Shown here in pieces: positions 1-64,000 of a stretch of 64,000 nucleotides of DNA. The stretch spans positions 367,908,001 to 367,972,000 of the forward strand of contig OZ024741.1 in the NCBI GenBank assembly GCA_964016885.1, in the 5' to 3' direction. Within the stretch, counting starts at the first letter, position 1; the number at the start of each line of letters is the position of its first letter. Origin of the DNA: Eledone cirrhosa. Lineage: Eukaryota. The notes under the pieces were generated by a model, which saw nothing but the letters and a program-made list of their open reading frames with translations, was not told where the DNA came from and made no database searches. The position numbers and the translations under genes are program-made.

Positions 1-643
1 AGTCACTCTCCTCCTGCTTGAGGTCTTACTCCAGCCACAAACCTCATCCGTCGCCTCTAGTAAGTTATTTTTTAGGAACTCCCAGTTCTCTTCTACGTTA
101 AATGTCTCTATCTGTTCTTCTTTACTGTCGTAGGCGTTGAGTAAAATATCTTTAAATCTGTTACTGGTTGAGGGGACTTTCAGCTTCCAGATCTTTCTTC
201 TCCAGGTTGGCCTCTGTTTCAGGGCTCGTCTAGTTCTGACCGTGAGGTCGCTGACAACTAAGCTATGTTGGGATGTACATTCCTCACTAGGGAAGGCTTT
301 TGTGTTTACGACCGTCCATCTGTCACGTCCTCTGATGAGGATAAAATCTAACTGACTAGAGTGCTCCCCTGATCTATAGGTGATCAGGTGGTTGTCGGGT
401 TTTTTAAAGTTTGTGTTACATATCGACATGTCATTGGCGTCGCAGAATTCTAGAAGTCTGAATCCTTCCTCATTCCTTGTGCCAACTCCATGGCCTCCAT
501 GTACTCTATTGAAGCCGTCGCAGTGTTTACCTACGTGTCCGTTAAAATCTCCTGCAATGATTAGGAAGTCCTTGTTGTCTGTTAGAGCAGTAGTGTGTAT
601 TAGGGACTCGTAAAACCTATCCTTAAGTTCGTCTGGCAGCCCC
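1..643 (-). mobile_element. RTE-clade LINE, 5'-truncated endonuclease-region fragment (continues off the left edge)
   Basis: The minus strand reads ...IIAGDFNGHVG...GTRNEEG...EFCDAN...ICNTNFKK..NHLITYRSG...SQLDFIL...ECTSQH...CGWS. This is collinear with the APE endonuclease region of the 33660 ORF. Confidence 0.9.
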
Positions 644-2752
644 ATACATCTATATGTATGAGTATATAACTATAATCGCGCAAACACAAACTTATAAAAA
701 TACACACTCACGGACATAATTCACACAAATACACATACATTCACACATACTTTCACACAAACATACATACATTCACACGTATACATTTACACAAACACAC
801 ACATAGTCATGATAGTGTTCGGTTTAATTGGAAATGGGAGGGTAAAACGTTTTATTTTATTTTTTAACTCATTTGATATAATGGTTACAGAATGAAAACA
901 CTAACAAATATAATATATACAAAGGAAAGGGAAAGGAAAAAAAGAAAGAGAAAAAATACACAAGCAGGTAATACACACATCTTAGACCACAGAACAATAT
1001 ACAGGCGAAAGAGTGGAAAAAAGAGCCGCTACCAGAGCAAAAGATAGCAATATAGTGAGGAGCACTGGGAAACCTCTCTAATAAATTTTGAGGCAAACCA
1101 GTACGCTTGCAATGTTACCTAGGATGATGGCGAGGCTGAGGTGGTCCAATATGCACACTACATAAGCTAGTAGAAAACCACATGAAGGGCGGTTTTTCTG
1201 CTAGTTAGAGTAAAACTTGAAATTTTAATGTGATGTTTTGTACTTTTCAAAAATGTCTTGCTAATGTGGTTTCATGTGGTACAGAACATAAAGAATTACT
1301 AACCAGTTTCTCTCTTTAAAATCGACACCAGTCAGTGCATACTTTTGTATAACCCTAAATCCAAAAGCATTACTTTTACTATTATTAATAATTTCAATAT
1401 TTTTACTATTATTAATATCCTTTTCCATATATGGTAGCTGGAAATTATTCAGCTATTTTAAAAAGAATATTAGTCTCCTGATTATTTTCATAGCAAGAAT
1501 TTGTTCTTCTCGCTCCACATGATGTAATTCTCATTATATACATTTTGCTCATCTCAAGAGAATGTCCTCATGCACTACCATTATGTCTTCCTGTTTTGTA
1601 TAGGCAATATTTGATCATAACTTGTTTGAAATATTTATTTCTGAGTCTACAGAATATCTTTCAGTTTCAGATGATTCCGCTTAGGGTGAAAGCAGAAGTT
1701 TCTTTGCTTAAACTTTTAATCTGTACTGATAATATATTCATATTTATATGATTGCTTTCTAAAGATAACTTTTTATGGCAAGATTTGCTGATAAAACATT
1801 TTGTTAGGGTGCTTCACTTTAGTAAGATAAAGAACTTATAGTCAGATTGAACCAAGGAAAATGTGTGTCCATTGTTAGTCGGTGTTCCTGGCAAAAGCAT
1901 CACCACTTGTGACAAGAGGCAGGATTTGAACTCAGAACACACAGATTCAGAACTTCCGTCAATCCATTCCCCATGGATTGAAAAGAGCGAAAAGCAAAGT
2001 TGACCTTTGCAGAATTTGAATGCAAAACAAATATCAAAGCATTTAAACCAATGTTCTAATGACTGCTAATTTGCCACTAGTTTAGTAAGATTCACAAGTA
2101 AAAAAAATTTGGTAGATATTTGATAAAGTATTGATTCTTCTATGTTAAATATTCCAATACTATGAAAAAACTGTATCACAACAGCTTCTATACAAAACAG
2201 AACTTCTACTGTTGCTAGACATTTACTGATGGAATTTGTATACTATTTCAGCAACTAAATTAGAACAATATATCATCCTAATGATATACAGAACGTCTAT
2301 GTGTCCATTGGCTTTGTGTCCCGTCCTTGCAGTGCAAGGCTATGCATTCATCATCATTTTACATCCACTTTCTATACGGGCATGGGTTGGATGGGTTGTC
2401 ATGGTCCAAGACCAGACAGATCGGTGCAACCTCATCTCACTCATATGTTCCACATTTGAAATGGTTTCTATGGCTAAATGCCCTTCTTAACACCAACCAC
2501 TTTATTGGGGTGAACTGGGTATGTTTTTTCATGCTACTAGCACTACCACTTTACAGAGTAAATAGGGTGCAATTTATTGTGGCTCCAGCACTACCACTTT
2601 ACATAGTAAACAGGGTGCATTTTATCATGGCTTTAGAGGTTGTCAGATAATCATGTTCTTAGACCCTGTATTATCTCCATTCAATTATTAAACACTACTA
2701 GCTCACAGTGCTTCTCTTTTTTTACTTTTAATTATTAATTTATTCTCTCTAG

Positions 2753-2899
<147 letters not shown>

Positions 2900-2999
2900 T
2901 AGTAGGGTCATCTGTAAATTTAGTATAAATATATAGGAACAATTTCAAATAATCACTATCTATAAGCAGAAGAGTGACTGACAGGGTTGTAGTGACTAG

Positions 3000-3720
3000 T
3001 AAAGAATTTCCCTTCTTTCAGTCACAGTGAAAATTCTAGCATACTATTAGGAACACCACATTTTGTCATTTTCATTGACTTTACAAAGGCATTTGAGATT
3101 GTTGGCTAAAGCAAGGCTGTGTACTTGCTGAGATGTTCACATTATTCCTGGGTGCTGTGCTTGAAAATATAGCAAGCATGCTCACAAGTAGAGTATATAT
3201 CCACACAAGAGTAAATGGTGGAGTGTTAAATCATTCCAGGCTAAGATCCTTGAGGAAGTGTTATGATATGTCTATCCATGAACTTTTATTTGCTGTTGAG
3301 TCTACTACATGGAGGATATCCAGAGAATTACACATCATTTTAAATGTGCTTCAGTAGCTTTCAGCTTCTTAATCAATGTAAGAAAGTCTTGTACCAGATG
3401 GAATTAAGAATGCCAGAACATGAACCTCCAATTATCCTCATTGCAAATCAGCCTTTGAATATAGTGAAGAAGTTCACCTATTTTTGTAGTACAGTTTCTA
3501 ATGATAACAGCTTGGATGTAGAGGCTGATCACTGCATCCTGTCTATTACAATCAATTTCAGAAAGCTTAATGATATCTGTGGAAACAACATGGCATAAAA
3601 CTGTCAAGAAAATGCCAAGTTTACCAAGCAGTAACACTATCCTGCCTGCTGGAGTCGCAGCTATGCTGATTTAATTTGTTTGAAAACCACTGGCACTGCC
3701 AACGCTATTCTGCAATATAT
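3000..3720 (+). mobile_element. Degenerate BovB-like RTE LINE fragment
   Basis: Remnants FIDFTKAF (~3070) and KKVLYQ...QPLNIVKKFTYFCSTVSNDNSLDVE (3380-3525), with many stops. Boundaries approximate. Confidence 0.6.
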
Positions 3721-3816
3721 GTTGGCGTGATTGAAATAACACAGTTTCATTGATGGAATTATTTCACTGTTTAACTATAATAATTATAATTACAATATAT
3801 ATCTAACACCATATAA

Positions 3817-3966
<150 letters not shown>

Positions 3967-3991
3967 TAGCCATAGTTTAGTGTTGGAATAT

Positions 3992-4465
3992 ATCATCATC
4001 ATCATTTAACGTCCATCTTCCATGCTAGCATGGGTTAGACGGTTTTGTTCCATTTGATGCGGGAATGGTCAGGAGACCGTGTCTCGCTCGTACGGAAGTG
4101 TCTCTGGCAAGTTTTTTACAGCTGGATGCCTTTCCTAACACCAACCACATTTACAGTGTGGACTGGGAGCCTTTTTACCGTGTCTCCTACACGACCACCT
4201 TACAGTGTAGACTGTTGTGTTATCGACACTGGACGGAATGGAAAAGGGAGGATGAGGTTGAGTGTACATTGGGTTAAGAGGTGCCTACAGACTAGGTTTG
4301 TATGCAAGGGCAGTCGGGTCTTCTGTACAACTGCATGACGCCAAAGATCTCAATCCAGTGACATTGTCTTAGAGAGGTGTAAGTGAGCAAGGTCAGTTTT
4401 TATCACCTCGTCCCAAGTTTTTCTTGGTCTACCCATCAATTTTCATTGCCCTGCACTTTTTTATA
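3992..4465 (-). mobile_element. RTE LINE 3' fragment (ORF end, 3'UTR, (GAT)n tail)
   Basis: Reverse complement of [27 protein letters not shown], the GGAAGGCATCCAGCTGTAAAA motif, the terminal CCATGCTAGCATGG hairpin and the (GAT)n tail. Confidence 0.88.
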
Positions 4466-4484
4466 CATATAATTATATATATAA

Positions 4485-5290
4485 CTAGCAGAATGGCCCG
4501 GCATTGCTCGGGATTCTAAACATAGATTGGCATGTTTATCCCTCCTTTCTGAAACAGTGCAGAGAAGTACGGAATACCTCTACCTGGGGATGGTATCTAC
4601 ATTTTGTGCTTATAAAAAAAATTTGTCGTAGATTACCAGGGGTTTAACTTAATTGGGTGCCTGAGAGTAAAATGTTCAACCCACGAAAGCCAAGACGATA
4701 GCGTTAAGTAAAAAGGCATTCGACAAACCGAACATGTATTTGTTGTGCTATGGTACAATGAAAGCAATAGTTATAGAGCAGTAAGCATGTGGGACTGCAG
4801 TGGTGGAGAGCATGAAGGAATTTAGTTCGATACTTTTAAGGTTACAGGCCCTAACGCAACCAAAATGCTAAACAATGTGGTCCCCGGGCAAAAATTTGAA
4901 ATCTTTTTCAGTCAAGAAAATTTGTGAAACATGAATAATGCATATGCAAAGTTTAAAAAAAATTGGTTCGGTACTTCTCGAGTTACAGGCCCTAACGCAA
5001 CCAAAATGCTTTAAAAAGTCGGTTTTTCGCCTAATGCGGTCCCTGGGGCAAAAAATGAGAAAATCTTTTTAAACGACATAAGTAATGCACATTGTGAAAA
5101 AATCGCCTGGATTATTGTTCCGTTATGCCTTAAAAAAGCCTTTAAAGCCTAAAATATGCGGTTTTTCGCTTAATGCCGTTCCTAAGGCATTGAAAATTTG
5201 AAATATTTTTTGCTCAAAATACTCAAATGACCATAAGTATTACATGTGTAAAGTTTGATTATTACATGTGTAAAGTCTGATTATTAATCA
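4485..5290 (-). mobile_element. Non-autonomous Helitron, 3' part
   Basis: The minus strand ends in CTAG followed by T, with a subterminal hairpin (plus strand CCCGGCATTGCTCGGG). The terminal ~70 bp match the reverse complement of 16950-17020. Internal ~130-150 bp subrepeats are shared with 60960-61859. Confidence 0.75.
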
Positions 5291-5400
5291 GCACAAACAC
5301 TTCAGTATGCAGGGTAGAGCACTCAGTGAAGGCCACAAGAGGGTCTGTTAACTCCGAAGTAAATTTATAAACAAGAGGTATAAGTCAACATTTCACAATT

Positions 5401-5480
5401 TACTTCTTTCATTACTGTTATATATATTTCGGTGATAGCCACAATTCGACAGCTATAACCTCATCAGACAGTTAGAAGTA
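5401..5480 (-). ncRNA. Minimal type I hammerhead ribozyme (Penelope-like element type)
   Basis: Minus strand: ACUGU-CUGAUGA-[GGUUAUAGC..GCUAUCACC]-GAAA-UAUAUA-UA|ACAGU. Stem I extends via UACUUCU/AGAAGUA. Predicted cleavage after AUA, between 5419 and 5418. Confidence 0.8.
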
Positions 5481-5520
5481 ACACAGAAAACATTAAAATC
5501 ATAAAGTTTTTCTTAATTAA

Positions 5521-5660
5521 CCCTTTAGCATTCACATTACTCTATATATACTATTATTTTTTCATGGTAAAGGCTTTATCTCACATAATATCGGATCTAT
5601 GAGATTTTGATATTATTTATTTTGAGAACAATACCTTAACATCAGTATGAGTGGCCAGTG
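5521..5660. mobile_element. piggyBac-type MITE family 1, partial copy
   Basis: TTAA|CCCTTTAGCATT terminus. The internal sequence matches copies at 45788, 51988 and 62552. Confidence 0.7.
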
Positions 5661-6139
5661 AATTCTGTCCAACACTGACCAGCAAGGAAAACAGTTGTGA
5701 AATGATGATGGTTTCAATATTTTAATAGGAGAATGGGTTATATTTTCTTATTCTTTATAAACTTGCTTTTTATCATATTTACGCGCACACATATATGTAT
5801 GTGTATATGATGATTATGTGAAATCAATGAAAAGTAACTAACAACACTTCACAAATCATGGAAACAAATTATGATAGTTGGAGAATTAGTTGACTGCTTT
5901 AACATGTGGCAGGCTCTCATTTGCCACATATACATTTAACTTGTAGCATTCAAGCCAACATGTTTACTTGGCTTTGTAGCAATACTTCTTTCTTGAAAGA
6001 TGGTAAATGGGCAGGATAATTAGAGCAGTGGATAGAATGCCTTGCCATATTTGTTCAACTCTCAGCAATCAGAGTTCAAATTCCGTTGAGATTAATTTTG
6101 CCTTTCATTCATTCATTCTTGCTGTTTTCTTCTTTCTAG

Positions 6140-6241
<102 letters not shown>

Positions 6242-7437
6242 TAGGTAGTTTCTGACCAATCATTCTCTCATGCACTTATATATATAACACTTTTAAAGTT
6301 TTATATGCTTAACATAGGCAGCGAATTGGCTGAGTTATTAAGGCATCAGATTAAATACCTTATTTGTTCCTGCTCACTGTGCTCTGAGATCAAATCCTGC
6401 CAAGATCAATTTTGCCTTTCATCCATTTGGGGTTGATGAATAAAGTACCAATTCAGGTGCAGTAGATAGTTAAAACTGTGGGAGTTTGTTGAGTGAAATT
6501 TCATTATTCTGCTTGCTTCACTAAGATATTACTGACCAGCAGATTATTACAGTAGTAGTTAGATCAAATATTAATGCTTTTGACACCTAATTGCCTGAAA
6601 CCAGCCCTGATTCTACAATACATAACTATTTGTTTTAAAGTGTTTATATTTATCTAAAAACATTACATCATAATTTTGTTATGTTATGTTTGAGAAAATT
6701 AGTTACATTATACTAAGTCTTTTCAAATTTTTTGTTAATTGGAAACATAAGCAGTGTTTTTCATGAAAAATATGGTAATATAATAAAGGTTAAAAACCTT
6801 TTAGGGAAGATATTGAAGTAAAATTTCATGTAATATAAAAGATTAAGTGCTAGAATATAAGGTCTGTATCCTCGTATGTTTATTTCAGGTCCAATTTTCA
6901 AAATATTGAAACTAACAATGTCTTGTATAACAATACAAAACAAGGTTTGTGATCTAGTGATTAGATTCTTGGGCTCATGATGATATAGTTGTGGGTTAAA
7001 TTCTTGGTTGGTGCATTATATCCTTGAACAAGATGCTTCGTTTTATGTTGCTCCAGTCCACTTAGCTAAAAAGAAAATGAACATCAACGGCAGGCAACAA
7101 CAATGCAGCACAAAGTATTTTGTTAGTTTATGTACTAACTTCAGATACTGCCATTAATGTATATTGAAGAAGGTTTGGCAATTCTTGATAGATTTATTCT
7201 AAATAATTACACTACACGGTAATATAGTTTTCATGAGTCAGTGATTTAACCTTTTTGTTACCATCTTTCTAATAAACGATACTGTCTATGATTTTCAAAC
7301 AATTTTGAAAATAATCAAGAATTTAGAGGGATTTGGTAACAATAATTTCATTATTAAGCTAGAGTTTGAAATATGGCTTAACAAATGTTCTTACATAAAA
7401 TTATGTTGGAAGGTTTTTAAATAAATATAAACAATCA

Positions 7438-8062
7438 CCCTCTCAAAAAAGCCTGCACAGTGCACTCTACATGTGAGTGGGATTCCACTGAAACAAGTGG
7501 AGAAATTCAAGTATCTTCAGGCCGTTTTCACGAGTGATGGAAAGCAGGAGGCTAAATTAAATTCAAGAATTGCAGGAGCTGATGCAGTAACGTGCTAGCT
7601 TTGGGTCATCAGAAGAAGGGAAGTAGGTGTAAAAGCCAAACTCGCTATCTTCAATTTGGAATTCATGCCAACCCTTACCTATGGTCACGAATCTTGGGTA
7701 ATGACCGAAAGAATATAATTGCAAATACAAGCGGCCAAAATGGGTTTCCTCTGATGTGTTTTTGGAGTAATGTTACTCAGTAGTGCGTAGCTGAGAGATC
7801 AGAGAGTAGACCCATTGCTTCTCCAAATTGAGAGATCACAGCTCCAATATAACGGACATGTGGTTAGAATATCACTGGACAGATTTTATGGGCAAAACCA
7901 ACTAGCAGGGGATCCAGGGGTTGACTCTGAGCAAGATGGTTGGTCTCACTTAGGGATTCAGCCAGATCAATTGAATACATTTGCTTCTGACAGGATCCAC
8001 TGGAAGGTGTGCTCAAGACAGCCCCCACAACCCTCACAAGAATAAGTGAGTGAAGAAGAACG
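7438..8062 (+). mobile_element. Second RTE lineage (Rex3/Expander-like) 3' fragment with (GAA)n tail, nested in a piggyBac-type MITE (7246-8155)
   Basis: Reads LKQVEKFKYL..VFTSDGKQE, PTLTYGHESWVMTE and IERSQLQYNGHVVRI. Related 3' ends occur at ~57150-57360 and ~63010-63309. The flanks resemble the two halves of the MITE seen intact at ~23865-24105. Confidence 0.75.
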
Positions 8063-8290
8063 ATGAAGGAGAGTAAGTGAAGAAGAGTCTTACACATATT
8101 GCTTTGTATTATAGAACCAGGAGTTGTTTTAAATGGTTTTATATCAAAAGGGTTGAGGCACTTCTAAAAAAATTACATTCAGTAATGTGGTTTTATTGTT
8201 GATGCTATTGTTTTTTTTTTTGGGGGGGGGGGGGGGGGTATTCTTGAAGATGTTGATGTTTGAAATAAAACATCTTTTCTAATCATTTAA

Positions 8291-8467
<177 letters not shown>

Positions 8468-9927
8468 TAGCTATGTGATTTGGGATGAGTTTAGTAGAAA
8501 AGCCGAATGGTCTTGATGTAATCATCTCTTCTGCAACAAGAGATATTGTATGGGAAAAGGTTGCAGATGGAAAGTATTATGGATGTGTTTGTGAAAACCA
8601 TCAATTTGATACAAGCAAGAGCTCTCAATCATTGACAGTTCCTTTCTTTTCTATCCATCATGGATAGTGAATAAGGAGAGCCTCTATCATTCTGAAGTGA
8701 GGTGGCTCAGTGTTTTCCTTGTTTTAATAATATAATAATTCGGTGATTGGACGAGAACCAGTGTTTTCAGCGTGATATGGCCGTAAATAATATTTATAAT
8801 ACTTTATAATCGCAATTTACCCATGAAATACAAATAAAATGGACAAAATGAAATTTATCAAAAGTGAAACGGAATTAAGAAAATTTGCAATGGAAAATTT
8901 ACCCCCCTACATTTTGTACTAATTCATGTATCCCACTTTCTATCATATACGTATTTATTTTGATTAAAAATAAATAGCAGTCAATCAGCTGCATTGCAGA
9001 TTAACATTATAACTGGAGGAAATCATACCCTTCCCCTGATCATCTCATTTTTGGCTCATTGTGCCCCATGACATAATGGCTCTTTTGTGACCCCTGATTT
9101 AGTTGTTTAGTGCAAGGTCAACTCTAATCAAGCAACTAGACCTATAATCAAATGTATTTTAGCCATGATTGTAGGGTACAGTTTATGGGATTTACAAGTA
9201 CAGTTCCTGCATTAAATTATTTTACATTTTATCATCATCACCACCATAACGACCATCATCATAATCAGCGTCATTATCATCATCTTATGTGTGCTTTCTA
9301 TGCTGAGAAGATGGAGAGGTCATCCTAGTTTGAGTCACTTCTTATTTAGAGTTACTGCCCTTTTAGATAGGTCTCAGGACATCATCTTGTACATTCCATT
9401 TTTGACAGATTAAATGTATACAACTCAGTCAACTGTAGCAGGATTTGAACTCAGGGAGAAAACTAAATACTACAATCCATTTACTCTAATATTCCATTGG
9501 TTCCTAGTTATACAATGGCTTATTATTTTTTCATGATAAAATGCACCCAGTACATTCCTTTAAGTAGTAATGCTGGTGTCACAATAAAAATCACCTGGTA
9601 TACTCTGTAAAGTGGTAGTGTTAGTGCTATGATAAAATACTTCCAGTACTATCTCTAAAGTGGGAATACTAGTGCAATAGGAAGGGCATCCAGCCATAGG
9701 ATTCATGCCAAAAATGGAACATACAAACAAGTTTCCAAATCCATCTGAGACAATGGCTTTGGTTAAGTATTGACTTGGTCTGTAATAACCTGTTCAACCC
9801 ATGCCAGCATGGAAAAGCAGGTGTAAAATGATGATGGTGAGGATGAATAATCCTCTCTACTAATTCTTTGTGTTATTTCATTTTGTTCAGTAATTCATTA
9901 ATCTTTTACTTTTATTTTTGTCTGCAG

Positions 9928-10137
9928 GTTATTATGGCTACAAATCGTATAGAGACCCTAGACCCTGCATTAATTCGCCCTGGTAGAATAGACAGAAAGA
10001 TTGAATTCCCACTGCCTGATGAGAAGACCAAGAAACGTATCTTTACAATTCACACAGACCGTATGACCCTGGCTAATGATGTCAAAATTGACGACTATGT
10101 GATGGCCAAAGATGACCTTTCAGGAGCAGATATCAAA
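9928..10137 (+). CDS. PSMC1: PSMC1 exon (sensor 1, arginine finger)
   Basis: TCTGCAG|...|GTAGGT, 70 codons: [31 protein letters not shown]...DDLSGADIK. Confidence 0.98.
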
Positions 10138-11391
10138 GTAGGTATCTTCTAGAATGTTTTAGGTTTAAGGCCTATTGTCATCATCAGGGGAGAAATTGGA
10201 TAATGTAGTTGAAAAAAAAGACATGACTAGAACATATTTGATCATAGGTGTACTAGATAGTGGCTAAACAAAAACTAAATAGCATTGCAATAACAAAATA
10301 TTGTGTATTTTTTAAAGTATTCTATTACAACTTTTAATTTTCAGTAAGTGATGTGGTGAGAGATTGGAAACTGCATGGCGTAGCGGTGTCCATTTTAGCC
10401 TGAAGTGGATGCGATAACCTCTTTAGCATTGGTGTCTCAATGGAGTACCAGGGGTTGACAATGTAGGGTAGTGAAGACTCTTATTGAGGATTTGTCAACT
10501 TCTCTGGTATTGGTGTCATGCACCTATTACACTCTGTAAAGTGATTAGTATTAGGAAGGGCATCCAGCCATAGAAACCATATCAAATATAGAATGTATGA
10601 GCAAGACTTGGTAGCTTAACTAGTCTCAAACCAAAACAACCCGTTCAACTCGTGCCTGTGTGGAAAACATGTAAAATGATGAGTGTGATGGCACATCATT
10701 TTTTGTTCTTATTTTGTAATGCTTACAACTAAATACCTAGATATTAAGTAGACTAGACTTACTCTGATAAGTAAACTATTGTTACTGTGTCCAGCATATT
10801 TCTCCAATAGGAATTTAGTTTAGTCATGAGATAATTATTGCTGATTACAACCTGACTGCTGAGCTTCTTAAGCCCAACTGTCTATAGCAATTAATTGCTG
10901 AGGTCCACCATTCACAAAACTATAAATTGGTGGTGTAGTGTTGTGTTGACTACTTTAGAACATCCTGTCTTGTTCAACCTCACTAAGGATTGTTAGGGTT
11001 GTATAAATTATAGATCTAACTAAAGGGTGTCTTTTGTTTGATGCTATATTCAGTACAGGCATAAGATTGGTTGTTGTGGGTTAATAACAGGAATGTTGCA
11101 GTGCTATTTTTGTGAGATAAGAACTGCAATGCTTCTATACACCTGCATACATACATACACACACACTTACACAAACATACATATATAAGATACCATGAGT
11201 AATATGTACATTGTAAAGTTATACATTTTTATATGTACAATGTTTTTCTAAATGCCATTAGTGTTCATCCATTATTCTCATAACCTGTACAGTTTGAATG
11301 GCACTATAAATAAATAGTAAGATACATAAACTTTAAAGAGTAATGGAATGTAATAAAGGCATCAAGCTTGACAAATGAGATGCTCATCTTG

Positions 11392-12229
11392 TCATCATCA
11401 TCATCATCATCATCGTTTTACGTCCGCTTTTCTCTGCTTGCAAGGGTGGGACGGGTCCTATTCAGCACAGCATCTCTCCACTTGTCACGGTCCTTCATCA
11501 TCTCCTCCGTGAGTTTCAGCGATCTGAGGTCTGCTCTCATCACCTCCGCCCATGTTTTTCGGAGTCTTCCTCTACTGCGTCTTCCTTCTACTGGGATTTC
11601 TTGGCACTTCTTTACCCAGCGGTCATCCTCCATGCGCATCACATGTCCATACCATCTCAGCCTTCTCTCCTGCACACCACAACTTATCCCTCTTATACCC
11701 AGTTTCTTTCTCAATTCATCCATGCTTGGTCATTCACGCACATTGACATTGCACATCCAACGGAGCATGCTTGCTTCATTTCTCTCCAGATGTCGCATAT
11801 CCTCTGCAGTTGCTGCCCATGTTTCACTACCATGCAGCATCGCGCATCTCACACAGGCATCATATAACTGTCCTTTCATATGCAAGGAGAAACTCTTCTT
11901 TGTCAACAAAGGAAGCAGCTCCCTAAACTTCTTCCAACCTGTCCTTATTCTAGATACTATGGCCTCGGAACAGCCCCTCCCATGCTAATCTGATCACCTA
12001 GATACCGGAAGCTATCAACCACTTCTATAGAACCCACCTGCATTGGAAAAATGTGTCTATCACTGTGATTACTACTACCAACTTTCCCTGTACATCTACT
12101 GCATACATAGTTTTCCATACCTGTTAGTTTGCCTGCTATCCCACTACATCTTTTGTGTACCCAACATCTGCATTGCGTACATTTTATGGAATTTATGCCA
12201 GTTCCTTTTCTACATATTGAACATGGCCA
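11392..12229 (-). mobile_element. RTE LINE (PHD-containing family), 5'-truncated, short-3'-end subfamily
   Basis: WPCSICRKG...CTQCRCWVHKRC...CSRC...FRYLGD through LRWYGHVMRM...RPTLASREKRT*, followed directly by (GAT)n. Confidence 0.93.
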
Positions 12230-13967
12230 TATATAATGATGATGATCATCATCACCATTTAACGTCCATTTTTCCATGTTAGCATGGGTTAGATGAGTTG
12301 TCCTGTTGTGAGATTTTGGCTTGGTTTCTACAGCTGGATACTCTTCCTAACTCCAATCACATTTACAGTGTGGGCTAGGTGCTACACGACCACCTTACAG
12401 TGTGGGTTGGATGCTTTTTGTCGTGACACCTACACAACCACTTTACAGTGTGGACTGGAGATTTTGGTGGGAAAGGTGTGTGGGGATTGGGGAGTTGGGT
12501 GTATCGGCATGTGTGAGGGGGGAGGGGGGTTAGAACGTGAGAGGTGTATGGAAGGGGGAAATGGAGGTGAAGGTAGTGCATACTAGATGTTGGGGCAGGT
12601 TTTCTATGGCTGAAAGCCCTTCCAGATAACAATTCATACCTTATTTTAAGTATGATAGATACTACTTGCGTTTGTCAAATGTCTTCTCTGCGGGACATAT
12701 TGTTTATGGAGGACATAAACTACTGCCACCACAGGCTTTATAAGCAATGTCTATGTGACATTTTTGATGACTGGCATATATACATACACAAGATGGGCTT
12801 CATACAAAAGACATTTGTTCTGTGCCATGAGAATCTGAAAGCACTTGGTTATAAAGTGCACTGCTTAACCATCGAGCCATGTCTGTATATGCACATATGT
12901 GTGTGTGTATTTATATATATTTATATATATATATATATATATACAGACTCTATCTTTGTATCTCCCGCCATTGGCTCCTTTTGCCACTGCTACTACTGTT
13001 ATTTCCACCTAATGTTGTGGCTGCTCCCTTTCGAACAGCAAACAGCCTTTCTTTCGCCAATTGTGGCTTGAGGCGGACGTCCGCCATTGCTCTCTTGTTC
13101 TGCTTTTCTAGCATTTGGAAACTGAGATTTGATTCCTGTTGCGCAGTCAATAATTCTAGACATAGTCCTTCCCTCATGCGAGAAACTATGTTGCGGTATC
13201 ATATTGTAAATTATTGATGGGAGGCTGATGATTCAGATAATGCTAACTTCCTTGTTATTGTTAATCTATTCTATCCATCTCTCCGTCTTTCTCCATCATT
13301 CTAGTCCCCATTTTTCTCCTCTCCTCCCATTCTCACTCTCTCTATAACCCTTTCTTTTCTCACCTCTCTCTCACACTCTCTGTTCAATTTGTGGTTATAT
13401 CTTAACCCCCCAAAAATGCTTACTATGCAAATAGTATCCAGCTGCTAACAGCTACCTTTCGCGCTGAGAATAGTCAAATTGCGAATATTCATATACACTC
13501 ATCACTTCAAACCTTTCTAATTTTATATATATGAGAAAAAGTCTGTGGTGCTGAGACCAGGGAGACCACTAATTATGGGAGTACTCAATGCATGGAGAGA
13601 TGCAGAGTAGGTATAGAGATATGTAAAATCGGGATTTTACATATATATAGTGTCAAGGGTTTCTGTGGAATAGATAAAGGAAAAGGAGTGCTGTGTTCAT
13701 GTGTTCAATACAGAAAGTATATTTATTTATAATAATATATAGAGAGATATATAATAATATATAGAGAGATATATAATGATATATAGAGAGATATATAATG
13801 ATATATAGAGAGATATATATCATCAAAATGGGTGTTAAACAAAAAAAATAATATATATAAATTTAACCTATGTATCTTCATATGTCTGCGTATAAAATGT
13901 GTAGGAGGCATAGTGAATGTGCAATATTTAGTAGCTGTTCATGATGTTATTGTTGTCTTTACTACAG

Positions 13968-14102
13968 GCTATTTGTACTGAGGCTGGTTTATTGGCATTG
14001 AGAGAAAGAAGAAGGAAAGTCACCAATGAAGATTTCAAGAAAGCCAAAGAAAATGTGTTGTATCGTAAGAATGAAGGAGCCCCAGAAGGACTTTATCTCT
14101 AA
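13968..14102 (+). CDS. PSMC1: PSMC1 last coding exon with C-terminal HbYX motif
   Basis: CTACAG| [44 protein letters not shown] with TAA at 14100-14102. The PEGLYL tail is diagnostic of Rpt2. Confidence 0.97.
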
Positions 14103-14139
14103 CAATATTTGCTTTTTTTAGACTTGTAATTCTTTCTAT

Positions 14140-14145
14140 AATAAA
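14140..14145 (+). promoter_or_regulatory. Candidate polyadenylation signal of PSMC1
   Basis: AATAAA ~40 nt after the stop, followed by a GU/U-rich tract. An alternative ATTAAA lies at 14247-14252. Confidence 0.5.
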
Positions 14146-15948
14146 TTACTGATGTATTGGGTAGATTTTTTTTTTCTTTTCCCGGCTAATCTTCGTCTTG
14201 TTTTTCTAATTGCTTTAAATTTAAATGATTCTCTTACTGTATTGAAATTAAATAGATCTGTTAAAGAACTCACTTCCATCTACATACAGCCAAGTCTATT
14301 TTAATAGTAATGCAATGAGCGTTTTAAAGCCATTTTCTCTACTGAAGCAGGGGTTAGGCTTGCAGACATCATACTGATTATAAGGTCCTTTTTGAGGCAA
14401 TGTTTTACAGTTGAATGCCTTTCATAGCATAAACCCTTTTTTTGTCACCTCTTATGACAGGTAACGCTATTGTTTGCCTATTCTAAACTGGATATGCACA
14501 TCTTAATAATCACAGTATATTCAGATATAGAGCTACTGTTGTTATCTTGAATTAAAGCTGTATTCATATTAATGTTAAAAAGTCAAAATAACTCAACATG
14601 ATGATGGTGCATGACTTAACAGTTAAGATGTTGGACTCCCAATCATAAAGTTGTGGGTTCAATTCTTATTCCCATTTCAGGGGCTAATTCCTTTCAAAGT
14701 ATTTTCCCATTATGTGCCTTTTTGGCTGTATTAAATTACAGACAAGCATACAATCACAGAGTTTTAGTAGTATATAGATAACACTGGAACACATCCTGAC
14801 AAACCCAAAAATATAATATATGAGTGATGGAGATCTGGAATAAATATAGTTCAGATGCCATCTTGTCATTTCTTTCTGGCTGCTGGGATGTAAGTCGGAT
14901 CACTAATTTTCAACCAGGTTCACTATGTACTTTCATTGCAAGCCTATTGAGCTGTCTTTCCTTCTCACATGTTCTCATTTAATTACACTACCCTTCACAA
15001 GTTCTTATATGAGGTCAAGAATTAACAACAATAGGTGTTTCAGACATACATGCTGCTCTCATATGCATACTTACATGCACACACAAACACATAATACATG
15101 AGTTCCAGTAATGTTTGGACGAATTTAACTGGCTTTACAAAATTAGTATTGTATTGAGTTAAATGAAATTTATGCTGTGGTTGCTTAGAGACATTAATTT
15201 CCAGGTTAAAATATCACTTTCTGAGGAAAAGGGGCTGATTCATAGTTTTTTAAGCTCTCTTAGACTGAATAATAAAATAATGGTTTCTGATTTATGCACA
15301 AGGCCAACAATTTTGGGAGAAAGGGAAAGCCGATTAAATCAACCCCACTGCATTATTGGTACTTTATTTTATTGACCCTGTAAGGATGAAAGGCAAAGCT
15401 AACAGCGGCGGGATTTAAACTCAGAACGTAAACTGTTATGACTCTATGCTGCTAAGCATGTTGTCCGACACTCTACCAATTCTGCCACTGATCAGGACAG
15501 ATAGCAACCTATGACAATGAGTCTTGCGAGTTACACTAGCTTTTTCAGCATGCCTCCATTGCTATTCTCCAGAATAACACATTCACAATTCTGACTGCTG
15601 GGACCATGAGGCAAATTTAGTTAATGTTTTGCAAAGGGTGTGAGATGATAATATTATCAATTAATGTTTTTGTTTTAGGTGTTAATCATTCTTATATTAT
15701 TGATATGCAATTATAATTATCATAACTATCTTCACTGCATTTCTCAGTTAATTTATATATGAATTCCCACAGTTTAGCCATATACGAGAAACATGGGCAC
15801 ATAAAGGGAACAAGAGAAAGTTTCAGGAAGATTTTGTTCTGAGCATGTTGGGTTTGACACAGGAGAGGAGATGAGGCAGGGGTTTGAGTCTGAGTAGGTG
15901 CTAATTGTCTTTTCACTGAGTCCAGGAGAGCAAGCACTGGAGGTATTA

Positions 15949-17020
15949 TCTATATATCTATGTCTGTCTCTCTGTCTGACTCCTTAAAACTCGAGAACCA
16001 CCCAACCGATTTTTTTCAAACTTTACACATGTAATACTTATGGTCTTGTGAGTGTTTTGAGCAAAAAATATTTCCAATTTACAATGCCCTAGGGGCCGGT
16101 AATGATCTCTCTCTATTTTTCTTAGTCTGTCTTTTTAGATACATAGCTACAACATCGTGGCTTTATAATATCTGTCTGTCTGCATTATGATACTATCTGT
16201 GTGTGTGTGCATATATGTATATATATATAGTGCGTGTGTGTATATATATATATGGAGGCACATGGCTTAGTGGTTAGAGCATTGGCCTTGCAATCAAAAG
16301 GTTGTGAGTTCAATTCTCAGACCGAGTGATGTGTTGTTTCCTTGAGCAAGACACTTTATTTCACATTGCTCCAGTTTACTCAGCTGTAGAAATGAGATGA
16401 TAGGGACTGGGGTCTCTATCATTCCACTGTAAAGTGGTCGTGGAGGTGCCATGGCAAAAAAAAGCACCCAGCACTCACTGTAAATAAAGTTGGTGTTAGG
16501 AAGGGCATCCAACTGTAGAAATCAAGCCAGAATCAGTTCTCGTCCCACCCTTGCAAGCAGGGTGATGTAAAATGATGATGATGATATATATATAGTGTGA
16601 CGTTTTTCGAAATATTTACTTCTGCGTTCACAGATTGATTTTTTTTAGTTTCAGAAGATCCCATTAAGGGTGAAAGCAGCCATTCTTTGCTTAAACTTTA
16701 ATCTGTTATTTTAATATATATATAATTATATATTCGTGTACAGCTATTTTTGCATACACAATAACAAAATATAAACAAACATATTTATTTCACAAGGCTT
16801 GACAGCAGCAAAAACAACAACAAAAAAGAGAGGGAACACAATTACATGCTTTTGAAAAATCTTAATGGAAAATTATTTGCCTATTCACCCGAGGCGACTT
16901 CACTTTTTATTAGGACTTCTGCATCAATTGGTGTACATACGACGAAACTGTTTCAGAAAGGAGGGATAAACATGCCAATCTATGTTTAGAATCCCAAGCA
17001 ACGCCGGGCCATTCTGCTAG
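15949..17020 (+). mobile_element. Non-autonomous Helitron with nested insertions
   Basis: A|TC(TATATA) 5' end. The next ~150 bp match the reverse complement of 61700-61859. The 3' end has the hairpin CCCAAGCAACGCCGGG and ends CTAG|T. Confidence 0.75.
16254..16585 (+). mobile_element. tRNA-derived SINE (CORE-like centre) with RTE-derived 3' tail
   Basis: A box TGGCTTAGTGG, B box GAGTTCAATTC and CCTTGAGCAAGACACTT, then GGTGTTAGGAAGGGCATCC, the terminal hairpin and (GAT)n. Flanked by (TA)n. Confidence 0.75.
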
Positions 17021-18115
17021 TTAGTACTAAAATGGAGACATGAGAATTTAAGCAACAATATTATAACAGCTAAAGTCTATTTTATTATGCTTAGCCTATA
17101 CCAAATTTACATATGAGCTATGTAGGCCTCATAGTACAGAGTGCCTTGTCCCATTTTAAATATATATTAATGTGGTTAGTGTTATGAAGGGCATCCAGCT
17201 GTAAAATACCTGCCCAAATTTACAGTCCCCATCGGAGTAATGGTCAACTCTGACCAGACTTATCTCCCAGCATGGGCGACCTGTCTAACCCATGCAAGCA
17301 TGGAAAAAATGGATGCTAAACGATGATGATGATGAATAGAATGTAGCTATGAAATGCGCTGTTTCTGCCCTGCTCTTAGCCATGTGGCCTCGCTGTTGCT
17401 TGTGGTTTGTATTGTTTTAGAATAATTCCCAGAGATGTTCTTTAGCTCCAGGTCATTATTCACCATAAACATTATGAGAACTGAACAATGTCTGTGAGTG
17501 TGTGTATGCAAATTAATATTAGTTGAAAAGCTCTTCCGTTTTACTTCTAACCTTTATTGACCTTGTGACCTCTGAAGAGTTATTACTGACTTTCTTACTA
17601 ATGTGCTTTTCTCAGCCATCTTTCATTACCATTTTGGTTAACTGTGTTTATCCCAACCCCCTCCGAGAGAGAAGTAATTGCTCAGACCTTTCAAACTTCC
17701 ATGGACCTGGTACTGGTTTATGTACACAATATAGAAACACATAATTATAAGTCTTCTCTATTTAATGGGAAAGTCTTGAAATCATGTCAGGAATCTGGGT
17801 CAGTAAACATTGAAGTCACTGTGTTATTTTGTGAGGAGTTTGTTGGTGCAGGCTAGGGTGGGGGTAAGATACATCTTATATGTCATGTCAACACCCAAAA
17901 ATGTTTTTTATTTGTTTTAGCAGTTTATTAGTTTCCTTTGTAATTAATATTCTTTTACTCGTTTACTACACTCATTAGACTACAGTTTTACTGGGACACT
18001 GCCTTGAAGAGATTTACTAAATTATATTGTCGCCCCTGGGCTGATTTTGTTTCAAGTCTGGTACTTATTTTATTATGACTTTTTTGTTGAATGACAAATT
18101 ACAGGACATAACTAT

Positions 18116-18151
<36 letters not shown>

Positions 18152-18159
18152 GTGATGAC

Positions 18160-18312
18160 TTCTGCAGTTTATGTCTGTCAGATTATTTCACTCGTAAGGC
18201 ATGGCTCAACCTGAGGCTATAGTTGACACTTGCCGAAAATGCTACTGTAGGGGTGAACCTGAAACCACATTGCTGCACAGCAAACTCCATAACCACACAA
18301 CCATGCCTGCAC
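18160..18312 (-). mobile_element. tRNA-derived SINE family C (others at ~45590-45710, 48680-48800, 49375-49615, 51690-51800, 62385-62505)
   Basis: Reverse complement of GGCATGGTTGTGTGGTTA...GGTTTCAGGTTCA...GGCAAGTGTC..CTATAGCCTC, recurring across the window. Confidence 0.65.
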
Positions 18313-18749
18313 CTATAAAAAGAAACTTTTATGTTTCAGCTAAGATAAAGGCTACAAAATTGTGCTTCTATCAGGATTGATCATTCCAAGAAGTAGAACA
18401 AGGGCAACATACAAAGACTATAGATGGTGTTGTTGACATTTTAAAGATTTTAAATAACAATTACATCAGTGATGGTTGGCATCAGTAATCCAACTTTAGA
18501 ATTCTTCATCAACATCATCATTTAACTTCCTTTTTTTCCATGCTAGCATGGGCTAGACTGGTCATCAATGGACCATGTCAGTACTTGATTAGAGATACTG
18601 TCATCTCACTGACTGGCTGGGAGAATCCCACATTTCACTTACATTCCCGTTTGCACATGGTTTCTATAGCTAGGTGCCCTTTCAATTACCAACCACCTTA
18701 CAGGAATAAGGCAAGCCATTTGCAGGGACTGGCACTTCACTTCATCGAT

Positions 18750-19210
18750 GAAAAGCAAAACTGACCTTGGCAGTATTTGAAACCAGAATGCAAAAAAGCT
18801 GGAACAAACATTGCAAAGCACTGTCTGACTCTGATTCTGCTAATCCACTAGACTCCATAATAATGGTTTCTGATTTTGGCAGGAAAGTCAATTTTTATTG
18901 ACTCCAGTGCATTACTGGTGCTTTATCTTACTGACCCTGTAAGGACGAAAGGTAAAGCTAACCTCGACAGGATTTGAGCTCAGAACATAAAGGACTGTAA
19001 CTATATGCTGCAAAGCATATTTTCCTACGTTCTGCTGATTTTGCCAATCCACTACACTCCATAATAATTGTTTCTACTTTTGGCATAAGGCTAGCAATTA
19101 TCCCAGTACATTACTGGTACTTTATTTTATCGACCCTGTAAGGATGACTGGCAAAGTTAACCTCGGCGGGATTTGAACTCAAGGGCCATAAATCTATGCT
19201 GCAAAGCATA
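18750..19210 (-). mobile_element. Head-to-tail cluster of three SINE family B copies
   Basis: Repeated reverse complement of GAGTTCAAATCC..CGAGGTTA.CTTT.CC.TTC.TCCTTACAGGGTC..TAA.ATAAAG.ACCAGT. ACTCCATAATAAT is duplicated at 18852-64 and 19056-68. Confidence 0.65.
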
Positions 19211-20265
19211 GTGGTGGCCATGACTGGACCCTGAGACCATTGGTAGCACATACAAGTGTGTGAAACTTTGCTTACACTAAAAAAGCTCTCTTCCAACAGA
19301 TTGAGCAATGTTTTCCTTGACCTTTCATTTACTGATTTCTACCATGTGTGTATAGATAGAGAGTGATGATGATGGAGTGGAAGATAAATATAGGTTTGGA
19401 TTTCTAAATGCACATACATGTGTATATGCTCTCTCTCTCTCTTTTTCTCTCCATATATATGTGTAGGCGGCAAATTGGTAGAGTCGTTAGAACGTCAGAA
19501 TACTTAATGGTATTCATTCCAGTTCTCTGAGGTCAACTTTGCGTTTCATCTTTTCAAGGTCAATAAAAAAAAAGTACCAGTCTAATACTTGAATCGATTC
19601 TTCCTCTAATTCTCTTTCTCATTTTCTTCTCTCTCTCTCTCTATTTTTCTCTGGAAGAAATCTGCTGGAGAGGGATGGGCTCTGCCAGGCTTACAATACC
19701 CAAGAAACACAGTATGTCAATAGTGACGCCCCTACGACTCTATCAGGAATTAATTACGGGGTGAGGGGAGGGGGGGGGGGCATACATATATATATATATA
19801 TGTGTGTGTGTGTATGTATCATTGTGTATATATAAATCTATACCTACATTTATCTGTATGTCTGTCCACCTGTCTATGCTATTTCTGGCCTCTCACTGGA
19901 GGAAACATGAGTATTAAGTGTAATATCTAAAGCCAACTCTCTCATAAGACTGCCACACACATAAATACATTTAGAAACATACATAAACATATGCATATTC
20001 ACACACACAAACATGCACACATACACTTATACACATATACAATCTCAGATGAAATATTAATGTTAACTTTTGTCATGTCCATCAGAGTGGGAAGAGGTGA
20101 AAAGTTATAAATGGATGGATGATGATGATGATAACAATGATGTTTCTATTGTTGCTGCTGTTGTTGTTTCCCATTATTCCAAGAGCTAACACCTGACAGC
20201 AAACATTAAACATCTGTCCATTGAAATTAGAGATGTTTTCAGCAATGCAAAATAAAAATAAAAAT

Positions 20266-21935
20266 TACCACCACCACCACCATCACTGCTACTATCACCA
20301 TCAGTAGTACCACCACCATCAGCACAATAACCACCACAAATACTACCACTATCACCACCACAACTACCACCACAACTACCATCACCACAAATACTACCAC
20401 TATCACCACCACAACTACCATCACAACAACAACCATCACCACAAATACTACCACTATCACCACCACAACCACCATTACCACTACCACCACAATCACCATC
20501 ACCACCACAACCCCCATTACCACTACCATCACCACCACAACCACCATCACCACAACAACCACCATCACCACAATCACCATCACCACTACCATCACCACCA
20601 CAACCACTATCACCACAACTACTACCACCATTACCACTACCATCACCACCACAACCACTATCACCACAACTACTACCACCATCACCACAACAACCACCAT
20701 CACCACAATCACCATCACCACCATCACCACTACCATCACCACCACAACCACTATCACCACAAATACTACCACCATCACCACAACAACCACCATCACCACT
20801 ACCATCACCGCCACAACCACTATCACCACAACTACTACCACCATCACCACAACAACCACAATCACCATCACCACCATCACCACTACCATCACCACCACAA
20901 CCACTATCACCACAAATACTACCACCATCACCACAACAACAACCACCATCACCACAATCACCATCACCACAACAACCACAATCACCATCACCACCACAAC
21001 CACAATCACCATCACCACCACAACCACCATCACCACTACCATCACCACCACAACCACTATCACCACAAATACTACCACCATCACCACAACAACCATCACC
21101 ACCACAATCACCACTACCATCACCACCACAACCACCATCACCACAACTACTACAACCATCACAACAACCACCATCACCACAACAACCATCACCACCACAA
21201 TCACCATCACCACCACAACCACCATCACCACTACCATCACCACCACAACCACCATCACCACAACTACTACAACCATCACAACAACCACAATCACCATCAC
21301 CACCACAACCACAATCACCATCACCACCACAACCACCATCACCACTACCATCACCACCACAACCACCATCACCACAACTACTACCACCATCACCACAACA
21401 ACCATCACCACCACAATCACCATCACCACAAACACTATCACCACCATCATCACCACAATAACCACCACCATCATCACCACAATAACCACTACCACAATCA
21501 CCATCACAACAACCACCACCATCACCACAACAACCACCTCCGCCACAATCACCACCACCATCACTACAATCACCACCAACACCATCACCACAACAACCAC
21601 CACCACAATCACCATCAGCACAACAATCACCATCATCACAACAACCACCACTACAATCACCATCACCACAACAACCACAACCACCACCACAACAATCACC
21701 ACCACAACAACCACCATCACAATTACAATCACCACAACAACCACCGCCACTATCACCACAACAACCTCTATCACTATTAGTAGTACCACCACTACCATCA
21801 TCCACAGCAGCATTGCAATCACCACCACCACCATCACCACTATTATTGCCAATCTCACCAACAGTACCACCACATTCACCATCACCCACTATCATTACCA
21901 ATAGTAGCATTACAACCACCACCACCATCATCATT
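20266..21935. repeat. Degenerate (CCA/TCA/CAA/CTA)n triplet array with higher-order repeat units
   Basis: About 1.67 kb of in-register triplets. It produces the 582-aa Gly/Cys/Asp and 548-aa Val/Met ORFs on the minus strand. Confidence 0.95.
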
Positions 21936-24443
21936 ATGGATTACCCTTTACTCCCACAGCTGCCACCCCTCGTCCCAAACTCATTGTCTGTCTGTCTTTC
22001 TCTCTCTCTCTCTCATTTGTACTATTGTTCTCTTCACCACCTCACCCTAATTCTTCTATTCACCCCTTGTTCAAGTTACCTTGAATATATGGAAATAGTA
22101 AGTACTCTTTTATCTTGCATGATACAAAGCAGCCTCACTAATGTTGAGGCCATGATAAAATGCACCCAATAAACTCTAAAAAGTGGTTGCTATTAAGGGC
22201 AACTAGCCATAGAAACCATACCAAAAATGTAGCACATAAGCATAATGTGGTCCTTTGGTCAATTTAGAAGGGCAATAGCACAGAATAAGAAGTAACACAG
22301 ACTGTGACAATTAATCCAACCCATGCCATAAAGGGATTATAATGAGGAGGTGAGTCATGTTAGCAACACTAATACCACATTCTTTAAAAAGCCATTATGT
22401 ATTTGTTTCATTTATAAATGTAGCTCATCTGGTTATTTCAACGTTATAACCAAGTTTAACCTTTCACAGAATATATTATTGTATGTTGATGTTTAAATAT
22501 AACCAGTGTGGGAATGTTGTTGTCTTTCAGGAATAAATTTTCAACTGTAAACTTTTTTTCTTTTTTCTTTTACTGTTCGTTTTTTGTACTGTCTTAAAGC
22601 CACACCAATCTGGAATAACCTTGCAAGTATGATTCACCCAATTATGTGGCAAAGTCTTGTCAAATCTTCTCCAGATTTCCAACTGACTTAATATATATAT
22701 CTGATCATATAGTGTTTACTTAACTTCAGACAATAATTGTGGTGGCAAAAGTGCATTTGAGAATGTTGTATGTAACTCAGCTGAAATAGTGATAAGTGGT
22801 TTGATAATGTATGTCTTTTTATATTTTTTTTAATGTTGTCTTGCCAAGGTCTACTTAACCTTTTATTTCCACATCCACCCAAGTTAGTAAAATAAGTATT
22901 TGGTAGCATACTTAGATAAGATTTCAAAACCAAGAGACCATACAGGGAATGTGAAATTCAAGATTATTAGGTATTGCAGCATAGGAAACAGAATTAATTC
23001 TCTTTATATAATAAAAAGTAAATAAATTTCTTTTTGCTTTCAAAACTTTGCAGCTGTCCTGTCAAATTTATTCATTTAAGTTTTATGGTAATAAAGAAGT
23101 GTGTACCTAGTTTGAATAGCTAATTTCTACTACAAATCTTTTAGCAATAATCTATGTTATAGCACACATTTTCATTTTTCTTAAAGATTGTAGTGATTTA
23201 AGGGAGATTTCGATGCTATTTTTAGCAGGTTGAATGCCTGCCTAAAAGTTCCATTATTGACATACACAGATGAACTGCCACTACATATCAAAAAAAGAAA
23301 TATATGCACCTAAATATAAATTTCAGGTTTTCTCAAATATAACAGTGATAAATCTAAAATTACACATATAACAGTGATAAATCTAAAATTACACCTAGTT
23401 GAATATGTCTGTAGCAGTAATTTGATACTCTCCTCAATAGAGTTTCTTTTACACTATCAAGTGGTCACCACGAAACTGACCTTTATAGCCTCATAGATAA
23501 ATTCAATTGTGAATAGGCTTTCAGTGCCACCATATCAGAGATTTTGACATATCAACAGGCCATCTGCTTGTTTTTGTATCCTGGAGACAAAAGAATGAAA
23601 TACTGATAAATGCCAAGCAATGGCACAGTTCAGTACTGACCAGTTAAGATATAGTGGTCAACTGTCTCACACACTCCTTTGGGTCTTTCTCTCTCTCAGC
23701 CAGGCCAGTGAAATTCATCCCATCAACAGCTCAACCTAGCACCAAACTCACTATAATTGGTAACAAGAGTTATTATATGTCACAATTTAATATGTTGTTA
23801 GGTTGGTGGCCTCTTGTTAAAAAATAACATCAAAATATCCCCCAAAACTGAAAACATATGCCATTAACCATTCCATTACCACATTTCTAATAAAATACAG
23901 ACTAATTTTCAATTAATTTTGAAAATAATCAAGAATTTGAGGAAATTTTGTAATATAACTAACTTTCTCATTAGGAACATAACATAAAGGTTCTGACATA
24001 AAATTATGATGTAAGGTTTTTAGATAAATATGAAAAACTTTAAAATAAGCAATTTTGTATTATAGAACCTGGAGCAGTTTCAGATAGTTAGGTGTCAAAA
24101 GTATTGAATATTTTGAGGCTCTAAGCTCTAGCTTGTTTATCTTATACCAAAATCTGGCACTGACTTCATCAATATCACTATTTTGAGGGATTCTGCAAAT
24201 GTTAGGGACACTGCACCACTTCTGACTAACATATGAATATTCATATTCATGAGAGTCATGGTTATCTGTAGCAATAGGTATCAGATGACTAGAGTTGTGA
24301 TTAGTGCTTTCTAGCCAGTTTATAGCCATTTGTCTTGGATGGTAGAATTAATCCATTACCCTCCCCCACCCACCAACTATTTTACCATTTTTTAAAGTGG
24401 GCTGTGTGCATTTATTGTGACATCAGCACTTCCACATTCCAGT

Positions 24444-24698
24444 GTGAGCTGAATACATTTTATAGTAAAACTAGTACTATCACATTTCAACACTAGGATG
24501 CTTGTATCCTTGACTGGATTGAGAAGACAGTGAGTTAGGGGTGAGAGCAGGGTTTTGGCTCTCAGGATACACAAAAGTTGTATATCCCAAAACCCCACTC
24601 TCATCCCTATCACTATCTTCCCAGCAAAGGATACAAGCACCCTAGTGTTGAAATGTGGTAGTACAAGTTTATTTCACAATAAAATGTATTCAGCCCAC
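24444..24698. repeat. Long imperfect inverted repeat (foldback)
   Basis: GTACTATCACATTTCAACACTAGGATGCTTGTATCCTT pairs with AAGGATACAAGCACCCTAGTGTTGAAATGTGGTAGTAC. Pairing continues inward to a short loop near 24575. Confidence 0.85.
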
Positions 24699-25474
24699 TT
24701 TGAAAAGTTGTAGTGCTGATGCCAATAAAAAAAGTACCCAGTCCACCCTGTTAGGGGTAGTGGTTGTGCTACAAGAAAGCAAACCCAGTACATGCTGTGA
24801 AATAGCCATAGAAATCATACCATAATGGAATGTGTGAGCAAGACCTGGCTGTCTAACCTTAGAATTTGACAACCTATCTAACCCATGCAAGCATGGAAAA
24901 TAGACGTAAAATGATGATGATGCCCAGTTTAACACTAACACATAGGCCTTGAATTTACTTAGCAGAGCTCCTTCCCTTGCAGCATTCAGACCATATCTTT
25001 TATTTGAGGACAGCTTTTCCTTTTCTGCCACTAATCTTGTAAAAACAAAACAAACAGAAATGCTAAGTTATTTAACTCTGAATTGTTCGGTTTAACTAAT
25101 AGCATGTAGAAAGCATATGATAGTAAAACTAACTGCTGTAGGTATTGGAAGCACTGTGGAATTGATGAGTGGTTTAATCATCTGCTGTAATGAGCTCTTT
25201 TCCACCCAAAGGAGAAGTTACCTGTAATAGATTGTCATACTATCCAAGAGAATGTTTCTCAGCTATTTCAGGTCATGTATGTGCGTGTGAGAGAGAAAGT
25301 GTGTATGTAATTAAATATAGACTATAAAAATATTTGTTTATAAATACATGTATACATACACAAAAACACATAGGTGCATATCCCCTTAAAAAACAACAGA
25401 TAAATACACACACACAAATATATATATAGTTTACGGAAACTCTTGACACTACACACACACACATATATATAGGC

Positions 25475-27045
25475 ACTCCATGAGAGCACCTATATGCTAT
25501 GACCTAGTTCTCATAACTGAATCCGTAGAAGTGTTAGAAGCAAAATTTCAAGTTTGGAAGAAAAGAGACATAAAAGTAAATTTTACAAAGATGAACATTT
25601 TAATATGTAGAAAAGAAGACAGGAACGTGATACCATCAGGAATGTGGTCTTGTTCAATATGTCAGAAAGGAGTGGACAGGAATTCCATAAGGTGTACACA
25701 ATGTAAATTATGGACACACAAGAGATGTAGTGGGATTGCAGGTAGGCTAATGGAAAAGACAGACTTTATATGTGGCAGATGCACAGGAGAAGTGAGCACT
25801 AAGAACTCATGTGAAATAGATTCCTTCAGCTGCCAGTGGGCTCTATAGAAGCTGTTGACAGCTTTCCCTACGTAGGCGATCAAATTAATAGGGATTATGT
25901 GCTGAAAGTGTGATAGCTAGGATAAGAACAGACAGGAAGAATTTAGAGATCTATTACTTTTGCTACTAATAACAAAATACTTTTCTCTCAGAATGAAGGG
26001 TAGACTGTATGATGCCTGTGTACAAACTGCAATTTTACATGGCAGTGGAACATGGGCCTTGACTGCAGAAGTCCTGCAGAGGCTAGAAAGAAATAAGTTG
26101 AGTATGCTCTGATGGATGTGTAGTGTTAGTGTGCATGAGTGACATAGGATAAGTAAACTGAGGAAAAAACCTGACATAATAGAAACTGGATGTAGTGTGC
26201 AAGAGTGAAGACTGCATTGATATAGACATGTGATGCACATGGAAGATAGCAGCTGCATAAAGAAATGCAGAGAAGGCCTAGTGGCTGGGACCCTTGGAAG
26301 AGGTAGACACAGGAAGACATGGGATGAAGTTGTAAAAACTGACCGTAAAAAACTAAACCTCATGACAGAAATGACTAAAGACTGTGAGGGCTGGGGCTAT
26401 GCAGTCCCGAGGAAGGCCTGACCTGCAGCATACAATGTGACCAAACCAACACCCATGTCCCTGCCTCTACTAGCACTCCCCAACAGTCATCCTCAACATC
26501 ACTGCTTCAACCCCACCATGCATTCCTAGCAGTTGCCCTCCCTCTCCTGTGAAACAGTTGGTGATTGGAAAGGCATTCAGCTGGGGGGCGGGGGGCTAAA
26601 CAAACAAAGGGTTGGAAGGACCCTTCAGTCACGTCAAAACGTGTCAGCCTCCCTAGTGTTTGATCGTTTACGCGATTAACACTCGGTACATGTTGTAAAG
26701 TGGTTGGTAAAAGGAAAGGCATTCAGCTGTAGAAAGCTTGCCAGACAGCCTCTCTAGTGTTGGTGATCTACATGATAAACGCCCACAGTACACGCTGTAA
26801 AGTGGTTGGTGATAGGCAGGGTATCTAGACGTAGAAATCTTGCCAAACAAAAGAATCCTCAGTGGTGTCAAAGACATGACAACCTCTAATGTGCACTCAG
26901 TGGAACGTCGACCGTACATAAAGCGAAACACAGATTCCTGATCTGCCTGGGAGATCAGTGTCTCCGCTTCAGTACAGACTTGGTCTATGTAGACCCGTCC
27001 AACCATTGCTAGCAAGGAAAGCAGACGTTAAAACGACGATGATGA
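25475..27045 (+). mobile_element. Degenerate RTE LINE (PHD-containing family), RT C-terminus plus 3'UTR
   Basis: SGMWSCSICQKG...CTQCKLWTHKRC...CGRC and GRGRHRKTWDEVVKTD. 3'UTR modules and the terminal hairpin/(GAT)n lie at ~26995-27045. Confidence 0.85.
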
Positions 27046-27212
27046 TATATATATAGTCCCGTAAGTCCTGTTGGAGTCGTAGGAGCACCGTATATGGTGT
27101 TTCTTGGACATTTTAGCCTGGCGGAGCCCATCCCTTTCCAAGTCTAAACAGAACGAATACTACAAAGCATTCTATCCGACGTTATATATACACATACACA
27201 ACGACTCTGCTA

Positions 27213-27249
<37 letters not shown>

Positions 27250-27390
27250 CATACACAACGACTCTGCTAATATATATATATACACACAATGTATATAGAT
27301 ATTTACATTGTGTGTGCGTAGAATGGTGAAAGGTGGGTGAAAGTGAAATGGAAGATAAGAGAACAAGGGGAGCAACTGTGCGATTGCGTG

Positions 27391-27398
27391 TGACGTCA
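27391..27398. promoter_or_regulatory. Full CRE palindrome TGACGTCA in a locally CpG-rich promoter region
   Basis: Exact CREB/ATF consensus, 30 nt upstream of the ATG at 27429. Confidence 0.55.
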
Positions 27399-27428
27399 GT
27401 ATGTCATGGTGCGTAGGGTATCGCTCGA

Positions 27429-27616
27429 ATGGCCTGTGTTTTCCCCTGCTGTTGCGGGCGTTATGTTTACAGAGAACATGTGAATAGCGCTATGAACGGC
27501 ATGCCTGAAGCCGATCCACTTACTTTCAAGCCACCAGACTGGAAAAATTATGTCCAACACTTCGGATGTCTTTACAAAAGACCCGTAGGGCACCAATCGA
27601 CTAAGTGGTCGAAAAG
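27429..27616 (+). CDS. PLEKHD1: First coding exon of a PH-domain protein, PLEKHD1-like
   Basis: ...NYVQHFGCLYKRPVGHQSTKWSKR resembles the PH beta1-beta2 region of vertebrate PLEKHD1 (recalled as [23 protein letters not shown]). It ends at a donor AAG|GTAAAG (phase 2). The start codon is uncertain (27429, 27492 or 27501). No exon 2 was found in the window. Confidence 0.8.
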
Positions 27617-30295
27617 GTAAAGTTGTTTAATTATGTTGAAATGTCATTTTGTTTAGTTCTCTTTTCACACTCTTAACTCTCTCGCCTTGACTTAGTCTAG
27701 CTCCTTGTCAAAAACACACACTCATAACTGCTACCGCTCTTACTGTATGTAATTTCTATAACTTCAGAGTAGGATGACTTTATCTCTGTCTATCTCTCTC
27801 TCTCTTTTTTCTCTTGCTTGTATTATTCTATCTATTATTTCTCTCTATCTTTATCTCATTTTTCTCTATATATGTTTCTGTGATTTATTGCGGGAGAAGA
27901 AAAATACATAAATAGAATACAAGTCAAAAATAAAAACTGCTTATTTTACTTTTGGTTAAATATAGAAATGCTTTGAAAAGAACTGCCAAACTTTTATCCA
28001 CCATTAGAAATAGTATTCTCTCTTTTCTTTTACCTAACTGTCTCACGTAACTTTTCACCATTGTTTATATAATACAACTGATTATTATGTGTTGTTTTAT
28101 TTTTATAGCATTCCCTGTCTATAATTATATATACTCTGCCTATCGGTATTTGTTTCCATTATTATGTCAGTCAGAACCTGTTAATACAACAATTCAGCCA
28201 GGTAGTTGTCTGATTGCTTTTGGTAGATACCAAACCAACAGCAACCTGACTGCTTCCGACCAAAGAACAAACCACTCAACATTCCGACCACCCACTTGTA
28301 GCAAATTACGTTATAGCTTTTCATTTTTCTTCGCAAACAATGCTACTTTTCGGGATTATCTTTTTTTTCTCCTTAACATTTGCTCTTCTATTTTATTCTT
28401 CTCGCCATAACTACACTCTAGTGCTCTCACCACCGACTTTGTTTCCTCATAACTTTCTTAATAAAAATGTTTAATGAAATTTCGCAGACATACGTTTTCC
28501 ATGATGTAGATTACGAATATGTTGATAACCTTAAAAAACAACATTGATTTAAATCTTTAAAAATACTTTCATTATTGTCTATAGTTAATGCTTTCAATTT
28601 ATGATTGTTAGTAAGGTTAAACATAGATTAAAAAAATTGTTTTTTTATTTCTTCCAATTTTATGTCGACCTGAGCACTGTACACAATTTCATTATTACTA
28701 TAATGAATAATATAAAAAAAAAGAGAGAGAGAGAGAAAACACTGCCTTTGCGTTCACCTCCTTACCATAACAACCACTGCCACCACTAATATCAATCAGA
28801 ATAATGTCACAGATTTTATACTGGTGTGTCATGTCATTTCTACAACTATGAATTAGAAAAAGAAAAAAAAATACATCAATAAAAAAACATCAATATAATC
28901 CTAATCTACACATTCGACAACGTATCTCTGCATTTTAAGAAAGTTATGAGGGGGGAAAAGTCGGTAGCCGGGGCACTAAACTGTAGTTATGCCTTTCTCT
29001 TTGCTTTCTTTACTGTCTTTGGGTCTTTGCAACTTCCAACACTTCTCTTTATCAATGTTTATATTTTACATGAGGTTGGTGGGATTGCAGAATCATCAAG
29101 ACAAAATGCTTTGCAGCATTTATTTCTGAGTTCAAATCCTGCCGAAGTCAAATTTGCCTTTTATCCTTCCGAGGTTGATAAAATAAAGTACCAATCAAGT
29201 ACTGGGGTTCGATTTAAAGGAACCCCCCACACACCCACACCAAAACTGTTTGCCTTGTGCCTAAATCAGAGATCATTATTATTTATTTATTGTCATCCTT
29301 CAAATGACTTGAAAATAACAGGCAGTATCTTTCATTAAAAATCTAATAACGAAAGGGTTAAATGTGTTGACATTTGTTTCAGCTACGGCGAAGGACGGTT
29401 CAGTCCTAAACATTGCAACTTGTCTTCCTCACCGCATAAACATATATTCAATAGAATTATTTTTATTATCTTTTCGCCGACGCAGAAAATAACCACGTGT
29501 GTTTGGATGTATGTATATATATATATATATAGTTATTTATTATAACACAACTCGTCCCTGAGATTGAGTGCTCTACCAATTGGCTATTTTTTTTACGAAA
29601 TTCAATTACACTATATGTGAGTGTGTGTATATATATATACTTGTGCGTATGTGTGATGTGTGTATATATATGTACGTATGTGTGTGTGTGTCGTAGTAGT
29701 AGTAGTAGTAGTAGAATGGTTTTTCGTTAAATAACAGAAGAGAACTCAATACAAAAGATTGAGAGGGTACGTTTTTTTATTGAAATGACCTTTACAGTAC
29801 GAGTTCTGTTTCATTTGGTGATATATATATATGTACATACACGTTCAATCCACTATACCATGGAAAACGGCATGTAAAATTATATACATAATATGAACGT
29901 ATACATACACTTAAACACAGCCACGTAAATGTATGTATAAGCACATTCATACACACACCTGTATGTACACCTGTTTGAAAACAAATTGAATACTTCCTTT
30001 AAAACCTGTTATTTATGCAATATGTCTCTATGATTCTTCTTCCCAATTCTTCAGAAAAATAAAGAAGATAGGTGATCGATATTAAAACCTAATTTAATTG
30101 CGGTACTTCTGACTGGTACCTGAAAACTTCCTCCTTCAATCAATATGTTTCTCTCTCAATCAATATATCAGCTTGTGTATGTTTATATACTTAATATGAC
30201 GTAGTGAAAGAAGATACTAGTACATAACCCGTTGTTTTACAGACGGAGCAACTAATATTTGGTTTCATCGAACTTTAAGGAAGCTATGTTTGTGG

Positions 30296-30323
<28 letters not shown>

Positions 30324-30329
<6 letters not shown>

Positions 30330-30662
30330 GAATAATAATAAATGAAGACATTCACATAATCAAAATATATGTTTTGTTATATATATATTTCGAAGGTACT
30401 GTGCTGTTTTTTTCAGTACGTCCTCGTCAGATAAAATACATAAATTGGTTTGAAAGTTCAATTTCAGTATTGACAGTGGATGGAATTGATCTGCCAATAC
30501 TGGAATTGAACTTTCAATACCGTTGAGGTAAGTCATTTATCAATTCATGTATTTTATCTGACGAGGACGTACTGAAAAAAACAGCACAGTACCTTCGAAA
30601 TATATATGACAAAATATATATTTTGATTATGTGAATGTCTTCATTTATTATTATTCTGAATA
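30324..30662. repeat. 339-bp near-perfect palindrome of two inverted hammerhead-containing (Penelope-like) modules
   Basis: Arms ~30324-30445 and ~30541-30662, plus an inner stem 30451-30476/30491-30516. Each arm has CTGACGA-stem II-GAAA-(TA)n. Confidence 0.9.
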
Positions 30663-31117
30663 ATAATAATAACCCCAGAAAACTTTTTGTAGAGTGCTTT
30701 TAATCTATTGTAAAACTATATTCATTGAGTAATCAATGGACCATATTAATCTTTGGTTATACATATATGTGTGTGTATCTATATATATGTGTGTGTATGT
30801 GTATAGGTGTGTCTATGTATATTGGTGTGTGTGTGTGTTATGCATATAGGTGTGTGTGTGTGTGAGTTTGTGTGTGTATATATAAATATATATATTTATG
30901 TGTGTAAGTGCATATATATGTGTGCGAATGTATATATAAATATATATATATTTGATACACGGCTTTGTGGGCCAGCCTTGTCACGCTGAATCTCCCAGAG
31001 GATACGCGTGTCTGTGGAGTGCTCGGCCACTTGCATGTTAAGATCAACGGAACAACCTGCTCGTGAAATTATCAACTGGAACACTCGTCGTCGTAACTGA
31101 CGGAGTGCTACTAATTT

Positions 31118-31325
31118 GTATATATATAAATGTGTGTATATATATATGTGTATATATATATCTATATATATATGCACACACACATATATATATATATACA
31201 CATATATATATACACACATATATATATATACACATATATATATTTTCATATATATATATACACACACATATATATATACACACACACATATATATATACA
31301 CACACATATAGATATATATATATAG

Positions 31326-31366
<41 letters not shown>

Positions 31367-31379
31367 TATATATATATAT

Positions 31380-31418
<39 letters not shown>
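31118..31418. repeat. Compound (TA)n/(CA)n microsatellite
   Basis: Seen directly. It is the source of several spurious YI/HT-rich ORFs. Confidence 0.95.
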
Positions 31419-31419
<1 letters not shown>

Positions 31420-32110
31420 GACAGCTGTATAACAAAGTGCAGGGCAATAAAGATAGACGGTAGCCACGGAGTAGGCAGACCCAGAAAAACATGGGACGAG
31501 CTGATAAATTCCGACCTCACACGCTTACACCTCTCCAAGACAATGTCACTGGACCGAGACCTTTGGCGGTACTCAGTAATAGAGAAGACCCGCCTTACCT
31601 AAATACAAAGTAAAAACCTACTACAGTCAGTAGGCATATCTATCAAAACACACCCCCGTCCCACCACCTCCACCCCATCCACACCGCCCCTTTCAATGTA
31701 AAGTTATGTTGGTCCCACAACATCCAGGCCGAAACAAATGAGATCGTGTAGGTGTCACGACAAAAAAAACACACAGTCCACGCTGTAAATGTGGCCGTGT
31801 AGGCAACACGGTAAAAACCTCCCAGCCCCACACTGTAAATGTGGTTGGTGTTAGGAAGGGCATCCAGCTGTAGAAAACCCGCCAGACAGTCCACGCTGTA
31901 ATGTGGCCGTGTAGGCAACACGGTAAAAACCTCCCAGCCCCACACTGTAAATGTGGTTGGTGTTAGGAAGGGCATCCAACTGTAGAAAACCCGCCAGACA
32001 GTCCTATGTGAGCAAGACAACCACTCTTGCCTCAAGTGGGAAAACCCCCGTCCAAACCCATGCAAGCGTGGAACACGGACGCTAAACCTGATGATGATGA
32101 TGATGATGAT
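31419..32110 (+). mobile_element. 5'-truncated young RTE copy, near-identical to 36453-37023, with an internal tandem duplication
   Basis: Collinear with the 3' end of the long copy. Ends in (GAT)n and is flanked on both sides by (TA)n-rich tracts. Confidence 0.95.
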
Positions 32111-32174
32111 ATATATATATAAATTATATATATGCATATATATATACATATACATATATATATACATACATATA

Positions 32175-32212
<38 letters not shown>

Positions 32213-32848
32213 CACATACATATATATATACATACATATATATATACATACATATATACATATATAAGGGATAACAAAATATCGTTATAGGTAATCCAGT
32301 TAGAGGTTGTGAATACTCCGTATTGTGGATAGTTTTAGCGTACGTCGTTGTTTGACTCAACAATCAGTGAAACAATTGTTAATACTGTAAATAAAACCTT
32401 TTTTTGTACTGTTGACCATGTTATTCTTCATTCTTTCAATATATATATATATCGACTGACCTGCCTGCCTCTATCTTTACTCGGCCCTTGAAAAAATTGA
32501 TTCCACTTCATTTACTCTCATCTCGGGAACAATTTTGAATAGCGCCAGTTTGTAATTTAAGTTCGAGAATTTTATATTCTTCGAATGTAAAGAACCTTCT
32601 GACGAGAATCTTTCTTTGCAACGAAGGCCGTATGGACTCCGTTTATTTTTGAGATTCGAAACCGATTCGGTTTTAAAATTTATTTTTAAACTTTTTCCTT
32701 ATTTGCTAAACCTTGTTATATATATATATATATTTCCTTCTTCCTTCTTTCGAAACTCTAAACTCCCGCTTCCTCGACCCCCACCCCCTCTACTTCGCGA
32801 GGCCATGGCGGTCAACCGCCCAATACACACACACACATCATACGGCCA

Positions 32849-32985
<137 letters not shown>

Positions 32986-33275
32986 GATAGAAATTCACTT
33001 CGCCAAATTTCATTGCTTTGCTGTCTACCCCACGATATTCATGTAACGTAATGTACATATTTTTCTTCATCTCTACCTCCACACTCCATATTTCGTATCA
33101 AGTCCAAATAGCCAATCTATTGCTAAAACAATCTACATTTTTTGTATTCATTAATTGTTAGATACGAAAGTTTTTGTCGTATTGGAACAGAACAAATTTT
33201 GTATTTTGTTAATCGCTTGTTAAATGCAAGGACCCCATTCAATCATTACCTTCTATCTAGCTACCCAACACCCCT

Positions 33276-36200
33276 CCCCCACGCACCACCATTGCTATTA
33301 CGTGGACCAATCATAAGCCAGAGCCCCCACGCATCACCAGTATTATTATTACGCGGACCAATCAGAAGCCAGAGGCCTATACTATCGCTTGCCTGGTTGC
33401 CTTTCGATATATGATGGATGGATGGACTGCGGAATCCTGGAGAGTGGAGGAGAGAGAGAAAAATCTGGACGCTCAGCGACAATGCCAAAGATAAAGACAA
33501 ATTCACCTCTTGGACGAGAATGCGAGCACTCCTCATTGTTTCGACCGCGGACGGCTAACATAACCCCACCGCCCCCAACCCCCAAACGCAATCCAAAACT
33601 TCAGAGTTGGTACCATAAATGTAGGCACCCTAAAGGGTCGCGCTAACGAGGTTGTAGAAATGCTTGAACGTAAGGAGGTCGATGTTTGTTGTATTCAAGA
33701 GACCAGGTGGAGGGGTGGGTCTGCTAGATTCATTGAGGGTAAAAAACGATGTTATAAGCTTTTCTGGGTGGGAAACGACGATGGGCTGGGTGGAGTAGGA
33801 ATCATGGTAGCAGAAAAGTGGGCAGATAAGATAATAGACGTAAATAGAGTGAACGACAGAATAATTAAAATACGACTTGTCCTCAATAGAACTACGGTGA
33901 CAGTAATATCTGCGTACGCACCCCAATCCGGACTGCCCGGCACTATAAAAGACAGATTCTATGAGACACTGATGCTAACTACCTCCCAAATATCCGACAG
34001 TGACTATATAATTATTGCAGGCGACCTAAATGGTCACGTTGGACAACATTGTGACGGCTACGACGAAATCCATGGAGGCTATGGGTTTGGTACTAGAAAT
34101 GAGGAAGGCTCCAGAATCCTGGAATTCTGTGATGCAAATAACCTAACTATCTGTAACACTAACTTCAAAAAACGTGACAATCACCTGATCACCTATAGAT
34201 CCGGGGAACACACAAGCCAGGTAGATTATATCCTTACCAGAAGACGTGACAGAGTGTCTGTTGTAAACACTAAATCCCTCCCCCATGAAGAATGCACCTC
34301 CCAACATAGACTGATAATTAGCGACCTCATAGTCAGGACGAGACGTACTCGACAGCAGAAGAGGACTACCCTCAGGAGAAAAATATGGAAGCTAAAGGAC
34401 CCCACAGCCAGGAATAAATTTCAAAGCATATTACTTGATGCTTTCGACAGTAAAGAAGAACATTTAGAGTCGGACAATATAGAGGGAGAGTGGGAATTTC
34501 TGAAAGCAAACCTGCTGTTGGCGACAGACGAAGTCTGTGGCTGGAGCAGGCCTGTAGGCAGGAGGAGAGTAACATGGTGGTGGAACAGTAAGGTGGAGGG
34601 GTCAATTAAGGCCAAAAAGCAGGCTTGGAAAGTATGGCGGGATGGGGGAAGTAGAGAAGACTATCAAGTGGCCAGGAGGGAAGCTAGGAGACAAGTGTAC
34701 TTAGCAAGAAGGGAAGCTGAGGAAAGAAAGTTCAAGCATGTTCTACAACGCGATGACCAAAAACGTGAGGTGTTCAGGATTGCTAGGCAATGCGTCAAGG
34801 AAAACCGTGATATTGTCGGGGAGAAGTGTGTACTAAACGACGATGGCACACTTGCCATCACCGACGCTGATAAGAAGGTAGCTTGGAAGTGTCACTATGA
34901 AAGGCTACTAAATGAGGAGAATAAATGGGAGAAAGACAGTCTCCCCCATATCGACCCAATAGAGGGACCAGCAGTGTTAGTCGAGGGGAGTATAATAAGT
35001 AAGGCAATCAAGGATATGAAGACGGGTAAGGCGGCTGGGCCTTCGGAAATAGTTGCTGAGATGCTGAAGGCATCTGGCACGGTGGGACACACCATGGTCA
35101 CCCGCATAGTTAACCAAGTCGTACAGAATGGGGTTGTTCCGAAGGACTGGCATAGCAGCATCATCGTTAACTGTTATAAGGGTAAAGGAGACGCCCTAGA
35201 TAGGAGTAACTATAGAGGCATTAAATTAATCGACCAGGTCATGAAGGTCACGGAAAAAGTAATAGCACAACTAATCAGAGAAAGAATTGACCTAGATGAA
35301 ATGCAGTTCGGGTTTGTGTCAGGCAAAAGTACCACAGACGCTCTTTTCATTGTACGACAACTACAGGAGAAGTACCTAGCTAAAGGTAAACCCCTCTACT
35401 TAGCTTTTGTCGACTTGGAGAAAGCCTTCGACAGAGTCCCCCGCTCAATTATCTGGTGGGCTCTTAGAAAACTAGGCGTTGACGAATAGCTTGTGAGAGC
35501 TATACAAGCCATGTATAAAGAAACAGTCAGCAAGGTTAGAATTAACAACGAATATAGTGAAGAGTTTAGCGTAAAAGTTGGCGTCCATCAGGGCTCTGTT
35601 CTCAGCCCCTACTATTTATTATTGCCCTTCAGGCTATAACAGAGGAGTTCAAGACCGGCTGCCCATGGGAACTCCTATACGCAGACGACCTGACACTCAT
35701 AGCGGAATCAATGGCCGAGCTAGAGAAGAAATTCCAAACATGGAAGCACGGCCTAGAATCAAAAGGCCTTAAAATTAACCTGGCTAAGACTAAAGTTCTA
35801 GTTTGTAGGAAAGAAAATAAGGCGGCGGTCCCTTCTGGGAAATGGTCGTGCTCGGTGTGTAGGAAAGGCGTAGGTAGAAACTCCATTTTATGTCCTAAAT
35901 GCAAAGTATGGGTGCATAAAAGATGTAGTGGGATCACAGGTAAGCTAACTAAGAACATAGATTTTACATGTGGCCGGTGCTCTGGTGCAATAAGTAGCAG
36001 CAAGTGCCCACAAAATACTAGCTCTTTCAATTGCGCAGAGGGTTCTATAGAAATAGTGGACAGCTTCCATTGCCTGGGTGACAAAATCAGCAGTGGGGGG
36101 AGGGTGCTCTGAAAGTACAGTAGCTAGAGTCAGAACTGGATGGAAAAAGTTCAGAGAGCTCATACCACTATTAGCCGCTAGAGGGTTCTCCCTAAAAATG

Positions 36201-37023
36201 AAAGGCAGGTTATACGATGCCTGCATACGAACAGCAATGCTGCATGGCAGTGAGACCTGGGCATTGTGTGCAGAGGATATACGCAGACTAGAGAGGAACG
36301 AAGCTTGCATGCTCCGCTGGATGTGCAATAGTAATATACGTGAACGGCTAAGCATAAACGAACTAAGGAAAAAATTAGAAATAAGAGGAATCAGATGTTG
36401 TTTACTTGAGAGAAGACTATGTTGGTATGGTCACGTGATGCGCATGAAAGTCGATAGCTGTATAACAAAGTGCAGGGCAATAAAGATAGATGGTAGCCAC
36501 AGAGTAGGCAGACCCAGAAAAACCTGGGACGACATGATAAATTCCGACCTCACACGCTTACACCTCTCCAAGACAATGTCACTGGACCTTTGGCGGTACT
36601 CAGTAATAGAGAAGACCCGCCTTACCTAAATACAAAGTAAAACCCTACTACAGTCAGTAGGCATCTCTAACAAAATACACCCCTGTCCCCCCACCCACCC
36701 CCACCCCATCCACACCACCCCTTTCAATGTAAAGTTATGTTGGTGCCACAACATCCAGGCCGAAACAAATGAGATCGTGTAGGTGTCACGACAAAAAAAC
36801 ACACAGTCCACGCTGTAATCTGGCCGTGTAGGTAACACGGTAAAAACCTCCCAGCCCCACACTGTAAATGTGGTTGGTGTTAGGAAGGGCATCCAGCTGT
36901 AGAAAACCTGCCAGACAGTCCTATGCGAGCAATGACAACCACTCTTGCCTCAAGTGGGAAAACTCCCGTCCAAACCCATGCAAGCGTGGAACATGGACGT
37001 TAAACGATGATGATGATGATGAT
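33276..37023 (+). mobile_element. Near full-length RTE-clade LINE (5' boundary uncertain, possibly ~32986)
   Basis: Single EN-RT ORF, a ~390-nt 3'UTR, a terminal stem-loop and a (GAT)n tail. Confidence 0.95.
33600..36629 (+). pseudogene. RTE ORF: APE endonuclease + reverse transcriptase with inserted PHD finger; one stop and two frameshifts
   Basis: GTINVGTL, IQETRW, GDLNGHVG, QVDYIL, FVDLEKAFD, HQGSVLSP, YADD (35678-35689), PHD at 35849-35980, RLCWYGHVMRM and GRPRKTW. Lesions are TAG at 35487-89, -1 C at 35606-09 and +1 G at 36095-100. Confidence 0.93.
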
Positions 37024-37098
37024 ATACACACACACACACACACATATATATACACACACACACACAGACACACACGTATATATATATATATATATATA

Positions 37099-37171
<73 letters not shown>

Positions 37172-38759
37172 TATAATGTGAAATAACAAGAGGCCAAAAA
37201 TATTGAATTTTCCTTAAATATTTATTCCTGCAAACACTATGCACATTTCAGTAGCCAGGTTGTGTAAGAAGCAGGTGATACCTTCAGGTGTAAATTGCAT
37301 AATAGATGTATACCAACCTCAATGAAACAAGCAAAGAAAAAGCAGAGAAGATAAGAGGTTTGTTTTTGACTCAGAGGCGAACAAGGCAGCATGTTCTTAT
37401 TATGCCTCACCATAAGAACATGCGATACGGTCATCTAACCTGAATTGTCTCATAATGTGACAACTGCCCAACCCATGCAAGCATGGAAAAATAGACATTA
37501 AATGGTGAGTTCATTATAGAATTACATTCAACACAGACAGATAGGTAGGTATGTAGAATATATAGCTATACTGATATTTAGGTAGATAAATAGATAGATA
37601 TATTGACAAATAGACTGACAGGTAGGTAAGTAGGTAGATAGATAAACAGAATGCAGGCACAGTAGATCCCCTCAGTTGCTAGGGAAGCTCGTTAGAAGTT
37701 GGTGGGGTTTTTGTTTTGTTACCTAAGAGACCTAATCAGCAGTGGGGGGAGGTTTCTCTTAAGGTGTGATAGCCAGGCTGTACAGTTATTATAATATAGA
37801 TTCTGCTATAATATTCTCAATGTTTGTGTCTTTCTGGCAAATAAATCAATCAAGGTTTTGAACTCTTGTTTACTTGATTTGCTTGATCATAGTGGAACTA
37901 ATTTCCACCAAGTAAGTCATTAATGGACAGTTGATGAAGCCCCAGGAAAAATTATAAATATTTGTTGAGAGTTGTCATGCTTCATGGGTTAATTCTAACT
38001 CAATTAGTGCTACTATTTACCTTGGCCACTCTAGTTGTTTCATATCTCTCTTAGTTTGATACATATTACTATGTTGGTACCATTAGGTCAAACATGATTA
38101 TATTCTCTCTAAAATACTGCAATCTGTCATACATTCAATATGTTACAGATTGCTGTCTCAAATGCTATTGATTCAGTAGTTGTTTAGCCTTAGGTCATTC
38201 TTGATCAAGCAAGACCTATGATTAATAGCATTACAGGCATTATCATCCCATCAAATTATCTAATGTGTCCTGTTTTTCTAAGGAAGATTTGGTTGTTATT
38301 TCCAGCAGATCAAGTGACTGCATTGAGGCTCACTCATTGGTTCATTATTGTTTCAATTTTGAACAAGTGTTCTAACAAACATACACACATGCATATATCA
38401 TCATTTTCATATATGCTTTTTCCATGATGGGATGGGTTAGCAGAAATTGCCAAGCACACAAGGAGAAGGACATGTTTTTTGCCTGCGGCATATCACATAA
38501 TCGGATTTTTTACTGGAGATACTGTCTCCATACCAACAACAAATGCATATGTTACATCGTGGATTGTATAAGGGAACTCTTGAAATAATTATAATGAATA
38601 AACGATTTATGTAATAACAGCATTTTTTAACTGTTATTCATATATATATGTATGTGTATGGGTATGTATGTATGTATTTATATGCATATATTTATATTTA
38701 TATATATATATTATATATATATATATATACATATATACATATATATATATATATGTGTG

Positions 38760-39020
38760 AAGGTGCATGGCTTAGTGGTTAGAGCATTGGGCTTGCAATC
38801 GAAAGGTTGTGAGTTCAATTCTCGGACCGGGTGATGTGTTGTGTTATTTCCTTGAGCAAGACACTTTATTTCATGTTGCTCCAGTTTACTCAGCTGTAGG
38901 AATGAGTACCGGCCTGTCCGCCCAGCCAGTGGAATGGCGCTATCTTATGGCTAAAACAGCACAATGTGCTGTGACCAGCGGCGCCAATTGGCGCCCGACA
39001 GACTGGTCGGTCAAGGTGAT
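38760..39020 (+). mobile_element. tRNA-derived SINE family A (CORE-like centre)
   Basis: A box 38768-78, B box 38811-21 and CCTTGAGCAAGACACTTT at 38851-68. A highly similar inverted copy lies at 54576-54840. Confidence 0.8.
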
Positions 39021-39227
39021 ATATAAATATATATATACTGTGATGAATGGAGAGATGTTGTGCTGAAGAGGACCAGTCCCACTCTTACAAGCAAGGAAAA
39101 ACGGATGTAAAATGATGATGATGATTTAGTGACATGGCTTTCTCATTGAACTCCTCTCAAAATATTAGAATGACTGTCCACTTGGTATTCAGTTGTACAG
39201 CATAGTGTCAATGTTGTTCAAAATTAC

Positions 39228-39515
39228 AATCATCATCATCATCATTGTTTTATGTCCATTCTTCTTTGCTTGTTTTGAATGAGTTTTTCCTGCACAGCAC
39301 TTGTCATGGTCCCTCGTCATCTCTGTGAACTTCAGTGATTTGAGATCAGCTCTCACAGCCTCTGCCCAAGTCTTCCTTGGTCTCCCTCTTCTACAGCTTT
39401 CTTCGTCTGGGATTTTGGGGCACTTCTTTATGCAATGATTATCCTCCATATGCATCACATGCCCATACCAGCACAGTTTTCTCTCCTGCACACATCTGAT
39501 TCCTCTTATACTCAT
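39228..39515 (-). mobile_element. RTE 3' fragment
   Basis: KLCWYGHVMHMEDNHCIKKC...GRPRKTWAEAVRADL, with a (GAT)n tail. Confidence 0.85.
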
Positions 39516-41552
39516 ACCCATAATCATCATAATGTTATTCTGTAATCATTCTGATCCATATTAACCCAATGCCAAGCCCTTCAGCTATCAGGTTTTTGGG
39601 GCTCCCCCAGGTACTTCAATCTTTACCCCACTACAGCTGACATTCTTACCCTGGTATGATATATTTAATACAACAAATTATTAAATAGAAATTTTAACAA
39701 TATTCAGTGAAAGGATAGTTACTCATTGTGAGTACAAAATGCCTTTAAGTATTGGAGCTCAAGGGTATAGCTAACAGTGCCTCAGTAAAAAAAATATTGA
39801 TTGATCCCTAGTCCTTGCACGAGTCCTAAGCTTAATCTGGCATTCTTAGAGACTGTTTGTTGCATTATTTCTAGCAGGTAGATTTGGCAGAGATATTAGA
39901 GTGTGGGACAAACACTTAGCAGTATTTGTTCTGGTTTTTACTTTCTGAGTTCAAATCCCACAGATGAAATAAAGTATGAGTCAGATACTGGGGCAATATC
40001 ATCGACGCCCCCCCCCCCCCCCCCCCGTTAGAAACCATTATTTTTAGTAAATTGAACACCTATGTGTCTTAGCCATTGAATTTGGTAGTGGTATAACCCT
40101 AGGTCAGACTTGATTGATTTGATCTACAATCAGTTGATATTCTAGTCCATGATAACCCCATTTAACTTCTTTAGTTCTAATAAATTTTGTTTTTCACAAG
40201 TTAACATTCTCCTCATACATATTTTCTTCTCTCTATTTCTTTCTCACTACCTCACTCTCTCTTTTTTCTCCCTCACTCTTCCTTTTCTCTCTTCCTTGAT
40301 ATTTTTCTCTCATTTTCTCTATATCCTTCTCCTCCTCTCACTCTACTTGCTTCTCCTCATCTCTCTACACCTTTCTCTCACTCTGCATCTTTCTCCCCCT
40401 CTATCTCTCACTCTGTTTGTCTGACCCCCATCCTCTCTCCAACATTACAATATTAGAAATATGTCAAGTGTGTGTATGCTGTTTCCTGTCGGGAGTTGTT
40501 CATACAGATAAATTATAGTTATTCAACTATGTACATATAAATGTGTACATACACACGTGTGTGTATGTGCATGTAATATATATTCTACACATTCTGGAGT
40601 GAAAAGCAATTTTTTTTTACTTTTGTTATTCTATATATTAAGGTGAGGTCTGAAAAACCATTGATCCATTGCTAATGTCAACGACACTCGATTAATAAGC
40701 TTTTGAACTGTAATTATTCAAGTAATATAGGTATGTCTGATGGACAATTGGTAACTGTTGATATAGCATGCAAGGTTGATGTTTGTACGGGAGGGCGGGG
40801 AGATCGTTTTCCCAATCACTCCTCACTCATATAGACATACACAGAATACTAGGCTATGCTAGCTACACCATAGTATTTGCTTGCTTGTGTATTTATAAAG
40901 TAGAACCAGCAGAAGGTGCAGGACAAAAACCAAAAGATTGCATTTTGACAAAAGAACGCCAAGTACATATGTACACTCATGTATTATAACTGTTGCTACT
41001 ACTACTACTACTACTCTTACTACCACCACCACCACCACTATCACCACCACTACTACTATCACCATCACTACTACTTCTTGGTTGCGAGTTTGATTTCAAG
41101 TGGTGTGTTGTGTCCTTGAGCAAGACACTTTATTTTGCATTGCTTCAGTTCATTCTGCTGGCAAATATAGGTTGTACCTGTAATTAAAAGGGCCACCCTT
41201 GGCATACCTTATGCCATGCTGAATCTCACTAAGGAGTGCATGCATCTGTGGAATGCTCAGCCACTTGCACGTCAGTTGGCTGTTTCATCAATCAAATCAA
41301 CTCCAACACTTATTGGAACCAACAGAGTTCCACACACCTCCCCTTACACTCATAAGTCTACTCATATATAAGTACTACTATTACTACTGACTTATTACCA
41401 TACCCATTATCACTCTACCTCTCTGTCTCACTCCACCACCAAGACATCTAATTTCTAGCTGTTATCCACTAGACTCACCATCACATTCCTTGATTCCAAG
41501 ACACACCCTTGTTGTTATCCACTAGACGTACTCTTGTTATAATCCACTACAC

Positions 41553-41842
41553 CAGTCATGGTCAACCTGCAGCTTGCAAAGCTTTCTGAATGGCTCACCT
41601 AAGTCACCTAAGTGAAATATTTCTGATTTTTTTTTACCCCAACTTTTCAGTCGTAATTTATTTTTCTATCATTTTTGCGATAGAGGAAAACAATGTGTAC
41701 GAATTCTGAAGAAACATCAAACAACCTGAGTTTCCGTCCTTTTTTTTAATGCAGGCATGAATGTAAATTAGCGTTTGCAGCCCGCCTGATGATGAGCCAT
41801 ATCTCATGCGGCCCTCCTCTCGAGAAAGGTTGCCCATGCCTG
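41553..41842. mobile_element. hAT (Charlie/Buster-type) MITE
   Basis: TIRs CAGTCATGGTCAACCT / AGGTTGCCCATGCCTG (14/16 complementary). Degenerate 8-bp TSD CACTACAC / CACTAGAT with central TA. Confidence 0.75.
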
Positions 41843-42289
41843 CACTAGATTCACCATCATATTTCTTGATTCAATGACACACTCTTGTTACTTAACCTCC
41901 CTCCTACCAACAACCAACATGTATCTACCATTGATCTTTTTCTTTCCTGATCATCTTATCACATTTCCCCTTACCATCCTATCACTTTTTTCTTCACTCT
42001 CCTATTCTTAACCTTTCCACAGTGAACCTTATGGCCATCACTTTTCTTCAGATTACAAATGTGGCAGTTTTACCTTGAAAGAATTGAGATAATATAGTGT
42101 GCAGAGGACTCTTTTGGCATGTAGCGGCAAGACAACCTCTTTAGTGTTGGTGGCATAATAAAATACAACCAATACACTTCCTAAAGTAATTGCCACTAGG
42201 AAGGGCTTGTGCATATATATTTGTCTGTATATAGAGTATATACACACCCACCCACTCCTTTTTAATTTAAATATAAAAAAATTATATAT

Positions 42290-43449
42290 ATCATCATCAT
42301 CGTTTTAACGTCCATCTTCCACGCTAGCATGGGTTAGACAGTTTTGTTCCATTTGATGCAGGATTGGTCGGGAGACCGTGTCTCGCTTGTATGGATGTGT
42401 CTCTGACAGGTTTTCTATAGCTAGATGCCCTTCCTAACACCAGCCACATTTACAGTGTGGACTGGGTGCTTTTTGTTGTGTCACCTACACAGTGGATGGG
42501 GTAGGGTGTGTGGGGTGATGTGTATATTGGGTTAACAGGTGCCTACTGACTGTAGGTTTGTATGCAAGGGAAGGCGGGGTCTTCTGTACAACTGCATGGC
42601 ACCAAAGATCTCGATCCAGTGACATTGTCTTAAAGAGGTGTAAGTGAGCAAGGTCAGTTTTTATCACCTCGTCCCAGGTTTTTCTTGGTCTACCCACTCC
42701 ATAGCTTCCATCAATTTTCATTGCTCTGCACTTTTTTATACAGCTGTCGTCCTTTATACATATCACATTGCCATACCACCGCAATCTCCTCTCTACAACA
42801 CAACATTTGATACCTCTTATGCTTAATCTCTCTCTCTCAATTTGTTTATGCTTCACCATTTGTGCACATTACTATTACAAATCCATCGGAGCATGCAAGC
42901 TTCATTTCTTTCTAATCTACGCAAGTCTTCAGCACACAATGCCCAGGTCTCACTACCATGTAATATCGCCATTTGTATACAAGCATCATACAATCTGCCT
43001 TTCACTTTTAGAGAAAAAACCCTTGTGGCCAACAGCGGTATTAGCTCTCTGAAATTTTTACATCCCGTTCTAACTCTGGCTACTACACTTTCAGAGCACC
43101 ATCCTCCACTGCTGATTTTGTCACCCAGTTAACGGAAAATGTCTACTATTTCTATAGAACCATCTGGGCAGTAGAAGGAGATAGCATCCAAGTGGGTCTT
43201 TGCTACTTACTGCACCTGAGCATCGGCCACATATAAAATCTACATTCTTAGATAGCTTACCTGTGATCCCACTACATCTTTTATGTACCCATAGTTTGCA
43301 TTTGGGGCATAGCATGGAATTTCTACCTCCTCCTTTCTTACACGCCTGTGCCCTATTCTCTTTTCTACATACTAGAACTTTAGTCTTAGACAAGTTAACT
43401 CTAAGGCCTTTTGATTCTAGACCATGCTTCCATGTTTGGAACCTCTTCT
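42290..43449 (-). mobile_element. RTE LINE (PHD-containing family), 5'-truncated
   Basis: KTKVLVCRKEN...LCPKCKLWVHKRC...CGRC...RLRWYGNV...[10 protein letters not shown]. Both ends abut (TA)n. Confidence 0.92.
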
Positions 43450-43934
43450 TATATATATATAATCCCCATCATCATTTGACATCCATTTTTCCATGCTTGC
43501 ATGGGTTAGATGGGTTGTCATGTTATGAAGCAAGTCAGATCAGGAGACCACCTCTAGCTCATATGGATCTGTATTTTGGTTTGGTTTCTGTGGCTAGATG
43601 TCCTTCTTAAAAACAACCACATTACAGTGTAGACTGTGTGCTTTTTATTGGGCATCAAAACAACCATCTAACAAGTTGGACTGGGTGCTTTTTATCATAT
43701 CACCAGCACAACATATATTCTCAACCTTAGAAACATATGAGTAAATAAATGAATTAATTAGTACATTATAATACTATCATAGAAAGTAAATAAGCCATTC
43801 CTAAATTGTTTGTTCCTAATCCATTGTAGACCCACCTACTCTGTCTGCTTCTCTCTTTCTCACTTCCATTGATACCCCTCTCCCTCTCTTTATTTCCCTG
43901 GTAAACTACAGCTCCACCTCTTTCTCCTATACAT

Positions 43935-44245
43935 CCATTGATACTCCCACACACATCTATTGACACCCCACCTCATTTTCTCTCACACACATCTATTGAC
44001 ACCCTCCACACCTTTCTCTCTCATACCCACATTCATTGCTGCCCTCATACACACATTCATTGGCACTCCCACCCTAGTCCTCTCTCACACACATCCATTG
44101 ACACCCTTCACATATTTCTCTCACATACACACATTCATTGCTACTCTCATACACACATTCATTGGCACTCCCACCCTAATCCCCTCTCACACACATCCTT
44201 TGATGCCCCCACACCTTTCCCTCACACACACATCCATTGACACTC
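43935..44245. repeat. Minisatellite, ~100-bp unit built from CACACAT(T/C)CATTG subunits
   Basis: CTCATACACACATTCATTGGCACTCCCACCCTA occurs at ~44044 and ~44145. Confidence 0.8.
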
Positions 44246-44547
44246 ATTGAAACCATGGTTGTAAATTTTTTTTTAATAACTGACACAACATATGCCACTC
44301 ATTTGCTTGCTTCCTTCCTTGTATGTTGTTGCCTCACAAATGCTTGGTGGTCTGGCTGGCTGGCAGTCTGGCAGACTGTCTGACATACTGTATGTCTGTC
44401 TGGTTAGCTCTCAATAGTCTAAAAGGCATTCCACTTAATGCTTTCATTTAGCCAAAGTAGAAAACCACAACATTGGCATTACATTGCATCTAACTGTAAT
44501 GGCACGACATACACTATTAACACACACATTACCATATTTATCTCTCT

Positions 44548-44717
<170 letters not shown>

Positions 44718-44844
44718 TGATTGATTGATTGTACAAGCAAGACATGGTCATCTAATCTGACTTGCATCACAAGAGGGCAGCCTGTTTAATCCATGCTAGC
44801 ATGGAAAATTGACGTTAAATGATGATAATATACATAATCATTAT

Positions 44845-45460
44845 CATCATCAAGGTTTTACTGTCTGGTTTTCCATACTTGCATGAGTTCAATGGGTCTT
44901 TTTTAGCACAGCATTCCTCCACTTGTTGTGGTATTTCATTGTCTCCTCTGATAGCTTCAGCAATTTGAGAGATCAGCCCTCCAAACTTCTTCCCAGGTCT
45001 TCCTTGGTCTCCCTCTGCTGTAGTGTCCATCCACTGTGGTCTTTTGGCACTTCTTCACCTAATTATTGTCATCCATATCATGTCCATACTAGCAGTCTTC
45101 TCTCCTGCACACTACATCTGATTCCTCTTAAACCCAGTTTTCCCCCAGCTCATCCATGCTAACATTAAAGCATGTTAGCATTGCACATCCATTGGAGCAT
45201 GCTTATTTAATTTCTTTCCAGGCATATCCTCTGCATTCATTGCCCATGTTTCACTACAATGAAATATCATAAATAAGCATCATACAACTGGCCTTTTGTT
45301 TGTAGAGAGAAACCTTTTGTTGTCAACAGAAGTAGTAGCTCCCTGAAGTTTTTTCATCCTTCCAGTGCAACCTCATCCACTGCTAATTAGATCACCTAGG
45401 TAGCAGAAGCTGTCAACTGCTTCTTTGGATCCTTTTTTGGGATTGGAAAAGGTTTATTTG
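44845..45460 (-). mobile_element. Degenerate RTE 3' fragment
   Basis: Reverse complement of VDSFCYLGDLISSG, KNFRELLLLLTTKGFSL and GRPGKKFG. Confidence 0.75.
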
Positions 45461-45787
45461 ACCGATGTTTTTACCACCAACTACAAACATGTCTCCCCTT
45501 AATGTAAATCTCAAGCTTAATCAGTGGGACATGATATGAGATATGGCTGGACCTTTGAACTATGTACAATTCATCTGATGGGCTTTTACAAGGTTTCTGT
45601 CTACCCAATTTCACTCTCAAAGTTTTGGTCAATCTGAAGCCATCCCAAGATGTTACACAGTGGGATCAACCCTGGAACCTCATAATTGTTAAGTGAACTT
45701 CTTAACCATTGCTTACATCCACAGCTACTAATAGTACTTAGCTAACAGTTTACAATGTGTGACACTCAGCTCATTGAGACAAATTAA

Positions 45788-45979
45788 CCCTTTATTATAT
45801 TTTCATGGTATACACTTTATCTCATAATTATCTCACATATATTGAATGTACGAGATTTTGATATTATTTATTTTTAGAACAATACCTTAACATAAGTATG
45901 AGCAGCCAGTTATGGCCGGTTTGAACAGAAAGAGGTGAGAGAATTTTAGCCGGATACAGCCAGTTTAAATGCTAAAGTG
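45788..45979. mobile_element. piggyBac-type MITE family 1
   Basis: TTAA|CCCTTTA...AAATGCTAAAGTG|TTAA, in the opposite orientation to the 51988 copy. Confidence 0.75.
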
Positions 45980-46748
45980 TTAAACTTCCCTTCACACTTT
46001 TGGTACTAACTTGCCCCAAACTGATTCAAGTTCTATGGAACAAAATCACTCATTTAAAGGGTTCCTATATAAATTAATATCTTCCAGCATATGTTAAGTT
46101 TCTATCTTAGTAATAAAATCCTTAATTATTTTAGCAGATTCCCTCAAATTTTCATTAATTAATTCAAATACAGCGTAATTTCATTAGGAATATTATAATG
46201 GTTTCTAATTTAAGCACAAGGCCAACAATTTTAGGGGAGGTGAAAATCGATTAAATCAACTCCAGTGTGTTACTGGTACTTTATTTTATTGACCCCATAA
46301 GGATAAAAGGTATAGCTAACCTCGGCAGGATTTGAACTCAGAATGTAAAGGGCTATAACTATGCTGTAAAGTATGTTGTCCGAGGCTCTACCAATACTGC
46401 CAATCCACTGCCCTATTAAGAAATATTATAATGAAAAGGTTAAAACCCAATTGCAAGTATTTTCTCAGTGTGTGTGTTTTGTGAATGGCTTAGAAGTTAT
46501 GGTGTCCTACTCACAATCGTATGGTCATGAAATCAATTTCCACTGGTGCATTGTGTCCTTGAGCAAGGCACTTTATTTCACCTTGCTTCTTTTCACTCAA
46601 CTGGAGAAAATGCATTGTACCTGTAAAGCTATATGTGTCTGTGGAATGCTCTGCCACTTGCAGATTAATTTCATAAGCAGGCTGTTCTATTAATTGAATC
46701 AATTGGAACACTCAGTCGAAACTGATGGAGGTTCATTTCATTCGATTC

Positions 46749-46782
<34 letters not shown>

Positions 46783-47639
46783 TACATGTATGTAAGTGTG
46801 TGTGTTTATTTTCATCAATTTATTCAACTTTCCAATTCACTTTATCACTGATCTCTATTTTTCCCTAAATGTTAGACTTTTTAACTTTAGACCTGCTCTT
46901 CTTTCCTTTTTTTTCCATCCGTCTCATTCCCCCTTTCTCTTTCTCTCTATGCTCTCTCTCTTCCCAAAACATAAAACTGTTTAATTTCTGGTGCACTTGT
47001 TCTTTGTTACAGTGGTTATGTTTGTTGTTGTTGTTTTGTGCTATATATGTATTTATATTTGGCACATCTTCAACCAATTAAATTGTGATTGATTGTTTTA
47101 TACATCTATTGGATCCTATAAAAGTAGCCATTGCCATTTAGATTTATTCTTTTACTGGTTTCAGTCATTAGACTGTGGCCATGTTGGGGTATTGCCTTAA
47201 AGAGGTTTCATTGAACATATCAAGTCTAATACATATTTTTTCTGTCTCTAACGAGCACAAACGTAAATACAGATATAGAGATACATGCACACACACACGT
47301 GTGTATGTGGCTATATATATATATATAAACATAATGTACCCAGTCCATCTTGCAAAGTGGTCGTGTTGGCGACAAAACAAAAAGCATCCAGTCCAATCTA
47401 TTAGTTGGTCATTTTAGTGCCATAATAAAAAGCACTCTCTCCACACTGTAAATGTGGTTGGCATTAGAAAGATCATCCAGTCATAGAAACCAAGCCAGAA
47501 ACAGATCTGTAGGAGCAAAACGCAGTCATCTTATTTGACTTGTCTCGCAATGTCAGGACAACTCATCTAAGTCATGCTAGTATGGAAAATGGATGTTAAA
47601 TGATGATGATATAAATATATATATGATAAATATAAATAT

Positions 47640-48098
47640 ATGGAAGCCGTGGAGTGGGGAGACCCAAGAAGATCTGGGATGAGGTGATAAAAGCCGACCT
47701 TACCCAATTGTACCTCTCAAAGGCGATGACACAGGACCGTGACCTCTGGCGTCACGCAGTAATACAGAAGACTCGACTTCCCACGGCTACAAGTCGAAGC
47801 TGAAGCATATAGACAATATGCTCCCACCACCTCCAAAGTGGTCGTGGAGGTGCCATGGCAAAAATCACCTAGCCCACACTGTAAAGTGGTTGTGTAGGTG
47901 CCATGGTAAAAAAGCACCCAGCACTCACTGTAAAAGAGGTTGGTGTTAGGAAGGGCATCTAGCTGTAGAAATCAAGCCAGAATCAGTTCCTGTATGAGCA
48001 AGGCATGGTCAGTCGACCGGACACTGCCTACAACAGGACACCCTGTCTAACCCATACTAGCATGGAAGAATGGACGTAAAACGGTGATGATGATGATG
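47640..48098 (+). mobile_element. RTE 3' fragment with modular 3'UTR
   Basis: GSRGVGRPKKIWDEVIKADL, then CACACTGTAAAGTGG modules, the terminal hairpin and (GAT)n. Confidence 0.85.
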
Positions 48099-48281
48099 AG
48101 GATAAAGAGAGAGTAAGGGGTTAACAGAACAGGGATGTGCGGATTACACCATGGTCTGTCAGTTGTGAAGCAGATAAAAAAAGAAGCGCTCAACGACCTG
48201 TATAAATGGTACAGGACGGAGCATTATATATTAATAAAAGATCAGAGGCCAGATTCAGTTGATTCAGGTTTATTTAAAACT

Positions 48282-48339
48282 CCGTTATTTATATTTCACT
48301 GAGGACTATCAGTTATGATAACCTGAGCTCTTCAGATGG
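48282..48339 (-). ncRNA. Degenerate minimal hammerhead ribozyme
   Basis: Minus strand: CCAU-CUGAAGA-[GCUCAGG UUAUCA UAAC UGAUAG U CCUCAGU]-GAAA-UAUAAA-UA|ACGG. One mismatch in stem I. Confidence 0.55.
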
Positions 48340-48480
48340 CAAAACCTAAAATAAACAGAAAGTTCCTAAGAAACCTTTAAATTTGGAAAAATCTAATAAT
48401 TTTCCAGAAAAAAGATTTTGTTTTCATGATACAGGGGCCAACCGAATGCGTGGTGTTGTTTCTTCAACAGCCGGCCCCTG

Positions 48481-48534
<54 letters not shown>

Positions 48535-49076
48535 TCATTATTATCATTGTTTTTGCATCCCTTTTTCCACACTTGGATGGGTTGGTCAGATCCTTTTCAG
48601 CACATCTCTTCACTTATCATGATCCTTCATCATCTCAACTGTGAGTTTCAGCAATTTGAGATCAGACATGGTCTTGTGCAGTTTCTGTCTACTAAATTTT
48701 ACTCCCAAGGCCGTAGTAGGCATTTACCCAAGGTGTCACACAATGGAAGTAAACCCAAGAGCACAAGTGAACTCCTTAACCACACAGCCATACTTGCACT
48801 GGTTGAACAACAATAAAGAAGAATACCCCCTCCCTCCTCAAAAAAGCATTGACTTTCAGAGAAGATTCTGCCACATCAGATAAAAACGTGATCATTACAA
48901 ATCAATATTTTGCTGCTCAAGTAATCAATCAATACTTTGCAAATGAAATCAATATACAAATGAACAAAAATATATATTAAAAAAAAACTAAATTTCTACT
49001 TCCTCTCCCTTCACTCTAAATCTAAGATTTTTTTTCCTTTCCTTTTCTTTTTTTATTTCATTTTTATTTAATTTAA

Positions 49077-49267
49077 CCCTTTCATAACCATATTCCTAAC
49101 GAAAACACTGCCTATGATTTTCATTATTAAGCTGGTGTTTGGTGTATAACTTAAAGCCTTTTAGATAACATTATTATGGGAAACGTTTAGGTAAATATAA
49201 ACACTTTAAAATCAAACAGCCTATCATAGAATGGAGGATGGTTTCAAACTATTTAGTATCAAAAGGG
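49077..49267. mobile_element. piggyBac-type MITE family 2
   Basis: TTAA|CCCTTTCATAACCA...TAGTATCAAAAGGG|TTAA. Related copies at ~7246, ~23865 and ~58281. Confidence 0.65.
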
Positions 49268-49989
49268 TTAAATTCATTTTATCACATTTCCAGTACCATC
49301 CTGAATTCAGTGTTGCTTATTTTATCAATCTGTTTTTTGTTGAACTGCTAAGTTATGAGATACAAATCACCTCTGTAGTTTCCATCTACCAAAGTATACT
49401 TACAACGCTTTGGTCAACCCAAAGTTATATTAGACAACACTTGACTAAGTTGTCAAGCAGTGAAGCAAACTCCTTAACCACGCAGCCAGCCATGTCACAT
49501 GCTTGGTCAACTCAAGGCTATATATAGACAACACTGGACCAAGTTGTCACACAGTGGGAGTGAAGCCAAAACCATATGGATGTGAAGCAAACTCCTTAAC
49601 CACACAGTTAGCCATGTTTTGTTTACTCAACTGCTAAGACCTAGTTGGATCTGATCATTATAAGTAGCAGCCATGATGTTCACAACATTATAGTTATATC
49701 AATGGCCATTAATTTCTCAAGCCTACAAATCACTCGACCATGACAATATACCTCATTAATCAATATCCTAGTGTTCAATATGTTTCTTTATTTTCCATTA
49801 TATCAGATTAACTAATTCAATCAATTTTGCTTTCAGATACCAAACATTTTTTTAAATCAATTTGAAAACCTTTATCTCACAAACTGACACACATTTATGC
49901 TAAATGGATAAATACAGAAATAAATAAATAGATAACTAGTTAAAATAGTGAGACAACAACAACAAACAGTTTGAAACCTTTTTTCCTGG

Positions 49990-50450
49990 TCAAGCTGAGG
50001 TTAGCTTTGCAGGGTAGCATGACAAACATTTTCAATTTGCTCTATCATCTGCATACACTCACCAACCCCCTGACTTTTATTTCATCCTCCATTATCTTTA
50101 GTCAAGTCTTCCTTAATCTTCCTTTTCCTCTATTTCTTTCCACATTCATTTCCATTACTCCTCCCAGACAATCACTTTCATATTCCTCAGCACATAACCA
50201 AACCATCTCATTCTATTTTTCTTTACAACATTCATCACTGGCTCTATTCCCATCATTGCTATCCCCCAGTCACTTTCATCCTCTGTAAGTCATTGTTTCT
50301 CTTTCTCTCTCTCAGTGATACTCTACTCATTCATTAAACCATTTTCACTTCCATTCTTTCCAGCCTTCTTTACTGTTGCATGTTTATTACCCATATCTCA
50401 CTACCATAAATCATAGTTCTTCTCACACATGTAGCATACATCTATTTCAG
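49990..50450 (-). mobile_element. Old RTE-like 3' fragment
   Basis: The reverse complement gives an RWFGYVLR motif, with heavy decay around it. Confidence 0.5.
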
Positions 50451-51987
50451 TTAAGAGACAGTTCGAAGGTAATGTGTGTAAAGTATTTTGTTGTGTTATT
50501 TGAGCATGTAAACTTGATTTTACATACCCCAATTCACCTAGTTTTGGGAAATAGGTTCTGAGGTCATAGACATTCTATCCAGGATGAAATTTATCTCTTA
50601 TTTACCTAAGATTGATGGAAGGCATTATTGATGATTTTCAAATAATTTTGAAAATAACCAAGAATTTGAAGGTTTTAGCTATATAACTAACTTTCTCATT
50701 AAGGTGTATGGTCACAAAAGAGTTAAACCATTTCTCTAGTGTTATGTTTATGAATATTGTTTTACTGAAACAATGTGTTTACAATTGTGAAAGATTATAT
50801 AATATTTGCAATAAAAAAAAAAATTAAATAGTGAACATAAGGGAAAGGGGGAAGGGAGCAGTCTAGGCAGTATATCTCAGACAAAATGTCAAAGGTATTG
50901 CCACAGAGAACAGCCAGTGACAACCACTGCATCAACCACTCCAGCTCATGGGGCTCCTTTCTCAGATGGGGTGTACTCCTCCCAAGGGAGAAGACATAAT
51001 ATTCTTATTCTTATAGATGTGTCCATATATTTTTTCTTATGAATCCAACAGGTAAACAAGAGTAGGCCCCAAATTTTTAGAACTCATTCATTCAAATGGC
51101 TTGTACATGCTTATATTACATGTAATCGTCATGTGAGCATATGTCCTGTTCTCCAAGAGTACTCTTGGTTACTTCAACATCATAACTCTGCTTTGTAAAG
51201 ACTAACTAGGCCAACCCTAATCCCACTATTGCTACAACAACATCTTTATGTTTCTGTATTATATTTCAAATAGAGAGATGTTTATCACATTAGCCATGAG
51301 TTAACTGCATGCAGTAAAAATGTTTGGATTGTAATAAATATCTTCATATAATATATATATTAGAAAAGAATATAGATGTAATATATATAACATAGCATTG
51401 AATAAAGATATATAAAACATGGTATTGTTTAAAGTTAAAGGCGACAAATTGGCAGAGTGAGTAGGGCATCAGATTAAAAATGCCTCAGCATTTGTTCTGA
51501 CTCACTGCTTGCTGAGTTCAAATTCTTCTGAGGCCAACTTTACCTTTCATCCTTCTAAGGTCGATAAATAATGTACCAGTACTGATACATTATTTTAAAC
51601 AGTGTTGATATGAAGACGTTCTCAGAGATATATGCTCACATTGATGTGCATGAAACACATACATATATATACACAACAAGCTTCTTTATAGTTTCCATAT
51701 GAGAAGTCTGAGGCTATAGTAGAAGACATTTCTTCATGCCTATACACTATGGATACATGGTTTCAAAGTTAACTTCTAACCCACATAGCAACACTTGTGC
51801 CTATATATTCCTCTATACTATCACAGTACTCTTCAGGAATGACAAAGTTTATAGTAAAAAAAATATTTTATTTAATCATTCCTTGATTACAACATTCTAA
51901 TTAAAGATGCTTGAATCTTGATTTTCCTTGACTTTCTCCTCCTTGCCATTTCAGGTATTACCATATTTTCATTTTGAATTCATTTAA

Positions 51988-52194
51988 CCCTTTAGCATTT
52001 AAACTGACCGTGTCCGGCCAGAATTCTTTCACTGTTTTCTGTTCAAACTGGCCATAACCGGCTGCTCATACTTATGTTAAGGTATTGTCTCAAAATAAAT
52101 AATATCGAAATCTCATAGATGCGATATTATGTGAGATAAAGTGTTTACTGTGAAAATACAATAGTAAATATAGAATAATGTAAATGCTAAAGGG
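51988..52194. mobile_element. piggyBac-type MITE family 1, complete
   Basis: Perfect 14-bp TIR CCCTTTAGCATTTA/TAAATGCTAAAGGG, flanked by TTAA and TTTA. Confidence 0.85.
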
Positions 52195-52739
52195 TTTAAG
52201 TCGATTAATAATTTTGTTCCATATTTTCTTTAATCATAATCAAACATATATCTACTAAATTACGATGACTTTGTTTTACATATGTATCTATTTGATCATC
52301 ATCATCATCATCTGTCTATTTTTGGACTGCAATTAAGATTTGTGCTTTATTGTTGTTATTGTCTGAAGATAGATACATAAATACAGAACTATAAGATTTA
52401 CAGTCAGACAAGCAGATTGAGATGTAGGAAGATAGATAGAAAGATAGGTAGACAGACAGAAAGATATTGATAGGCAGTCAAATAGACAGATATATTTATT
52501 GTTAGTAGATTGATACATACATAGGTGGGTAACTATAGATAGGTGTTGTTTGACTACTGACTGTCTTGTCAACACTATTTTGAGAGAGAGAGAGCAGTAG
52601 AGGAAAAGATCAAATTATCGTTTCCAAAACAAATCTAGCTCAATGCTATTTGATAACCATTTTATATGAGTATGTATATAATATATATATATAGCATTAG
52701 ATGGGCGTCATAATTATTTAATGTATATGTATGCATGTA

Positions 52740-54233
52740 TAGGTCTTCCGTGGGGAAGAATGCATCGCCCAACACAGGTTAGTTATTAGCGACATAAAAA
52801 TAAACACAAGACAGAACAAGATATGCGGGGAAAATATGGAGATGGAGGGTTTGGAAACTAAAGGACCTTTCAGTTAAATATAGGTTTAGCAAGGCTCTAC
52901 AGGATGCAGTAGATGAGAGGGGTGATGAGCTAGGTACATATAACATAGAGGACAACTGGAAATTCCTACATAACAACTTATTGTAAACTACTGATGAGAC
53001 TTGTGGCTGGAGTAAAGTGCCAGCCAGACAGGGTGACCTGGTGGTCGAACAGCACAGTGGATAGTTCATCAAGATTTGGTTCTTAGTCCATTGCTGTGCA
53101 TCATAATGCTCCAGGCTATAACAGGGGAGTTTAAAACTGGCTGTCCGTAGGAACTTCTCTATGCAGTTGATTTGGTCCTTATAGCTGAATCCATAAAAGA
53201 ACTAGAAAATAAGTTCCAACTTTGGAAACAGAATTTGGAATCAAAAAGTCTCAGAGTAAACTTAGCAAAAACTAGTAAGTAGGAAAGAAGTGCTAGTGCT
53301 AATAAGTAGTTAAGAAGATAAGACCAAGATCCCTTCAAGGAAGTGGCCCTGCTCCATATGTAGAAAAGGAGTAGGCATAAACTCCATCTGGTGTACACAA
53401 TATAAATCTTGGGTACACAAGAGATGTAATGGGATAATGGGTAGATTAACACACAATATAAATCTTGGATACACAAGAGATGTAATGGGATAATGGGTAG
53501 ATTAACAGGAAAGGAAGACTTTGTATGTAGATGCACAGGAGTAATCAAAGAGAAGAAGAGCAGTGATATAAACCCTTTCCAGTCAGAGGAAGGGCACATA
53601 GAAGTAGTTGATAACTTCTGCTATATAGGTGACTTAATTAGCAGCAGAGGAGGGTGCTCTGAGAGCATAATAGCTAGAATAAGGATAGGATGGAAGCAGT
53701 TTAGGGAGCTACTCCCACTGTTAACAACAAAAGGTTTCTCCCTATGTACAAAAGGATGACTGTATGATGCTTGTGTATGAAGTGCAATGCTGCATGGTAG
53801 TGAAACATGGAGTGACTGCAGAAGACATGCATAGACTAGAGAGAAATGAAGCAGACATGTTTTAATGGATGTGTAGTGTAAATGTAAGAGAAAGGCAGAG
53901 CTTGGATGAATTGAGGAAAAAAGAAAGCTGAGGTTAAGAGAATCTGAGGTGGTGTGCAGGAGAGATGACTGCGTTAGTACAGATATGTGAAGCACATAGA
54001 TGATGATCGCTGGGTGAAAAAGTGCCAGGAAATGCCAGTGGAAGGAAGCTGCAGTAGAGGTAGGCCAAGAAAGACCTGGGTAGAAGCAGTGAGAGCGGAC
54101 CTCAAATTGCAGAGACTCACAAAGGAGATGACAAAGAAACGCAGTAAATAGAGAGATGCTGTGCTGAGAAGGACCTGTCCAACCCATGCAAGTGTGGAAA
54201 AACAGATGTAAAAATTATGATGATCATGATGAT
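52740..54233 (+). mobile_element. Rearranged RTE copy (internal deletion; 56-bp tandem duplication at 53395-53506)
   Basis: VWKLKD...CGWSK is joined directly to the VLSPLL region, followed by a PHD remnant, GRPRKTWVE and (GAT)n. Confidence 0.85.
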
Positions 54234-54355
54234 GTATATATGTATATGTATGTTTATGTATGTCTATGTTAGTATGTATGTACATATATGTATATGTATG
54301 TACGTATGTATATATGTATGTATATATATATGTATGTATATATATATATATATAT

Positions 54356-54556
54356 GTGCCAGTTGAAGGAAGATGTGGTAGAGGTAGACCACGAAAAACA
54401 TGGGCGGAGGTGGTGAGAACAGACCTCAGATCATTGAAGCTCACGGTGGAGATGACGAGGGACCGTGACGAGTGGAGAGATGCTGTGCTGAATAAGACCC
54501 GTCCCACCCTTGCAAGCAGGGAAAAGCGGACGTAAAATGATGATGATGATGATGAT
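54356..54556 (+). mobile_element. Short RTE 3' fragment in (TA)n
   Basis: PVEGRCGRGRPRKTW...RPTLASREKRT* followed by (GAT)n. Confidence 0.9.
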
Positions 54557-54575
54557 GTGTGTGTATATATATATA

Positions 54576-54837
54576 TCACCTTGATCACCTTGACCGACCA
54601 GTCTGTTGGGTGCCAATTGGCGCTGCTGGTCACAGCACGTCGTGCTGTTTTAGCCATAAGATAGCGCCATCCCACTGGCTGGGCGGGCAGACCGGTACTC
54701 ATTTCTACAGCTGAGTAAACTGGAGCAACGTGAAATAAAGTGTCTTGCTCAAGGAAACAACACATCACTCGGTCCAAGAATTGAACTCACAACCTTTCGA
54801 TTGCAAGCCCAATGCTTTAACCACTAAGCCATGTGCC

Positions 54838-54840
<3 letters not shown>
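54576..54840 (-). mobile_element. SINE family A copy
   Basis: Reverse complement of 38760-39020. Confidence 0.82.
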
Positions 54841-54882
<42 letters not shown>

Positions 54883-55185
54883 CCTTTTCTGACTAGTCAG
54901 TTCTTTTGTTGCTACAGATTACGCGGCTGAATTAGCGGTCGCTATTTTCAATTTGCAAAGCCCTTTAAACTGTATGTTATTACTCTGAGGTCTATTCCTC
55001 GTCGAATGCTTGGCTGCACTGCTGAAGGCATTCGTTGGCTTAGCTGCTGATCGAACTTCGAATATGCTGTACTATTGTATATATATATAACCCATGCTAG
55101 CGTGGAAGATGGACGTTAAACGATGATGATGATGATGATGATATATATATATATTCGTCAATCTCAATATATATATATATATATA

Positions 55186-56840
55186 TTGAGATTGATGAAT
55201 ATAGGGTCCAAGAGGCGATTAAGGAAATGAAAAATGGTAAGGCTGCTGGACCGTCGGCGATAGTTGCTGAGATGCTGAAGGCATCAGGGGACGTAGGCAC
55301 TAAAGTGGTTGCACGCATCATCAATCAGGCTATATATGGCGGTGTCATACCCAAAGACTGGTGCAGCAGTATTCTTATAAATTGCTACAAAGGTAAAGGG
55401 GATGCTCTGGAGAGGAGCAATTATAGGGGTATAAAACTGATGGATCAGGTTATGAAAGTGGCAGAAAGGATATTAACACAACTAATTAGAGAAAGGGTCA
55501 AACTAGATGAGATGCAGTTTGGTTTTGTGCCTGGGAAAAGTATAACAGATGCCCTCTTCTTGGTGACACAATTACAAGAGAGGTTCTTAGAGAAGAATAA
55601 GCCACTATACTTAGCCTTTGTTGACCTAGAGAAGGCCTTTGATAGGGTACCCCGATCTGTCATCTGGTGGTCCCTAGGAAACTAGGTGTTGAGGAATGGC
55701 TTGTGAGGATAGTGCAAACTTTGTACAGAGGTGCTGTCAGTAAAGTGAGGGTAGGAATGGAGTTTAGTGAGGAATTCCAGATACAAGTAGGAGTACATCA
55801 AGGTTCGGTCCTCAGCTCACTCTTGTTCATTATAGTCCTCCAAGCCATAACAGAGGAGTTTAAGACTGGCTGTCCATGGAAACTTCTCTATGCTGACGAT
55901 CTGGTTCTTATAGCAGAATCAGTAGAGGAGCTAGAGAATAAATTCTGGTTATGGAAACAACAATTGGAAGAAAGAGGACTGACAGTGAACCTAGCTAAGA
56001 CAAAAGTGTTGATGAGTAGAAAAAAGGACAAAACTCTGATTCCGTCAGGGAAATGGCCATGTTTGATATGCAGAAAAGGAACTGGCATAAATTCTATAAA
56101 ATACACACAATTCAGATCCTGGGTACACAAGAGATGTAGTGGGATAGCAGGCAAACTAACAGGTAGGGAGAAATACATATGCAGTAGATGTACAGGGAAC
56201 TTAGACAGTAGAAGTCGCATTGATAGACACATTTTTCAAATGCAGGCGGGTGCTATAGAAGTGGTGGTTAGCTTCCGGTACCTAGGAGATCAGATTAGCA
56301 TGGGAGGGGGTGTTCCGAGGCCATAGTATCTAGAATAAGGACGGGTTGGAAGAAGTTTAGGGAGCTGCTTCCTCTGCTGACAAAAGGCGGGTTATATGAT
56401 GCCTGTGTGAGGAGCGTGATGTTGTATGGTAGTGAGACATGGACAGCAACTGCAGAGGATATGCGACGGCTGGAGAGAAATGAGGCAAGCATGCTCCATT
56501 GGATGTGCAATGTCAGTGTGCGTGAACGACCCAGCATGGATGTGTTGAGAGAGATAGAATGTAGTCTGCAAGAGAGGAGACTGCGGTGATATGGACATGT
56601 GATGCGCATGGAGGATGACTGATGGGTAAAGAAGTACCAGGAAATGCCATTTGAAGACATGGTAGAGGTAGACCACGAAAAACATGGGCGGAGGTGGTGA
56701 GAACAGACCTCAGATCGCTGAAGCTCACGGTGGAGATGACGAAGGACCGTGACAAGTGGAGAGATACTGTGCTGAATAAGACCCGTCCCACCCTTGCAAC
56801 CAAGGAAAAGTGGACGTAAAATGATGATGATGATGATGAT
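55186..56840 (+). mobile_element. 5'-truncated RTE (PHD-containing family) with full RT region
   Basis: MKNGKAAGP...FVDLEKAFD...GVEEWLVR...HQGSVLS...YADD...PHD remnant...FRYLGD, with a (GAT)n tail. Both ends lie in (TA)n. Confidence 0.94.
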
Positions 56841-58542
56841 ATATATAGTCAATTTTCATGATCTCCAACATATATTTGTAATTGGTGTCTTAGTGTAAAA
56901 TTTCTAAGTTCCATGAACCATTAATTTTATTATTAAGATGGTATTTATAACATGACTTGATAAAAGTTCTCATATGAAATTGTTGGAAGATTTTAATTTA
57001 AATAGGAACTCTTTAAAATGTGAGGTTTTGTTTCATAGAACTATCTTTTTGTTTTTGTTTTTTCATAGTGTCTATTTAAAGAGAGGAAAAAATCATAGAA
57101 CTAAGTCTGATTTTGGTATCAAAAGAATTAAAACAAACAACTTTATATCAGACATATTTTATGGGCAAAACCAACTGGCAAGAGAATCAGGTGTAGACTG
57201 TGAGCAAGATGGTTGGATAACATCCATGAGCTTGGCTGGTCTTACTTGGGGATCCAGCTGGATCAGTTGGGGATGGTTGCTTGCTTCTGACAGGACCTGC
57301 TGAAGGAGTGTTTGAGGACTCTTCTTCGTGACCCTCCTTGGAATAAGTGGGTGAAGAAGAATTTTATATCATAGTACAGAGTGTTGCCTGCGAGCTTATA
57401 GAAAACTGTTCATTTACTGCAGACTTGGTATTGAACAAGGAAGTAGAAAACTAAAGCTATAATAAATCCAGAAACAATTTCTGGCAATTTGGTATCAAAA
57501 GGGTTAAAGAAATTATAAGTGTTTGAAGAAGATAAAAAAAAAGGCAGAAGTATTGACTAAAAAATGCACGTGGCATTCATTTTATGATAGTGTAAATATA
57601 AGCATTGTTAGAACTTGGTGCTGTTTCAGGTGGTTTAATATGAAAAGAGTTAATAAATTATTTTATTCTTTCATTAGTTCCAATCATTGGTTTGTGGCTC
57701 AGCTGGGGCATAACTTTCAAAAATGTTTAAAAATATATAAAATGTTCTGGATTAGGTGTTATTTTGGACTAAAACAATAAGCAATTGTTGTTGTGGAGAC
57801 ATTTGCAGTATTTTGACTGAGGACTGATATTTGAATCATACACACATGCATGCATGTGTGTATATATATATATATACATACATGTTTGTATACAGATGAA
57901 TGTGTGTGTAAATGGATATTCTCCCTGGAATACAAAGTTTAGTTATTCAAACTTGGACTAATCTAAGCTTGCATTAGACTCCCATTTTTTTTTATCTCTC
58001 TTCCCCTGGTGTGTATGTTGTGGAGCTCTGGCTATAGTTACATACTTATCTGTGCATATGTTTCTATATATGCTTCAGAGTATATGTGTTTCTGTATGTT
58101 TCAGTGTTTGTGTGTATATATATATACATATGTATATATATATTTATAAGGGAGGTTCTATATATGCTTCAGTGTACATGTGTGTAATGTTTTTAATGGT
58201 TTGGTCTGAAGGAAGTGACTATGTACATATCCTTCGCAGGCCCTCCAATACTGATGAGTTTGATGCTGTTAATATTCTTCTTAACCCTTTTGATACGAAA
58301 CTGCCTGAAACTAGAACTGTTTGTTATAACCTTTTCAATACCAGCCTAGCTAAAACCAACTTTGGTTCTATAAAACAAAATCACCCATTTTAAAGGGTTT
58401 CTATATAAATAAAAATCTTCCAGCATAATTTTATATAAGAACCTTTTGTTATGTTTCTATTTTAGTAATGAAATACTTAATCATTTTAGTTAATAATCAT
58501 TTTAGTAAATACCTTGAAAGTCTTCATTAATTAATTGTCTAC

Positions 58543-59349
58543 CAAATTCCATTGACACAGGGTGGTGTGTTAGTGAACAAGATCTTGGCTTTACATTGAC
58601 ACAAAGGAGAAGTAAGCAAAACCTACCAACTGTTAAAAGTGATATAGATTTTGCTGATGACATAGTTGAATTTTCTGCCAGGAAAATTGGTCTACACATT
58701 AATGTTACTGAGACAGAGTCCATGTCATTAAACCAAGAAGATGGAAATCTTGTCACACTGGATGGTAGAATACTAAATTGAGTTGATGATTTTCTATAAT
58801 TGGTCAGCTGGATGAGTTCATCAAAAAAGGATATTGACATTAGAATTTCCAAAGTCTGAACTGAGATGAAAAAAATAGAAAGGATATGAAAGTCAGATCT
58901 ACTCAGAAAAATCAAAATATTATACTTCAGAACATCTATTGAGTCAGTTTTGTTGTATGGATCCGGTATATATGGATCCTGACACAAACACTTGAGAAGA
59001 AACTAGATGATGCATACACTAAAATGCTTAGGGTTAAACAAAAGATAAACTTGCATCAACATATTACAAATAAAAGTTTATATGGAAATTGTCCAAGATA
59101 ACAACTACAATTGCTCGAACACATCATTTACAGGACATTGCTGAAGAAGTAAGCAGGAAGTTATACACAAGCTACTATTGTGGAAACCAATTCAAAGGAG
59201 ACACAGTATAGGAAGGCCTGCTCACACATTCATCAATCAATACTCAGATAATACAAACCTCTGTAGGGTGCAGTTGCGAGGAGCAATAGAAAATCATGAA
59301 TTGTGGAGAGACTTTGTCAGGAATGTTCAACTGTGGTCACAATGATGAT
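58543..59349 (+). mobile_element. Third degenerate RTE-like lineage, nested in MITE family 2 sequence
   Basis: DIDFADDI, GLHINVTETESM, KDIDIRISK, IESVLLYGS and KKLDDAYTKMLR, ending ATGATGAT. Confidence 0.75.
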
Positions 59350-59394
59350 ATTTATCTAAAATCCTTTATGTTCCAAAACACCAACTTAATAATG

Positions 59395-59612
59395 GTTTCT
59401 GATTTAGGCACAAGGCCAGCAATTTGTGAGGAGGTGAAAGTCGATTGAATCAACCCCAGTGTGTGACTGGTACTTTAATTTATCGACTCCTGTAAGGATG
59501 AAAGGTAAAGCAAACCGTAACTCAATTTGAACTCAGAATATAAAGGGCCGTAACTCTATGCCGCGAAGCATGTGGTCTGACGCTCTACCGATTCTGCCAA
59601 TCCATTACTCTT
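59395..59612 (-). mobile_element. SINE family B, complete, with target-site duplication
   Basis: tRNA-like head (TGGCAGAATCGG...GAGTTCAAATT) and a central CTTTCATCCTTACAGGAGTCGATAAA..AAGTACCAG. Flanked by ACTTAATAATG at 59384-94 and 59613-23. Similar copies at ~6316, 15277, 19465, 29068, 46197 and 51440. Confidence 0.8.
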
Positions 59613-60959
59613 ACTTAATAATGAGAAAGTTAGTAAATCGCTCCAAATTCCTGATTATTTTCAAAATTAATTGCAAACTATAGACAGTGTATTTCATTAG
59701 AAATATGGTAATATAATGATTAATTTATCAGTTAACAATATAATTTTTTTTAATTTTATTCATATATTCACATTAGAATAAGTACTTTGGTTTAATTTAG
59801 AAACAAATTTAATAAAATTGGCAATATTATTACCACCCCACTCCACACTCATTTTGCTGACATTTTCCATACTAGAATGTGAAATAGGAATGAAATCAAT
59901 TTGCTAGACACGTTTGCTACCTTGTGTTGGCCACAAATCTAGACACCATCACCTGTAACATAGATCGAGGAGAGGAAGATAACTAGATTCTGGGACTTGA
60001 CTGACCACTTCCTTTTCATGTCAGTTGCTGTCAAGTCCCCTGGTATCCTCATTCCTCCACTCAATTGAAAGGAGTGCAGCCCACCTGAGGGAGGAGCTGC
60101 ATGAGGTGGAATGGCTGATGCTGTGGGTATTGCTGGCTTTTCGCCACAGCAATACCTTCACCATCGAGTCATAGAAAACTTACAAAACAAAGGATTGAGA
60201 GGATACCTCCATTGTGTCAAAGACAGGAAACCCTCCCTAGTGCTGTTGCCACAATAAAACACCTCTATTACACTCTGTAGAGTGCAGCAACATATGTGAG
60301 ATGTTCCCCCACCCCCACCTAACTGGGAGGTCAGTAACTCTAAATACTGTTTTAGTCTGTGACAACTTGTCCAACCCTTTCTAACAAGGAAAAAGCATGC
60401 TAAATAATGATGATATTATTGACTCCAGTACTTATTTTTCAAACTCTACTACTTATTTTATCTCTTTTTATGTGGAACCACTAAGTTATGGCATATAAAC
60501 AAACTCAGGCATGGATACACATGCACATGTGTGCACACATATACACAGATGTTCTGCCCTGTGGTTAAGCTTTTACTGTTTTGATAACAAATAAGAAAAT
60601 GATAAAAATTTAACCATATCTACAATCTACTTTTCTTATGTATAGAGTACTAAGTTGACTAATGGTCTTACTGGTTTTAACCACTAACATCTCACTTTTA
60701 TGTATGTGTGTATATATATATATTGTTATACTTTGGGAGGGTCATGCTGCCAATAAAAACACATGCACCTGTTGGTTTTCACTTCAATTTATTATAAATT
60801 TCCAGTTTGCTAGTTTAATAACCAGATGGTTGTTTATTTGCTTATTGTCAAAACTCTTTCTTCACACATTCTGTAACCTCCTCAGTCATTAATTTGTTAT
60901 TTTGTGTCTCTCCTTTGTTCTGTCCTTCACCATCTTGTTTATATATATATATATATATA

Positions 60960-61859
60960 CTAGCAGTGGTACCCGGCGTTGCACGGGATAAGGTATTTTG
61001 GAACGCGGGCCGCCAATAGACCTAATCGTGGAAAAACTGCATGCCTGGACAATATGTAAAGAAAATAAACCTAATACTCTGATGGCTGGATAATCTTTAA
61101 GATTTTCCTCGATGAAGCAGGAAAAGCGCAGGTTTTCACCTAATGCGGGCCCTAGAAAATGATTTTTTTTTATGTGCATAATATGCCTTGAAATTTCAGG
61201 AAAATCGGCTAGACGTAACGCCTCCAAAAAGCCCTAAGAAGCTGAAAAAATGAAGTTTTTCACCTAATACTCGCTCTAGGCCATAAGAAAGTTTGCTTAC
61301 GGTATGAAGAAGAGACTGACTAATACATAGTTACAATTTCAAGGAAATCGGTCTGACATAACGCCTCAAAAAACCCCTAAAAATGTTAAAAAACGCAGTT
61401 TTTCACCTAATGTGGGCCCTAGGAGATCAAAAAGTTGAATTTTTTATGTGTATAACACTCCCTGAAACATAAGTAATACACATGTAAAGTTTCAAAAAGA
61501 TCGGTTGGGTACTTCTCGAGTTTTAGGGATTCAAACACACACGCACACACACACACATCCTCAAGGAAGTGACGTAATGCAGACATCTGACATACAGACA
61601 GATATTATAAGGGCGCGACGTTATATGTATGTATCTATCTAAAAAGAGAAAGACTAAGAATTATAGAGCGAGATCGCTAAATCACCTAATGTGGTCCCTG
61701 GGGCATAGAAAATTTGAAATTCTTTTTGCTCAGAACACTCCCTGAAACATAAGTATTATATGTGTAAAGTTTGAAAACAGTCGGTTGGGTGGTTCTCGAG
61801 TTTTAGGGATTCAAACTCACACACACACAGACAGACATCCTCAGTTTTTTATATATAGA
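60960..61859 (-). mobile_element. Complete 900-bp non-autonomous Helitron
   Basis: The minus strand runs A|TC...CTAG|T with a subterminal hairpin (plus strand CCCGGCGTTGCACGGG). No TSD, inserted in (TA)n, with internal repeats. Confidence 0.85.
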
Positions 61860-62551
61860 TATATATACATCTTTATTTTATTATAGAAATGACTTCTACA
61901 GGACAAGAACTGTTTCATTCATAAGAAATCATAAGGACTTTCTCAATAATTTATTACAAATGAAACAAGTCTATAATAGAATAAAGATGCCTATACTCTA
62001 TTAACATAATGAGTACCTTTTTTAACTGTAGTCACCTCTATGTATACATTGGGAATCCACCTATTTTATATACACACACAAGTAGGCATACTTATGAACT
62101 CAAACATTTACATGCACACAAACTACACACCCACTCCAAAAAACAGGGCCAATGTTTATATATACCCACCATTTCACCGATCACCACAAACACTTTATTT
62201 TTTATTGAATCACCAGTCTGATGAGCAGATCAATACTGGAGTTGGGTCCATAACTTCTATGGGCGACCTTGAGCCACTCCTATGTGAACCACACGTAACA
62301 GGTCGATCCACAATAAAAACATTAATACATGTAAATGAAACTTTGTTTTTCTTATTATACATACACACAGTAGTCCTCCACTCTGTTTCCATCTACCAAA
62401 TTTCACTTACAAAGTATTGGTGAACCTGAAGCTATAGCATAAAACACTTGTCCAAAGTGCCTTGTTGTGGAACTGAACATAAAACCACATTACCATGCCT
62501 GTGCTATAAGAAGAAGCAACAACAACAACAGTGTTGTAGTGTAGAGTTTAA

Positions 62552-62772
62552 CCCTTTAGCATTTAAACCGGCCATATCCAGCCAGAATTCTCTCACCTCT
62601 TTCTGTTTAAACCAGCTGTAACTGGCCGTTCATACTGATGTTAAGGTATTGTTCTCAAAATAAATAATATCAAAATCTCATAGAGTCAATATTATGTGAG
62701 ATAATTATGTGAGGTAAAGTGTTTACCATAAAAATATAATAGTATATATAGAGTAATGTAAATGCTAAACAG
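62552..62772. mobile_element. piggyBac-type MITE family 1
   Basis: TTAA|CCCTTTAGCATTTA...TAAATGCTAAACAG|TTAA. Confidence 0.82.
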
Positions 62773-63417
62773 TTAACTCTCCCTAAAAGATTATCTCCCC
62801 CCCCCCCCTCTCATACATACACACACTGACCTCATCTATAAACAATATATTGGTTATGAATATGATCTGAATAGTTCTGGTAATGGGGGTGGTGAAGTTG
62901 AGTGATAAAGAAATATTATTGCAATATTGTAAATGTAACTTTTTTTTAAAAGATGGTAGGGAGTAACATTACTTGATTAAGTGTGTAGTTTGAAGATCAG
63001 AGAGTCACTCTAAGTAAAGCCACTACTTCTCTGAATTGTGAGATCAACAGCTCCGATACTATGGGTATGTGGTTAGAATGTATCAGGAAAGAATGGCTGG
63101 ACAGATTTTACAGGCAAAACCAACCGGCAAGAGACCCAGAGGTAGACTCTGAGCAAGATGGCTGGATGACACCCATGAGTTTGGCTGGTCTTGCTTGGGG
63201 TTCCAATTAGATCAATTGGAGTTGATTGCTTCTGACAGGACTCACTGGAAGGAGTGTTTGGGGTCTCTGCCCTCCTGACCCTCTCAGTAATAAGTGGGCA
63301 AAGAAGAAGACTGTTATTTTTAGTAGTTCAAATTATCTTGTAAAAAGCTGTTATGTGATTAAAGGGAGATTCAGCTGTAATAACCAACAGTTTGATTGAG
63401 AAACTGTAATGATGCCT

Positions 63418-63665
63418 GTGGTGGTAGTGGTGGGGTTTGTTGTGATTAGTGATAATGCTGATAGTGGTGGTGGTGGTTATTGTTGTTACATTGATGGTGA
63501 TGATGGTAGTGGTTGCTGTTGTGGTTACAATGATGATAATGGTAGCGGTGGCAATTGTTGTGGTTAGTGATGATGGAGGTATTGGTGGTGGTGATGGTCA
63601 CTGTTGTATTTACAGTGATGATGATGGCGGTTCTTGTTGTTGTTACAGTGATGATGATGATGTCT
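63418..63665. repeat. Degenerate (GGT/GAT/GTT)n triplet repeat
   Basis: Seen directly. Confidence 0.85.
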
Positions 63666-64000
63666 GGTATGTGGGGTAGGGGACCTTAAGAGGAAATACT
63701 CTATTAATACAACCCTGTAATGACTCACAACCACCTTGTACTCTCTCACCAGTCACTCTCACTATCACCACTACTGGCCTGTCTGTAAATGAACATTTTA
63801 TGAGAGAGAGATAGGGTGATAAAGACAGGGTAGGAGAGAGAGAAAAACAGGGTGAGAAAGGGGGGAAGAGACAGAAAGACAGAGTGAGAAAGAGTGGAAG
63901 AGACAGAGAGCAAGGGGGGGGGGAGACAGAAAGAGAAAGAGTCACATGGTGTAGTTGTTTATTATTGTCCACCAACATCACAACATGGCTACACATCCTG

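Follow-up and report, generated by a model that had tools for sequence, protein, structure and literature searches.

A PHD finger between motifs 6 and 7 of the reverse transcriptase in an RTE-type LINE lineage

We have analyzed a 64-kb stretch of DNA, here called the window, in which positions ~32,950-37,023 are occupied by a nearly full LINE with a 5' UTR, an APE endonuclease, a reverse transcriptase (RT), a thumb and wrist region, a 3' UTR and a (GAT)n tail (Table 1). The element may start near 32,730, based on an upstream motif common to other copies and seen by eye. The window copy is dead: it has a stop codon at 35,487-35,489, and its frame is broken near 35,605 and again near 36,095. Elements of this class have one ORF of ~1,080 amino acids in which the APE domain precedes the RT, end in a (GAT)n tail and are frequently 5'-truncated. 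The element shares with RTE-type LINEs a single ORF with APE and RT, a short-repeat 3' tail and the lack of a C-terminal zinc knuckle; Malik and Eickbush reportedly described the RTE clade in 1998 by its single ORF, APE and RT, and short-repeat tail.

Table 1. Positions of the LINE, its domains and related copies in the window
Feature	Position	Strand	Basis
5' UTR and start of ORF region	32950..33563	+	similarity to other copies begins at 32,946-33,081
APE-type endonuclease	33612..34265	+	Pfam Exo_endo_phos, E 8.6e-11
RT fingers and palm to motif 6 (YADD 35,678-35,689; GLKINLAKTKV 35,765-35,797)	35202..35797	+	RVT_1 matches, two frames
Variable linker 1	35807..35842	+	position that would be equivalent to R2Bm loop 6a
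C4HC3 PHD finger, with the aromatic residue two positions ahead of Cys1	35843..35980	+	motif, Pfam, alignment, predicted fold
Variable linker 2, relaxed selection	35981..36049	+	dN/dS 0.23-0.60; pLDDT 66-80
RT motif 7 (FHCLGD here, FRYLGD in most intact copies)	36065..36082	+	sequence
Thumb and wrist region, without L1-type C-terminal zinc-knuckle domain	36083..36629	+	model superposition on L1 ORF2p
3' UTR with (GAT)n tail (37,006-37,023), then TA/CA microsatellite	36630..37023	+	sequence
5'-truncated copy of related subfamily, begins at PHD, inside proteasome-ATPase intron	11445..12229	-	24.6 bits, passes PHD cut-off
Old-subfamily copy, PHD intact	25501..26415	+	29.8 bits
Related copy, first Cys pair deleted	42578..43450	-	sequence
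Decayed copy, PHD partly duplicated internally, Cys-to-Tyr change	52755..54133	+	sequence
Subfamily B copy, two ligands changed	55206..56792	+	14.3 bits, below PHD cut-off

Elsewhere in the window, exons of a 26S proteasome AAA-ATPase gene, which we take to be subunit 4-like, lie on the plus strand within 2,700-14,100 (~2,762, 6,146, 8,324, 9,890-10,150 and 13,968-14,100), and its introns house three RTE fragments. Positions 20,186-21,940 consist of a 1.7-kb low-complexity tandem repeat with several open frames (Gly/Cys/Asp, minus strand) and a strong GC skew.

The frame at 35,570-36,112 reads, in order, YADD, GLKINLAKTKV, a C4HC3 motif and FHCLGD. The C4HC3 motif, CSVC-x10-CPKC-x4-H-x2-C-x14-CGRC with a tryptophan two residues ahead of the histidine, is encoded on the plus strand at 35,849-35,980. 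A preliminary description of this DNA had placed a PHD zinc finger here, between GLKINLAKTKV and an F.YLG-type motif, and its motif and coordinates match the sequence exactly. The assignment as a PHD is likewise upheld: the window motif and its relatives have the C4-H-C3 ligand order and spacing of PHD fingers, and Pfam PHD (PF00628) scored the window finger at 30.1 bits against a cut-off of 24 (E 4.8e-7), with RVT_1 covering residues 6-78 and PHD residues 94-137 of the translated frame. A C1 or RING identity was rejected, with C1_1 (18.7 bits) and zf-RING_16 (10.4 bits) both below their cut-offs and the ligand order wrong. The PHD assignment in the window is confirmed, and the finger lies within the RT of a broken RTE-type LINE, between RT motifs 6 and 7.

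The same module had been said to recur in five diverged copies within the window. All five exist, but only those at 25.65k and 12.1k pass the PHD cut-off, and those at 43.2k, 53.4k and 56.1k are damaged. The 12.1k copy is truncated at the first PHD residue, so that no upstream RT is visible. Three RTE fragments proposed as internal controls (~3380-3490, ~7440-7515 and ~58700-58800) do lack the PHD and have a short linker before motif 7.

AlphaFold2 modelling of the full ORF (mean pLDDT 86.9) placed a PHD-like fold within the RT, as had been anticipated, with pLDDT 87-94 for the finger, 66-81 for the flanking linkers and an intact RT on both sides. Residues 325-1083 of the model superposed on L1 ORF2p 248-1063 (Z 26.9, rmsd 4.0, 591 aligned), so that the L1 C-terminal domain is absent. 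The finger modelled alone had a pLDDT of 78. With this model, Foldseek returned PHD fingers including TAF3 and Pygo2, none with an E under 0.001, while the best match using VIA was Drosophila Pygo (Z 5.5, rmsd 3.7, 53 aligned), with other PHDs within one unit. The fold matches listed for the finger were almost exclusively PHD fingers. A two-zinc, cross-brace PHD fold is thus predicted, with modest fold scores.

Distribution of the finger was determined by protein searches. Among the query and the best 120 of 200 proteins matched by a finger-containing query, 120 had YADD and 117 had the strict pattern. Such a query favours finger-bearing proteins, and the search was therefore repeated with RT residues 520-800 only. 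Of the 120 matches then listed, 89 were 57-67% identical to the query, and 85 of these 89 carried the full C4HC3 motif at the same position; the four misses are truncated or decayed. The remaining 31 are catfish gene models with 40-43% RT identity and without the insert. In the listed matches of both searches the first cysteine lies 56-58 residues past YADD, and the span from YADD to motif 7 is about 125-134 residues with the PHD versus 63-68 in PHD-less relatives. The element resembles the RTE clade in its one ORF, APE followed by RT, missing C-terminal zinc knuckle, short-repeat tail and 5' truncation, and it differs by a 60-70 residue insert that places the PHD between motifs 6 and 7. Among named relatives without a PHD, the catfish models are the nearest. 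Named hosts among the matches listed are Hydractinia (a hydrozoan), O. bimaculoides, the catfish Neoarius and contigs under bacterial names, of which one is a symbiont of the clam Lucinoma; the closest named match among those listed is from Octopus bimaculoides, which suggests an octopod host for the window. The bacterial-named contigs carrying the element are probably host DNA. Rather than marking a single family, as first described, the finger belongs to a widespread, old RTE lineage with several subfamilies. The pairing of PHD and RT is also visible in databases; the ESM Atlas includes a PHD/RT cluster with 262 members, named automatically.

An RT tree was constructed from 63 rows picked for diversity, with the insert columns removed; it contained no Repbase reference elements, and the RTE label of the neighbours is presumed from motif resemblance. 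The finger had been suggested for presence/absence mapping on such a tree, and PHD-bearing elements do form one group, comprising 42 rows and one partly deleted copy, albeit with weak support (83/44). Four PHD-less rows (P0599, P0602, P0605 and P0712; 97/89) form its sister group, and the two together received 93/94. A sparser tree gave the PHD-bearing group a value of 100, which overstated its support. A single gain of the finger is the simplest reading, and secondary loss in the PHD-less sister group may be an alternative to it. A search for the donor of the finger in the Atlas, excluding RT clusters, identified none and returned only unnamed PHD and PHD_Pygo clusters, and an outgroup search with a catfish query returned near-copies only.

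A PHD-bearing element of Neoarius graeffei (P0050) is annotated within a catfish gene model and is nested among its relatives in the tree; horizontal transfer into fish is possible. Motif 7 (alignment A1, column 893) reads F-C-Y-L-G-D in 91% of the PHD-bearing relatives and mostly F-K/R-Y-L-G-S in PHD-less ones, and subfamilies A and B of this genome have Arg instead.

The PHD-bearing subfamilies number at least 23,000 copies in the 3.0-Gb genome, many with open ORFs. Two 26-base probes inside the finger, one for subfamily A and the other shared by B and D, had 11,832 and 11,665 exact matches, respectively, and a 24-base probe of the PHD-less family Y, which is of similar age, had 73 exact genomic matches. 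When the genome was searched with the RT-PHD segment, 75,631 candidates emerged, 150 of which were scored and proved 91-100% identical. At least 10 of 20 genomic copies selected for long frames have an uninterrupted ORF of ~1,080 amino acids and all eight ligands. The expected conservation of ligands across subfamilies was found in the four compared: all eight are kept in less decayed copies belonging to the 35.8k, 43.2k-like and 56.1k subfamilies and to one more from outside the window.

In a 148-row alignment the eight ligands are as invariant as YADD; decayed and redundant rows were left out of it, and 85/89 is the unbiased figure. We calculated dN/dS between subfamilies, as had been proposed for the insert, from majority codons of 3-8 copies per subfamily (43-46 PHD codons). 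The three subfamily pairs with estimable PHD dS gave 0.06, 0.08 and 0.08 for the finger, 0.11, 0.04 and 0.05 for the RT, and 0.57, 0.23 and 0.45 for linker 2 behind the finger. In pairs with subfamily B, dS was saturated and pN/pS was 0.25-0.35 versus 0.17-0.18. Judged by these codon comparisons, purifying selection acts on the finger as it does on the RT. Five genomic copies have lost the last ligand to a common 24-base deletion. A propagating subfamily without this ligand was considered and rejected; the loss is attributed to recurrent decay because the five copies form no clade and the deletion sits between direct repeats.

The site of the insert has a counterpart in R2 elements. According to PMC10499050, loop 6a of R2Bm (residues 672-677, between motifs 6 and 7) contacts the upstream target DNA and is needed for nicking, which is blocked by its deletion; the loop is there termed unique to R2, and vertebrate R2 proteins employ it likewise (PMC11601368). 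In an intact copy, residue 803 is aligned with R2Bm 666, and the finger accordingly begins a few residues after the 6a position. By this alignment the site of the finger corresponds to loop 6a, and we infer by analogy that the finger could face DNA in an APE-type element as well. The two are alike as insertions in the same inter-motif RT segment (R2Bm, R2Tg and R2Pm). However, loop 6a is short and reads bases of a fixed rDNA site, whereas the insert described here is a folded two-zinc domain by prediction, in an APE-type element with no fixed site. R2 also has an N-terminal ZnF/Myb region, a C-terminal restriction-like nuclease and an rDNA target, none of which is found here, where an APE nuclease and dispersed insertions occur instead.

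The sequence of the finger aligns with Pygo2. In Pygo1, according to PMC2726290, the K4me2 cavity is formed by W366, Y341, D352, V350 and A356 on an acidic face. Among the 85 relatives with the full motif, the equivalent positions hold W in 83, an aromatic residue or His in 75 (Y341), V/T in 81 (V350) and S/A in 82 (A356), and 77 have I at the position of Pygo I357. The Pygo acids are missing, with Asn near D352 in 82/85 and no acid among the six commonest residues at E360. The net charge of the finger is positive in 148/148 aligned rows (+1 to +12, mean +6.2); conserved K/R residues lie just after the His and in the next loop, and a G-x-G-x-N-S-I surface is conserved in the same alignment. 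The Pygopus PHD (PMC2726290) shares the Y-P-C start and the Val, Ala/Ser-Ile and Trp pocket positions. Pygopus has the D352/E360 acids, longer loops 1 and 2 and an acidic surface, whereas the LINE finger is basic, has shorter loops and lacks the acids. Of the features of a Pygo-type H3K4me reader, the aromatic/hydrophobic pocket is present, and the acidic lip and acidic peptide face are absent. Four of the five Pygopus methyl-lysine pocket positions are thus kept, on a basic surface that would suit DNA. A predicted complex between the finger, zinc and the unmodified H3 tail (residues 1-30), computed without the alignment, scored 0.02.

Target choice of LINEs is usually ascribed to the endonuclease, and the RT core is regarded as closed to insertions. 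The preliminary description had suggested that the finger might steer integration, which the insertion sites do not bear out. (TA)3 occurs within 16 bases of the tail in 20/36 subfamily A copies (40 examined) and 10/16 subfamily B copies (20 examined), against a window background of 4%; the pattern used to locate 3' ends missed most of those in subfamily D (2/33 recovered) and, in a first pass, those in B (0/12). The PHD was rejected as the cause of (TA)n targeting on account of the PHD-less family Y, which shows the bias too (20/26, versus 1/25 in the PHD-less family X; 30 examined each). The bias tracks tails ending in GAT, not the finger. The TA of family Y could partly be its own tail, and several Y copies have TA on the 5' side also. 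Median observed/expected CpG in the 3' flanks is 0.47-0.60 for PHD-bearing and 0.71-0.73 for PHD-less families (p 0.011); the flanks of PHD-bearing copies are not CpG-richer, which argues against promoter targeting, although selection may have purged such insertions.

Because the finger sits where R2 loop 6a grips target DNA, our working proposal, to which we give slightly less than even credence, is that it tethers the enzyme to target chromatin during insertion. The finger would face the target DNA, as loop 6a does at the same site, and its basic surface would bind that DNA without much sequence specificity. The Pygopus-like pocket would bind methyl-lysine, most likely in the histone H3 tail of a neighbouring nucleosome. 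Residence on chromatin would be raised in this way, not the choice of target sequence, and the endonuclease, together with microhomology to the tail, would account for the (TA)n preference. Against such a tether, a basic surface without the Pygo acids should repel the basic H3 tail, the DNA path of R2 may not carry over to RTE elements given that R2 cuts with a C-terminal nuclease, and PHD-less RTEs transpose without a finger.

Alternatively, the finger may serve as a nucleic-acid clamp only, gripping target DNA, as a folded version of R2 6a, or element RNA, with the aromatic pocket being structural or base-stacking. We consider this possible, though rather unlikely. The uniformly positive charge, the conserved K/R residues, the site equal to that of R2 6a, the absent Pygo acids and the flanks that are not promoter-like all agree with a clamp, as does the lack in RTE of the C-terminal zinc finger with which L1 unzips DNA (PMC7617806). 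However, the PHD-less families X and Y also lack the L1 finger, yet amplify, and four pocket positions are conserved, with Trp, V/T and S/A kept nearly as strictly as the zinc ligands. It is improbable that the finger mediates protein contacts, either with a host cofactor or within the same polypeptide, in RNP assembly, nuclear entry or stability. The Pygo finger does bind BCL9, the closest folds include Pygo-BCL9 complexes and the G-x-G-x-N-S-I surface could be an interface, but the loop-2 region that binds BCL9 in Pygo (PMC2726290) is short here, and with its basic charge and its place next to the path of the DNA the finger is better suited to nucleic acid or chromatin. It is scarcely credible that the insert is carried along as a passenger or that its Cys-rich sequence arose by chance: broken fingers in window copies and the five deletion copies could be cited for this, but the latter form no clade and reflect recurrent decay between direct repeats, and a finger dN/dS of 0.06-0.08 and retention in 85/89 relatives speak against it.

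In the literature searched, which did not extend to Repbase, Dfam or most journals behind a subscription, no description of a PHD inside a LINE RT was found, and every LINE PHD encountered lies N-terminal to the RT; the novelty suspected earlier stands to that extent. We judge it somewhat probable that the architecture is undescribed in print. The preliminary statement that PHDs of LINEs are mainly found in ORF1 of CR1/L2 elements, not in the RT, fits Metcalfe and Casane (2014; PMC4120745), who, in the sections available, place CR1/L2 PHDs in ORF1 or upstream of the endonuclease and call ORF2 highly constrained. The CR1/L2 elements of that source are similar in having a PHD in a LINE, with top structural matches often to Pygo (2vpb, 3zpv), and differ in that their PHD lies ahead of the endonuclease or in ORF1 and not inside the RT. 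The portion of PMC8392823 available mentions a PHD solely for CR1 ORF1. RTE-2_OV of Octopus vulgaris (PMC9115989) is likewise an RTE LINE from an octopus but is given a C2H2 finger, and a PHD is not mentioned in the available passages, section 8 or 8 supplements of that paper. Identity with RTE-2_OV was not supported by comparison of loci with the three oligos given there, each of which has at least 4 mismatches to the PHD-bearing family; among the loci compared, the reverse primer best fits a PHD-less family (3 mismatches, L190).

Overall, the PHD is a genuine, selected and widely distributed addition to the RT in an RTE-type lineage; its place is mechanistically suggestive, and its function is inferred. 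What was first proposed holds for the PHD inside the RT, the conservation of its ligands, purifying selection and the absence of a prior paper among those found, and is so far not supported for the steering of integration. A selected domain of 60-70 residues at the DNA-gripping loop of R2 shows that the site accepts a folded module, which bears on how LINEs cope with nucleosomes and on retrotransposon-based gene insertion tools. It is conceivable, though we would not expect it, that this is an undescribed ancient animal LINE lineage with a histone-methyl-lysine reader in the target-DNA-facing loop of its RT. If so, the segment between motifs 6 and 7 would serve non-LTR RTs generally as a socket for targeting modules, and PHD-bearing elements would be the LINE counterpart of chromoviruses, with the polymerase itself reading chromatin. 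Since the PHD-bearing subfamilies are very abundant, their insertion landscape can be tested against chromatin maps once these exist.

Several further observations concern the copies themselves. DNA nearly identical to window positions 35,560-36,140 is present in public runs under 17 organism codes from 16 studies; in the four such runs examined, pieces were 95-99% alike, deep in one run and shallow in three. No RNA run containing this segment was among the public runs listed. This DNA may stem from related species, from horizontal transfer or from trace DNA. The density of PHD-bearing copies is ~9-10 per Mb in the first 10 Mb of C1 versus an average of 3.9. At 7.2-9.6 Mb of C1, an interval chosen after the data were seen, the plus strand holds 32/35 subfamily A and 25/33 B/D probe matches, while the strands are balanced genome-wide; fork direction, gene orientation or local duplication may account for this regional bias. 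The 5' UTR of full-length copies (window 32,730-33,000; L023-L029) has a microsatellite of its own, (CT)n or (CA)n plus (TA)n, its upstream parts vary among subfamily variants, and in L036 a tail joins directly at the 5' UTR point. Tail-to-tail pairs, in which the (GAT)n tail is closely followed by the opposite-strand tail of a related PHD-bearing element, were seen at L024, L032, L040, L058 and L063, and tandem duplications of ~100 bases inside the 3' UTR at L006, L013, L019 and L020.
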